A DNA stretch of 64,000 bases from Tubulanus polymorphus (lineage: Eukaryota; Animalia; Nemertea): NCBI RefSeq assembly GCF_964204645.1, contig NC_134026.1:18634150-18698149 (forward strand). Reading direction: 5' to 3'. Of the stretch, positions 1-64,000 are shown piece by piece (positions within the stretch are counted from its first letter, which is position 1; the number at the start of each line of letters is the position of its first letter). The translations under genes were made by a program, and so were the position numbers. Below the pieces are notes generated by a model that saw only the letters and a program-made list of their open reading frames with translations, was not told where the DNA came from and did not search any database.

Positions 1-2070
1 TCAAATCCAGTTTAACACATTCCCTTGAATCCCACATCGTTTTAACTTAAACATTAATCTTTTATGTGGCACCCTGTCAAAAGCCTTCTTAAAGTCAAGA
101 TATACCGAGTCGATTTGTTTGCCTTTGTCCAGAGATTCTGTCCAGTCATTCAGTGTTTCTAACAGCTGCGAAACTGTGGACCTCCCTTTAATGAATCCAT
201 GTTGAGAGAAGTAGTGACGATATAGTGCCTCACTCAAGCAGATGTTCCATGATATGGTCCCTGATTATCGATTCCATCATTTTACAGACGCAGCTAGTAA
301 GACTAATAGGCCTATAATTTTCGGCCATGTTCCTTTTCCCTTTTTTGAATAATGGCTTTATATGGGCAAGTTTCCAAGCTGATGGCAATACTCCTTCTTA
401 AAGCGATTTTCTGAAAAGGAGTGTCAAAGGTTTTACTAGTTTTGGGGCTGCCTCTTTCAAGATTCTCGGGTGTATATAATCAGGTCCTGGCGATTTATTT
501 GTGCGCAAACCTTTAAGTTTCCTTAATACCATCTCCTCGGTGATACCAATATCTGGAACCTGAGTATCCGAGGTATTAGCACACCCGCTGTTATCAAATG
601 GGTCCTCTCTCGAGAAATCACTTCCAAGGAATTTATTAAATAACTCGGCTTTTTGATGATCCCTTTTAGTCTCGTCCGTCAAGTACGAGATGTTTGGAAT
701 ATCTTTTTTCTCTGACCCTTTTGAATTACAGTATTTCCAAAAAGCCTTTGGATTTTCTTTTGATTCAACCGCGTCTTTTTTCAAAATTCTGTTTAGCTTT
801 TCTCGTTGCACTTTTGGCCTCGTTGCAAGCACTTTTATATAGTTCATAGTCATCAGGGTTATGAGTTTTAAGTTATCTGCTCCACATTTTGTGTTTTTTC
901 TTGACTTTTAACTTTGTTCCGATGTCCATCCAAAGAGGAGATTTTGATTTCCATTTACTAGTACAATAATGGTACGCAGATACCTTCGGCCTGTGTGATT
1001 TTTGAATGTAAACTCTCCCAGCATGATTGTACAGAAACTTCGTCCTCTTCCCAGTGGTCATTGGATAATGAAGTACCTAGGCATTCCCGTAATGTGTTGT
1101 AGTCGCCTCTGTTATAGTTTCTATGCTGCCGTCGAGTAGTTGAATTTACTCTGATAAGCGTTTTCACTGTGAACAAAAGACACAAATGATCACTATTCCC
1201 TAATGATGCCAAATATCCAATGTCATCAATTACCTCTGGGGTATTGGAAAAAATAAAGTCTAAAACGTTCTGCCGCTGGCCCATTCTAACTCTGGTCGAT
1301 TGCGTCACGTATTGGAAGAAATGTGCATCGTGAACGCTATCGAGAAACTTTGTTGAGGGATGTTCGTCGGAGGTTGTACTGGTCATGTTGTTCCAATTTA
1401 TTTCAGGATAGTTGAAATCCCCACAGAAAATGATCTCCTTCCCTGTTATTTTCGCAAGGGATTCTATCGTTGTTGGTAACAGGTCATTGTTAATCATTGG
1501 GCTGTTTGGGCTACGATAAATGCATCCCAGTAGTATTGGTTTTGATTTCTTTGTGCCTCCAATTTCTATCCAGACCATTTCTGTAAATTGACCTTGCATA
1601 TTAACAACATTATCTTCAGGTGAGCGTGGATTTAATTCCTTCTTTACATAAATAGCTATCCCTCGACCTCCTTCCTTGTTTTCTATGTTTGTATAAATCT
1701 CGAAATCTTCACTTCCATTGAAATTTAAATGTTGCTTAATTGACCGGAAACTTGAGAACTTTGGTTTTACTTCGGTCAATGCCATAATATCCGGCTTTAC
1801 TGATTCGACTAGATAGCTTAGCTCAGCCTTCTTATTCATAAGAGAGTCAACATTCGACTAAATACATTTCAGCTCACACTGGCACTTTGAATGGTAACTA
1901 TTTTCATTGTTTGTATTTTGATTCCGTGTAGGTTCGTCAAAGACATTTTTCACGTCAAATTTTTGAGAATTTGCAATTTTTTCATTACTGTTACTGAGAC
2001 TACTTGTTGCTTTCGACGTTTCCAAGAAAGGGCTGCTGTTGGAACGAGTTCACTATTCTTCGTACTCGTA
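1..2070 (-). mobile_element. Degenerate CR1-clade LINE (APE endonuclease + reverse transcriptase); runs off the window start and is cut at its 5' side by a hAT terminus
   Basis: ORF 958-1839 has APE motifs (LTEVKPK, GCIYRSP, CGDFNYP, VLDFIFS, SDH). ORFs 398-853 and 1-237 have RT motifs (KSPGPD, QHGF, YLDFKKAFDRVPH). Broken by stops and frameshifts. Confidence 0.88.
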
Positions 2071-3995
2071 CAGAGGTGCCAACCCCCCCCCCCCAAAAAA
2101 AAATTTTTAAGTAGCACAAACCAAAATCTTAAGTGTTTTCGATGATTTTCCTGTACTTTCAAAATTTGTTAAATTTCCAAAAATTAGAACCTGTATTTTT
2201 CAAGGAAAATAAGTAAAAGCCCCACAAAACCCAGAAATCAATATTACATCTAGTAGTAAATTTACAAAGAAGCAAAACCTTTGATTTAAGTAAAATTAAT
2301 TGTATTTACTAAAAAAAACTAATACTGCTGTAATTGATTGTCATAAATAAATCACGTGGCTACACTGGCTATGCCCACATATCAAAACTGAGACTTTTGA
2401 TTTTGTGAAGAATATATCTGGATACACATGTTATACATAATTAACATCTATGAATACAGTACATTAACCATAGAAATACTGCTGGACAGAATGATTGTTA
2501 CACATTTCATATCACTCAAGCTTCGATCACATTCTGTTTTGTAATTGCAAAAATAACTTTTAACACAACACAACAGAAAAATACCACATAATTATCTACA
2601 ATGTGGAATAATGAAAAGTTAGTCCTGCTTTAATGATTTAGCAGTTGCTGATTTACACTTCTTAAGCAAATCATTGCTATGGTTATTTAGATGACAGGTT
2701 CCCCCTCTTGTTTTCAGGATCATCAGCGACTCAAGAACTTTAGGAGATAGGCTGCCCCGAAAGTCTGTTTTGTTTTTCCTTATGGTGCTGAATACACGCT
2801 CACACCCAGCGTTACTAACTGGAAATAGGAGAATAGTCATCATCATCCTTGGCAGGATCTTGAACCTATAAATAAAAAAGAGGGCATGTTGTAAGCACTT
2901 CCATTAAAGTGAAAATAATCTGCACTTGAAGGGTTCAAATTTCAATTTTTGTCTCTCAGGAAATTTCAGCATAGTTCAGAGTAAAGAGATGTTGACTGAT
3001 TTGGTAATTCTAGATCACTTGTAATTTCCTCACAGCTTCACCTCGTTTCGTAGACTTGCTGATGTACCAGTAAACTTTACGCAAAATATCATTAAAGTTG
3101 AATTCGTCACTCATTGATTTCAAACCTTTTGACACAGCTAGATCAAGAAGGTGGCAGATACAGCCGGCAAGGTGCACATTAGCATGTTTTTCACGAATGA
3201 ATTTGATAGTCCCTTTGTATTTACCAGTCATGACTGCACAATTGTCGGTAACAAAACTCAAAAACTGTGTCCATTGAATATCATTAACCTCTAGTTCTCG
3301 CTCAATTATTTCATAGATAGATTTTCCGGTATGTGAAGCATTCCATATAGGTAGAGACAACAGGCGGGTTTTGAAGGTCAAACTCTGTGGTTCGAGATAC
3401 TTAACTACAATTGGGTAGTATGTGTTATTCTGTAGAGCTGATCCATCTATTCCCAAAATGAACGGATTGGCTTTGATGACACTAATGCAGTTTGTTTTTT
3501 CAACATGAGCAAGTTCTTCAACAATGTATGTTGCCTTTGTTCGAGCACATTTAAATGATTTAGCAATTTCACTGTCAGGGAACATCTTACGGCAGAGTTC
3601 ACCCATGTGGTTTGCAGCACTCAGAGCAATGTTATGCTCAACCAGGAACTCACAAAATAGTGTTTCCACCCGGATTTCTTTAGAGTTCTCCTTTTTCACA
3701 AGAAACCTATCCATTGTCTTATTACTAGAAGTTTGAGCAGCGGCAGTTTTATGCTTTGCGCTGGCAAAATGTTGTTGAATGTCGTACTTTCCACTGTGTC
3801 CAACGGAAAAGTTTGATTGACATACCGTGCAATACGCATGATTGTTGCCGACGCGACTAGGCAGATTACACGGGTTGTTGGCCGTGTATTCTGCCTTGAA
3901 TTTTTGCAGCTTACATCGCCGTTTTTCCGGAGGGCCTTCATCGTCGGAAGACAACGATTCACTTTCGACGTACGCCGCCATTTTACATTTTTCAT
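2071..3995 (-). mobile_element. hAT-superfamily DNA transposon, copy A (3' TIR plus transposase remnant)
   Basis: TIR CAGAGGTGCCAACC at 2071-2084; its reverse complement is at 35247-35260. Transposase ORFs lie inside. Confidence 0.8.
2619..3981 (-). pseudogene. hAT transposase (BED-like zinc finger, catalytic core, C-terminal dimerisation motif); incomplete
   Basis: CTVC...H...H finger, ILGIDGS, VTDNCAVM and CICHLLDL (CxxH) in 3010-3981; PVSNAGCERVFS in 2619-2846. Confidence 0.85.
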
Positions 3996-4259
3996 ATTCA
4001 ATTCAAATTCAATTCAAATCAATTTATTCATCATAAAAAACAGACAAGTTTGTTGATGATACATGAATTAAAGGATTACAATATGACACATTTAACATGA
4101 TAAAATATGGATTATATACATAATGAAAAACCGACGTAATACTTTCAAATGAGGTTAACGCAAATAACAATTTACATTATCATTATCATTATCAATCAGA
4201 TGTTGACATTTCTACGAGTCGTATTATAATATGACACTACTGTTTAATTAATTATTTAA

Positions 4260-5120
4260 TACATTGATTGGTGTATTTCGCCACATTCAGTAAATCACTA
4301 CCAGTACTTATTTGGTTATTAAAAACAGCTGACAATTCTTCAAGATTATTTATGTTTATCATATACTATCACGTTGAATGGAAAATTTATTGCACCTAAA
4401 CAGGAAATGTTCTTCATTTTCTACTAATTGACAACTTGCACAAAGACGATCGTTGGGCTCTAGACCTAAATGTCTCCCTTTTTCAATCATAAGTCCATGC
4501 GAAGAAGTCCTCAATTTGCAAACAGATGATCTCATAGAAAAGTTTATAATACATATTAAGTATTTTTACAGATAGAAGCCTTTTTTGATTTTGTTATAGA
4601 AGATGTATCTGCTGTGATTAATGTCGTTAATTTCGGATTTCCAATAGGCTATAAAATGATTTTGTAATGACACTTTTACCAGGTTAATATTTCCTCTAAA
4701 GTTATCCCAAATATGCAAGAGCTGCAATATACACAGAAGTTCTTTAATACCTGACTGATAATTGTTAGGTTTATCTATATCACCTATACTATCCAGGAAT
4801 GATATACGTACGAGCGATTCATTTTTTGATGAACTCATAATGGAGCACCAATATTTCACAACTGAAAATAAAATGGCTATATACAGAGGAAATTGTTCTA
4901 GGTCCCCTAACATAGGGAGAACTGGAGATCTCCTGTTTAGACCTAAAATTCTGCGGTAGAACTTCATTTGTAGAGAGTGGCATTTCCATTTATTATAACT
5001 AGCACTCAGACTGTTAACTGATGCTTTTTTTAATACAGCTAAGCAAGTATATATACCCCATACTTCGGCTCCATAGGTTAAAATAGGTTTTATCATACTA
5101 TCAAATAACTGTATTTGTTG
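4260..5120 (-). pseudogene. LINE ORF2 C-terminal part (post-RT region and terminal CxxC..EEHFLFxC knuckle)
   Basis: ORF 4566-5096 (IKPILTYGAEVWG) and RLCASC..ENEEHFLFRC read on the minus strand near 4400-4450. Confidence 0.8.
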
Positions 5121-5126
5121 GACAAC

Positions 5127-5550
5127 AGTAATAGGGGTAATGGGCTTTCAGATCAAAGGTCGCACGCTCGAATTTATTTTTCTTTTTTTATGAGTTTCAC
5201 TCATAATTCAAATAGAAATTATTATTATTTTCATATTTTTTCATTTTTTACTCACCCTTTCAACCTTTAACCTGAAAGCCCATTACCCCTATTACTCTTA
5301 AAATATTTATATACATGAATAAAATATATATGAATAAAATATAAATTGATAGATTATTCAATATAAAAGCGTTAGTAAAAAAGTAACGAGTAATTAACGA
5401 GCTCACTTATAAATAAATATATAGATATATTTTAAACATTATTTCAATATTTATATTTGTATGAGTTAGATTTTTAAACATTGAAAGTGTGAGTAAAGTG
5501 TGATTGAAATAATTCATATATATATACATGAATAACATATAAATGAATAA
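5127..5550 (+). repeat. P1 left TIR; the outer 5127-5296 is an internal fold-back with one arm partly deleted
   Basis: Reverse complement of ~29186-29708. The terminal motif recurs inverted, ending at 5296. Confidence 0.9.
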
Positions 5551-5588
5551 CTTCTAAAATCAATTTAGTAAAAAAATATGTATAATAA

Positions 5589-6242
5589 ATGGAATCAGAA
5601 CAACCACAAACTATCAATATTACAAATAACACTGGTGTTATAAACATATACTACAAGAAGTGTTCTAAATGTGAATTAGATAAATTAGCTATAACAGAAT
5701 TCAATAAGCGTAAGAATAGCAAAGATAGTTTTCAATATTGCTGTAAAACTTGTACTAAACTATATAGCAAACAATATCGAGAAGATAATAGGGAAGCTTA
5801 TAATGATTATATGACAGAATATATGAGAGAAAGATATAAAACAGATCTTAATTCTAGATTGAAACAATGTTTAAGATCTAGATTAACACAATTATTCAAC
5901 AAAGAAATGCATTCAGAAACACTATCTAATTTATTGGGTTGTTCAGATGAATTCTTAAAATCATGGATAATATATCAGTTTAATGATAAAATGAATATAG
6001 ATAATTATGGTGAATACTTTCATATTGATCACGTGTTGCCGATTTCTAAATTTGACATGAGTGATGATTATAATAAGAAGCTAATCTAGAGCTGGAGAAA
6101 TTTAAGACCTTTAGAAAAGAAGGAAAACATAATTAAATCTAATAAACTAGATTTACAGTTATATTTAGATCAACTGGATAAAGCAAAGACATTTGTTGAA
6201 TTATGGAATTCAACACATAATGAAAAATACGTTGAAGCTTAA
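5589..6242 (+). pseudogene. Zn-ribbon + HNH endonuclease; in-frame stop at 6087-6089
   Basis: CSKC..CKTC, HIDHVLP and, past the stop, WRNLRPL..KEN..K.N. Ortholog at 45358-46011. Confidence 0.8.
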
Positions 6243-7296
6243 GCGTTTAGAAAACCGGTTACTTTCGATCTATGTCAAAGGCTCCCTATATGCACTTGTA
6301 TTCGGTTAGCTGTAGGTTGTTTACAAAAAACATCTGCCACATTTTATATTCAGTTGAATGGGGCGTACCTCATTTGAATATTGATCGAATGTGCTATTTC
6401 AGTTGAAAAGGATTAATCAATTACATTACAAAGGAACATCTGTTGCTTAGACAGACATTGCCTGGTATATTGAGCGCAGTCGCATTACAACATACGAACT
6501 GAACAAACGGAATATATAGAACGTATAAGATTTCTCTCTAGAAACACAATTAGGAGTTTACAGTTATAAATGTAAGTACTGTTTTTGTTGTTATTGAGAC
6601 GTCGGGAAACGTAAAACATGTTTAAGTGTATTAATCTATATTTGAAAACTACAACTTCAAGGTAGTTTTATTCTACGCTAGATATTTATCTTTTAGATAA
6701 CAAAATGCTACGCGTAACAAGAAGACCATTGCTATTTGAACCAAGAAAGTGAATATAGGAGGATGTGGAATCAGAAATAATGGATATTTCAACTCATGAA
6801 ACTGTAGCAGTTTAGCCTTACTGTATAGGGTTTCAATGCATTACGTTTGTCGGAATTTCAATTGCGTCATTAAGCTGTTGTTAATGTCACACAGTGACAG
6901 ATGTTGTATTGTACTTTATTGATTCCTGCATTCCACGCATACCTTACCGCTCCTCTCAGGAGCGGCTTGGAATGTGGAAATCGATAATGATTGTAGAATA
7001 AAATATATGTGTTTATGAAATAGTATTTCCACCAGTCGTTTCTTTGAATTTGAATATTTTCAGTTTGAGGAATTTATAAAAAAACAATAACTTCAACTAA
7101 CCAGTGAATTCTATTATATTTTTAATATTTTCTTTTCAAAAAGAGAATACTTTATATTTTGAATAGATTCAAATAGAAATTCTTTAAATTCAAATAGCTA
7201 GTATCAGTAGTCATTACTAAAATTCTTTAACTTTAACTATTTAGTATCATTTTATAATACTTATAATATTTTTATTATTAAATTTCTCTAATATAA

Positions 7297-7911
7297 ATGT
7301 CAATGAAATCTAATAAGAATAGTATTGATATTGAAAAAACATTAGATGATTTAGGTATTAGTGATAATAAGGATATTCCAACCAAAATTGAAAATAATAT
7401 TCAAGTTAATAACAATATAGATTATGAATACTACTTATATTGTAAGCACCATCTTGAATTACTCATTGCTAGCGGGAAGTGTAAACAATTTTTAACTAAG
7501 ACTATTACTTTTCAAGAACTAGACTCTATGAAACCAGATAAAGTAATAAAATATTTTAAGATTTATGAAGAAGCTAGATTAGCCAGAATATATGATTCTA
7601 TTTCAGATAGCATTATAAAATGTTATTCAAAATTATGTAACCGGCTAATATGAATTGATGATGAAAATAAATTATATAGTGATTTGAAAAATGACTATTT
7701 AGTTATGACTGAATTACAAAAATGGATCGGGTATGCTTCATTTCAATTAGGATCGGTTATGACATTAATTTCTACTGGTGTCATAACATTTTCGAATATC
7801 AAACCTATGGAATATAAATCAGGTAAGAACGAAACAGATGGCGCCGTACGACACCCAAACGGTGAAACAGAAAATGAATCAGAACAAAAATTAACTAAAA
7901 TAAATGAGTGA
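7297..7911 (+). pseudogene. Polinton hypothetical protein with a hydrophobic C-terminal segment; one internal stop
   Basis: ORFs 7297-7653 and 7684-7911 are colinear with the single ORF 46269-46844. Confidence 0.75.
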
Positions 7912-8272
7912 TGGCGTTAAGAAAAAGGCTAGATCCGAGAAACAAATTAAATGGGATAGGGAATTAGGTAAAAGATCTGCAGAATTTAAAAGAGCTAAGA
8001 AAAAGAAATTAACTGATATAAATGAATCACAGAAATTATCTGATATTGATTCAAATAATAATCCATCTGATTCTAATGCTAGAAGAAATAATTACTTATA
8101 TATTACAATTGGGTTAATCACAATTATTATATTATCCGGTGTAATATATAAATATAACTATAAATCTGATTATAACAATAATGATTCCGATGATAATAAA
8201 CCTATTATACCAGAAAATAAGTCAAATCATAAAGTCATTGAAACTAAATCTAAATTATTATTAATGGATTAA
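7904..8272 (+). CDS. Small basic single-pass membrane protein
   Basis: Lys/Arg-rich N-terminus and TM segment YLYITIGLITIIILSGVIY; conserved in P2 (46837-47205). Confidence 0.75.
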   Translation: MSDGVKKKARSEKQIKWDRELGKRSAEFKRAKKKKLTDINESQKLSDIDSNNNPSDSNARRNNYLYITIGLITIIILSGVIYKYNYKSDYNNNDSDDNKPIIPENKSNHKVIETKSKLLLMD

Positions 8273-8472
8273 ATTAAGATGAAAAAAAGGACAATATTTA
8301 AGAGATTTATATTATAACCCAGAAAGTGAAGTATCATATTCTAACGTTTCAGAATTATGGGGTAAAATTAAATCCGATGAAGAAAATATAAAATATAGTG
8401 AATTAAAATCATGGTTACAAAATCAACCAACATATCAAATCCACAAGAAAATGGATAAAACTTATTTAACAA

Positions 8473-8731
8473 TGATCTTACGATCCGATTGGTTCGTCTA
8501 TTAATCTAATAACACGACTATGCATTCTCAAGTATATATGGAATCTGCTTTATTTTAACTAAAAACTATATCTTATTTACCAGTGCGCATGCGTATCGGT
8601 AACATCTATATAGAGTATACGGTTCACTAACACTATCAAGGGTGACTGCAATTTAGTCTAAAGTTACAGGATGTGAACTGGTTTTGAACTGCTTTTTACT
8701 GTAATATGTTGTATTGTTTTTCGTCACATCA
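8473..8731 (-). repeat. BEL/Pao 3' LTR (259 bp); polypurine tract GAGGGGTGGTA adjacent on the minus strand
   Basis: Direct repeat of 15059-15325 with ~3 substitutions and one 8-bp indel, counted by eye. Confidence 0.95.
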
Positions 8732-9379
8732 TACCACCCCTCAAAAATGGGTTAAAGTTTTTTAATCACATTGTTCTATTTCAATCTTTTAATAAATTTG
8801 CACTTTCAAATTCTGATCAAAATTCAATTATTTCAGATTATGTTTATATCCAATATTTAAGATATCTTAATTGTTGTCTTCACTATAAATGTGTATATAC
8901 TGTATTTATTTAATGCTATTTAACCTAGATAATCTAAGTCTAATGAATTTCAAACTAGTCTATAGTAAACAATAGGAAACAATCACGATAGTCTGGTATT
9001 TTTCTAGTTTCATGAAGTTTATGAACATCGTCTTCTGGTGGGCTTACGGTTGTCGCTGCCTACTACAGATTAACAACAGGTGGACAGACCTGATGCTACT
9101 GCTCCATAGGGCTTACAACACTGTCTGCCACCCTCGTTTTCACGTCTTGGTACATGTTTACCTCGTCAATGGTACTTTAAACTTCTGGTTATCTTTGTGA
9201 TAAAATAATTCTACATCTACATATCTTCACCGTAACCCCGGCCAGGAGGCTTAGAGGCTGTTCATGAATGCTTAAATCATGACCTCGAGACTATGGACGG
9301 AAGAGGACGTCTTACTACCCCTTTCTTGAGCTGCAGTCTAATGACTGGTCTCAAGCCATACCGTATACCAATGCGTAAT

Positions 9380-12300
9380 CACTTTCGAACGAATTCTAAT
9401 GGACAAATGTTCTTCACATTCCTTCTGAACGATATTTCTCCGATTTTAACATCCACTACCCTGACCAATTTGTCTGAACCCGGGTAGGTCTCTTGGATGA
9501 CTCCTCAATCACCAATCACGTCTCGGTAGCGATGGATCAACCAATAGCACTACATCTCCAGCTTTCATATTAGCTCTTTCGTGACTCCACTTCTTTCTAT
9601 CCGCTAAACATTTTACGATTTCATCCAACCACTTAACCCAATATTGCTTGAGAAGGTCTTGGCAGAAACGCCATCTACTTCTGAGGGAAAATGGGGTGTA
9701 GTCCACGGAGTCTGGAGTTACCGGTCCCCCTAATCTTCCAATCATGAAATGATTAGGTGTCAGCATTGGCTCTTCGTTAACATTTGAACCTGGTGCTATG
9801 AGGGGTCTAGAGTTTAATAAGCTTTCTGCTCCCGTTATAACGGTCAGTAACTCTTCGTCTGTGACATCTGCCGTTCCTATCACTGCTTTGATAGCTCTCT
9901 TCGATGACCTGATCATTGTCTCGAATACCCCTCCGAAATGGGGTGCGGCTGGTGGATTGAACATCCATTTCACCCCTTTATTGGCCAGGTTAGCAGTTAT
10001 TCTTTCATTGTCTAACTCCTTAACTAGATTTTGTATTTCTTTGTCTCCCGACACAAACGAACTTCCGTTATCCGATACGCATAGTCTTGGCCAACCTCGA
10101 CGAGCTGCAAATCTGACAAACCCATTCAGAAATGAATCTGTGTCTAATCCGAACGTCATCTCTAAATGAACTGCCCGCACTTGAAGATCGACCAGTAACA
10201 GAAGATATCTCTTGTGTCGCGCCTTACCGCGTCCTTGCTTAGTGTAGAATGGGCCAGCAAAATCTAGACCACATTCTGAGAATACGTGATTCGAAGGATT
10301 TACTCGAAAACTTGGCAATGCTGCCATCTTTTGAAGTTTTCCACCTCATTTGATCCATCGGCGACAATAAGTACAAGCATTTATCATTTTGCGGACTTGT
10401 TCTCTTCCGTGAACTATCCAATACTTGTTTCTCAGACTATTCAGCGATTAAATCCCGAACCGTGGCCGCCGTCTTCATGTTCATTTCTAATGATAAGTTT
10501 CGTCACTGGGTGATTCTTTGGTAAAATTATAGGCATTCTCGTTTCGGCCGGTAGGTACTTCGCTTTTTGTAGCCTCGAATTTGATCTCAATAACCCTTCT
10601 TCATCTAGTATTGGATTAAGGGTTACTATCGTACTTTGTGTGCACACTGGTTTGCCACTGGATAGGCAGTTGATCTCGGTTGTGAAAACTTCTCGTTGAG
10701 CTATTCGGATGATGTGATTTTTTGCTGCTACGATTTCATTTGCTGTAAGTTGTAAATCCAGGCACCTATTGACCTTCTTCGTTCTACAATTTTCCACGAA
10801 CCTTTTCACCCACGCAAATATCCTAACGAACGCGAATCGACCTCCAGTTGACGTGTTTCTGTTAAAGATTGGCAGCCATGTAGACCATGATTCACTGTTT
10901 AATCTCCAGTTTTGTTTATCTTCAAAATCTGGGTCAGGTTGCCTTATAGGAAAGATACTGCTGTCTTTCAGTTTAGTTACTGGATCTGTCTGATGTATTG
11001 TGATATTTGTATGTAATAATTCGCTTTCTTTCCTGAGTTCTTTTGTCACTGCCTGCGTCAATCTGGACTCTGTTTTTGGCCAACTGTCTCTGCTCTCTCG
11101 CAGGAACTCTGGTCCTGTCCACCACATATCATTTGTGTTAAGTAGCTCGGTGACGGTCATGCCTCTGGTGACTTTGTCTGCGGGGTTCTTGTCTTTCGGT
11201 ACGTGATTCCACTGTGACGGAGACGAATGTTCATGTATATATCAGACTCTGTCGCTACAAAAGTCTTGAAATTTCGGCTTTGATTTCTAATCCAAAAAAT
11301 GACGTCCATTGAATCACTCCAGTACTCGATTTCACTGATTTGTAGATTTCGGTTTATTCGTTGAGTTAATTCTACCCCTATATACGCTGCCATCAGTTCT
11401 AACTCGGGGATGGATAAACTTTTCGTTGGTGCAACTCGAGATTTCGATGCAATTAACTGAGTGGATACCGTGCCATCTTCGTATATACACCTCATATACA
11501 CACAAGCTGCATAGGCTTTCACTGATGCATCAACAAATGTATGCAGTCTTTTCGAAGAAATAATTCCTCGATTTTTCAGACATCTGGGTATTCTAAGTTG
11601 CTGTATTTGCTTCAGGTCTTCAACCCAGCTAATCCATTTGTTTTTCAATTCATCCGGTAGACGTTGATCCCAGTCCAAACCTTGGATCCAGGTTTCTTGC
11701 ATCAGGATTTTTGCTACGATTATTTTGGGTTAAATCAATCCACGTGGGTCAAATACAGTGGATATGGCTTGCAACAATTCACGTTTGGTTGTCACCTCTC
11801 GGTTAGGCAAATTGTTGTCATATGTCAGAGTGTCTGATCGTGGTCTCCATTTCATGCCTAATATAGAATTGGAATCGGTCTTCTCTACTTGGATTTCTAC
11901 ATCACCATTGGCTCGATCTGCTATTTCAACTCCAATTAAGGCATCAGGTTCGTTTGAAATCCACTTTCTATAGTGGAAACCGCCGGTTTCACTCACGGTT
12001 GTCAACTGTTGTCTCAATTCTTGCGTTTCTTCAATACTGTCAACTGATGTTATTGTGTCGTCCATTTAGGTATTTTCTAGTATGGCTTTAGCTGCCAGAG
12101 GATGTTCATTCTGATTTTTTCTAGCATGATGTTGCAGCACAAATTGCGCACAGCAGGGCGAGTACGTGCTCCCAAACACCAGCCTCGTAAACTCATATAT
12201 TTTTCCCCATCTATCCAAAGAAATCTGTGGTATTGGCGCTCTTCTGGTTTCAGTTTGATTTGTAGATACATTTGCGTCAAGTCGGCTGCTCTTGCTACGG

Positions 12301-14755
12301 TTCCTTGTCTAAATTTGATCAGAATGTCGAAAAGTTCATTTTGCAGTTTCGGTCCAGCATGGGCTTCATCATCCTAGGATCTATTGTGATTCTTTGCGGA
12401 TGCATCGAAGACTATTATAACTTTGGTCGTTTGACGCTGAATTCGGACCACGGGAAAGTGGGGTAGAAACCACTGAGGTTTGATTTGTTCTTCAGTTGGT
12501 ACCTCCCGCACATATCCCTTTTCTTTGTACTCTTCGATAGTGCACATAGTGCGTATACAATTGTTTTAATTCTGGGTCACTGTCTAACTTTTTCTTCAAA
12601 GTGTTCAGTCGTCTTTCCGCTAATTGTCTGTTTTCACCTAAATTCGGGGTTTCTTTCCATGGAACGCCTGTTTCGTATCTTTCGCCATCATATTTTATTG
12701 ACTTATTAAGTTGACTTAGGACTTTCCTGTTCTCTGGGGAAATCCCTGTAGCACTGCTGTCACTGATCTTCTCTATCTCCCAGAAACGCTTCAACGCTGC
12801 ATCTAGGTCGGTTATTCCTGCATAGCTGTGTGAATACATAGTATTTACTGCAATTGGTTTCATTCCTGTTTTGATTGCCGACTCAGTGTAGTTATCTGAT
12901 AGACACGTCCAACCACATGGGTACAATCGTGCAACAGGGTCTCGTGGCTTTTGTCCCGTTACCTCTTCTATACAGGTCATCAGTTCCATGAAATTCTTTC
13001 CTAGCAGTCCTTCGATGGTTGGGTTACTGCCAAGATCCGGAAACGGGATATCTCTCAAATGAGGCCAATTTTTTGCAAACTTTTCCAGTTAATAACTGGC
13101 ATCTCACCGCAAACTTGATCTATCACGAAGAAAGTGCCTGCGGTTAATTGGTTTCCGTTGACGTGGAATATTTCGGCATGTGTTTTCATCACTGTAGAGC
13201 GAATTTCGGTTCCGTCCATTACTTTTACATTTATTTTCTCATTTTTTCCCTTGAGTCTCAATTCCTGTGCGACCGTTATGTTTATGTAGCTAACATCACT
13301 ACATTCATCGATTAACATGATGACTTTTCTCGAATTTCCGTTATTCTTTATGAGTACTGGCACGGCCCTCATACCTATCAGTACGGTGTCCTTGTTTCTG
13401 ACGGAGCAGTAAGAATTCGGTGAATTTTGAAAGGTTTCTGTAGGTAATTCGGGTTCTGACTTCTGAATGATATCCTTGTGCAACGATTTATGGTGGCTTC
13501 TTGGACAGTCGTTAATACCACATCTCCTGTGCGTTTTACAGTCTATACCTCTATGATTCGATTTCAGGCATCGAAAACACAGTCCATTTCGCTTAGCGGC
13601 AGTCCACCTATCGTCAATGTTCATTTTTTTCCAATCTCGACAATTCTCTATGTCATGCTTGTTTGTGGATTTACAAATTCTACATGTCTGTACACCTGGA
13701 TCGCGATGTGTGACGAACGTCCTTCGTCCACCTGTGGTCACAGTCTGTCTATCGTAACTGTTTTCCTTGAGTCCTCTAACTGTCTCTCTGGCTCTAGCTT
13801 GTCGTTTAACCACATGGGTAAGCCATATAGATAGTCCCTCAAGGCCCTCTGTTTCGAGTTCATTCTCTAGATGTTCGTAGTATTTTATAAGAAGGCTTTC
13901 TGGAACTTTCTTACATACAAGACGGTACCACGCCCCGTTCTGTAAATCTTCGATCCTGTTGCTGGCGCGTAATTTTGCCACCGCTATATTCAAGGCTTCG
14001 GACAATTTTGAGAGTCCGTCGATATTTCCTCCCTTAACTGGTTCTAATCTTTCAACTTCATCTAAATAATTTTGTAATTGGCGACATTTTCCGCCGTATT
14101 TGTTGCTCAAAATGTTTTTGGCCGCTTCGTATTCTGTTTCAGTATAGCCTAGGCCCTTAATGGAATCTTTCGCTTTACCTCGGGGACTGTTTATGAGGCG
14201 GATCATTTTTCCCGCCGGACTTTCGTCACTCTTATCAACGACCTCTATAAACGCCATCCAGTAAGTATCGAATTCCGTCTTATCCCCACTAAATTCAGGG
14301 ACTCTAATGCTTTCAAGTCGTCCAGTGGTGACCTGTCGTGTACCTCTGGCCGTCGAATCTGGAGGCGGTCTGGTCGGTCTATTAGCTTCTCCATTATGTC
14401 CTCTTGTGCTCAGTCTTCCTCGAATTGTGGCCATTTCGGTCTCAAACTCGTCGGTCATTGTCTCTCCTTCTAGGAGTGTTTTGTCGGCCTCTTTCTGTCG
14501 ATTATTTTCTAAATACAAATTTTCTAATGAATCTATTATACTAGAGACATTCATATATGATTGTTCAACCAAGGCGATATGTTGAAGTATTTCGTCGGTT
14601 ATGACGTTTTCATCATTTACCAATACAAACAGCGCATTGCGCTGCATTGATAATTTACATTTTTCCGTCTTTTTTAATCTCCGTAACTCCTTTTCATGGT
14701 CAATGGAATGCGGAGTCTGCTCTATATCGTCGTTTTCCATGTTTGGAGTCGACAT
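9380..14755 (-). pseudogene. BEL/Pao gag-pol polyprotein, fragmented
   Basis: Gag with three Cys-His knuckles (13055-14755); RT pieces (MYLQI, MDD); Pao RNase H (HTFVDAS..AY, SIPELEL); integrase (GLDFAGP, SDNGSSF, PHFGGVFE). Confidence 0.92.
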
Positions 14756-15037
14756 CTTTTCTTTTTGATCTATGTATTCGATATTCTATATTTCTATTTC
14801 AATCATTCGGACATTCGAATATTTAATGACTGACCTGTTGTTGCGGAATACATGTATATCCATTTGTAACTGTGCTTCTTTTCCTATGAATCTGTTAATT
14901 CCGAATAATCCTCTTTTTCAGTTCTGTATTTCCGTTGACTCTATTCCGGTTCACCGATTTCGAATATAAATCAGCGTTTCTATTCTGATTTGCAGATTTC
15001 GAATATAAATCTGCGCGTATCTATTAATTTCTATCTT

Positions 15038-15055
15038 TCCCGGGTTTCGGCACCA
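15038..15055 (-). promoter_or_regulatory. Primer-binding site complementary to the tRNA-Phe 3' end
   Basis: Minus strand TGGTGCCGAAACCCGGGA, 3 nt inside the 5' LTR; matches the animal tRNA-Phe(GAA) 3' end ...TCCCGGGTTTCGGCA-CCA as recalled. Confidence 0.85.
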
Positions 15056-15058
15056 TTA

Positions 15059-15325
15059 TGATCTTACGATCCGATTGGTTCGTCTATTAATCTAATAACA
15101 CGACTATGCATTCTCAAGTATATATGGAATCTGCTTTATTTTAACTAAAAACTATATCTTATTTACCAGTGCGCATGCGTATGGGTAACATCCATATAGA
15201 GTATACGGTTCACTAACACTATCAAGGGTGACTGCAATTTAGTGTAAAGTTACAGGATGTGAACTGGTTTTGAACTGCTTTTTACTGTAATATGTTGTAT
15301 TGTTTTATTGTTTATCGTCACATCA
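15059..15325 (-). repeat. BEL/Pao 5' LTR (267 bp)
   Basis: Direct repeat of 8473-8731, adjacent to the PBS. Confidence 0.95.
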
Positions 15326-16139
15326 AACAAGAAAAGTAATGGTTTCATATATCGATCAACAATGGCAAGCTGATTTAATTGACATGAAGAACTTAGAAGA
15401 ATACAACAAAGGATATTTCTGGATACTGAATGTTATAGACATATTCAGTAGATACGCATGGTCAATTCCAATCAAAAATAAAACTGGAATAGAAGTGACA
15501 AATGCTTTTAAATCTATATTTAAAGAAGCTATTCCAGATAAGATACAATTTGATGAAGGTAAAGAATTTTATAACAAACATTTTAAAAAACTATTATCTG
15601 ATAACGATGTAGAGTATTTTTCAACACATTCAGATGAAAAAGCATCTATTATAGAAAGATTTAATAAAACATTGAAAACTAGAATGTGGAAATATTTAAC
15701 TGCTAATGAAACATATAAATATATCGATGTGTTAGATGATTTAGTGAAAGGTTATAATAATTCTAAACATAGTTCTATAAATATGAAACCTATACAAGCT
15801 AGAAAAGAAGATAATTCAGAAATAGTTTGGAATAATTTATATGGGGCGTTTGTTACACATGATTTCGGCGAACCTAGATTTAAAATAGGACAACATGTAA
15901 GAATATCTAAATATAGAAAAACATTTTATAAAGGTTATACTCCAAATTTTACTGAAGAAATATTTAAAATTAAAAAGATAATATTAACCAAATCATTTGT
16001 TCATAAATTAGAAGATCTAAAAGATGAAGAAATATTAGGTTATTTCTATGAACAAGAATTATCACTTGTACCAAACCCAGATGAAATAGAATACAAAATA
16101 GAAAAAGTATTAAAAACAAAAACTCTTAAAGGAAAAAAG

Positions 16140-16742
16140 ATTTATTTATATTTGAACCGCATAATATGTTAGTTACTGGAGTAACCAATTGTGGTAAAAC
16201 ACATTTCATATTAGATTTGTTAGAAACTATATATAAGAATCATTTTGATAATATAATATTATTCTGTGCTACTTATGAAATGAATGAAACATATAATAGA
16301 GATATAGTTAAGATGAAAAAGTTTATTATATTAAATCCTAAAACATTAAAAGAAAATTTAGATAATTGTATTAAAATAGCAATTGATACTTATAAAGGAT
16401 TAAATACATTATTTATCATAGATGATTGTGCAAATTTACATGATTCAAAAGTGAGAGAAAGTGAGTTATGTTATTTAGCTTTCCCTGGGAGACATTTTGG
16501 GATAACAACATGGGTTTTAAATCAAAAATATAATTCAATTGTTAAAGACTTTAGGGAGAATATAAGATTTCTAGTTTTATTTTATAAAAAAAGATAGAAA
16601 ATCTATGCAACAATCATTGGAAGAAAATCAAATTATACCTACTGAATTACATGATGAATATATGAATAAATTAAAGAATAATAAAGGTTCAAAATTATTA
16701 CTGAGGCTTCAATTTCCATATGAATATAAGTTTATAGAATAA
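16140..16742 (+). pseudogene. P1 A32/FtsK-like packaging ATPase (start deleted, frameshift near 16590)
   Basis: Walker A GVTNCGKT, Walker B LFIIDD, GRHFGI..LNQ; colinear with intact 48301-48912. Confidence 0.9.
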
Positions 16743-16769
16743 AATCCTAATTTGAAATATTATAGAAAC

Positions 16770-17113
16770 TAATTTATATATCTATGTACTAGACGTACTT
16801 AAGAATCCAAGATTCTTGCTAAGAAAGTAAGAATTCTTAGATTCTTACGTACGTCTAGTACATAGATATATAAATTATTAAATGAATTATATAAAAATGA
16901 ATAATTATGTTTTCTCTTAATAAAAATAAAAATAGATTATATTATAACTATTTCTATACTTAGATTAATAATTTTATGTTTTTAATTTTTATTAAAACTA
17001 TTATATATATCTATGTACTAGACGTACGAGTAAGAAAGTAAGATTTCTTGGATTCTTGGATTCTTACCAAGATTCTTACGTACGTCTAGTACATAGATAT
17101 ATAAATTAGTTTT
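16770..17113. repeat. Two tandem palindromic units between the convergent gene blocks of P1
   Basis: Arms TATATATCTATGTACTAGACGTAC and its reverse complement at 16770-16798/16849-16877 and 17004-17028/17079-17103. Loops consist of AAGAATC/GATTCTT repeats. Confidence 0.9.
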
Positions 17114-17121
17114 ATAATAAT

Positions 17122-18323
17122 TTATTCTAATTTTGTTTCTAATACATTTATAAAATCATCTCTGTTTATATCTAATTCATCTAAAGTATTAGGTATATTT
17201 ATTAATTTTAGTCGAGCCATCTTAACATAATAATTAGTAGGTATATTAGCTTTTTCTCTTAATTTTTCTAAGTATTCATCAAAATCATCATAATCAAAAT
17301 CAAAATGATTTCTGAAATTATTTATCAAATAACTTAAATCTATTTTTCTAAAATATAATAATTTATATATTTGTTCAGGATTATCTTCTGCATAAGCTAA
17401 TAATTTATCAAATAACAACTTATAGAATATATAATATTGGTTAGTTTTAGGATTAAAATATTTGATATATTTCTTTGGGTTATTTAACAATGGTATCATA
17501 CTCACCATTTTATAAACATTAACTAGATGTAATTTTGATTTATAATGAGTATTTTCATCAACAGGTTCAATTTTCTTATTACAATATTGACACGTTTTAT
17601 TTCTTTCTATTTCTTCTAATTTCTTTTCATATTCTTCTAACACCCTTTCATTTTCCATATGCGCTTGAGATTTTTTATGTTTAGAAAAATTACTTTTAGA
17701 AATATCTAAATCACAAATGTTACAATGTTTTTTAGAATCATCAATTATTTCATTATGTGTTATATCATTATCATTAGTTTCAATTGGGTTAACATTATTT
17801 ATTACATTATCTGTTATATTATCTATGGTATCATTTGTTTCAATTGTATTAACATTATCTTTTATATTACTAACTGATATATTATTATCATTATTATTCT
17901 TTTCTTTTTCTATATGTTTCTTTGATTTCTTATGTGATGCCCAATTTTTATATGATATATATTTCTTACATACATCACAATATTTTTGATTATAATCTTT
18001 TTTTGATTCAATATCATATGTAGAGGGTATATTATAAGATGTAGATGCTGTTACATCTTCTATTTTAGTTTCAATATTATTACTATCTTCTATTTTAGTT
18101 TCAATATTATCTTCTATTTTATATTCAATATCATTCTTATCTTCTATTTTAGGTTCAATATTATTTTCTTTTTTTGTTTCAATATTCTTATCTATTTTAC
18201 TTATTCTATATTTGAATTGATTAAAGTATTCTCCAAAATATTGTATTCATCATAAGGTAATATATAATATATATCTGATATCATTTCACTTGGAGTTTGT
18301 ATTTCATATATTCCACCTTCCAT
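17122..18323 (-). pseudogene. P1 variable-slot protein with IETKIED-like repeats and three matrin/U1-like C2H2 fingers; frameshifted
   Basis: Starts MEGG at 18323 like the P2 ORF 49308-50222. Fingers CDVC..H..SKKH, CNIC..H..SQAH and CQYC..H..SKLH. Confidence 0.65.
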
Positions 18324-18372
18324 TTAATATAAGATTTTTTATTAAAGTTAAAATTTTAATATTTCATAACAC

Positions 18373-19620
18373 TTAATACATAACACTATTTAATTGAGAA
18401 TTTACAATATTTTATTGCGCGTCAGATATAATATGAATCTGCATTTTAAAATTTAAGCTTCCTTTTTTCTTTTTCATGAATAATTGTATTCCATCTTTAG
18501 TGTTCTGTAATTTTTTCCCAGAACCATGTAATAAGTTATCCTCTGATGTTCTAAGATCTAACCATAATGCATATTTATTACCGGTATAATAATCAATTTG
18601 ATTAATATTACAATTTTCAGATGATTTTACTTTTTCATTCATAAAATGTTTTCTAATTTCTGGCCATTGATCTATCATTCTCATTCCTTGACAAAATATT
18701 TTATTTGCTATTCCTTCGATAGTTATATCTACTTTTGATATTTCAGGATTATAATAATTATCAACTTTTATTGCACCATTAGAATATGTTGCAATGGTAA
18801 AAAATATTAATATACCTTTAATAGATCTTCTTAGGAAGTTAATATTCTCATTAATAATTTCATCATTTGCATTAATAGTTACAGTTTTAAATTTATCAAC
18901 ATAATCATATAATAATGAAAATCCTTGATTGTATTGAGTTTGAATTATACTTGAAATATTTTCATCAGTTACTGTATCATATTCTAAACATATATTCGAT
19001 AATTTATAACCCATATCTTTAACAACGCTAGATAATACAATTTCATTTACAAGAGCAAATGTTATTTCTAATATAACGTCTTCTTGAATTGCGTATTTAT
19101 ATAAAGGCGCATTATTATTTATCAATTCAAAGTCTAATGGAATTTTATATTTGCTTCCATAAATCTTTTTTATCAAATTATCTGCGGTACGAGTTACTAT
19201 TGCGTCATTAGCTCCTGATCTTAATTTATTTTGGTTTTCTGATTGGATTCCTTGAAATATCATATTATTTCTATTTTCTTTAGTTAACCATAAATCTTTA
19301 TAATGCATAAATAAATTATAATCATCTAATGAGAAAACTGTTTCTGGACCGATCTTTATAGTTAATTTTTTAATCAAATATCTTCCAACATTATCAACAA
19401 CATAATTATTATTATTACCGGTTACTTTTATATCAGCTGATAAATAAATACTATTTGGAACATAAAAAGTATTTTGTGTTAATCGAGGAATTCTAACATA
19501 TAAAGTTTCATCGGGATTAATATTTGAAGGGTTATGAGTAATTATATGATGTTATCTTTCTGTTTTAATAGCATTAGATATTCTAGAAATCTTAGAAGGA
19601 CTTATATAACTCCCACTCAT
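18373..19620 (-). pseudogene. P1 putative major capsid protein (double jelly-roll), frameshifted at both ends
   Basis: Near-identical to intact ORF 50255-51505. Capsid assignment is by size, beta-rich pattern and context. Confidence 0.75.
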
Positions 19621-19670
19621 TTATTTAACAAAAAAATTAATTATTTATTTTTGATTATGTTTATTTTTTA

Positions 19671-21110
19671 TTATTTTTTCTTGATATTTTTTGATATCAT
19701 ATTCACTAACCCAAAAATAATTGTACTTACAACTGTAATTAAAAATAAAATAATATGTTCAGCAGCAAAGTTAAGAATGTTTCCTGCAGATTTCAATATA
19801 AAACCAACAATTGATGCAATAATTCCTGGTAAAGCTGCAGCAGATTTTTTAGATAGTTCCCATAAATATTTTGCTAATTTCTTTAAACCATCTTTAACTT
19901 TATCTTGTATAGAATTATTACCTGGGGGTTTATCCGGTTTATTGGGAGTAGGAGTAGATTTCAGTGAATTTGATATAGCTAAACCTATTGTTGTGAATAC
20001 CATAGTTACAGCTGTTAGAATTGAAAGAATTGTTATTCCTTCAAACTTAAATAATAATTTTATTCTATCTTTCAATGATATGTCAGAATTTGGTTTTAGT
20101 ATTAACTCTTTAACAACAACTTTTAATCTATTAATACAATAATCATATGATTTTAATGATAATTTCATTTTTTCTTTCTGAAATTCTATGTTATATTCTA
20201 AATCATCAATTTCTTTTTCTAAATATGCATTTCTTTTTTTAAATTCAATTTCTTCAATAATTTTAAATTCTCTATCTAATTTTAATTGTTCTAATTCTTT
20301 TCTGGTGTCAAATAATTTATTTTCTAAAGGTTTAATTTTATGATATCTAATTTTTTTCGCACGCAATTTTATCGGCTTCATTTCGTATACTTAATATTTC
20401 TCTAATCGTTTTTTCAGAAAACATACTTAAAGCTTCTATTTCTTGATCTGTTGCATCAAGTAATCCATTTAGTAAAAGTTTTTCAGTTTGAACTCCTCTT
20501 GAATTAGGTTTTCCAGAAGGTGTTTCTGTTTCTAAATTATTTTGGATTGTTTCAAATAATTCATTCATTCTTTGTTATATACTCTTTTATTTTTATTTTA
20601 TTTTTGTGTTACATTTTCTATTTCATTATTAATACTTATTTTTTTAATTCTATCTGGTTCTAATTTTTCCAAAGTTGATTCTGCTAATATTTTGTTTTGA
20701 TATTTATAAGAGATATTAATATAATAATCTTCTTTCAAATTATAATCTTTATTCAAATGATAATAATATTCGCCATTTAAATATTTTAAATCTTGTACTA
20801 AAAGTCTAGCACCTCTATCATTTATATTATATCCAGAATCTTTAAATATCGGTTTCAATTTATAAATATTTTCATTATGATCTAGATTTTTCTTTAATAA
20901 ATCTGGATTTAAATTTTCAGAATTTATACTTGATCTAGTTCCTCTATCAAACTCATCTGTTGATGGGGCTTTGGAACCACTATCTGCTAGATTAGAATTA
21001 TATGCTGATTCATCATCATTATCAATATTAGTTTCATTAGAATCAGGTTGTGGTTCATCACTTATACTGGGGGTGCCACCAAAAGTATCCATTGGAATAT
21101 CTTCTTCCAT
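19671..21110 (-). pseudogene. Acidic N-terminus, coiled-coil and C-terminal multi-TM protein, fragmented
   Basis: ORFs 20598-21110, 20347-20568 and 19671-20381 are colinear with 51526-53107. Confidence 0.7.
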
Positions 21111-21126
21111 TTATATAATAAAAAAA

Positions 21127-22432
21127 TTAAAATTTAAAATATAATATTCCTCCTATAACAATTCCTATACAAGTTAAAGCTAATTTAGCATTTTCATGGG
21201 ATTTATTATCATTATCAGTTTTAATTATTTCATGTTGAATATTATCAGTTTTAATATTTTCTGATGTATTGTAATCTTTTATTTTATCATTATTTAATTT
21301 AATATTCTTAGTTTTAGTTTCTGTTGATTGAATATGTTTTTTATTTTTTTCACCTTCCATTAATTTTGGAGCATTGATAATCTTTTTATTTATATCATTT
21401 AATCCAAATGAATTATTTATTGTTGCAGTTTTAATTAAATTATTATAACCAATTATATTTCCCATCTTACTATCCCATGATACTAAATCATTAGAAATAT
21501 TTAATAGATTAGGGCCTATACAATAATTAAGTCTTACATGAGATTTATCTAAATAATTTTGATATCTTACAATGTTTTCTGGAATCGATCTATTTTTATC
21601 ATTATAAATGGAATCTTCAAATAATACTTTGAATTGTTTCTGCGCATCAAATGAAGTACTTTCATTTCCAACTATTGGCGATCTTGTTTCAACTGGGCAC
21701 CTAAAATACATATCAAATAAGTTCTAATAGATTGATTTATTCTTTGTATACCTGATTTTTAAAACCTTCACCATTTTCTAAAATGAAATTAACCCAACCA
21801 TTATTATTATCAATTTTATAATTATGATATGCTCCAATTCTATGCATATAATCAATTCTTTTTATTTTATACTCTTCACCAATACCTTGCAATTTACCAT
21901 GCGCTCTAAAATCGGAATTAATATTTATATTAAATTCATTACATATTTTATAAAATTTAGATAGATTAATGTTATTATCCAATTCTTTAAAATATTTAGA
22001 TCCGGGTAAAGGACATTCTAATTCATTTAATATTATTCTGATTTGAAAATATGTGTGAAATCTAAATATTGTGTGAATTAATTTTAAATCAGAATACTTC
22101 AAATTTTTATCTAAGTTATTTAAATTATCATTCCAACTTATACCACAACCAGTTGTTGCACAATAAACAGCAAAATTTAATTGATTCTGCCAATATTTCA
22201 TATTAGATTTTACTTTATATATATGATATTCATCTCGAGTAAAAGTAACTTCATATGTATTAAATATATTTTCCATTTTAGAAATAAAAAACTGTGATTC
22301 AGTAACATAAATTTCTAAATTAGTTAATGAATTTAAAACTAAATTTTTATATGTAATATTTTTTTAAAAATCTATTGTAGGAATATTATATTTAATTGAT
22401 TTATTATATTGGAAAGCTTTTGGAAACCCCAT
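21127..22432 (-). pseudogene. Conserved Polinton protein (WQNQLNFAVYCATTGCG motif, C-terminal TM anchor), fragmented
   Basis: ORFs 21737-22276 and 21127-21711; ortholog 53130-54419. Confidence 0.75.
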
Positions 22433-22448
22433 TTATATAACTAAAAAA

Positions 22449-23923
22449 TTAATAATTTATTAATTCTTTTAATAATTTATCTTGTTCTTCAACTGTTATA
22501 TGGCCATTTAAACTTATTATATAATCTTGTGTATTCTTTAATTTATTAATTTCTTTTATATTAGTTTTAATTTTTTCTTTATTACTTTTTATATTTAATT
22601 TTGAACTTATACCGGTTAAAACACTTGAACTTAATCCTAACACACCAATTGATATAGCTCAAGGTGTTAATGGACTGAATATTGCTAGAAATGTTATTAC
22701 AGAACTAATTGTAACTGAACCACTAATAATAAAATATATAATTTTAGATTTTAAATATTTTTTCTGTTTTATCTTCAAGTCATTTTCAAATTCTAATATT
22801 TGTTTTTCTAAATATATTTTTAATTTAGTTTTATTTATATCATGAGGAATAATATCAATATTATCAACTTAATCATCCATTTATTTAGCAAAGAAATTAC
22901 TAATTAGTAAATTTATATGCTACAAATATAACAATAACTGTTCCACCTAAAATCCAAATTATTTCATATTTCTGTTGTTCTTTACTTGGAGTATAATAAT
23001 CTGATATTGTAGGTTTATGTAGATGTAATTTTTCTTTATTGGTTACCGCGTTATATAAACTCATTGCATCATCAACTGATTGGAAATCTCTATGTGATCA
23101 TCTGATCATATAATTCCTTGTTAATATAATCCATATAATTTTGTCTCTTTTCTCTATATTCTTCTGCAGTTTTATTGTATTTCTCTAATGCTAAGTTATG
23201 TCTTTTTTGTTCTGTTACTGAACCATTTTTATCAATATGTTTAGATAAATATCCACCACCAGTAAATGCTAAAGCGTTAACAATTGCCGATCCTATAATA
23301 GTTATAATTGCAGAAGGCATTTATTTAATGAAAAAATTACGCATTTATATGGGAGGAATATATTTTTGTTTTTACAAATAATCAATGGTTAAATTAGATA
23401 AAGTAACTGCTAACGTTAATTTTAAAATATCATTTATATCAAATCTATCAACATTAACACTTCCCATTTTAAATACTTTTTTAATACCATTGAATAACCA
23501 ACAGTTCCAACTGATAGTAATGCTCCATTATATAATCCAGTTATTATCCACTTATTATCACTCATTTATTTATAAAAAAAAATTACTATCTTCAAAATAT
23601 TTAGTTAACTTATTTATGATTAATTCAACATTTATTTCATTACTAGTTTCCTTTGTATATATTTCAATTATTATTTTTTTAAGATCATCGATGATAAAAT
23701 CTTCATCTAATTCATAAAATCTTTAAGATTCTCTAATTAAATTAGTAATCTTTTCTACATTTAAAGTTTCTTTATCTATTGTTGTTTCATACTCAAATGT
23801 TATTTCATTAGAAAATGCAATATTTTTAATATGTATAATTACATCAGTAATGTTAAATTTCATTTCTTTCTCACGTTTAAAATCAAACCCAAAACATATA
23901 CTCGGTCCAACAGTTATATTCAT
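22449..23923 (-). pseudogene. Cluster of four small genes, three of them hydrophobic (22449-22880, 22900-23320, 23345-23565, ~23590-23923), disrupted
   Basis: Colinear with P2 ORFs 54436-54870, 54890-55312, 55337-55558 and 55656-55916. Confidence 0.75.
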
Positions 23924-23942
23924 TTATATAGTGAAAAAATTA

Positions 23943-24697
23943 CTCTTTACATCTTATAACTAATTCATAAATTACAGGAAAGTTATTCAAATCAATTAAA
24001 TATCCATTATGATTTCTTATTTCTAATTTAAAATTATTAAATTGAGGAATACAAGGTTTAAAATCACATTCAGCTAAATTATAATTTATTTGCGTTCCAA
24101 ATTGTTTAACATTTTTTAATGATAAAATATTTAATATACTAAAATTACATGTTGTATCTTTAGTTGCTTCAAATGTTTTTGTAGGATCAATTAAATTGCA
24201 ATAAATATAAATGTATAAAAGGTATTATATTTGAAATGCCTTCTACGTTTACTGTAACAACATCTGGTGCAATTCCTAGCAATTTAGCTAATGGTTTTTT
24301 TTCCTATAAATGCATGTTGACTTTCATCAAATACCTTTATTTTAATTTTATTTGTGCTATCACGTTTTATAAATCTAATTAAAAATTTATCATCTTTTCT
24401 AATTTTCAACCGTGCTCTTCGATTAATTTCTTGAGATAATGTTTCTAAATTATATAATCCTGGTTTTAAAATTAGATGAAACCATTTATTTACATTTCTA
24501 ATATGAATTAAAAAAGTATTATGTTCAATAGTTTTATTCGATATATTGTAAAAAGAATTACATAAACTTATATTAACTAATTTTAAATCTACGCAATTTT
24601 TATATTCTCTATCTAATTGAACTAATAAATTATGTGATTTATAATTTGTAAGTTTTGTTGAATCAACAAATATTCTGTATTCTTTTAATTCCGCCAT
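23943..24697 (-). pseudogene. P1 putative minor capsid (penton) protein, frameshifted
   Basis: IFVDS..., NSFYNI, PGLYN and C-terminal IRNHNGYLIDLNN pattern typical of single jelly-roll minor capsids of Polinton-like viruses; ortholog 55936-56693. Confidence 0.7.
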
Positions 24698-24714
24698 TTA
24701 TTTTACATATTTTC

Positions 24715-25068
24715 TTATTCGAAATCTATTTCATGGTGCCCCTTTTCATTCTTACCTTTGTATACGAAATAGAAATCACCAGAACATTATTCTTCTAAAT
24801 TTTCACTTGATAATCTATGAAATCTATCTGGTAAATATGTTCTGAATTTATATGTATTTCCTTTTAATCCTTCATATTCTAAGTGTATAACTAATTTATC
24901 TCCATATTTGTTAGTAACTGTAACAATATCTGTAATTAGATATTTCTTATGGATTGTTAATTCTTATAACTTCTTAAATTTATAATCTACTGATTTGACA
25001 TTTGAAGTATCTTTTATTCTATCTAGAAATAATTTGTTGTTCTCACTGTTTGCTTGTTTACTCTCCAT
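24715..25068 (-). pseudogene. P1 small protein downstream of PolB (possible OB-fold ssDNA-binding protein); one stop
   Basis: Ortholog of intact 56711-57064. Confidence 0.6.
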
Positions 25069-25097
25069 TTTAATAACATATTTTTATTAAAATTTGA

Positions 25098-28000
25098 TTA
25101 ACACGTTAGAATTCTTTTCATAATCTCATGCTCTTTTGTTTCTTCTCTTTTGAACTTTAGATATTCATCTAAATTGCAACCATATGCAACTGTATGAATT
25201 CCGTCATCTAAAATATATCTTTTATCATCAAATGGATTCAAACTAACCTTTTCAATTTCTTCAATAAACATTTCATGATCTTCTGATCTTAAACATTTCA
25301 TCTTATGTTTTCTAACTTCTTCATTGAATATACAATTGATGTAATCTTTGAAATGAATATTCTTTTCTACCACACTTTTGGTTATTCCATTCAATTTCTT
25401 TGATTCATGAGTTTTAGTTTTATATGAATACATTTTGGATCTAATACCAATGAATTCAATCATTTCTTCACCACCTAATTCATCTTTGAATTTACCGGGT
25501 CGCTTTTTATTATCATTGCTAAACAATTAATGATCTTTAGGATAATTACTGAAATCAAAATGATGTTTTAATGTTTTTAAATCATCAGTTATGTTATTAG
25601 TTTTTATCTTTAATATGTAACTGTCAGTATCAAAATATAAGATTTCTATATGTTTTTCTCCAAAATGAGGTTGTAATACATTATAATAGAATTCATACAT
25701 TAATAACTTTGATAATTCTAAAACTGAAGCACCAACATAAATTGGTTTATTAAATTCCATAGATGTTCTTCTCATTTTAACTGCAGCTAAATTTTCATCA
25801 AATATTCTGTTACCTATAAATTTAGGATATGTTTGTAAATGCCTTATCCTTTTGCCATTACTAACTAACTCAATATCATTTCTATTTCTAATATTTTCAC
25901 AAGTCTTACCATAGAATGCATTATTCATTAACTTGAAGAAATCTTTCTCAAAATCAGTTTTAGCTTCAGTTCTCTGTTTGGTGTTAAAATCTATATATTT
26001 TTCTAACCACTTAGATTGACTAAATGAAATATATCTATGTACTTTTTTTTTAGGATCATTCCTTGTTTTAGATATAACTTTAACATTCTATAATGTACTA
26101 CATAATTATATTAACTTCCTGAGTTACCATTAACTTTTCTGTATGAATATGATTTTCGGGTTTAATTCTTTTTTGATAATTTGATAATTCTTCATGTGTT
26201 ACAGTTTTATGTTCGGGGCAGTATGCTAGATTTCTAGATTTAAATTCAATATGTTCAGGATATTCTAAATCTACAACAAAGAAGTAACCAGTATCTGAAT
26301 CATCTGCAATATCTAGGATTCTTTTCTTCCAATCAAATTTATCATTATTTTCATGTTGTAAAACTTCACTTATTTCAAATACTCCATAAGGTTGTGGTTC
26401 CATCATTGCCCAACGATACAAATTATTTGCATCTATATATAATAACTTATATCCAGGGTTATCATTTACATTGAAATATCTATCACCTAATACACCTGAA
26501 ACTCCTCCTCTTATAGATTTTTCAAATAATAATAATTGATCTATATTTGTTAACAAGTCCATTTTTATATCTGTAAATTTTAATCCACAATCCCATGTTA
26601 AACCTGGACTAGAATAACAATGACATGGATCAATATTAAAATATTTTAGGTTTACATCTCTAAACCTTTCAAATATATCCGATAATAATAATACATCTGA
26701 TTTTAAATATAAATCTACCAATTGTCCATGATTTTTCATTTTGAAATGATTCCAAATATTCAATGTTCTATTATATACTTCATCTTTAACATATTCATTT
26801 TTTAATTCATCATAGAATTGTTCTTTCAATAATTCAGTTATATTAAAATCATTATGATTTTTATAGAAAGAATATGGAATTGCGCCTTTATATCTCATTA
26901 ATTGAAAATCATCATTATTTGGATAGTGTTGTTTTAATATTTTTAATTCATCATCAACTAATGATTTTGATAAGTTATCTAATGAACTATTTAAAAATCT
27001 ATATGAATCTATAAATCTTAGACACCCAAATTGGAATGATATATAATTCTCAGATGTTCTAGCTAACATTTTAAATTTATAAGTTGGTATTTTATCTTTT
27101 GATCTATTTGAATTTAATCTTTCTATTTCATTATTAATTTCTTCTATTTTATGACATAACTGTTTGATAAATAAATGTGCATAAATTCTGATAGATTATG
27201 AAATATAACTGGTACAAAGTTAATTTTCTTAGCTTGTAAATTGCAATTCTCATGCGCAGCGCCTCTAAACTTTCCGTTCAAATGATCATGGTCTCTTACT
27301 TTTTTATCTTTATAATTAAATATCTTTTCACAATAATAACATTTACCTGCAAACACAAATTCTTCTTTATATTCTTCTGTCATTATAATTTCTATATTTG
27401 TATTCAATAATTTGCTAAATCTTATTTCATGTTCAATTAATAAGTCACAAAAATGATTGATAACATTTTCATTTCTATAATGATAATATTCACTTTCAAT
27501 TAGTTCTGGATAATCAGATTTTATATATAACCCGAAAGCAGCAGCTGATTGATGAATCTTTTTAATTGTATTTGTTATTGGTGGTTCTTCTGAAAAATCA
27601 TTTTCATTAGAATTTAATTTCTTTCTTTTATAATATATTTCTTTTCTATCTTGATCAGTTAATTCTTTATTTAATGATTCAAAATCTCCATATATTACAA
27701 ATGGTACTTTATTTTTGTAATCATATTTTTTGAATTCTAATATTTTATCTTTTTCATTTGGTAAAACTAATTTACAATAATCATGATTTTCACATAATTG
27801 TTTATGATTTAATAATGTACTTTCATTTCTGAATCTATGTAAACATTTTCTACAAAGATATATTTTATGGTGATCATTTTCTGATTTCAAAAATAAATCG
27901 ATTTGTTTAATCCACATATAATGATTTTCATAATATAGTATATCTATAACATCATTTGAATCATAATCTTTTGATAGGTATAAAGGTTCTAATGTATAAT

Positions 28001-29129
28001 GTTTTATATTGTTGCCTTTTGTTTTTGGTAATTTGATTAAATCAAATATATTTATTCTTAAATTATTATCTCTTTCTATTTTTGGGATATTTTTAATTGT
28101 AACAGGATACTTATCTATCTTATAATTATTTTCAAATGGTTTATAATGAGTTAATCTACAAATATTATCAGTTGCAGGATGTAAGCAACTAATTATTGCC
28201 CATAGAAAACATTTATCATCAAAATTTTGTACATTTATAACAGCATTAGTTTTAAATGGTAATTTGATATAACTCGATGCTTCAATATCTGGTTCTTTAT
28301 AATATGATACATTATTTTCATCAATTGGTTTTGATTTAGTTAACTTATTATATTTTGTGTTATAAACATGTAAAGTCATAAATATTATTTCATCAAATAT
28401 TAAACCAGATCCTTCAAAATATTTCTCTTCTATTTTAGTTTTTACTTCATTATAACATTTATCTAATTTATCATCTATATGTTGTTTAGATATAATATGT
28501 TGTGAATGAGAATTTATATTATATATTGGTTTATCTTCAGATTTTATAAACTTTACTTTAGAAGATATACTAATTTTAGGGTATTCAACATCAGTTATTA
28601 TTTTTATAATATTTTTCATATTTTCTACATGTTTTTTATTTTCTTCTAATGTTTTTCCTTTATGAAATTTGAACTCAATAGCTGCTGGACCAATATCACT
28701 TTTAAATGCTTCGGTTATCTCTATATCTTTTTTATTATCTAATGAATTAATATAATTTCTTACATCTTCCATGTATGGTCTTTTATTGTTTAATTTATTT
28801 CTTATTCTTTTAATTGTCTTATGTTTCTTATCATTGTCATTATCAAAATAATTTTCACCTAAAATATCATTATTCATATTTCTAATATGACTTTTAGATT
28901 TTAAATGTTCATTACAATATCTTTTATCACTGAATGATTGATTACATGTATCACATTTATATATTTCTTTTTCATTCTTTAATTCATCTAATTTAGTTTC
29001 TAATATATCATCTTCATATTCTAATTTCAATATATTCTCTAAATGTGTTTTAGTTTTATTGTGTCTTGCTTTTTGGGATTTATCTAGATTGATTTTACAT
29101 GTTGAACAGTAGTACTTATTTGCTTCCAT
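25098..29129 (-). pseudogene. P1 protein-primed family B DNA polymerase, full length and intein-free, with several frameshifts and stops
   Basis: N-terminal C2H2 fingers; Cys/His OTU-like motifs (DDKCFLWA..ENHY); Exo I GDFES; endonuclease-VII-like DHDH..RGAAH..CN; FHNL; YLKSDV; motif A YIDANNLY; motif B NNAFYGK; motif C YFDTDS (empty intein site 25628|25629). Confidence 0.95.
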
Positions 29130-29185
29130 TTTAATACTAAATTTTTTTTTTAAATTGATTTGACACATTTTATTCATTTATATTT

Positions 29186-29708
29186 TATTCATTTATATGT
29201 TATTCATATATATATATATATGAATTATTTCAATCACACTTACTAACACTTTTAATGTTTAAAAATCTAACTCATACAAATATAAATATTGAAATAATGT
29301 TTAAAATATATCTATATATCTATTTATAAGTGAGCTCGTTAATTACTCGTTACTTTTTTACTAACGCTTTTATATTGAATAATCTATCAATTTATATGTT
29401 ATTCATATATATTTAATCATGTATATAAATATTTTAAGAGTAATAGGGGTAATGGGCTTTCAGGTTAAAGGTTGAAAGGGTGAGTGAGTAAAAAATGAAA
29501 AAATATGAAAATAATAATAATTTCTATTTGGATTAGGAGTGAAACTCATAAAAAATGAAAAATAAATTCGAGGGTGCGAGAATTATTTTTCATTTTTTAT
29601 GAGTTTCACTCCTAATTCAAATAGAAATTATTGTTATTTTCATATTTTTCATTTTTTATTAGCTCGACCTTTCGACCTTCGATCTGAAAGCCCATTACCC
29701 TTATTACT
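29186..29708 (-). repeat. P1 right TIR; the outer 29439-29708 is a ~270-bp imperfect palindrome
   Basis: AGTAATAGGGGTAATGGGCTTTCAG at 29439 pairs with CTGAAAGCCCATTACCCTTATTACT ending at 29708; apex near 29575. Confidence 0.92.
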
Positions 29709-29714
29709 GACAAC

Positions 29715-32266
29715 ACTGAGATTTTGAAAACCTGGCATTGAGAATAGGTTGAAAATTGCTCGTGATGCCTTTTTATTTAAGCATTCTTGTATGTCATCTA
29801 ATTTACCGTTACAGTGTATACTAAATCCTAAATAGTAAGAAGATTTACAGCAGTTCAAATTCTGATGGTTGACGGTGAATACATCTTCACTAAATAATTT
29901 TCCGGCTCTGTCAAATATCATTACAGAGCTTTTACTAGTATTTATCTCAATACCCCAGTATTTACAGTACTCTGATAATTTGTGGAGTGCATTTTGCAAC
30001 CCTGATTTCGAGCGCGAGAAAATGGCCAAGTCATCAGCATACATGAGGCATGGTATCAGTTTATCTCTTAACATTGGTGCGTCGCATTCATCAAAAATTT
30101 TCCTTATGCCGTTTATAAAGAGGTTAAATAATAGTGGACTCAGGATGTTAACCTATTTTAACTGGAAAGGAGTCAGATAAACCGGTATCATTCTGCACCT
30201 GTGACGTAGCATTACAATACATATTTCTGATTACTTTTTAAAAAAGACCATGAATGCCATTCTGTATGAGATTAATAAACATTGCATCATGAATAACTCT
30301 GTCAAAAGCACATTTAAAATCTATAAAAGCACAGCAGAATTTCTGTTTTCGTTTCCTAGTATTTTTATCAACTATTTGTTTCAGGGTGAACAGATGATCA
30401 GCAGTGCGCGAGTTTTGCTTAAATCCTATTTGATTTTTAGCTATGAGATTATAAGTTTCGATATATTTAGCTAACCTATTGTTCAAGATAGAACAAAAGA
30501 GTTTACCTAAACAGCTAGTTACAGTAATACCTCGATAACAACTAGGGTCATTCTTGTTCCCTTTCTTAAACAAGGGTGTTACAATACCCCGAGACCATTC
30601 ATTTGGAAATTCTCCGGTTGTTCAAATTCTGTTAAATAATTTCAATAAGATATCTTTCATATTTGGAAAAGTAAATTTCAGTAATTCGTTTGGGATGGAA
30701 TCAAACCAGTGGCTTTCTTTAATTTTAGTTTTTTGATACATAATTCAATTTCTGCGATAGTTATGGCAAAATCCAATTCACTGAAAGTGGTCTGACTGGA
30801 TTCAAGTTGATTAAGAGTTAGACGTAGTGAATCGGTTCTTTCAGCTTGCTGTGGCCCAGGAGAGCTGAGCTGCTTAAAGTGCTTGGACCATTGATCTAAA
30901 CCAATGTTGGATTTGCTTTGTTTGGAATTTTTCAGATTTTTGATTCCATTCCAGAATGCTTTACTAGATTTCTGATTATTTTTATCACCATTCATTTTAT
31001 CAATAATATTATTTACATAAATTTGCTTCTTTTGCCTAATTAACTTTCCATATTTTTTCCGTTCCTATTAATACTCCTTCATTTTACTTTTTGATAATGT
31101 TCTGGAGATAGCTTTGGCCCGTTTGTTAAGGGCTGACCTGCCTTCGTGGCACTCCTTATCAAACCATTTGTATTTAGAAAGGTACTTTTTCGGACCCTCT
31201 CTACGTATCTGTAGGGATCTCTTAGCTATACAGACATAAATATTGCTACATGCTTCAAGTAGGGATGCTGGAGTTTCACATTTTAAACATTCTGTAATTT
31301 TGGTAGTTATTACATGATTTTGGAGTGACTGTGATACCAAATTAGCACTATCTTCATTCCATATATATTTCGTTGGCTTATTATGAATATTATAGGTGTT
31401 GGGTAGTTCTATTGAATTGTATGTTTGGAATGGTTTGTTTGCATTGAGAAATAGTGACACTACACAGTGGTCAGAGTAAACAGAAAGGTCTTCTACTTTC
31501 AAGGATAAAATTTGATTCTGCAGGTCTTCGCTGCATATAAAATAGTCAACTGTGCTACATTATACTTGAAGCATGTAGGTTTGCCAAATAGATCCCTAGA
31601 GTACGACCATTCAATATTTTGAGGTTACTATCAGTACATAAATCGATTAACTTCTTTCCAAATTTATTAGTTATCATATCCGACGCGTATCTCTTGGAAC
31701 ATTTGTCGATTGTAACCAAGTTATTCAGTTCTTCAATTAAACATTCTTCATCGATATAGTCCTTGAGATTGGCACATCTGGCGTTAAAATCTCCACATAA
31801 CATTACTTGACCCTTTGATTTAAAATCACAGATATCATTATGTAACTCCTCAAAAGGATCTATATCCGAGGCTTTATAGATTGGCGAGTTAATTGGAGGA
31901 ATGTACACTGACCCAAGGAATACATCTTTCTTATTACCATCTTTGAAAATTTTTTTATCAATTCTTATCCAGATAACAAAATTATTTGATTTAATATACT
32001 TGATTTTTTATGTACAGGTCCTTGACAGCGATGGCAATGCCACCAGAGCCACTAATAGCTTTTAAACTCGTTTTCCTATCCGACCTCCACACTGTGTAAC
32101 CGTTCAAATGGAAATCATCGTTCTCACTTAGGTGTGTTTCTTGTAAACATATAATATCAAAATTTTTATCAAGGATTTCTACTTTATTTGTAATGTCGAG
32201 GGTTTTAGATTGCGCACCGTTAACATTCCAAGAACCTATCAGTATGGAGGATTGATTGGAAAGCAT
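29715..32266 (-). pseudogene. LINE ORF2 (APE + RT), fragmented
   Basis: SWNVNG, LQETH, CGDFNAR, SDH, YRGITV, QIGF, FIDFKCAFD, LMYADD. Confidence 0.9.
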
Positions 32267-32359
32267 ATTTATATAAAATTCATACAATAATAACAAAAAA
32301 TACAGAATTAAAAAAGATTAATATTACCACAGGATTACAGGTACATAAATTTCAGCTTA

Positions 32360-34170
32360 CTATAATCTCCCAGATATCGAGATGTCAGCACGACAATTAC
32401 GTAAGGATCGGATTAGGTTGGACGCTATTATAGAAGAGCCTTCTCTTGATAAATGGATGGTGTCGCGAAATAGATGCGGAGACAAATGTCCTTTTCTTAT
32501 TAGATTATCATTGTTTTGGTAACATATATACATATGAGTATCGCGCATAAAATTTTTCACGTATCTGTTAAAGTCCACTACTTTTGCGTCAAAGTCTTTT
32601 TCTTGTGCAGGCGTGAGTCCAGAAATAATAACTTTAACACCATAGTAGGTCATCATTTTAACTGCGATATCAACCAAATCATAAGCTTTAGCGGCTACAT
32701 CTTCTATTGAGTGGCACTCCCTCAGGTCGTTGGTACCGCAATGAAGAATCACAACTTTATGTTGACCCGAGTAGGACCGTGCCCATTCGTATAGCTTGTC
32801 AATTTTAGATATTCGTACGTGATCTACCCGAGCGTTTATATTCTGACAGAGCCGCTTCGTATCCACATCAGAATAGATGGAGTCTGATACCAGAACAACA
32901 GGCACCGATTGGTCATGCATAGATGTGCGTCTCGGTAGCACGTTGTTTCTATTATCGTTAACTGGATTCAAGCATGATTTTGTCGCAATGTTACTGTTGG
33001 TCAATGATTTCAAAATATCCGCACGCATGTTATCAACAGACTTTTCGATTGAGTTCCCGAGCACAACAATTTCGTCTTGTATTCTCAGGCCAATCTCTTG
33101 AGACTCCATATTGAGCTCATGTTGCCTACCGAAGTTATATATTGAGTCTTGTTGTAGGCTTTTGTAGGAATCGACGAGTGTGCGGAGACTGTCGGATATA
33201 CCCGTTTCATTTGGTTTCTTTGTTTGTACCCTGTTGATAGTTGTCTGCGCGTTTTCAATCTTCTCCATCATAAGCTGAGAATCAGCTATAAGTGATCGGA
33301 TGTTGTGATTGATGTGATCTCTGTCACCGAGTCAATTGGTCTACAGCTTCGGCTTCACGGTTGAGGGGCGGTGCCATATTGGAGACAGAACATTCCATCC
33401 CTTGCATTATTTCAACGAGAGATCCACACAGCGGACATTCATTAGTCGCGTTGTTTGTACGGACATTATCAGATTTCTTTGTTTTACTTTCAGGGACAGA
33501 TTTGGTTGTTGAAGTGGTTGACGCAATATCATCTACAATTACATTTGATGCGGTCAATTCGTCGGGTACTTCATGAACAATAGTTTCTGAATCCTGTACA
33601 CTATTCACTTTATTTAGCAACATTTTGAATTCACGTTCGGACCAGTACACGATGTGCTGTCCTTGCACTGTGACGGTGTGCGTGGTCGGATAAACATGAA
33701 TAGTATATATAATTTTGGGAATAACTGTGTTTTCGGACACTTGAGTCATAACATCATCAAGATCTTCGTTGTCGGTCCAGCTGCATAGGAACTGGTCTGA
33801 TAATTCCAGATATGTATAATACCGTTCACGTAGTGCCACTAACCATAAGTAAACTCTCAAATCATTCTTTATCTGAAATGCGAGCATTCTAGCAGCCAGA
33901 TCGTAAATGTTAGGATTTATCTCTTCAACAGGGGCTTTACTTTCCCTTCGATTTTTTTGGAATAACACGTTTGTATTGTTCCATTTCTTCTTCGCCTAAC
34001 TGTAAGTCATCATTTGATGTGGCAGAGTTCAGTACATTAAATAGAACTTCAGTAACGTGGGGTTGCTTTTCCACAGGTACTACAGGCATTACAGGAGCCG
34101 GGTCGTCAATTATTGGGACTGTTTCTTCAGCTTTGGTATCACTTCCGGTTGTCGACATGGGGGCCGCCAT
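32360..34170 (-). pseudogene. LINE ORF1 with C-terminal SGNH/GDSL esterase, fragmented
   Basis: VSDSI, HCGTNDL and DTIHL blocks in 32360-33271; upstream pieces 33324-33968 and 33937-34170. Confidence 0.8.
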
Positions 34171-34379
34171 CTTGCAAGTAAAATCAAACAGCTTAACGAG
34201 GCAACTTTGTACCAAGAATATTTGCATCAAACGCGTCCAACAATACCTCTACGATTATCATCAATGTTTTCTCCGGATCTAGTATTTTACTACCGTACCA
34301 GTTTTTCAGTTCGTTGCCGCTTACTTGACTTAGAATAACGTAAAAATTACGAGCGATATCGTAACTACCGCCGTTCAGC

Positions 34380-35260
34380 GTATGTGTTATTCTGTAGAGC
34401 TGATCCATCTATTCCCAAAATGAACGGGTTGGCATTGATGACACTAATGCAGTTTGTTTTTTCAACATGAGCAAGTTCTTCAACAATGCATGTTGCCTTG
34501 TTGAAGCGTTGTTCGAGCACATTTAAATGATTAAGCAATTTCACTGTCAGGGAATATCTTACGGCAGAGTTCACCCATGTGGTTTGCAGCACTCAGAGCA
34601 ATGTTATGCTCAACCAGGAACTCACAAAATAGTGTTTCCGCCCGGATTTCTTATTAGTCCTCCTTTTTCACAAGAAACCTATCCATTGTCTTATTACTAG
34701 AAGTCTGAGTAGCGGCAGTTTTATGCTTTGCGCTGGCAAAATGTTGTTGAATGTCGTACTTTCCACTTTGTCCAACGGAAAAGTTTGATTGACATACCGT
34801 GCAAGACGCATGATTGTTGCCGACGCGACTAGGCAGAATACACGGGTTGTTGGCCGTGTATTCTGCCTTGAATTTTTGCAGCTTACATCGCCGTTTTTCC
34901 GGAGGGCCTTCATCGTCGGAAGAAAACGATTCACTTTCGACGTACGCCGCCATTAAACATTTTTCATAGGTGGCGCTAGCCAACGGACAGCGTCTTCCAT
35001 CGTTACCGCAGCGGGTTCTGAGCGGCAATGCACGAGGTCATCACACTGACATTACGCAACTAACTTCAAGCACGTTCATATCAAACAATAACACGTTTAT
35101 TTTTCAAAAAATGACACTTATTTATTTTACGTAACATAATTTTTTCCCTCCCGTATTTTAACTTTTAAAAAAACGTAAAATTTTCAGAAAAACGTACTCC
35201 CGTAAATTGAGGTTCGTTTCCGTAGCAATTACGGAAAATACGTACAGGTTGGCACCTCTG
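34380..35260 (-). mobile_element. hAT transposon, same family as copy A: 5' TIR plus transposase N-terminus (copy B)
   Basis: 34380-34968 is a close direct repeat of 3418-3995. TIR GGTTGGCACCTCTG at 35247-35260, with subterminal CCGTA/TACGG repeats. Confidence 0.85.
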
Positions 35261-35700
35261 AGAGACCCATGAGCTTTTGTTTTTTACCTTCCCACTTCAG
35301 TTTAGGCAGAATATCTTCCAGAAACTTCTGACGCCTTGGTGATTTGCTGAAGAATAGGTAAGTTTCATTAACTGAATCAATCATGTTCCTAATAGCTGGT
35401 AATCTACAAGCAGCTGCAATAGCCAAATTCAGTCGATGGCTTCCACAATGCACATACAATGCTTTAGGGGCATTTGCTTTAATTAAGCCATGTACTCCTT
35501 TCACAGCTGAAGACATCGCAGAGGCACCATTGTATGATTGGCCACTTAAATACTTGATGTCAAGTCCATTAGAATTAAGAATGTCCATTATTGCTGTTGA
35601 AATAGACTGCCCAGTGGTTCGTTTCTAATAGCAGAATTCAAAGAATGATTCCACTATCTGTGCATTTCCAGCATCGCCTTCATTTTTAATGACTTCACAT
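35261..35700 (-). pseudogene. Fragment of a second hAT transposase family (ZMYM/P52rIPK-like)
   Basis: GQSYNGASAMS, YVHCGSHRLNL and SPRR motifs; cut at KLMGLS by the copy B TIR. Confidence 0.8.
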
Positions 35701-35709
35701 TTTAGTTGT

Positions 35710-37150
35710 CATGGTCCCGTAACCATGGATACCTTGGCAGTTTGAATTTCAAAAGCAATGTGTTGCCTGCATTTGGAGAGGAAATCTGCACAAATTGTAC
35801 GATGAAGTTGAACAGACACCGGGGAAACCAGGTCCCAGGGCTGCAACACAGAATGTTGGCTTCCAGGTCGGACTGCAGGACTGTCCGATAGGCAACAGTC
35901 GGGCACGGTATCTGTTGGCAACGACGAACGTTCATCCGCCAGTGAGAAGTGGTATGCAGAAAACCGCCAACAGAGTAGGCAACGCCATCGCAGAGCTGAA
36001 CGAGAGTGACATGAGTGATCGCCGAGATGAATGTAAGCGAGTGATCGTACTGAGGGGACTCGCGGCAGACGTACCAATAAATGTACAGGTCGATTGTCGA
36101 TACAACAGTATAAGTATCGCCGGGCGACGAAAGATGGGACAAAACGCCTCTCAAGCAATTGGTATCTGTCGGGAGGACCAATCCGACAAGCATGTGATCA
36201 TCGGAGCCTACCTACAGACGAAACTCTGTCCAACTGGTCAACGCCTACGTAATAAATGACAACAGGTCACGTGTCCAGGAGGACACCCGAACTGTACAAG
36301 CAACAGGGCGCCTCAAGAACCCCTCAGTGAGAGAGCTATCGGACAGCAAATCAGCAGTGATCTAAGTGAGTCAGGTCTGCACCTAAAACACGCAACCAAT
36401 GACTGAGACAGTCAGGATGGTGACGCTGTTGAACGTTTGGCGGATACTGTACACTTAGGACTGAGCCAATTCTGGGCAGGTATGAAAGCTAACTTTTCTG
36501 ATGATATGATTCCACCCGGAGTGGATAAACAACAAACAAAGAAGATGTTCGCGCTCGATGTTATAAGTCGATGCCACGGCGTATACAATGAGTTGCACTG
36601 CCAAAATGCTGGTAACATTGATATCATAAGGAAAAAAATACCACGTATCATTGATGTTACGATCCAGTGCTATAGCGGAGACTGTCGGAATTGTAGTAAG
36701 ACTGTGGTTTTATGTGGAGGTGGAAGGAAGACTTGTTGGTGGTACCGATCGCATTACCTATCAACGTATGGTTTGTCGTGATATCGGCTACGCATCACAG
36801 ACAGTGACAAATCAATACTCAGGAAAGTGATCGAAATAAAATTTGGTACGGACAATTAACTCACCACACGACTAAATACGAATACGAATAGATGCGAGTC
36901 TGCGAATCGATCTATCAGCGTTTCACTTCCGAAGTACGTGAACTACGCTAGGAATTCAGCTGGCCGTCTGGCGTCAACAATACACAGATTAAATAAATAA
37001 CGCTGGCGCGAATTCAGCAGCCAAGAAGCTAGTGTTCGTCGCAGCGTCCGTTCACCCGTCGAACGGAGCTGGAAAAACTCTGAAACAGATAGAGCGCGAA
37101 AGTCTATATCACAGGAACAGACAACAAACAAAATACCCACGACAGGAGGC
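35710..37150 (+). pseudogene. Degenerate Mutator-like transposase
   Basis: ORFs 35795-36259 and 36437-36781 plus downstream NTNRCESANR..SLPK..N..GR; VDCRYNS and DGD acidic motifs; Cys clusters. Family call is from memory of motif pattern. Confidence 0.55.
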
Positions 37151-37185
37151 ATACTGACCTAATTGTGGTCTCATGCCAGTGGCGT

Positions 37186-38097
37186 CAGTGGAGCTCAGAC
37201 CACTATTCCAAAGTCTTCTATATCCTATAGTAAACGCATTAACGTGGTTTTCGCCCCACATACCCAACCTAACTTTTATAGATGTCCCCCAACACCAGGT
37301 ACACCCGTACATTGGAGCCGAATTTCGCAGGGAGTCCCCAATGTGTTTAGTACTATCACTCCATTGAAAATAGTTCCAAGAAATCCGTGATTTTATTATC
37401 AATTTGTCTCACAGTACCTATAGATTTTATACATATAACATTTTACCGTCACGTCTTCTATTTGTGTAACCATGGCAACTTAAATGGGAAACCTGCAGTT
37501 GATTTTAGGTACTATTTTTGGGGTCCTGCACTACGCGTCTTCAGCAAATCACCAAGGCGTCAGAAGTTTCTGGAAGATATTCTGACCTAATTGTGGTCTG
37601 GCATCAGACCACAATTAGGTTAGTAGCTCGAAGATGCGTAGGGCCGGACCCCAAAAATAGTACCTAGAGTGAAGAAGAGGTCCCCTATAAATGTTGCCAT
37701 AATTTCTGCAAATGGGATAGGTAACGAATTTCGGTTATATGTATGAAATCCATTGATCCTGAGAGACAGCTTGATGATGAAATAAGGGATTCCCTGGACT
37801 TTTTTTGCTTGGAGTAAGGGTACCAAACACGGTGGGGGATTCCCTTAGATATTTGGCTCGGATGTACTGGCATACCTGTACTGGGATACCCCTCCTTTCT
37901 AAAGGTTTGATTATTTCAAAAGTTAGGTTGGGTATGTGGGGCGAAAACCACTTCAATGCGTACCTAAGATGCTGGCCTATGAGCCATAAGCAGGATTTCC
38001 CCTGAATTTACGCGCTTATATATGAACTAAACTCTCGAATTTCTTGTTTTTACTATAGGATATAGAAGATTTTGGAATAGTGGTCTGAGCTCCACTG
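37186..38097. repeat. Fold-back element with long imperfect inverted arms (37186-~37540 and ~37629-38097)
   Basis: CAGTGGAGCTCAGACCACTATTCCAAA at 37186 and its reverse complement ending at 38097. Several internal blocks also pair. No TSD found. Confidence 0.75.
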
Positions 38098-39985
38098 AGA
38101 AGAGTGATCAGAGGTTTAGGGTTTAGTGCCTAGGGGGTGGATGGCTCAATAGGATAGAGCACTGCGCTAGTACTCATCATGTGCTTGGGTGTTCGATTCG
38201 CAATTTTTGGCCCCAACCACATGATGAGTGAGACATTCTGAAGCTAGTAGAACAGTGATTTGTAATTCGTTCCAACTAACAGATATTCGGTTTCACTTAG
38301 TTCAACTAAGGTCGACTAACTCCGATAACCGAAGTTTACCCAGGTTAGGCCTACTGACTGACTTGGCCTGCTATACTATTTCAACTTGTCAAGCAAAGTT
38401 GGAGCTGTAGTACACACCGGCAAAGAGGATTAGGATTTTCTAGATAAGAAAAGGAATTTAAAGTTCATACGCACCTGACTTAGTTGAGAAGCCGATGACG
38501 AACGAGTGAGTGAACGTCGACGATAATGCTGAATCGATGGCGGGGATATCTTGATGGCTCATAGGCTGGCTTTCTGAATCAAAATCCATCCTTGACACAA
38601 CAGTGATTTCACGGTTCCTGATTTCACAGCGCACATTCACAGATCCACGCCACACGACTTCCTTGCACACAATGTGTTCGTTCAGGTGTGGTTATTAGGT
38701 CAGATTTCATCACAGCCCAGAAGTTCACCGCGCACAACGGATACGGTCATGTATTGACAGGTGCAGACGTGCATATCGGTTTTAACAGCTCGATTAAAAT
38801 ACAGACTTACATTATTTCCCGTAAAACGGCAACACTGGGTTTACCCAGGTATTTGACCCCCGATGCAACCGATTAAATCTGTTTTTACCAGGTGTCTTCC
38901 GAATGACAACAGAAAAACGGAAAAGTATTAACCTGCTATTTCCGGAACTTACAATTTTATTTTGTTTTTACGGAACTAATAGAAACAGAATCCCACGGAT
39001 ATTCAGTTAATAAATGCATAAATCGAAAAATGATGAATAAATCCTTTTTAGGATGTAAAAATGTTGAGGATTTATTGGACTAGCCTGAAGTATACGGAGC
39101 CACCTTAATTATTATTTACAGTGTGTGTTTGAAGTGACAAGTTCCTTCAACCAATATCTTAGTGAAACACTAGATGACCGTTGCCAGTGATCGATTCACT
39201 CTTAGAATTGTTTATACACATGAGTGTTGCTAGCGATTAATTTTCAGATTTCATCCTGCAACAAATTAAATGCAAAATTCGCCTTCTGCCCATTTCCCAG
39301 ATTTTAATGCCTTAGTTCTTTCCCCATGGCAATTTTGCCAGTTTTAGCTGAAGTTCAGAGATATTCCCATATTTCATAACACCCAAATTATTTATAACAC
39401 CACATAAACCATTAATTTACAATGGTGCATTGACTGTATTTTTTCAATTAAGATTTTCAAAGCAATTACTATTGAGCTTACCTTTGGACAAACTCCAATG
39501 TTTTGGAAACACTTTTCGGGTACACTATGTTAAATAACTAAACACCATCTTCATGGCATCTTTCAAACATTTCAATTCATCACACACCACTATACCATTA
39601 ATGATGATGTAAAAAGCAGATGAATCGAAGATTGTCTCTCCTACAAAGGATTCATTAATCAATTTATTCATCTTATCATCTATTTTGTGTAGATTATTAT
39701 GACTATATTACTCAGGATGTTAGTTTGAGTATGTTGATTTTTGCATGAAATTTTTATATAAATTCTAATAAGTTGAATTAAGAAGTAATTATCTAGGGTT
39801 CCTTTCACGTTACAAATGCAGTTTTCGTATTTTTCGACCTCAAGTTTTATTGGGAGTCCAAATATTTATCTGTCCGAAGGACGACCGGAAACTTCGGACT
39901 ATAGTGAACCTTGCAACTAATGAGCCCTCCTCCTTTTTGACAAGAGTTGTTTTGATCACTATTCAAAGGACATATTTTTCAGTTA

Positions 39986-40158
39986 CAGTAGACTACGCCC
40001 AAGTCGGATCTGATCAACTCGGATAACCGTTCCACTCAGATGTTTATCGAAATATTTTTTTGACACTATTTAAAAATACAAAACATCCAACTCGGATATT
40101 ACTCAAGTCGGACACATTTTTACGGTCCCAAAACATCTGATTTGGGTGGAGTCTACTG
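39986..40158. mobile_element. Tc1/mariner-pogo-type MITE (173 bp)
   Basis: TIR CAGTAGACTACGCCCAAGTCGGAT / ATCTGATTTGGGTGGAGTCTACTG, flanked by TA on both sides. Confidence 0.8.
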
Positions 40159-41534
40159 TATATATATTAGAATTCACTTATTACTGCTACGAATGGTGTT
40201 GTTGGTTTGTTAATATCTCTCTCTATTTTCTCTCTGTTACTGTCAATCTGAAAGGTGTACACAAATCTTGAAAATGGCAAAATGTGCAAGTTGGATCACA
40301 TCTGACCTTTGCATCTTATCTAACTGAGAATTCTGACTTACGTATAAAATTACAGAATACAAATGTTGAGACTTCATTCCTATAAAGCATCAGTATGAAT
40401 GACTCGTACGGATCTGACACAAGAACCAAGGGCGACATATGATTCATTTGGTCAAAATAAGATCATTACTCATATGCAACAAATTCAGAGAAAAGGCTTC
40501 TCAAAGACATAATGTACATTAACAGCAGTGATGTGGCTCTTTTGTTTTTTTTTCATGAATTCAAATATGCGGTTAGCCATGTTAAATAAACATCAATTGA
40601 TGTATCTGTTAACATTTCAAAATGATTGAAGAAATGTTCTTTTTCAAATAAGAAAGGAAAATTATCCTTTATCAATTTCACACTTTCACACTCGAGAATC
40701 ATTTTCCGCTGTAAAAGATGTTTCCTTCATCAGTTTATCAACTAATTCTCTATTTCTGATCTCCTTGAAAAATTCATCAATAAGAACCTTCCTTTTTGCC
40801 AACATTTCTGTTTTATTTTCAACACTTTTTGGCAAAAAATGGCATAACCGTAACGATTAACTGTCTTTGTTTTCTTCTTTGACACTTCAACGAACCCCTT
40901 CGTTGATGTTGATAAACCTCGCTTGTTACCACGTTTTTCGTTAGCTATTCTGTTGAGGACTGATGTCACTAAGGAAGCGCAACCACCTACTACAGGATCC
41001 GCAAATGAGTTTGGTGATTCCTCGCATATGCGTTGGCAGATAGAAATTACAGCATCTTTTTTTCGGTTTAAGCAATAACGATGAACATTTTTTGAGGATT
41101 TTTATCAGTCTGGATTTTTATCATAGTAAGTCGCTCCGTGTAATTTGGTCTCCTCTTTTCACGCATTGTTCGAGTTATTTCATAAGGAAATTTATCATAT
41201 GGGATAACAAATGAATGAGTCCACCGAAACGACAACGGACTTGGACTTGGGCTGCTAAATGATGAATCAGTATCTGTATCCTCTGAAAAATTGATCGTTA
41301 TTATTAATTGATCTCAAATGTACTGAAAAAAGTCATGTGATATTCAGGTATTAAAGATTCCATACTCCATTAAAATAAAGACCATATGATAGGACAATTG
41401 TTTGATACCAGAACTTAGATTAGTAACAGTTGTAAGAATTTGCAGTGACAATGGGTAAGGGGTGCTTACTCTAAATTATACATGGAAACTGTGGAATGCA
41501 AACTGTCAAGAGAATTTTATCTAAACTGGACTCC

Positions 41535-41970
41535 TATAAAACAATCAAAACCCCACCCGAGGTAAGATGATATCTTATAGACCTCATTAATTCATACAGC
41601 ATCCTCCCTCTGCAGGGATTCGAACCTGATGGCATCGCTACACTCAGCCACGGCACGAACCCCTGCCACACTATGACTAGACCGGGTGCGCAGGTACATG
41701 CGCAGATTTGCCGCACGAAAACTTGCGGCACCTATCAGATTATTCGTTGTATAATCGCTGTGGTAATTGTCACGGAAGAACTATACATGGGAAAACCCGG
41801 GTTAAAATAAAACGGGATTTCTGATTGGCTAATAATGACATCATCTAACCTGCGCACTCGGTCTAGCGTGGCAGGGTTTTGTACCGTGGCAATCTCCATG
41901 CCATCAGTTTCGAATCCCCGCCGGGGGGATGATCATACAGAGGGAGTTTATACTTACCCTGAGAAGAACA
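41535..41970. repeat. Inverted pair of tRNA-like (SINE-head-like) repeats, or TIRs of a small element
   Basis: 41535-41695 (minus) and 41848-41970 (plus) share ACCTGCGCAC..GGTCTAG..GTGGCAGGG and a B-box-like TTCGAATCCC. Confidence 0.55.
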
Positions 41971-42222
41971 GAGAGTTTCTTTGGTACTCGTACTACATGT
42001 CATAGCTGGATCATCTTCCATTTACATTTCTTTTGGACACAAAAGCATCAATCTGGTTCGCAGAGGGTATCTCCACTAATATGTCATCTTCATCGACGGG
42101 CGTCCCATCATCTTCAGTAACAATCGGTATATCATTATCATGCACAACTGGTACAATATTCAACTTCTTTCGTGCTGCAAGGAAACATGAATTCTATAAT
42201 CAAAAACAAGAAGCTAACTTAA

Positions 42223-42407
42223 GGCCCTTCAAAGTTGATAACTTGTTTCTCATCAAATCGCGAAGTCGCCCGCGTCACTCCCGAAAGAAAAAAATGAAAA
42301 TAAAATAATATAGTCCGAAACCCGCTCATAAACAAAAAATTCGCCCGCCGTTGTCAGCTCTAGAAAAGAGGTTTGGATGAGAAACAAGGTATCAACTTTG
42401 AAGGGCC
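42223..42407. mobile_element. PIF/Harbinger-type MITE (185 bp)
   Basis: ~32-bp TIR GGCCCTTCAAAGTTGATA.CTTGTTTCTCATC, flanked by TAA on both sides. Confidence 0.8.
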
Positions 42408-43299
42408 TAACAAGAAAAGGTACAAGTCAAATCAAATGCCCGCCTTTTGTTTTTCGATGAGGCTTTCCAATAATTTATTTTGATATCATGGTTTTCCCCA
42501 TTACGTCAGAAGCCCCGAAATTCCTTCATATTCCAAAACCAGCCACCACATTCACTTGTAGAGACGACGCCCCAATCAAGGTCATTGCAATTTTACATGC
42601 ACGGGCTAAGAATTTTCCTGCCAAAAAGTTTTTCGAGAAACTTTAACAAAGCTGACAATGTCATCGACGGAGGTTCCGCATGTCTTCAATCGCATCAATT
42701 ATACGTCGTTTAGGCAGAGAACCAATGAAACAAATGGTGACATAAAAAACGTACCGCGATTTTACATAATTGGGTCATTGCCAACTCCATTATCGCTACC
42801 AAAGGTAAACCAAAAAACCTGCAGTGATAATTATGAAGTTCATCAATAACTTCAGAGCCATCAATAGGCTAATGATTAAAATTTTAATCATGATGATAGC
42901 TGAGCTTGGATATGCTTGCCAATAAACACTGCAGGTTTTTCATTATTAATAATAACGAAGACAACGTACAAAAAGAATACAGAAGACAAACACTACCTTT
43001 CTCAATGATTTCAATGAGGTTAGTTGCCACGATCATACACTTTTTCGTACGGGAGCTGTTCCAAATTTTGTACAACGGCATGTTTTGAACCTGTAAGTAT
43101 CAAAATCTTTTTGTATTATAAGATTCCAAAAGTTCGACAAGAGTACAGTTAAGATCTATCTTGTAACAAACCTTTAATAAAAACTGAATTTAGAACTGTG
43201 AGCCACTGTGAACCAATCCTACTCCAAAATTGAATGGTGAACTGCGAAAAGCTGTTTTCCTTCTAAGTTGTATACGACTAATGGAAATTTATCAATTAA

Positions 43300-44900
43300 G
43301 GAACTCCAATCACAACACTTGATAATATTAGCATCTATGTTTCCAACAATTTCAAATAACCCCAGTTCTTCACAAAATTCTGCCTAAACAACAGATACTA
43401 GAATATGGACTCTATCAGAATCTACCAGCATGTTTCTTATTTGACCCAATGTCAGACAACCAATATCTTTTTCTAAAACAATATATAGTCCAGTTGTGTA
43501 CAAAATATTCGTCACACTTACAGATTCAGCCATTAGGATGGATCCATTGGAGTGGTTACCGCATTGTTTTATGATACGAACAACTGCATCATTATGCATA
43601 TCCATGTGGAGAGAAATAGCTTTTTCAACAGTAAAAGAATGGCCAAACATATCAACCTCGTGTGTTACCAAACAAAATCTGCAGAAATGAGGAACAGTAC
43701 TGAAGTTTTCTGCAAATCCACCAACAGTCCTAAATTATCCCCAATTGTGGATAGAAGGACACATTTAATATTTTTTTGTATCAACTGAATTGATGGGAAC
43801 ATCAATACCATCTTTTTCCATCTTTAACAAATCATTTATCAATGGCCGCAGAACTTTATTAGGAGTAAAGTTTTTAAAATCATTTTCCCTGATTAATCCT
43901 ATTAATTGAAGGGAATCGACATTTGACCTAAAATGTGGTTGGATGTTTGCAACATTAAAATATATACCAATCAGCTTATGCTTTTTAGCAGCAGATCCTA
44001 AAGGATTAGCAATTTCAAATCCATCCTGATAAATCATGAGACAAACTGGATTGTCCTTATCTTGAACCAAACATAAGTCTTTGTTAATTTGACCATCTAA
44101 GACATCAGAAAAGATATTAGGATTTTACCTTTTTAATTAACATTGGTTTTGCATGGCATCTCGATGAAACAGTAGCCTCAACGAGTCCACTATGGGAACA
44201 TAATAAAAATAACGCTCAACGTTATCAGAATCGCGTCCTAATTTGACAGCTTCTGGGGAAACAAAGTTAAAATATTTTTTATAATATTCGTTTCGTAGAT
44301 AACCAGTTTTCAAAAGGCCTGTCTCCTCATTGTGAACCACATTAAAAACGTCATTTCTAAAACTTGTTTCAATTATTTCATCTAAATTTTCAGTATTTAT
44401 AGTTCCATTTTGAAGTTGTTCCGAGGTATATATACCTCGGAACAATTCAGGTTGTCTCGAGAGTTTTCCGAGGTATTCGGAGTCCACTGTATTAAACTAT
44501 GGAGTCAAAATTGTTGTTTGCACTGCGAATATTTATTGAAAGTATTAAGAATTTCTTATTATGACAAACCGTATAAAAATCGGTTTCGGAAACGTCATTA
44601 CAGGACATGCTAGAAAAGAGAGAGCAGACCATTTTAGAGAGCATTTTAGGGGAAACTTTGGAGAACTATCGCACTGATGATTTTTGGCTCTCAGGTTAAA
44701 TTGTATCTTCTTGTGTGTGGGATTTACAACGAAAAATTTGTTAAATATATATTGTTGAAATTAAAGTTGAGTATCATCATGTTTCTGTGTTCGTGGTCGA
44801 CTTTCTCGCCAGGGACCGGTGTTTGCAATAGGGAAGAACGACAAGAGAGAAAGGGACCGCGGAATTTACATTGAATTCAGTTCATATCCATTTAACTGCA
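43300..44900 (-). pseudogene. Degenerate EnSpm/CACTA-like (CMC) transposase; host site of P2
   Basis: YQDGFEIANPLGS..KHKLIGIYF..NI.P.FRS and IGDNLG motifs. A possible second-ORF remnant (N.VYPK..SKTLEFVQR) lies at ~39480-39600. Confidence 0.65.
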
Positions 44901-44909
44901 GCAATGGTC

Positions 44910-45340
44910 AGTAATAGGGGTAAATGGCTTTCAGGCCAAAGGTCGAAGGGTCGAGCTCGTAAAAAAAATGAAAATAACAATAATTTACAGTTGAATTAGT
45001 CGCGCGCACTCCTAATTCAACTGTAAATTATTGTTATTTTCATTTTTTACTCACTCGCCCCCTCAACCTTTAACCTGAAAGGCCATTACCCCTATTACTC
45101 TTAAAATATTCATATACATGGATAAAATATTTATGAATAACATATAAATTGATAGATTATTCAATATAAAAGTGTGAGTAAAGTGTGAGCTCTTATAGAA
45201 TAGATATATAGATATATTTTAAACATTATTTCAATATTTATATTTGTATGAGTTAGATTTTTAAACATTAAAAGTGTTTGTAAAGTGTGATTGAAATAAT
45301 TCATATTTAAATCATTGAACTTCTAAAATCAATTTAGTAA
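44910..45340 (+). repeat. P2 left TIR; the outer 44910-45099 is a 190-bp imperfect palindrome
   Basis: Terminal motif recurs inverted, ending at 45099; apex near 45003. Pairs with 61183-61427. Confidence 0.9.
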
Positions 45341-45357
45341 AACAATTTGATATTAAA

Positions 45358-46011
45358 ATGAAACCAGAACAACCACAAACTATCAATATTACAAATAACA
45401 CTGGTGCCATAAATAAATACTACAAGAAGTGTTCTAAATGTGAATTAGATAAACCATTTACAGAATTTAATAAGCGTAAGATTAGCAAAGATAGTTTTCA
45501 ATATTGTTGTAAAACTTGCACTAAACTATATACCAAACAATATCGAGAAGATAATAGAGAAGCTTATAATGATTATATGACAGAATATATGAGAGAAAGA
45601 TATCAAACAGAGCTTAATTTTTGATTGAAACAATGCTTAAGATCTAGATTAACACAATTATTCAACAAAGAAACACATTCAGAAACATTATCTAATTTGT
45701 TGGGTTGTACAGAATCATGGATTATATTTCAATTCGACGATAAAATGAACATAGATAATTATGGGGATTATTACCATATTGATCATGTGTTACCAATATC
45801 GAAATTTGATATGAATGATGAATACAATCAAAAGCTAATCTGGAATTGGAAAAACCTGAGACCTCTTGAAAAGAAGGAAAATATTAGGAAAGGAAATGAA
45901 CTAGATTTACAGTTATATTTAGAACAGTTAACAAAGGCAAAGAAATTTATTGAATTATGGAACAATGATCCAAATAATGAACAATACGTTGAATCTTTAA
46001 TGAGTGGTTAA
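45358..46011 (+). pseudogene. P2 Zn-ribbon + HNH endonuclease; stop at 45622-45624
   Basis: HIDHVLP..WKNLRPLEKKENIRKGN. Confidence 0.8.
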
Positions 46012-46234
46012 AGAATAATAGGATTTAAATAAGATATGATAAAAAACAATAACTTCAACTAGCTAGTGAATTCTCTTATATTTTTAATATTTTCTTTTAC
46101 AATTCTTTTCAAAAGAGAATACTTTATATCACAAATAAAAAATACTAAAAAACAATAACTAATACTAAAATTCTTTACCTTTAACTAACAAGTATTAAAA
46201 TATTATATTTTTTTCGCTTTTTTCTCCTATATAA

Positions 46235-46844
46235 ATGTCAAAGAAATCTAATAAGAATAGTATTAATATTGAAAAAAACATTAGATGATTTGGGTATAAG
46301 TGATAATAAAGATACAGTTGTAACTAATTGTGCTCAAGTTAATTGTAATATAGATTATGAATACTATTTATATTGTAAGCATCATCTAGAACTATTGATT
46401 GCTGGAGGGAAATCTAAGGATTTCTTGGGAAAAATAATAACTTTTCAAGAATTAGATTCTATGAAACCAGATAAAGTAATAAAATATTTTAAGATTTATG
46501 AAGAGTCAAGATTAGCCCGAATAAATGATTCTATTTCGGATGGTATTGTCAAATGTTACTCTAAGTTATGTAACCGGTTAATACCAATTGATGATGAAAA
46601 TAAATTATATAGTGATTTGAAAAATGACTATTTAGTTATGACTGAATTACAAAAATGGGTTGGTTACGCTTCATTTCAATTAGGATCGGTTATGACATTT
46701 ATTTCTACTGGTGTCATAACATTTTCGAATATCAAACCTATGGAATATAAATCAGGTAAGAACGAAACAGATGGCGCCGCACGACAACCAAACGGCGAAA
46801 CAGAAAATGAATCAGAACAAAAATTAACTAAAATAAATGAGTGA
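46235..46844 (+). pseudogene. P2 hypothetical protein; frameshift just after the start
   Basis: Ortholog of 7297-7911. Confidence 0.7.
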
Positions 46845-47205
46845 TGGCGTTAAGAAAAAGGTTAGATCTGAGAAACAAATTAAATGGGCAAGAGAATTAG
46901 GTAAAAGATCTGCAGAATTAAAAAAAGCTAAGAAAAAGAAATTAACTGAAATAAATGAGTCACAGACTTTATCTGATATTGATTCAAATAATAATCCATC
47001 TAATGCTTCTAATGCTGGAAGTAATAATTACTTATATATTACAATTGGATTAGTAACAGTTATTATATTATCCGGTGTAATATATAAATCAAAATTCAAA
47101 TCTGATGAAAAAGATGATTCCAATGATAATAAACCTATTATACCAGAAAATAAGCCAAATAATAAAGTCATTGAAACTAAATCTAAATTATCATTAATGG
47201 ATTAA
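46837..47205 (+). CDS. Small basic single-pass membrane protein
   Basis: Intact ORF, ortholog of 7904-8272. Confidence 0.75.
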   Translation: MSDGVKKKVRSEKQIKWARELGKRSAELKKAKKKKLTEINESQTLSDIDSNNNPSNASNAGSNNYLYITIGLVTVIILSGVIYKSKFKSDEKDDSNDNKPIIPENKPNNKVIETKSKLSLMD

Positions 47206-47211
47206 AATAAG

Positions 47212-48300
47212 ATGAAAAAAGAACAATATTTAAGAGATTTATATTATAACCCAGAAAGTGAAGTATCATATTCTAACGTTTCAGAATTATGGGATAAAAT
47301 TAAATCTGATAATGAAAATATAAAATATAGTGAATTAAAATCATGGTTACAAAACCAACCAACATATCAAATCCATAAGAAAATGGATAAAACTTATTTA
47401 ACAAGAAAAGTTATGGTTTCATATATCGATCAACAATGGCAAGCAGATTTAATTGATATGAAGAACTTAGAGGAATACAACAAAGGATATTTCTGGATAT
47501 TAAATGTTATAGATATATTCAGTAGATACGCATGGTCAATTCCAATCAAAAATTAAACTGGAATAGAAGTAACAAATGCTTTTAAATCAATATTTAAAGA
47601 AGCTATTCCAGATAAGATACAATTTGATGAAGGTAAGGATTTTTATAATAAACATTTTTAAAAACTATTATCTGATAACGATGTAGATTATTTTTCAACA
47701 CACTCAGATAAAAAAGCATCTATTATAGAAAGATTTAATAAAACATTGAAAATTAAAATGTGGAAATATTTTACTGCTAATGAAACATATAAATATATCG
47801 ATGAGTCTATAAATATGTTAGATGATTTAGTGAAAGGTTATAATAATTCTAAACATAGTTCTATAAATATGAAACCTATACAAGCTAGAAAAGAAGATAA
47901 TTCAGAAATAGTTTGGAATAATTTATATGGTGCGTTTGTTACATATGATTTTGGTGAACCTAAATTAAAAATAGGACAACACGTTAGAATATCTAAATAT
48001 AGAAAAACATTTTATAAAGGTTATACCCCTAATTTTACTGAAGAAATATTCAAGATTAAAAAGATAATATTAACTAAACCTTTTGTTTATAAACTAGAAG
48101 ATCTAAAAGATGAAGAAATATTAGGTTATTTCTATGAACAAGAATTATCACTTGCCCCAAATCCAGATGAAACAGAATACAAAATAGAAAAAGTATTGAA
48201 AACAAAAACTCTTAAAGGAAAAAAGTATTCTTTGGTGAAATATAAAGGGTATGATGATAAATTTAATGAATGGATTTATCTAGTAAAATTAAAAGAATAA
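47212..48300 (+). pseudogene. P2 DDE integrase + chromodomain; stop at 47554-47556 and a frameshift near 47660
   Basis: WQADLIDM; C-terminal YKIEKVL..LVKYKGY..KFNEWI chromodomain. Confidence 0.9.
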
Positions 48301-48912
48301 ATGAATAAAGATTTATTTATATTTGAACCGCATAATATGTTAGTTACTGGAGTAACCAATTGTGGTAAAACACATTTCATATTAGATTTGTTAGAAACTA
48401 TATATAAGAATCATTTTGATTATATAATATTATTTTGTCCTACTTATGAAATGAATAAAACATATAATAGAGATATAGTTAAGATGAAAAAGTTTATTAC
48501 ATTAAATCCTAAAACAGTAAAAGAAAATTTAGATAATTGTATTAAAATAGCAATTGATACTTATAAAGGATTAAATACATTATTCATTACAGATGATTGC
48601 GCAAATTTACATGATTCAAAAGTGAGAGAAAGTGAGTTATGTTATCTGGCTTTCTCTGGGAGACATTTTGGGATAACAACATGGGTTTTAAATCAAAAAT
48701 ATAATTCAATTGTTAAAGACTTTAGGGAGAATATAAGATTTCTAGTTTTATTTTATAACAAAGATAGAAAATCTATGCAACAATCATTGGAAGAAAATCA
48801 AATTATACCTACTGAGTTACATGATGAATATATGAATAAATCAAAGAATAATAAAGGTTCAAAATTATTACTGAGGCTTCAATTTCCATATGAATATAAA
48901 TTTATAAAATAA
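48301..48912 (+). CDS. A32/FtsK-like DNA packaging ATPase (intact)
   Basis: Walker A GVTNCGKT, Walker B FITDD, GRHFG..Q. Confidence 0.9.
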   Translation: MNKDLFIFEPHNMLVTGVTNCGKTHFILDLLETIYKNHFDYIILFCPTYEMNKTYNRDIVKMKKFITLNPKTVKENLDNCIKIAIDTYKGLNTLFITDDCANLHDSKVRESELCYLAFSGRHFGITTWVLNQKYNSIVKDFRENIRFLVLFYNKDRKSMQQSLEENQIIPTELHDEYMNKSKNNKGSKLLLRLQFPYEYKFIK

Positions 48913-49300
48913 GATATTTTAAGTATTTATGTATTAGGTATGTATTAGGTATGTATTAGGTATGTATTAGGTATGTATTAGGTATGTTTTAGATACGCAT
49001 TAGATACCTTAATACTTAAAACCCCCTTTTTTAAAATAAATATTATTTATACAATTTTCAACCAATTTATTTTTATTTTTTCAACTAATATATGAATAAA
49101 TTAAAGAATAATAAAGGTTCAAAATTATTACTGAGGCTTCAATTTCCATATGAATATAAGTTTATGAAATAAGATATTTTATGTATTAGATTGTATTAGA
49201 TTGTATTAGAATGTATTAGATATGTATTAGATACGTATTAATGCCTTAAATACTTAAAACCCCTTTTTTTATTTACTATTATTTTATACAATTTTCATCC
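48829..49300. repeat. ~260-bp tandem duplication of the ATPase 3' end and spacer, containing an 11-bp tandem repeat
   Basis: 49089-49180 repeats 48829-48920; (TATGTATTAGG)x5 at 48928-48982 with a degenerate version at ~49180-49240. Confidence 0.85.
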
Positions 49301-49307
49301 AATATTA

Positions 49308-50222
49308 TTATTTGAGATAAAAATCACTATCTGAATCACTTTCATAAGGCCCTAACAATTTATTCAAATGCTCTACCGAATCTTCTTCTTCAAATTCTTC
49401 ATTATAATCCTTTTTCATCCTATTTACCGAATCATCAATAGTTACTACTTTATCTTTCGTAAAAAATGTATCCACATTTTCTTTATTATCAATACGCTTT
49501 CCTGTAACTATATTTTCATATAGAGTGTTTGCTCCTAATATTTCATTTACAATGTTTGATCCTAATATTTTTTTAGCAGCAGATAAATCTAATTTACCAT
49601 TACTAGGTTCCTTAGATAAAAATTCACCTAATAAATCTTCATATAATTCTTTACCATTTACTTTTTTATTTGAAACAAACTTTGTAACATATTTAAATGG
49701 GTGTTCTATAAATTCCCTTATACCAACACGTTTTATTACATTAGTCATATGTACATTTGTATTCATATGATTATTCCAATTTGATGGAAAGTTTGAAAAT
49801 TCACCATTACAGTAATCACAATAATTTCTATTTTCACTAATATTTAATATTATTTCATTATTTGATGTAGAAGGTAAAACATTATTTGATGTAGAAGGTA
49901 TTACATTATTTGATGTAGAAGGTATGACATTATTTGATGTAGAAGGTATTACATTATTAGATGTAGAAGGTATTACATTATTAGATGTAGAAGGTAAAAC
50001 ATTATTTGATGTAGAAGGAATATTATCTATAATATCATTAATATTATCTTTTTTATTTATATCATTATAACGCTCAATTAAATATTCTTTGTATTGATTT
50101 AATTCATTTAATAAAAATGTTCCAATATATTCATTTATTCTTTTATAAGGTATTACATAATATAAATTATCATTGATTTCTTTATCAGCTTTTATTCTTT
50201 CATATACTTTACCTCCTTCCAT
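49308..50222 (-). CDS. P2 variable-slot protein with 7 x 8-aa PSTSNNV(I/L) repeats and one C2H2 finger
   Basis: Intact ORF; 24-bp tandem repeat at ~49858-50020; CDYC..H.NTNVH finger. Confidence 0.8.
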   Translation of the reverse strand: MEGGKVYERIKADKEINDNLYYVIPYKRINEYIGTFLLNELNQYKEYLIERYNDINKKDNINDIIDNIPSTSNNVLPSTSNNVIPSTSNNVIPSTSNNVIPSTSNNVIPSTSNNVLPSTSNNEIILNISENRNYCDYCNGEFSNFPSNWNNHMNTNVHMTNVIKRVGIREFIEHPFKYVTKFVSNKKVNGKELYEDLLGEFLSKEPSNGKLDLSAAKKILGSNIVNEILGANTLYENIVTGKRIDNKENVDTFFTKDKVVTIDDSVNRMKKDYNEEFEEEDSVEHLNKLLGPYESDSDSDFYLK

Positions 50223-50254
50223 TTATTATATAAATTTTTATTAAAGTTAAAATT

Positions 50255-51505
50255 TTAATACATAACACTATTTAATTGAGAATTTACAATATTTAATTGT
50301 GCGTCAGATATAATATAAATATGCATTTTGAAATTTTTGTCTCCTCTTTTCTTTGTCATGAATAATTGTATTCCATCTTTAGTGTTCTGTAGTTTTTTTC
50401 CAGAACCATGCAATGAATAATCCTCTGTTGTTCTAAAATCTAACCATAATGCATATTTATTACCGGTATAATAATCAATTTGATTAATATTACAATTTTC
50501 AGATGATTTCACTTTTTCATTCATAAAATGTTTTCTAATTTCTGGCCATTGATCTATCATTCTCATTCCTTGACAAAATATTTTATTTGCTATTCCTTCG
50601 ATAGTTATTTCTACTTTTGTTATTTCAGGATTATAATAATTATCAACATTTATTGCGCCATTAGAATATGTTGCAATGGTAAAAAATATTAATATACCTT
50701 TAATAGATCTTCTTGGGAAGTTAATATTCTCATTAATAATTTCATCATTTGCATTAATAGTTACAGTTTTAAATTTATCAATATAATCATATAATAATGA
50801 AAATCCTTGATTGTATTGAGTTTGAATTATACTTGAAATATTTTCATCAGTTACTGTATCATATTCTAAACATATATTCGATAATTTATAACCCATATCT
50901 TTAACAACGCTAGAGTATACAATTTCATTTGCAGGAGCAAATGTTATTTCTAATATAACATCTTCTTGAATTGCGTATTTATATAAAGGTGCATTATTAT
51001 TTATCAATTCAAAGTCTAATGGAATTTTATATTTGCTTCCATATATACTTTTTATCAATTTATCTACAGCATAAGTTAATATTGCATTATGTGCTTCTGA
51101 TCTTAATTTATTTTGGTTTTCTGATTGGATTCCTTGAAATATCATATTATTTCTATTTTCTTTAGTTAACCATAAATCTTTATAATGCATAAATAAATTA
51201 TAATCATCTAATGAGAAAACTGTTTCTGGTCCAATCTTTATAGTTAATTTTTTAATCAAATATCTTCCAACATTATCGACAACATAATTATTATTATTAT
51301 TACCAGTTACTTTTATATTAGCTGATAAATAAATACTATTTGGAACATAAAAAGTATTTTGTGTTAACCGAGGGATTCTAACATATAAAGTTTCATCGGG
51401 ATTAATATGAGAAGGGTTATGAGTAATTATATGATGTGATCTTTCTGCTTTAATAGCATTAGATATTCTAGAATTCTGAGAAGGATTTATGTAACTCCCA
51501 CTCAT
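50255..51505 (-). CDS. Putative major capsid protein (double jelly-roll), intact, 416 aa
   Basis: Size, beta-strand pattern, very high conservation between P1 and P2, and co-occurrence with ATPase and penton. Fold not computed. Confidence 0.78.
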   Translation of the reverse strand: MSGSYINPSQNSRISNAIKAERSHHIITHNPSHINPDETLYVRIPRLTQNTFYVPNSIYLSANIKVTGNNNNNYVVDNVGRYLIKKLTIKIGPETVFSLDDYNLFMHYKDLWLTKENRNNMIFQGIQSENQNKLRSEAHNAILTYAVDKLIKSIYGSKYKIPLDFELINNNAPLYKYAIQEDVILEITFAPANEIVYSSVVKDMGYKLSNICLEYDTVTDENISSIIQTQYNQGFSLLYDYIDKFKTVTINANDEIINENINFPRRSIKGILIFFTIATYSNGAINVDNYYNPEITKVEITIEGIANKIFCQGMRMIDQWPEIRKHFMNEKVKSSENCNINQIDYYTGNKYALWLDFRTTEDYSLHGSGKKLQNTKDGIQLFMTKKRGDKNFKMHIYIISDAQLNIVNSQLNSVMY

Positions 51506-51525
51506 TTATTTAACAAAAAAAATAA

Positions 51526-53107
51526 TTATTCATTTTTGATTATGTTTACTAACCCAAAAATAATAGCACTTACAACTGTAATTAAAAATAAAATGATATG
51601 TTCAGCAGCAAAGTTAAGAATATTACCTGCAGATTTCAATATAAAACCAACAATTGATGCAATAATTCCTGGTAAAGCTGCAGCAGATTTTTTAGATAGT
51701 TCCCATACATATTTTGCTAATTTTTTTGAACCATCTTTAACTTTATCTTGTATTGAATTATTATCTGGGGGTTTATCCGGTTTATTGGGAGTAGGAGTAG
51801 ATTTCAAAGAATTTGATATAGCTAAACCAATTGTTGTAAATACCATAGTTACAGATGTTACAATTGAAAGAATTGTTATACCTTCTAACTTAAATAATAA
51901 TCTTATTCTATCTTTTAATGATATTTTAGAATCTGGTTTAATTATTAAATCTTTAAAAATAACTTTTAATTTTTTAATATGATTAAGATCATATGATTTT
52001 AATGATATATCTCTTTCTTTTTCCTGTAATTCTTTGTTATATTTTAAATCATCTATTTATTTTTCTAAAGCTAACTTTCTGCTTTCATAATCAGCTTCGT
52101 CTATTACTTGAAGATCTCTATTTAATTCTAATTGTTTTAATTCTTCATTTGCATTAGTTAAAATCTTTTTCTAACATGGTTATTTTAGAAAATCTCATCT
52201 TAATATTAGCAATTTCACCAGCTGATTCTTGCATACCTTTAATTTCTCTACGTGCTTGTTCAGGAAATGCTTCTAATTCATCATCAGTTAAATCAAGTAA
52301 TCCTTTTTCTAGTAAAGATTGTATTCGATTTATTCCAGTTTCAGTACCGGGTGTATCTAAAATACTATTCATATCTTCGTCAAATGAATGAACTGTATCA
52401 AACATTTTATCATAATGTTTCACTAATTCTAATTGATTTGAATCATTATCAATTGGTTGAGTGTCTCTTCTCGATGTTTCTGGTGTTGAAGATCTTAATT
52501 TATCTAATCGTTCTCCATACTCTTCCATTTCTTGATGGTTTCAAATAAGTAATTAATTCTTTTTTTAAATGCTCTTTCATATTCATTAATTTCTCCTTGT
52601 GTTACATTTTCTATTTCATTATTAATACTTATTTTTTTAATTCTAGATGGGTCTAACTTAAACAAAGTTGATTTTGTTAATATTTTGCTTTGTTTTTTAT
52701 AAGAGATATCAATATAATAATCTTTTCCCAAATGATAATCTTTTTTTAAATGATAATAATATTCACCATTTTAAATTTTGTACTAAAAGTCTGACGCCTC
52801 TATCATTTAAATTATATCCAGAATTTTTAAATATATGTTTTAATTTATACATTTGGTTTGTATATTCTAAATCTTGTCTTTCTAAATCTGGATTTAAATT
52901 TTCAGATTTTATTCTAGATTTAGTTCTTCTATCATATTCCTCTGTTGATGGGGCTTTAGTACCACTATCTGTTAAATTAGAATTATATGCTGATTCATCA
53001 TCATTATCAATATTAGTTTCTTCATCATTATAATCAGGTTGTGGTTCTTCAGATGTGCAGGGTTCACTAAAAGTACCCATTTCATAATCTTCTCCACCTT
53101 CTTCCAT
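51526..53107 (-). pseudogene. Acidic/coiled-coil/multi-TM protein, fragmented
   Basis: ORFs 52763-53107, 52504-52731, 52154-52528 and 51526-51846; ortholog 19671-21110. Confidence 0.7.
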
Positions 53108-53129
53108 TTACATAATAAAAAAATTAAAA

Positions 53130-54419
53130 TTAAAAATATAATATTCCTCCGATTACAATTCCTATACAAGTTAAAGCTAATTTAGCATTTTCATGGGATT
53201 TATTATCATTATCAGTTTTAATTATATCATGTTGAATATTATCAGTTTTAATATTTTCTGATGTATTGTAATCTCTTATTTTAGAATCATTATTTAATTT
53301 AATATTATTAGTTTTAGTTTCTGTTGATTGAATATGTTTTTTATTTTTTTCACCTTCCATTAATTTTGGAGCAGTGATAACCTTTTTATTTATATCATTC
53401 AATCCAAATGAATTATTTATTGTTGCAGTTTTAATTAGATTATTATAACCAATTATGTTTCCCATCTTTAATACTAAATCATTAGAAATAATGAATAGAT
53501 TAGGGCCTATACAATAATTTAATCTAATATGTGATTTATCTAAATAATTTTGATATCTTACTATGTTTTCTGGAATCGATCTATTTTTATCATTATGAAT
53601 GGAATCTTCAAAAAATACTTTAAATTGTTTCTGCGCATCGAATGAAGTGTTATCATTTCCAATTATTGGGGATCTTGTTTCAACTTGCGCACCTAAAATA
53701 CATATCAAATAAGTTCTAATAGATTGATTTATTCTTTGTATACCTGATTTTGTAAAACCTTCACTATTTTCTAAAATGAAATTAATCCAACCATTATTAT
53801 TATCAATTTTATAATTATGATAAGATCCAATTCTATGCAAATAATCAATTCTTTTTATTTCATACTCTTCACCAACACCTTGCAATTTACCATGCGCTCT
53901 AAAATTGGAATTAATATTTATATTAAATTCATTACATATTTTATAAAACTTAGATAGATAAATATTATCGTCCAATTCTTTAAAATATTTAGATCCAGGA
54001 CATTCTAATTCATTTAATATTATTCCGATTTGAAAATATGTGTGAAATCTAAATATTGTGTGAATTAATTTTAAATCAGAATATTTCAAATTTTTATCTA
54101 AGTTATTTTAATGATCATTCAGACTTATACCACAACCAGTTGTTGCACAATAAACAGCAAAATTTACTTGGTTCTGCCAATATTTCATATTAGATTTTAC
54201 TTTATATATATGATATTCATCTCGAGTAAAAGTAACTTCATATGTATTAAATATATTTTCCATTTTAGAAATAAAAAACTGTGATTCAGTAACATAAATT
54301 TCTAAATTAGTTAATGAATTTAAAACTAAATTTTTATATGTAATATTTTTTTTTTAATCTATTGCAGGAATATTATATTTAATTGATTTATTATATTGGA
54401 AAGCTTTTGGAAACCCCAT
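53130..54419 (-). pseudogene. Conserved protein with CATTGCG motif and C-terminal TM anchor; N-terminal part disrupted
   Basis: ORF 53130-54089 plus upstream frame to the ATG at 54419; ortholog 21127-22432. Confidence 0.75.
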
Positions 54420-54435
54420 TTATATAATTAAACAA

Positions 54436-54870
54436 TTAATAATTAACTAATTCTTTTAATAATTTATCTTGTTCTTCAACTGTAATATGACCATTTAAAC
54501 TTATTATATAATCTAGTGTATTCTTTAATTTATTAATTTCTTTTATATTAGTTTTAATTTTTTCTTTATTACTTTTTATATTCAATTTTGAACTTATACC
54601 AGTTAAAACACTTGATGATAATCCTAACACACCAATTGATATAGCTAAAGGTGTTAATGGTGAAAATATTGCTAAAAATGTTATTACAGAACTAATTGTA
54701 ACCGAACCACTGATAATAAGATAATATATAATTTTACTTTTTAAATATTTTTTCTTTTTAACTTTTAAATCATTTTCAAATTCTAATATTTGTGTTTCTA
54801 AATATATTTTTAATTTAGTTTTATTTATATCATGAGGAATAATATCAATATTATCAACTTTATCATCCAT
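54436..54870 (-). CDS. Coiled-coil / two-TM hairpin / coiled-coil membrane protein
   Basis: Intact ORF with a ~45-aa hydrophobic core. Confidence 0.75.
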   Translation of the reverse strand: MDDKVDNIDIIPHDINKTKLKIYLETQILEFENDLKVKKKKYLKSKIIYYLIISGSVTISSVITFLAIFSPLTPLAISIGVLGLSSSVLTGISSKLNIKSNKEKIKTNIKEINKLKNTLDYIISLNGHITVEEQDKLLKELVNY

Positions 54871-54889
54871 TTATTTAACAAAAAAATTA

Positions 54890-55312
54890 CTAATTAGTAA
54901 ATCTATACGCTACAAATATAACAATAACTGTTTCCCCTAAAATCCAAATTATTTCATATTTCTGTTGTTCTTTACTTGGGGTATAATAATCTGATATTGT
55001 AGGTTTATGTAGATGTAATTTTTCTTTATTGGTTACCGCGTTATATAAACTCATTGCATCATCAACTGATTGAAAATCTCTATGAGAAATCTTCTGATTA
55101 TATAATTCCTTGTTAATATAATCCATATAGTTTTGTCTTTTTTCTCTATATTCTTCTGCTGCTTTATTGTATTTCTCTAACGCTAAGTTATGTCTTTTTT
55201 GTTCTGTTAATGATCCATTTTTATCAATTTGCTTAAATAAATATCCACCACCAGTAAATGCTAAAGCGTTAACAATTGCCGATCCTATAATAGTTATAAC
55301 TACAGAAGCCAT
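54890..55312 (-). CDS. Small protein with hydrophobic N- and C-termini
   Basis: Intact ORF (IIGSAIVNALAFTGGGYLF ... IIWILGETVIVIFVAY); conserved in P1. Confidence 0.75.
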   Translation of the reverse strand: MASVVITIIGSAIVNALAFTGGGYLFKQIDKNGSLTEQKRHNLALEKYNKAAEEYREKRQNYMDYINKELYNQKISHRDFQSVDDAMSLYNAVTNKEKLHLHKPTISDYYTPSKEQQKYEIIWILGETVIVIFVAYRFTN

Positions 55313-55336
55313 TTATTTAGTAAAATAATTACGCAT

Positions 55337-55558
55337 TTATATAGGAGGAATATATTTCTGTTTTTCCAAATAATCAATAGTTAAATTAGATAAAGTAACT
55401 GCTAATGTTAATTTTAAAATATCATTTATATCAAATCTATCAACATTAACACTTCCCATTTTAAATACTTTTTTTAATACCATTGAATAACCAACAGTTC
55501 CAACTGATAGTAAGGCTCCATTATATAAACCAGTTATTATCCACTTATTATCACTCAT
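55337..55558 (-). CDS. 73-aa hydrophobic protein
   Basis: Intact ORF, conserved in P1 at 23345-23565. Confidence 0.7.
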   Translation of the reverse strand: MSDNKWIITGLYNGALLSVGTVGYSMVLKKVFKMGSVNVDRFDINDILKLTLAVTLSNLTIDYLEKQKYIPPI

Positions 55559-55655
55559 TCATTTATCAAAAAAATCACCATCTTCAAAATATTTAGTTAT
55601 TTTAGTGATGATTAATTCAACATTTATAGTATTATTAGTTTCATTTGTATATATT

Positions 55656-55916
55656 TCAATTATTATTTTTTTTAATATCATCGATGATAAAATCTTCATC
55701 TAATTCATAAAATCTTAAAGATTCTCTAATTAAATTTGTAATCTTTTCTTCATTTAAAGTTTCTTTATATATTGTTGTTTCATACTCAAATGTTGTTTCA
55801 TTAGAAAATGCAATATCTTTAATATGTGTTAATACATCAGTAATGTTAAATTTCATTTCTTTCTCACGTTTAAAATCAAATCCAAAACATATACTCGGTC
55901 CAACAGTTATATTCAT
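55656..55916 (-). CDS. Hypothetical protein (possibly truncated by a frameshift)
   Basis: Ortholog of 23723-23923. Confidence 0.6.
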   Translation of the reverse strand: MNITVGPSICFGFDFKREKEMKFNITDVLTHIKDIAFSNETTFEYETTIYKETLNEEKITNLIRESLRFYELDEDFIIDDIKKNNN

Positions 55917-55935
55917 TTATATAATGAAAAAATTA

Positions 55936-56693
55936 CTATTTACATCTTATAACTAATTCATAAATTACAGGAAAGTTATTCAAATCAATTAAATATCCAT
56001 TATGATTTCTTATTTCTAATTTAAAATTATTAAATTGAGGAATACAAGGTTTAAAATCACATTCAGCTAAATTATAATTTATTTGCGTTCCAAATTGTTT
56101 AACATTCTTCAATGGTAAAATATTTAATATACTAGAATTACATGTTGTATCTTTAGTTGCTTCAAATGTTTTTGTATGATCAATTAAATTGCAATAAATA
56201 TAAAAGTGTGTAAAAGGTATTATATTTGAAATGCCTTCTACGTTTCCTGTAACAACATCTGGTGCAATTCCTAGCAATTTAGCTAATGGTTTTTTTACTA
56301 TGAATACATTTCATGACTTTCATCAAATACCTTTATTTTAATTTTATTTGTGCTATCACTTTTTATAAATCTAATTAAAAATTTATCATCTTTTCTAATT
56401 TTCAACCGTGCTCTTCGATTGATTTCTTGAGATAATGTTTCTAAATTATATAATCCTGGTTTTGAAATTAGATGAAACCATTTATTTACATTTCTAATAT
56501 GAATTAAAAAAGTATTATGTTCAATAGTTTTATTCGATATATTGTAAAAAGAATTACATAAACTTATATTAACTAATTTTAAATCAACCCAATTTTTATA
56601 TTCCCTATCTAATTGAACTAATAAATTATGTGATTTATAATTTGTAAGTCTTCTTGAATCAACAAATATTCTATATTCTTTTAATTCTACCAT
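55936..56693 (-). pseudogene. P2 putative minor capsid (penton) protein, split near 56295
   Basis: ORFs 56298-56693 and 55936-56277; NSFYNI, PGLYN, YIYCNLI and IRNHNGYLIDLNN. Confidence 0.72.
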
Positions 56694-56710
56694 TTATTTT
56701 ACATATTTTC

Positions 56711-57064
56711 TTATTCGAAATCTATTTCATGGTGCCCTTTTTCATTCTTACCCTTATATACGAAATAGAAATCACCTGAACATAATTCTTCTAGATGTTC
56801 ACTTGATAATCTATGAAATCTATCTGGTAAATATGTTCTGAATTTATTTGTATTTTCTTTTAATCCTTCATATTCTAAGTGAATAACTAATTTATCTCCA
56901 TATTTGTTAGTAACTGTAACAATATCTGTAATTAGATATTTCTTATGGATTGTTAATTCTTTTAACTTCTTAAATTTATAATCTACTGATTTGACATTTG
57001 AAGTATCTTTTATTCTATCTAGAAATAATTTGTTGTTCTCACTGTGTGCTTGTTTACTCTCCAT
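56711..57064 (-). CDS. Small protein downstream of PolB, possible OB-fold ssDNA-binding protein
   Basis: Intact 117-aa ORF with TNKYG..LVIHL and YLPDRF; function inferred from beta pattern and position. Confidence 0.55.
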   Translation of the reverse strand: MESKQAHSENNKLFLDRIKDTSNVKSVDYKFKKLKELTIHKKYLITDIVTVTNKYGDKLVIHLEYEGLKENTNKFRTYLPDRFHRLSSEHLEELCSGDFYFVYKGKNEKGHHEIDFE

Positions 57065-58343
57065 TTTAATAACATATTTTTATTAAAATTTGATTAACAC
57101 GTTAGAATTCTTTTCATTATCTCGTTCTCTTTTGTTTCTTCTCTTTTAAATTTTAAGTATTCATCTAAATTGCAACCATATGCAACTGTATGAATTCCAT
57201 CATCTAAAATATATCTTTTATCATCAAATGGGTTTAGACTTATCTTTTCAATTTCTTCAATAAACATTTCATGATCTTCAGATCTTAAACATTTCATCTT
57301 ATGTTTTCTAACTTCTTCATTGAATATACAATTGATGTAATCTTTGAAATGAATATTCTTTTCTACTACACTTTTGGTAATTCCTTTTAACTTTTTAGCT
57401 TCATGTTCTTTAGTTTTATATGAATACATTTTAGATCTAATACCAATGAATTCAATCATTTCTTCACCACCTAATTCATCCTTAAACTTCCCGGGTCGCT
57501 TTTTATTATCATTGCTAAACAATTCATGATTTTTAGGATAGTTACTAAAATCAAAATGATGTTTTAATGTTTTTAAATCATCAGTTATGTTATTAGTTTT
57601 TATCTTAAATATGTAACTGTCAGTATTTTTTATGATTGATGGAAATCCACGATTAAATGTACCATCTTCAGTTGTTAAATCATAAACATATTCTGTAGGA
57701 TTCGATATTTCAAATAAATCTCTAGCTTCTTTAGTTAGTTCATTTTCTACATGCGTTAATTGCTTAAATTTATAATCTACTGATTTGACATTTGAAGTAT
57801 CTTTTATTCTATCTAGAAATAATTTGTTGTTCTCACTGTGTGCTTGTTTACTCTCCATTTTAATAACATATTTTTATTAAAATTTGATTAACACGTTAGA
57901 ATTCTTTTCATTATCTCGTTCTCTTTTGTTTCTTCTCTTTTAAATTTTAAGTATTCATCTAAATTGCAACCATATGCAACTGTATGAATTCCATCATCTA
58001 AAATATATCTTTTATCATCAAATGGGTTTAGACTTATCTTTTCAATTTCTTCAATAAACATTTCATGATCTTCAGGTCGCTTTTTATTATCATTGCTAAA
58101 CAATTCATGATTTTTAGGATAGTTACTAAAATCAAAATGATGTTTTAATGTTTTTAAATCATCAGTTATGTTATTAGTTTTTATCTTAAATATGTAACTG
58201 TCAGTATTTTTTATGATTGATGGAAATCCACGATTAAATGTACCATCTTCAGTTGTTAAATCATAAACATATTCTGTAGGATTCGATATTTCAAATAAAT
58301 CTCTAGCTTCTTTAGTTAGTTCATTTTCTACATGCGTTAATTG
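56969..58343. repeat. Tandem duplication: unit 1 56969-57762 (794 bp), unit 2 57763-58343 (581 bp, in-frame 213-bp deletion)
   Basis: Junction ATGCGTTAATTG|CTTAAATTTATAATC at 57762/57763. Unit 2 lacks 71 PolB codons (GKFKDE...KCLRS). Confidence 0.92.
57094..57858 (-). CDS. Chimeric ORF: 32-aa leader from the neighbouring gene + intein C-terminal ~46 aa + complete PolB C-extein
   Basis: MESKQ...DYKFK|QLTHVEN...YVYDLTTEDGTF...IIKN|TDSY...; open and in frame. Confidence 0.75.
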   Translation of the reverse strand: MESKQAHSENNKLFLDRIKDTSNVKSVDYKFKQLTHVENELTKEARDLFEISNPTEYVYDLTTEDGTFNRGFPSIIKNTDSYIFKIKTNNITDDLKTLKHHFDFSNYPKNHELFSNDNKKRPGKFKDELGGEEMIEFIGIRSKMYSYKTKEHEAKKLKGITKSVVEKNIHFKDYINCIFNEEVRKHKMKCLRSEDHEMFIEEIEKISLNPFDDKRYILDDGIHTVAYGCNLDEYLKFKREETKENEIMKRILTC

Positions 58344-61184
58344 AAATACATTTAGTTTATCTTTTCTAATATTAACTAACATATTAAATCCTAATGAATT
58401 GCATAATGTATTTAATCCTGATATAGCAACTTTTCCTTTTTGTGTCAAAGATATAGTTTTCTGTTTTGTATAGTTTTTTGAACCATCTGCAGCATAAAAT
58501 CCAATGAAGAACCATTTTCTTAAATCATATTTTGCATTTAATACATAATCTGGAACTATCTTTTCTTTTGTTGAAGTATTACTTTTCACTATTGTATGAA
58601 TATAGAATTCATCATTATATTTAATTGCAAAATCTTTAGGGTTAATTACATGTATTCTATAAACTGCTGATGATTTCATAACATCCATGATTCTAAATGT
58701 TTTATGTGAATAAACTTCTTCACAGTATTTCTTAATTCTTTCTAATAATTTCAAATCTTGATTGCATAAATACCAACAATATTTAGTTCCACTAACATAT
58801 TTATACACACCTGCTGAACCATCACCCATAAAAAATCCTTTGATAAAATATTCTTTTTCTTCCAATGTTTCGGATTCTATATTATAAACATTATCAATTA
58901 TTTTATCAAATGACATATGATTCATTCTTGGGTAAAATCTTTTATGTAATAATTCATCTCCAATTTTTATATCAGTTGGTTTTATTTCATCACCATTTTG
59001 TTTAATTAAACTATGATCTTCAGTAACATCAACAAATCCTAATTTAGTTCTAACTCTATAGATTTTCTTATTCGTTTTATGTCTAATTATATTCTTTAAT
59101 TTTTTCCATCCACTTTTTGTCCAAACATCCATTAATCCATTTATTTGTATTAATTCTTTTTCACCATACGAAATATAAAGTTCATTTTGTTTTGGAATTA
59201 TTTCTGAAATTCTTCTAATTAACATTTAGTTATTGTATTTTAAAAATATTGGTCAGCTGTAACAGAATCAAAATATAAGATTTCTATATGTTTTTCTCCA
59301 AAATGAGGTTTTAATACATTATAATAGAATTCATACATTAATAACTTTGATATTTCTAAAACTGAAGCACCAACATAAATTGGTTTATTAAATTTCATTG
59401 ATGTTCTTCTCATTTTAACTGCGGCTAAATTTTCATCAAATATTCTGTTACCTAAAAACTTAGGATATGATTGTCAATGCCTTATCCTTTTGCCATTACT
59501 TACTAACTCAATATCATTTCTATTTCTAATATTTTCACTAGTCTTACCATAGAATGCATTATTCATTAACTTGAAGAAATCTTTCTCGAAATCAGGGTTA
59601 GCTTCAGTTCTATGTTTGTGTTAAAATCTATATATTTTTCTAACCATTTAGATTGACTAAATGAAATATATCTATGTACTTTTTTTAGAACCATTCCTTG
59701 GTTCAAATAAAACTTCAACATTCTATAATGTACTAACATAATTATATTTATCTTCCTGAGTTACCATTAACTTTTCTGTATGAATATGATTTTCGGGTTT
59801 AATTCTTTTTTGATAATTTGATAATTCTTCATGTGTTACAGTTTTATGTTCGGGACAGTATGCTAGATTTCTAGATTTAAATTTAATATGTTCAGGATAT
59901 TCTAAATCTACAACAAAGAAGTAACCAGTATCTGAATCATCTGCAATATCTAGGATTCTTTTCTTCCAATCAAATTTATCATTATTTTCATGTTGTAAAA
60001 CTTCACTTATTTCAAATACTCCATAAGGTTGTGGTTCCATCATTGCCCAACGATACAAATTATTTGCATCTATATATAATAACTTATATCCAGGGTTATC
60101 ATTTACATTGAAATATCTATCACCTAATACACCTGAAACTCCTCCTCTTATAGATTTTTCAAATAATAATAATTGATCTATATTTGTTAACAAATCCATT
60201 TTTATATCTGTAAATTTTAAACCACAATCCCATGTTAATCCTGGGCTAGAATAACAATGACAAGGATCAATATTGAAATATTTTAGGTTTACATCTCTAA
60301 ACCTTTCGAATATATCCGATAATAATAATACATCTGATTTTAAATATAAATCTACTAATTGTCCATGATTTTTCATTCCAAAATGATTCCAAATATTCAA
60401 TGTTCTATTATATACTTCATCTTTAACATATTCATTTTTTAATTCATCATAGAATTGTTCTTTCAATAATTCAGTTATATTGAAATCATTATGATTTTTA
60501 TAGAAAGAATATGGAATTGCACCTTTATATCTCATTAATTGGAATTCATCATTATTTGTGTAGTATTGTTTTAATATTCTTAATTCATCATCAACTAATG
60601 ATTTTGATAAGTTATCTAATGAACTATTTAAAAATCCATATGAATCTATAAATCTTAGGCAACCAAATTGGAATGATATATAATTCTCAGATGTTCTAGC
60701 TAACATTTTAAATTTATAAGTTGGTATTTTATCTTTTGATCTATTTGAATTTAATCTTTCTATTTCATTATTAATTTCTTCTATTTTATGGCATAACTGT
60801 TTGGATAAATAAATGTGCATCATATCCTGATAGATTATGAAATATAACTGGTACAAAGTTAATTTTCTTAGCTTGTAAATTCAATTCTCATGTGCAGCGC
60901 CTCTAAACTTTCCGTTCAAATGATCATGGTCTCTTACTTTTTTATCTTTATAATTAAATATCTTTTCACAATAATAACATTTATCTGCAAACTCAAATGC
61001 TTCTTTATCTTCTTCTGTCATTATAATTTCTATATTTTCATTTAACTTTTCATTAAATTTTATTTCATATTCAATTAATAAGTCACAAAAATGATTGATA
61101 ACATTTTCATTTCTATAATGATAATATTCACTTTTAATTAGTTCTGGATAATCAGATTTAATATATAATCCAAAAGCTGCAGCT
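57888..61184 (-). pseudogene. P2 protein-primed PolB with intein; 5' ~1.6 kb of coding sequence deleted, frameshifted
   Basis: ORFs 60881-61189, 59723-60856 and 57888-59225 are colinear with P1 PolB apart from the intein insert. Confidence 0.93.
58206..59266 (-). mobile_element. Intein with LAGLIDADG (DOD) homing endonuclease in PolB motif C (YFD^TDS)
   Basis: 1061-bp insert absent from P1. Starts SVTAD; block B VTEDH; blocks C/E GFFMGDGS and GFYAADGS; block F YVYDLTT; ends IIKN followed by Thr+1. Confidence 0.95.
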
Positions 61185-61427
61185 ATCAATTTATATGTTA
61201 TTCATATATATTTTATCCATGTATATGAATATTTTAAGAGTAATAGGGGTAATGGGCTTTCAGGTCAAAGGTTGAGGGGGCGAGTGAGTAAAAAATGAAA
61301 ATAACAATAATTTACAGTTGAATTAGGAGTGTGCGCGACTAATTCAACTGTAAATTATTGTTATTTTCATTTTTTTACGAGCTCGACCCTTCGACCTTTG
61401 GCCTGAAAGCCCATTACCCCTATTACT
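61183..61427 (-). repeat. P2 right TIR (inner part deleted); 61239-61427 is a 189-bp imperfect palindrome
   Basis: Reverse complement of 44910-~45155; joined to PolB sequence through a 2-bp CT microhomology at 61183-61184. Confidence 0.9.
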
Positions 61428-64000
61428 ATGGTCTTCTAACAATGAAAATGAACACTTAACTTAGTTTTGCTGAACTAACAACTTTTAACCTTGAATTTCT
61501 ACTGAACTCTAACCTAATTTAAATATGAATTTCACCCAAGAGAGACTCCCTCAATTCAATATGGAAAAAATCAAACGATGATTCTAATCTTAAAAATCTT
61601 TAAAATTTTGAAAATTGCTGTGAAAATAGCGGAACCCCCCGTATGCAGAAAATCGACGGTCGATCACTCGTGCGCGCTATACACTAAACTCAACCGGTGG
61701 CCACTCGTGTTTCTATGAAGATATTTCTAAAAAATCCTCAGATAAAACTCTAAATGCAGTGAAAAATTCTAATTGTATCTCAAAAAATGAATAGGTTACA
61801 ACCAATGACACATAATTGCCAATTCTTTTTGAGGTGCCTTCCTAAAAGTGACGTGTCTTTTTTAAACTGTAACTGCATCCGATTGTTGAAGCCGAGAAAA
61901 ATGAAATAAACACCATCAGAAAATAGAAAGTGTCACCTTTCTAACGGTTCTTAAGTTTGAATTTTGTACCAAAAGGGATTGACGACAATAAATCGCGCTT
62001 AAGGTTTTAGTTTGAAAAAATGTTAAAATCTGTCCAACAATGCGGAGCCCGCGGGACCGCCTATAATTGCGGTAATTTTGTGGTAAAGTATTTCCTTATT
62101 GTAGTGGTACCTAGGCATATTTTGTCATCTCAATCTAATGCAAAATTATAGCTCATGACATGTTTTATGATTGTGGTCAGTTACAAGGTCATTGCTTTCA
62201 GTATATGTTCACCAGGGGGTGCTGAGTATTTAAATTGTCAGATTTTTTAGCATTGCAAACCACTTCATTAGTGGGCACGGTGTCCCCGGACCCCTAGTTT
62301 AAAAAGCACTTGGAATGTAAGTATATTTGATGTTTATGCGAAATTTTGTTCAAGAAAAGTCATATTTCACACATGTATTGAACCGCAAAGTAATCATACC
62401 ACTATGGACTTGCAAACTTAGATAGGGATGCAGGGACGCCATGCCCACTTGGGAATGGTTTGGAATGCTCAACAATCAGAAAACTTAAATATCCAACGCC
62501 CTCTAGTGACGATATAAATGTAATTCTACCTACTATTCAACGCCCCCTGGTGAATTTAGAAAGCAATGATCATAGAACATGTCACGAGTTACAATTTTGC
62601 CATCGATTGTGGTTACAAAATATGCCTAGGGACCAATACAATATGAAAATGCTAAGTTATTCGGCTATTCAACGCCCCCGTAATCAATGGCAACCTTGAT
62701 ACTCACCATAATCAATAGATCATGTTATGGGCTACAATTTTACAATTGATTGTGGTAACAAAATATGCATAGGTATCAGTATGAATAAGTAAATTGTACA
62801 AAATTTAAGGTGGAGGGGAACAAACATATGTAAAAGATCAAGATAACTGCTCAAATTTTTTTCAAAATTATCCTTGAAAACTTCACAAATGTGTTGTAAG
62901 ACATGTTGTCCCAAGTGGGCTAAAAATAGGAGATATAGGAGGGACTGGGTGGTCTGCAGACTCAGTTCTAGCATTCTATGGAATCCACCAAGATATAATA
63001 ATTCAAAGCATGAAGTTGTCTATAAGAGTAAAATTTTATTTTCATAAAGCATTAAAAAATGAGACGTACAGGAGTCTTTACAAATACGTAATATGTGCGC
63101 AGCAGTAAATAAAATACATTGCGTAATATATGTACATACACTGTATATTGATAACATTTTCTCGACCTTCAGTTGTCAAAAATGAAAATACATCATCTGT
63201 GTAAATGAGACCTGAAATCATCGATCTTAAATTTTACCTGTAGATGAAATATAGCAAAGGACATATCGTTCTAATGTTTATATTTAAGTATGATAATTAA
63301 CGCATAATAAGCATATGTTTGTATTGTAGAAATTAGGATGGTTGTGACCTGTTGCTTTGACCTGTTAGCTACTTAATAAATGATCGTTGGTGTCGTATTT
63401 CGAGCTATTTCATTGTTTTGCTGAAAACCACAGAAGCGTCCTGAGGCCATCATTAAGGAAAAAAAAACAATCTTATTTTCTTGTAGAGTTATATCTATCT
63501 CAACATGAAATGAATTACGATTAATGAATACCTGTGCCAATTTTATGTCATTATTTAAGTTATTGATTTGACATTAATTCGTTTTTAATAAAAAGTTTTG
63601 TAAATGATTTCCCTAGGACGCTTCCATAGAAAACAATTCACCAGTTTAATATGTTTTATTTCAGGAGAGAACCTGCGCTATGCGGGATCTAAGCCACAGT
63701 TGCGGTAAATATTTGACACAGGACCTCATATATCTACGTAACTACTAAATCCAAGTTACAATCAACAATCACAAAAACACTCACAAAGTGAGTCATTAAA
63801 TCTAAAATAGGACTGTAGAGTAAAACCTGCTTATTCCAAAATTTGATCTAAGCTGGACATTATTTACAGTTCGTTATGGGTTGTATATAGAATATGATTC
63901 TTGATTCAGATTTCTCATGTATGTCATCGTTCCCCAACCAACCTGGATTAAGTAGGTTTTTCTGTACATATTGATGACATAAATCAAATACATTTTCATT

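What the first reader, a model, noticed from the sequence alone, without database searches (positions are those of the whole stretch)
44910..61427. Nearly every gene starts with TAAATG, the poxvirus late-promoter signature
Seen: in P2 the ATG sits in TAAATG at 46235, 46837 and 48301 (plus strand) and at 50222, 51505, 53107, 54419, 54870, 55312, 55916 and 56693 (minus strand), usually after a T-run and a ~20-nt spacer. Most P1 orthologs match. The putative SSB gene, the P2 HNH gene and P1 PolB use TAAAATG; integrase uses TAAGATG. T at -3 is contrary to the eukaryotic Kozak preference, and most cases are not stop-start overlaps. Established: TAAATG is the poxvirus late initiator, where slippage adds a 5' poly(A) leader. 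Inference: structural genes may be transcribed by a helper nucleocytovirus RNA polymerase rather than host Pol II.
Basis: partly seen in the sequence, partly recalled or inferred. Interest (0 to 1): 0.78.

Follow-up and report, generated by a model that had tools for sequence, protein, structure and literature searches.

The report
Giant-virus late promoters in animal Polintons
Most genes of this integrated virus-like element, in what is likely an invertebrate genome, and of its close relatives begin at the word TAAATG with a T at a fixed distance upstream, a layout like the late promoters of large DNA viruses, so the element likely borrows the RNA polymerase of a co-infecting large virus (not necessarily a poxvirus) rather than the host's.

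Summary
In the Polinton-type element P2 (44910-61427), 11 of 15 homology-defined starts are TAAATG, against 39 of 692 other ATGs. The trait is clade-wide: 37 of 44 starts in 14 related loci, against 0 of 52 and 3 of 268 in sister lineages with the same capsid. A second fixed element exists: a T nine bases upstream of TAAAT at 11 of 11 starts versus 13 of 38 other TAAATG. Stop-start coupling, poly(A) signal and AT bias do not explain it, and the clade lacks the TATA-like enrichment its sisters show. Best reading (0.6): late promoters read by a helper nucleocytovirus RNA polymerase, as in mavirus. Two corrections: the word also heads non-structural genes, and it is not poxvirus-specific, since iridovirus-related contigs start up to 88% of ORFs with it. 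No RNA data and no helper genome were found, so the mechanism is inferred. Ten literature searches gave no listing of this for animal Polintons. The scan's index held no note with all my search words; related notes exist on giant-virus gene starts and on promoters of two other Polintons.

The parts
44910..61427 (.). P2, decayed Polinton-type element with 246-bp terminal inverted repeats
   Evidence: TIR self-match 97% over 246 nt and 6-bp target duplication ATGGTC on both sides; 21-28% GC
44904..44909 (+). left target-site duplication ATGGTC (right copy 61428-61433)
45354..45360 (+). TAAAATG start of the broken HNH-type gene (45358); P1 ortholog has TAAATG
   Evidence: relative L001 has a weak HNH match
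46223..46237 (+). T(-9) plus TAAATG, start of a conserved ~210-aa gene (broken in P2)
46825..46839 (+). T(-9) plus TAAATG, start of a 122-aa gene, inside the end of the upstream gene
47208..48300 (+). RVE integrase with chromodomain (broken); start reads TAAGATG
   Evidence: P1 copy matches rve
48289..48912 (+). T(-9) plus TAAATG and A32-type packaging ATPase; here TAA is also the integrase stop
   Evidence: Pox_A32 E 7.6e-13
49308..50234 (-). 304-aa repeat/zinc-finger gene with TAAATG start at 50222 and A-rich core
50255..51517 (-). [quoted passage not shown]
   Evidence: model pLDDT 88.6; best folds PBCV-1 and iridovirus capsids
53105..53119 (-). T-run plus TAAATG, start of a conserved ~480-aa gene (broken in P2)
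54417..54431 (-). T(-9) plus TAAATG, start of a conserved ~440-aa gene (broken in P2)
54868..54882 (-). T-run plus TAAATG, start of a 144-aa two-helix membrane-type gene
55310..55324 (-). T-run plus TAAATG, start of a conserved 140-aa gene
55556..55570 (-). TAAATGAATG start of a conserved 73-aa gene; P1 ortholog has TAAATG at the start
55914..55928 (-). T-run plus TAAATG, start of an 86-aa ORF
56691..56705 (-). T(-9) plus TAAATG, start of a family-wide ~250-aa gene (penton candidate, not tested; broken in P2)
57062..57076 (-).
   Evidence: no Pfam match
57888..61182 (-). protein-primed PolB, broken and lacking its 5' part including the start; carries an intein at about 58204-59266
   Evidence: DNA_pol_B_2, LAGLIDADG_3, Intein_splicing
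5127..29708 (.). P1, second decayed copy, interrupted by a BEL/Pao retrotransposon; 13 of 14 scored starts are TAAATG
   Evidence: TSD GACAAC and 84-97% identity to P2

Best explanation
The genes of this Polinton clade start at TAAATG with a fixed upstream T, and this layout is likely a late promoter that would be read by the RNA polymerase of a co-infecting large DNA virus (a nucleocytovirus), making the elements likely integrated satellites. Shown: the word, the fixed core (T at -9, T-run at -12 to -7, A at -15 from the T of TAAAT), its restriction to one or two capsid clades, the lack of TATA-like enrichment, and the lack of an RNA polymerase motif. Inferred: transcription starts in the AAA; slippage adds a 5' poly(A) leader that replaces the missing 5' UTR; genes stay silent until a helper infects the cell; capsid, ATPase, integrase and PolB are then made and new copies integrate. 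The helper is not identified; iridovirus-related viruses fit at least as well as poxviruses.
For: Placement statistics. Capsid starts fixed by homology: TAA-ATG in 13 of the 14 closest loci with a visible start (the 14th reads TAAATGAATG), 2 of 2 in a separate four-locus group, 0 of 52 elsewhere. All genes: 37 of 44 versus 0 of 52 (other AT-rich loci) and 3 of 268 (GC-rich loci); also in loci of 40-44% GC. T at -9: 11 of 11 versus 13 of 38 in P2, 48 of 54 versus 24 of 82 in the clade, 21 of 25 versus 6 of 30 in its GC-richer part. Vaccinia late promoters are described as TAAAT(G) overlapping the start codon with a conserved T ten nucleotides upstream among other Ts (PMC11980589) and a core about 6 nt before the initiator (PMC12722222); TAAAAT is an intermediate-class initiator, matching the TAAAATG exceptions. 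Four of four divergent pairs carry TAAATG on both sides 24-30 nt apart, as do iridovirus-related contigs. Sister lineages show a TATA-like box at -55 to -26 (32 versus 4 of 236; 25 versus 6 of 50), the clade does not (10 versus 10 of 43). AATAAA is not avoided in clade genes (3.1 per kb, O/E 0.92). No DxDGD polymerase motif in six frames. Precedent: mavirus-type elements share the helper's late promoter (PMC8547959). The PolB intein has its next relatives, after four other protein-primed polymerases, in large delta-like polymerases at the same site, a sign of past contact with large DNA viruses.
Against: No transcript and no helper sequence from this host. The T at -9 is not matched by the large viruses sampled: 36% of 69 iridovirus-related starts and 3 of 8 in a poxvirus-like contig; the clade matrix scores P2 at z 6.9 but these groups at z 2.5 or less unshifted and 3.8 at best after trying four shifts. 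The vaccinia T is published at the tenth nucleotide, one off by my count. The poxvirus early terminator TTTTTNT is depleted no more than other homopolymers. AATAAA avoidance is weak in the sister lineages as well (O/E 0.83), so that contrast is slight. Sister lineages are equally compact, and 26 of 52 AT-rich sister starts have TAAA within 8 nt, so the contrast is not absolute. The family has very many copies in the host (17,728 contigs laid in one run), which needs frequent expression. Coral polintoviruses are transcribed in host RNA with no helper reported in the passages seen (PMC11131425; different or unassigned clades). Loci are related and not independent: the clade loci come from seven assemblies.
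Confidence: 0.6

Rival explanations
1. TAAATG with its upstream T is a compact nuclear promoter read by host RNA polymerase II, perhaps with an element-encoded factor, initiating at the T-A step and giving a very short leader.
For: T-A is a pyrimidine-purine step like the minimal Pol II initiator (recalled). The family is highly multi-copy. Other animal polintoviruses are transcribed in host tissue (PMC11131425). The core does not match the sampled large viruses exactly. Several conserved genes have no known function; the fold of one was unusable (pLDDT 47).
Against: The fixed element lies 9-15 nt from the initiator, not 25-31 nt as for a TATA box (geometry recalled). A 2-nt leader is poorly scanned, and no AG acceptor for a trans-spliced leader precedes the ATG (0 of 43). 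Sisters show host-type boxes and purine at -3, the clade does not. None of 7 host transposon ORF starts in the window reads TAA-ATG (mechanical starts, weak control).
Confidence: 0.17
2. The motif is a vestige: the clade descends from a helper-dependent virus, and the integrated copies now spread or decay without using it.
For: Both window copies are broken. Four of 15 P2 starts depart from TAAATG.
Against: The motif is kept across capsids only 49-75% identical and across 20-44% GC, and on cargo genes found in single loci such as the nucleoside kinase of L003, which implies selection in the active lineage until recently.
Confidence: 0.11
3. The signal is translational: an in-frame stop just before the ATG guards the frame or couples termination to reinitiation on polycistronic RNA.
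For: TAA is in frame with the ATG by construction; at 48301 it is the integrase stop. G follows the ATG in 32 of 48 starts.
Against: Starts show TAA 37, TGA 1, TAG 0 while gene ends use TAA 28, TGA 8, TAG 5. Only 3 of 54 such TAA close an upstream open stretch of 50 codons or more. Divergent pairs, with no upstream gene, carry it. It does not explain the T at -9.
Confidence: 0.07
4. The word is a by-product of AT bias or of the upstream gene's poly(A) signal (AATAAA-TG).
For: P2 is 21-28% GC; 22 of 54 clade starts read AATAAATG.
Against: 32 of 54 do not contain AATAAA; divergent pairs carry the word; equally AT-rich sisters have 0 of 52; composition-matched controls are rejected.
Confidence: 0.03

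Closest known systems
Mavirus and endogenous mavirus-like elements of Cafeteria (PMC8547959, passages seen)
   Same: Integrated element with capsid, ATPase, RVE integrase and protein-primed PolB whose gene starts share one motif read as the late promoter of a helper giant virus.
   Different: Motif there is TCTA and the helper (CroV) is known and tested; host is a protist; the capsid is of virophage type. Here the motif is fused to the ATG, the host is likely an animal and no helper is known.
Vaccinia late and intermediate promoters (PMC11980589, PMC12722222, PMC5294985, passages seen)
   Same: TAAAT overlapping the start codon, G after it, T-rich core a few bases upstream, TAAAAT variant.
   Different: Conserved T is published at the tenth nucleotide upstream, here the ninth; no early promoter class at gene starts; no transcription genes in the element; poly(A) leader not shown.
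Entomopoxvirus-associated polinton-like viruses (PMC11296320; abstract listing, parts 2, 4 and 5 of 8, term search)
   Same: Polinton-like elements of animals linked to a nucleocytovirus; one is integrated.
   Different: Linked by co-isolation, not by promoters (0 occurrences of promoter, motif, transcription or TAAAT in the main text); they encode a cysteine protease, which was not found in this family.
Iridovirus-related uncultured large viruses (L088, L204-L222)
   Same: 40-88% of ORFs start at TAAATG in 11 of 79 loci; back-to-back TAAATG pairs about 24 nt apart.
   Different: No fixed T at -9; they are large viruses; their promoters are themselves untested.
Yeast cytoplasmic linear elements pGKL1/2 (PMC6211774, passages seen)
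   Same: Protein-primed AT-rich linear DNA with TAAAN initiator that makes 5' poly(A) leaders.
   Different: They encode their own RNA polymerase and use an ATNTGA upstream element; no capsid or integrase.
Polinton-3 of Nematostella and other animal elements outside the two Maverick groups (PMC4028283, 10.64898/2026.06.19.733378, passages seen)
   Same: Animal elements whose capsid or ATPase groups with PgVV-type PLVs; this family also lacks a detectable protease and its capsid folds closest to PBCV-1.
   Different: Membership not tested: no reference sequence was available through the tools.

Membership tests
Polinton/Maverick | terminal inverted repeats and 6-bp target duplication | tested here: met
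Polinton/Maverick | protein-primed PolB and RVE integrase | tested here: met
   (both broken in the window copies); intact in relatives
Polinton/Maverick | double jelly-roll capsid and A32-type ATPase | tested here: met
Group 1 Maverick-Polintons | adenovirus-like cysteine protease | tested here: not met
   no protease match among 28 window ORFs, 18 clade ORFs and 15 sister ORFs scanned with Pfam; a divergent protease could be missed
Poxvirus late promoter | TAAAT(G) overlapping the start codon | tested here: met
Poxvirus late promoter | conserved T at the tenth nucleotide upstream within a T-rich core | tested here: inconclusive
   T-rich core present and fixed, peak at -9 (46 of 48), -10 77%; vaccinia promoter tables could not be read
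Poxvirus late promoter | specific to poxviruses | tested here: not met
   iridovirus-related contigs use the same word
Poxvirus late promoter | initiation in the AAA with non-templated 5' poly(A) leader | not testable with these tools
   no raw RNA reads for this element
Provirophage (helper-dependent endogenous virus) | promoter motif shared with the helper virus | tested here: inconclusive
   initiator shared with several nucleocytovirus groups, core matched by none sampled
Provirophage (helper-dependent endogenous virus) | silent without helper, expressed on helper infection | not testable with these tools
   no RNA data
Yeast-type cytoplasmic linear element | own multisubunit RNA polymerase | tested here: not met
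   no DxDGD motif in six frames of P1, P2 and four relatives; no unassigned gene over about 485 aa

The most novel reading that the evidence does not exclude
A whole clade of animal-integrated Polintons are provirophages of an undescribed large DNA virus of invertebrates, switched on by its late transcription machinery, while sister clades with the same capsid use host promoters: Polintons have switched between autonomous and satellite life by rewiring every promoter, and the integrated copies may act as inherited anti-giant-virus defence in an animal.
Probability: 0.35. Interest if true: 0.85.

Novelty: new variant of a known kind. Interest (0 to 1): 0.62.

Why it matters
No virion of a Maverick-Polinton has been seen (10.64898/2026.06.19.733378), and what activates them in animals is open. 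A promoter that points to a helper virus says when to look (in animals infected by a nucleocytovirus) and what to look for (poly(A)-led transcripts starting in the AAA). It also offers a sequence test that sorts animal Polintons into host-transcribed and likely helper-dependent clades, and it predicts an unknown large virus of this host.

Tried and rejected
No whole genome is held for the window, so host gene starts and any endogenous helper could not be examined. No RNA holder was listed; the one RNA-guess run gave three short unrelated pieces; this is no evidence either way. No relative of the capsid, PolB or intein in the viral collection; the kinase search gave one 37% relative of no use; the Atlas gave kinase clusters and unnamed capsid clusters only. 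Apart from that kinase hit and one short intein hit, no clade gene matched the large-virus loci fetched. TTTTTNT depletion (O/E 0.38) looked like a poxvirus terminator signal but is general homopolymer depletion. The poxvirus early core AAAANTGAAAA is enriched in the window (12 versus 2.7), but 9 matches lie in the terminal fold-backs, far from starts and not independent; not pursued. Fold of the conserved 442-aa protein was unusable. One versus two origins of the trait is unresolved (AU p 0.26, 18 rows). Literature: ten searches; TAAATG with Polinton gave three papers, none on this by title or abstract start; the library omits most subscription papers, and PMC3196450 and the supplement of PMC11980589 could not be read, which bears on the exact position of the vaccinia T.
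Full report
What is there. The window holds two decayed copies of one Polinton-type element amid LINE and BEL/Pao retrotransposons, which points to an animal host (inference; BEL/Pao being metazoan is recalled). P2 spans 44910-61427 with 246-bp terminal inverted repeats and the target duplication ATGGTC; P1 spans 5127-29708 with GACAAC. P2 encodes an A32-type ATPase, a broken integrase and a broken protein-primed PolB with an intein, and a double jelly-roll capsid protein (pLDDT 88.6; best folds PBCV-1 and iridovirus capsids). No cysteine protease was found among the ORFs scanned. P2 has lost the 5' part of PolB. The family has very many diverged copies in the host.

The observation. All 11 sites are as listed. 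The hexamer is only slightly enriched in the window (135 versus 109.9 +/- 11.8). Because several P2 genes are broken, and because any TAAATG opens an ORF by construction, I fixed starts by homology to relatives. Then 11 of 15 P2 starts are TAA-ATG versus 39 of 692 other ATGs, 39 of 478 first ATGs after a stop, and 13.3% of all-A/T contexts (p 8e-11, 4e-9, 1.8e-7). P1 has 13 of 14 scored starts, integrase and ATPase left out.

It is a clade trait. A capsid alignment brought 83 loci. Of 68 with a visible capsid start, TAA-ATG occurs in L001-L013 and in L060 and L061; L015 reads TAAATGAATG; the other 52 have none (15 loci had no usable start). In the tree the window groups with 15 loci (SH-aLRT 99, quick tree) and four other loci form a second TAAATG group; one common origin is not rejected (AU p 0.26). 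Over all genes with homology-confirmed N-termini, 37 of 44 starts in 14 clade loci (two near-duplicates dropped) and 6 of 6 in the second group are TAAATG, against 0 of 52 in 18 other AT-rich loci and 3 of 268 in 43 GC-rich loci, where a purine at -3 prevails (48 of 52; 192 of 268). Against a clean contrast, 26 of the 52 AT-rich sister starts have TAAA within 8 nt. The clade loci come from seven assemblies and are kin, so counts are not independent.

It has promoter anatomy. Counting from the T of TAAAT, position -9 is T in 46 of 48 starts, within a T-run at -12 to -7, with A at -15 in 79%. Against TAAATG words that are not starts, T at -9 is 11 of 11 versus 13 of 38 in P2, 11 of 13 versus 14 of 37 in P1 and 48 of 54 versus 24 of 82 in the clade; the second group does not clearly share it (4 of 8). 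Four of four divergent pairs carry TAAATG on both sides, 24-30 nt apart. Sister lineages have a TATA-like box enriched at -55 to -26 (32 versus 4 of 236; 25 versus 6 of 50) and often YAG just before the ATG (91 of 236); the clade has neither (10 versus 10 of 43; 3 of 43).

Simple rivals fail. Starts use TAA 37, TGA 1, TAG 0 while ends use TAA 28, TGA 8, TAG 5; only 3 of 54 TAA close a long upstream frame, and 32 of 54 starts contain no AATAAA. The element has no polymerase motif.

Comparison with large viruses. Vaccinia late promoters are described as TAAAT followed by G overlapping the start codon, with a conserved T ten nucleotides upstream among other Ts (PMC11980589, passages), a core about 6 nt before the initiator, slippage-made poly(A) leaders, and TAAAAT in an intermediate promoter (PMC12722222, passages; PMC5294985, passages). 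A fish poxvirus annotation marks TAAATG at many genes (PMC4542343, passages). But a pattern scan of viral contigs showed the word is wider: L088, whose capsid is closest to the Singapore grouper iridovirus structure, starts 6 of 7 ORFs with it. Among 79 loci around related capsids, 11 have 40-88% TAAATG starts (two are duplicates), and a poxvirus-like contig has 8 of 18; two more of these capsids are also closest to the iridovirus structure. None shows the fixed T at -9 (36% of 69; 3 of 8), and the clade matrix fits P2 (z 6.9) far better than any of them (z 2.5 or less unshifted, 3.8 at best shifted). The initiator is therefore nucleocytovirus-like in general and the helper is not identified.

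How it most likely works. Shown: word, fixed core, clade restriction, lack of host-type signals, lack of a polymerase motif. Inferred (0.6): a helper nucleocytovirus late polymerase binds the A/T core, initiates in the AAA and adds a poly(A) leader, so that an ATG two bases from the start can be translated; the integrated copies are silent otherwise, as for mavirus-type elements, whose reactivation is tied to the helper's late motif (PMC8547959; 10.1101/2025.10.09.676808; passages). Iridoviruses have a nuclear phase (recalled), which would give their factors access to integrated DNA. The PolB intein sits at the same site as inteins in other protein-primed polymerases (46-64%) and in large delta-like polymerases (about 30-46%), which suggests past co-residence with large DNA viruses but gives no date or direction. 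Against this reading: no RNA, no helper, the imperfect core match, no specific TTTTTNT signal, only slight differences in AATAAA avoidance, high copy number, and reported expression of coral polintoviruses (PMC11131425, passages).

Novelty. Promoter sharing between satellite and helper is known in protists. Polinton-like viruses have been co-isolated with entomopoxviruses, without promoter analysis in the main text (PMC11296320). Ten searches listed no paper on a nucleocytovirus-type late promoter in animal-integrated Polintons; term searches in three surveys found no occurrence of 'promoter'. Passages of PMC11161782, PMC4028283, PMC6211774 and 10.1101/2025.04.19.649669 were read for background. 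I rate it a new variant of a known kind, interest 0.62. Notes from this scan prompted the test on non-pox viruses and agree with host-type promoters in another Polinton; they are leads, not support.

Noticed in passing
window 58204-59266 (-): LAGLIDADG intein in the PolB catalytic motif of P2, absent from P1; host runs hold joined forms that skip it, so it is polymorphic. Relatives are in other protein-primed polymerases and in large delta-like polymerases.
   Followed up: partly
window 44910-45099 and 61239-61427; P1 ends: Each terminal repeat is a ~190-nt fold-back containing AAAAATGAAAA, which matches the published poxvirus early core; 9 of 12 window matches lie there.
   Followed up: partly
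window 57094-57858 (-): Tandem duplication joining the start of the 117-aa gene to the intein end and PolB C-terminus, 99-100% identical to its source; recent duplication or assembly artefact.
   Followed up: no
L003 10340-10981 (-): Deoxynucleoside kinase cargo gene (Pfam dNK 1.7e-31) with a full T-run plus TAAATG start.
   Followed up: partly
L029, L030, L046, L082; L065, L067, L058: Other AT-rich sister lineages start genes at TAAAA(A)TG or at TATA-ATG; these may be further helper-matched promoter types.
   Followed up: no
GC-rich sister loci, e.g. L019, L025, L037: YAG within 12 nt of the ATG in 91 of 236 starts and TATA-like boxes 26-55 nt upstream: host-type promoters or trans-splice acceptors.
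   Followed up: partly
L088, L204-L222: Uncultured iridovirus-related viruses start up to 88% of ORFs at TAAATG, with back-to-back pairs.
   Followed up: partly
window 49827-50045: 24-nt tandem repeat encoding a PSTSNNV(I/L) peptide array in the 304-aa gene.
   Followed up: no
window ~8480-15260: BEL/Pao retrotransposon inserted in the P1 integrase gene.
   Followed up: no
P0044 cluster; L081-L083: Capsid relatives are filed under bacterial and archaeal names, likely host-DNA contamination of those assemblies.
   Followed up: no

Follow-up and report, generated by a model that had tools for sequence, protein, structure and literature searches.

The window analysed here, a stretch of DNA 64,000 nucleotides long, holds two Polinton elements, and the protein-primed DNA polymerase (pPolB) of one of them, P2, is split at catalytic motif C by an insert that the other, P1, does not have. 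This raises the question of what the insert is, where it came from, and how it spreads. As argued below, it is probably a broken intein, composed of a Hint domain plus a LAGLIDADG endonuclease, of a clade that occupies motif C of Polinton-type pPolBs, and intact members of this clade likely splice and likely spread by cutting empty sites.

Polintons P1 and P2

P2 (44910–61427) has terminal inverted repeats and a 6-bp target duplication (ATGGTC), while P1 (5127–29708) has the target duplication GACAAC and is interrupted by a BEL/Pao retrotransposon (ORFs at 9509–14785). P2 encodes an integrase (47206–48300), an A32 packaging ATPase (48301–48912; PF04665, E = 8e-13), and a probable capsid protein (50255–51505), whose Capsid_N match (E = 0.005) is below the cut-off. 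A search for relatives of this capsid found none, and no maturation protease was identified among the ORFs scanned. The rve integrase domain matched at E = 1e-9 in P1 and weakly in the split gene of P2.

The P2 pPolB gene lies on the minus strand, and its motif C, ILYFD|TDSY by comparison with sister P1, is split by 1061 bp (59266–58206): ILYFD is followed by a Ser1 codon (59266–59264), the insert closes with IIKN ending at 58206, and the gene resumes with TDSY. The empty site in P1 falls between 25629 and 25628 and is identical to the P2 flanks over 44 nt on the N side and 17 nt on the C side. The first-pass annotation had proposed both the insertion coordinates and the empty counterpart, and these were exact when P1 and P2 were reread against each other.

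The P2 N-extein (59267–61184, minus strand; PF03175, E = 1e-9) is 95.8% identical to P1 25625–27546 and is broken and 5′-truncated; the loss of ~1.6 kb of the 5′ part of the polymerase, along with further breaks, was missed in the first reading. Two downstream features were also overlooked: an in-frame internal deletion of 213 bp near 58075 in the first C-extein copy (57891–58205, minus strand), and a local duplication comprising the final 46 intein codons again (57762–57625) and a complete C-extein (together 57097–57762, minus strand), within which 57494–57762 is 100% identical to 58075–58343. Microhomology was rejected as the origin of the duplication because the junction homologies are imperfect.

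Intein motifs and predicted fold of the insert

The insert (58206–59266, minus strand) has the layout of an intein gene, with a Hint splicing domain and a two-motif LAGLIDADG endonuclease, broken near its 5′ end. The N-terminal nucleophile Ser1 directly follows ILYFD; then come block B TEDH (59013–59024), the LAGLIDADG motifs GFFMGDG (58818–58844) and GFYAADG (58482–58508; PF14528, E = 2e-8), and blocks F and G (58206–58268), with block F, including its Asp, at 58268–58248 and a Lys-Asn end. Thr+1 is at 58205–58203. All of these elements, named in the first-pass annotation, were located. The insert thus has every residue of the canonical splicing set listed for class 1 inteins in PMC7765530 (Ser/Cys1, Thr/His of block B, Asp of block F, a terminal Asn, and Ser/Thr/Cys+1), and the block B Thr, Asp, and His are kept in 99–100% of 82 relatives. 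The penultimate His, which is usual but not obligatory, is replaced by Lys, as in mimivirus. The Lys-Asn end had been called unusual, but it is the commonest in the family (Lys in 42 of 83 inteins, His in 36, Ser in 5).

The length of 1061 bp is not a multiple of three, and this intein copy is out of frame with its host gene. Its breaks lie within 59226–59255: the reading register is lost near 59250, and a stop codon follows at 59226–59228, in agreement with the frameshift (near 59251) and stop reported earlier. The remainder (59225–58206) is an open frame of 340 codons. The P2 copy is dead and rearranged and cannot work.

A domain search had been proposed as a check on the intein call. In Pfam, the 340-codon frame matched LAGLIDADG_3 (E = 2e-8) and Hom_end (E = 5e-5), both passing the cut-offs; Intein_splicing (E = 7e-5) is below the cut-off on this frame, which lacks the first codons, and passes in the homolog P0019. 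Judged from sequence, the LAGLIDADG matches are not due to chance. The predicted model of the intein (pLDDT 91.7) shows an intein-endonuclease fold. Its best PDB matches are all endonuclease-inteins (Foldseek E 4e-16), and it aligns with PI-PkoII (Z 25.1, rmsd 4.3, 294 aligned), with mini-inteins, indicating a Hint fold (Z 14–15.7, rmsd 2.2–2.5, 133–135 aligned), and, over residues 119–303, with I-DmoI (Z 12.2, rmsd 2.8, 159 aligned). A spliceosomal or self-splicing RNA intron is ruled out by the 340 open codons with a Hint fold, and a Hedgehog/BIL Hint domain by the endonuclease and the precise empty alleles.

A clade of inteins in Polinton-type polymerases

An intein is present at the same motif-C site in 17 further pPolB database clusters (90% identity), two of which, P0001 and P0004, owe their assignment only to the similarity of the intein and to short flanks. 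The nearest relatives of the P2 intein are other inteins of Polinton-type pPolBs (64–76%), indicating a clade that is old and widespread rather than one jump into P2. The pPolB inteins form one clade in three trees (support 100/100, 100/99, 100/100), which were built on subsets of 85, 55, and 68 inteins with non-sister rows drawn at random, and with partial and long-branch rows left out of the latter two. The first-pass annotation had proposed looking for intact copies, and intact relatives exist: P0018 (1693 aa), P0020 (1603 aa), P0315, and P0316 are intact, and of the 15 listed members of the P0314 cluster (136 members), 7 are filled copies of full length that have both endonuclease motifs and lie on contigs of 0.09–1.0 Mb. 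In these members and in P0294, the intein reads in frame with the polymerase gene. Lineages that share only ~45% identity still have both endonuclease motifs, and within the main pPolB group, intein and extein identities move in step (~45/48, 65/72, and 76/80%).

Three pPolB relatives from IMG/VR are without the intein, and the empty motif could be read in two. An Atlas search with the intein led to viral LAGLIDADG clusters. Among viral contigs, a single-protein scan gave no match, and profile scans gave at least 80 loci each and 160 together; the 137 full inteins parsed from the matches listed have giant-virus-type flanks, and none has pPolB-type flanks.

Relationship to giant-virus inteins

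The mimivirus PolB intein (P0338, 351 aa), whose resemblance the first-pass annotation had pointed out, is 42% identical over 316 aa and has the motifs named there. Inteins of pPolBs and giant-virus PolBs are 37–46% identical while their exteins have no significant similarity, which is the incongruence expected from the earlier proposal; intein identity is 42–46% to giant-virus PolBs and to P0020, in both cases with dissimilar exteins. The P1 empty site matches giant-virus flanks at 10–14 of 18 nt in 16 loci. The pPolB inteins also belong to the giant-virus PolB intein family, which groups together against archaeal inteins in the 55- and 68-intein trees (100/99–100). Altogether, these comparisons support an intein transfer between giant-virus and Polinton polymerases.

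The direction from giant virus to Polinton appears favoured. The sister group of the pPolB inteins is supported at 96/96 with 85 inteins and 81/99 with 55, and is not resolved with 68; in the 55-intein tree, the pPolB inteins come out inside giant-virus inteins (81/99), a placement that an AU test of direction does not establish (p = 0.26). Thus, of the jump from giant virus to pPolB first proposed, the transfer stands, its direction is favoured by two trees, and the single event gives way to an old pPolB clade. It is unlikely that the transfer ran in reverse or came from a third donor, such that pPolB inteins are sister to those of giant-virus PolBs or derive from a cellular polymerase. The AU value, the unresolved base of the family in the 68-intein tree, and two archaeal MAG PolBs (L161 and L164) that fall inside the giant-virus PolB intein family in the 55-intein tree are consistent with this alternative. 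However, the sequences closest to these inteins outside pPolB are of giant-virus type (at up to 46%), among them 10 GVMAG contigs sharing the C-terminal G-x-x-L signature, and the top BFVD fold matches are giant-virus polymerases. Prokaryote genomes reach at most 37% and phages 28%.

Filled and empty copies

Filled and empty alleles coexist in P1/P2, in two other multicopy families, and in read set X5, which comes from another study of a related or the same organism and is about half filled. In X5, intein-core depth is 0.49 of the flanks, 128 reads skip exactly 58206–59266, and another 81 reads of the empty site carry differences at the target itself. In the P0294/P0297 cluster (5 filled and 1 empty among 15 listed), the exteins of empty P0297 and filled P0294 are 99.6–100% identical, and the intein is the only difference. 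The P0314 cluster has 7 filled, 6 empty, and 2 uninformative copies among 15 listed. This presence/absence in near-identical copies suggests that the intein spreads by cutting empty copies.

In the P0314 cluster, variation also concentrates at the insertion site. Exteins are 98.5% alike away from the site versus 86.6% near it, and 10 of the 12 fixed differences between filled and empty copies fall at −7 to +43. Within 10 residues of the site there are 11 variable columns versus 1.9 expected, and among empties alone there are 6 near the site versus 1.5 expected (p-values for these columns treat related copies as independent). Within the polymerase, variability peaks in the 20 residues around the site, and the empties have three different site motifs; when empties are taken alone, variability is equally high in a second region near −400. 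The site-centred pattern is suggestive of co-conversion or escape from cutting, and altered target sites are likely over-represented among the empty alleles that survive. The empty sites of P0297 and P1 are unchanged.

Another explanation, decidedly unlikely in our view, is that the intein splices and no longer homes, filled and empty copies being two Polinton lineages and the site divergence a product of recombination or of an old invasion followed by amplification. Such a history would accord with the parallel intein and extein identities, and with P1, which has not been invaded despite its intact empty site 32 kb from P2. It also accords with a tree of 13 P0314-cluster copies built away from the site; this tree lacks resolution, and a single filled clade passes the AU test (p = 0.55), so one invasion and subsequent amplification also fits. 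It does not readily account for the retention of two endonuclease motifs across divergent lineages, the P0297/P0294 difference in the intein alone, a variation peak exactly on the catalytic motif, or P0020, which requires a jump.

Host of the contig

We infer an animal host from the flanking BEL/Pao and LINE elements. BEL/Pao is not known to occur outside animals, as supported by the nearest Atlas clusters of its Gag, which are 100% eukaryotic with Arthropoda, Nematoda, or Cnidaria commonest. A non-animal host or a chimeric contig, with the intein residing in the endogenous virus of a protist or alga, would agree with the lack of an identified host gene on the contig, with the inteins published for Klebsormidium, Tetrabaena, and a labyrinthulomycete, whose nuclear scaffolds carry them in viral-like DNA polymerases (PMC10710043), and with a local duplication that might be misassembled, the order in X5 reads being canonical. 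It is, however, very unlikely given the Gag clusters, the exact 6-bp duplications of both Polintons, their LINE, Mutator-like, and BEL/Pao flanks, and the abundance of the intein in raw genomic reads of another study (X5), which means that it is not an assembly product.

Proposed origin and spread

If the insert does belong to a splicing and homing motif-C clade, then by analogy with known intein chemistry, a Ser1 acyl shift, Thr+1 attack, and Asn cyclisation would rebuild the catalytic DTDS, so that a filled element could still replicate. In other Polinton copies, the endonuclease would cut motif C where it is empty, and repair would transfer the intein with its flanks into the cut copy. The most likely time for homing is during co-replication of Polinton genomes, given that the P1 site has stayed intact and empty so close to P2. 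The clade may have originated when a giant-virus PolB endonuclease struck a similar pPolB site in a co-infected cell. The intein may then have co-diverged with one pPolB group and jumped at least once to another (P0020), entering host chromosomes via the Polinton integrase. We are more tentative, at somewhat short of even odds, about a broader claim: that a live, giant-virus-derived homing intein resides in dozens to hundreds of animal Polinton copies, whose catalytic motif is diversifying to escape it in a nuclear arms race.

Significance and comparison with known systems

We found no earlier report of such Polinton inteins in the literature searched. PMC11071308 suggests intein invasion of Polinton pPolBs, and our results give a test of that published guess. 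Surveys of eukaryotic inteins list them from fungi, algae, some protists, and giant viruses (PMC5784728 and PMC7765530); the presence of a true intein in many copies on animal chromosomes would, if confirmed, change this known range. It would also show a homing endonuclease crossing from RNA-primed giant-virus to protein-primed Polinton polymerases, a molecular record of both in shared cells. Since a single genome contains both filled and empty copies, the copies themselves give a direct record of homing, co-conversion, and resistance.

The endogenous inteins of Klebsormidium, Tetrabaena, and the labyrinthulomycete are similar in that a viral polymerase carries an intein into a nuclear genome. 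They differ in their algal and protist hosts; section 8 of PMC10710043 speaks of "viral-like" polymerases, with no mention of Polintons and no filled/empty multicopy family. HNH and VSR nuclease domains are likewise found inside Polinton pPolBs (PMC10748475, in which the words intein and LAGLIDADG are absent), but as fused domains elsewhere in the protein, whereas here the catalytic motif itself is split by a complete Hint domain. The WHO elements of yeast (bioRxiv 10.64898/2026.08.13.744650) share LAGLIDADG homing and target-site diversification; they are not inteins, and cleavage and selection were shown there, while here the signal lies in sequence alone. The archaeal endonuclease-inteins PI-PkoII, TliVMA, and PI-PfuI and yeast PI-SceI match the predicted fold over its whole length (Z 15–25), but at 16–22% identity and in single-locus cellular hosts rather than a multicopy mobile element. 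Most similar are the mimivirus PolB intein (PMC549080; P0338) and other Nucleocytoviricota PolB motif-C inteins, which have the same site (YxD|TDS) and size (~350 aa); the mimivirus intein also shares Ser1/Asn/Thr+1, two LAGLIDADG motifs, the Lys-Asn end, and 42% identity. In contrast to these, the inteins described here form their own clade, and their host is the protein-primed PolB of an integrating Polinton, with exteins of no detectable similarity.

An intein within motif C of a Polinton polymerase

The window contains two related Polintons with terminal inverted repeats, P1 (5127-29708; target duplication GACAAC) and P2 (44910-61427; target duplication ATGGTC), which share genes for a protein-primed DNA polymerase (pPolB), an integrase, and an A32 ATPase. 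The target duplications differ, which speaks for separate insertion of the two Polintons. A DNA-transposon fragment, 96% identical, lies upstream of each (3537-3836 and 34509-34808, ~31 kb spacing), and each Polinton has an HNH-like ORF close to its left terminus (5589-6089 and 45319-46011). In P1, the integrase gene is split by a BEL/Pao retrotransposon (about 8470-15330). A P2 ORF with a tandem repeat of eight residues (24-nt unit, about 7 copies; 49827-50045) differs for the most part from its positional counterpart in P1 and is a variable accessory gene adjoining the probable capsid gene.

Across pPolB the two elements share 95-96% identity; the exception is 1061 bp of P2 at 59266-58206 (minus strand), which sit exactly between ILYFD and TDSY of motif C. 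This comparison bears out the precise insertion proposed in the first-pass annotation, along with the features it listed: Ser at the start, Lys-Asn at the end followed by Thr, and block B, two LAGLIDADG motifs, and block F inside. The frameshift and stop it placed near 59251 and at 59226-59228 are also present: register is lost near 59250, the stop codon is confirmed, and the other 340 codons are open. The insert has the same GC content as the flanking gene (24%). Elsewhere within pPolB is a weak endonuclease VII-like insert (60881-61201).

In the insert frame, Pfam LAGLIDADG_3 and Hom_end score above cut-offs; Intein_splicing is below cut-off for the truncated frame (E=7e-5) but passes in a homolog, the database protein P0019. 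An AlphaFold2 model of the unbroken frame (pLDDT 91.7) has endonuclease-inteins as its best whole-length structural matches (Foldseek E 4e-16), including PI-PkoII (Z 25.1, rmsd 4.3, 294 aligned). Mini-inteins resemble its splicing part (Z about 15, rmsd 2.3-2.5), and residues 119-303 correspond to I-DmoI. Judged by sequence and model, the insert is an intein.

This copy is a fossil. The P2 polymerase, which has further breaks and is short of about 1.6 kb in its 5' part, is dead for reasons besides those in the insert. Five other pPolB inteins share 83 invariant positions, and the P2 intein departs from them at just 4, so its decay is recent. The adjoining C-extein lacks 213 bp, and the last 46 intein codons plus a complete C-extein are present again downstream (57762-57097), within a local rearrangement (56962-58343) that repeats two blocks (269 bp, 100% identical; 323 bp, 99%). 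The rearrangement fuses a small downstream ORF to the intein tail and C-extein (57094-57873). In run X5, raw genomic sequencing of organism A by another study, the reads have the canonical order here, with loose ends at 58075-58081; the rearrangement is thus private to this copy or an assembly error.

No host genes were identified in the window. The flanks and P1 hold BEL/Pao (PF05380, E=8e-43), LINE, and Mutator-like elements, and the Atlas clusters nearest the BEL/Pao Gag come most often from Arthropoda, Nematoda, or Cnidaria. BEL/Pao retrotransposons are not generally known outside animals, and the host is very likely an animal.

A family of pPolB inteins

Protein database searches recovered 17 other 90%-identity clusters with a pPolB intein at the same site, two of them assigned on short flanks only. 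The closest full-length relative is P0018 (intein 64% identical, exteins 52-69%). Intact copies, which the first pass proposed to look for, exist among these database proteins: full-length precursors include P0018, P0020, P0315, P0316, and, in the P0314 cluster (136 members), 7 of the 15 sequences listed (contigs 0.09-1.0 Mb). Another two clusters number 121 and 55 members. That so many near-identical copies lie on long contigs suggests that the cluster hosts are eukaryotic chromosomes. Unlike the P2 copy, the family looks alive.

Inteins of the same family also occur at unrelated sites, in a type II topoisomerase that has several inteins (P0025) and in an ADP-ribosylglycohydrolase (P0339; 41% identical to the window intein), suggesting non-allelic spread.

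Filled and empty alleles

Candidate signs of homing come from alleles with and without the intein, which occur side by side in four settings: the window, the X5 reads, and the P0022 and P0314 clusters. In X5, intein-core depth is 0.49 of the flanks; 128 reads skip the exact insert, and another 81 also skip it but have a changed sequence at the target. As only 204 of 6038 reads are at least 99% alike, organism A may be a relative. Among 15 listed P0022 members, five are filled and one is empty, with exteins 99.6-100% alike.

The P0314 cluster (15 listed: seven filled, six empty, two uninformative) has filled and empty exteins 98.5% alike upstream and 86.6% alike around the insertion site, with 10 of 12 fixed differences at -7 to +43 from the site. 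All filled copies read YMD^TDS; empties read YTD^CDS, YFD^TDA, or YGD^TDA. A 20-residue stretch spanning the site has 11 variable columns (1.9 expected), the peak along all 1191 residues, and six (1.5 expected) among empties alone, counts drawn from related, not independent, copies. Among empties, a region near -400 is as variable as the insertion site. The AU test does not reject one clade of all filled copies (p=0.55), and P1 and P0297 are empty with the site unchanged. Either co-conversion bringing in foreign flanks or the persistence of resistant empties, or the two together, fits the P0314 pattern.

Origin and transfer between polymerases

Every tree unites the pPolB inteins in a single clade (SH-aLRT 99; 100/100; 100/99; 100/100), which falls within the giant-virus PolB motif C intein family. 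The resemblance to the mimivirus PolB intein proposed in the first pass holds: that intein (P0338) has 42% identity and the motifs named there. The nearest relatives outside pPolBs are of giant-virus type: identity reaches 46% among the matches listed, many on GVMAG contigs, versus at most 37% in prokaryote genomes (21 loci) and 28% in phages (2 records). PolB inteins on two archaeal MAG contigs (L161:3001-3954 and L164:3001-3879; one contig Promethearchaeota) lie inside the giant-virus family, apart from other archaeal inteins, and could reflect transfer or binning.

The proposed check for intein/extein incongruence was positive. The window exteins have no significant similarity to those of giant-virus PolBs or of P0020, a pPolB of another group, while the inteins are similar; the intein has therefore changed polymerase family at least twice. 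The P1 empty site agrees with the flanks of giant-virus inteins in 10-14 of 18 bases (16 loci) and is a plausible cross-target. Of the proposed move from giant virus to Polinton, transfer between families stands, but its direction is not firm: support for a giant-virus sister group is 96/96, 81/99, or without resolution across three trees, and pPolB inteins as sister to all others are not rejected (AU test, p=0.26). In the main pPolB group, intein identity moves together with extein identity, which points to an old invasion.

Comparison with known systems

Among the main texts of open-access papers, none turned up that reports a Hint-domain intein in either a Polinton or a protein-primed PolB. 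PMC11071308 goes no further than to suggest that nuclease inserts in polinton pPolBs derive from intein invasions; the paper it cites, PMC10748475, describes HNH and VSR domains in pPolBs and never uses the word intein. Two preprints describe a target-site arms race in yeast WHO elements and Polinton-like viruses packaged together with entomopoxviruses; the latter shows that co-infection does occur in animals. Among known inteins, PMC549080 describes that of mimivirus and notes another in an insect iridovirus, and PMC5784728 names fungi, algae, some protists, and giant viruses as hosts. The P2 insert is a real intein whose mechanistic class is known; its host gene, and probably its host genome as well, is of a new kind. 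Its nearest precedent is a set of inteins found in viral-like polymerases encoded on scaffolds of algae and protists (PMC10710043).
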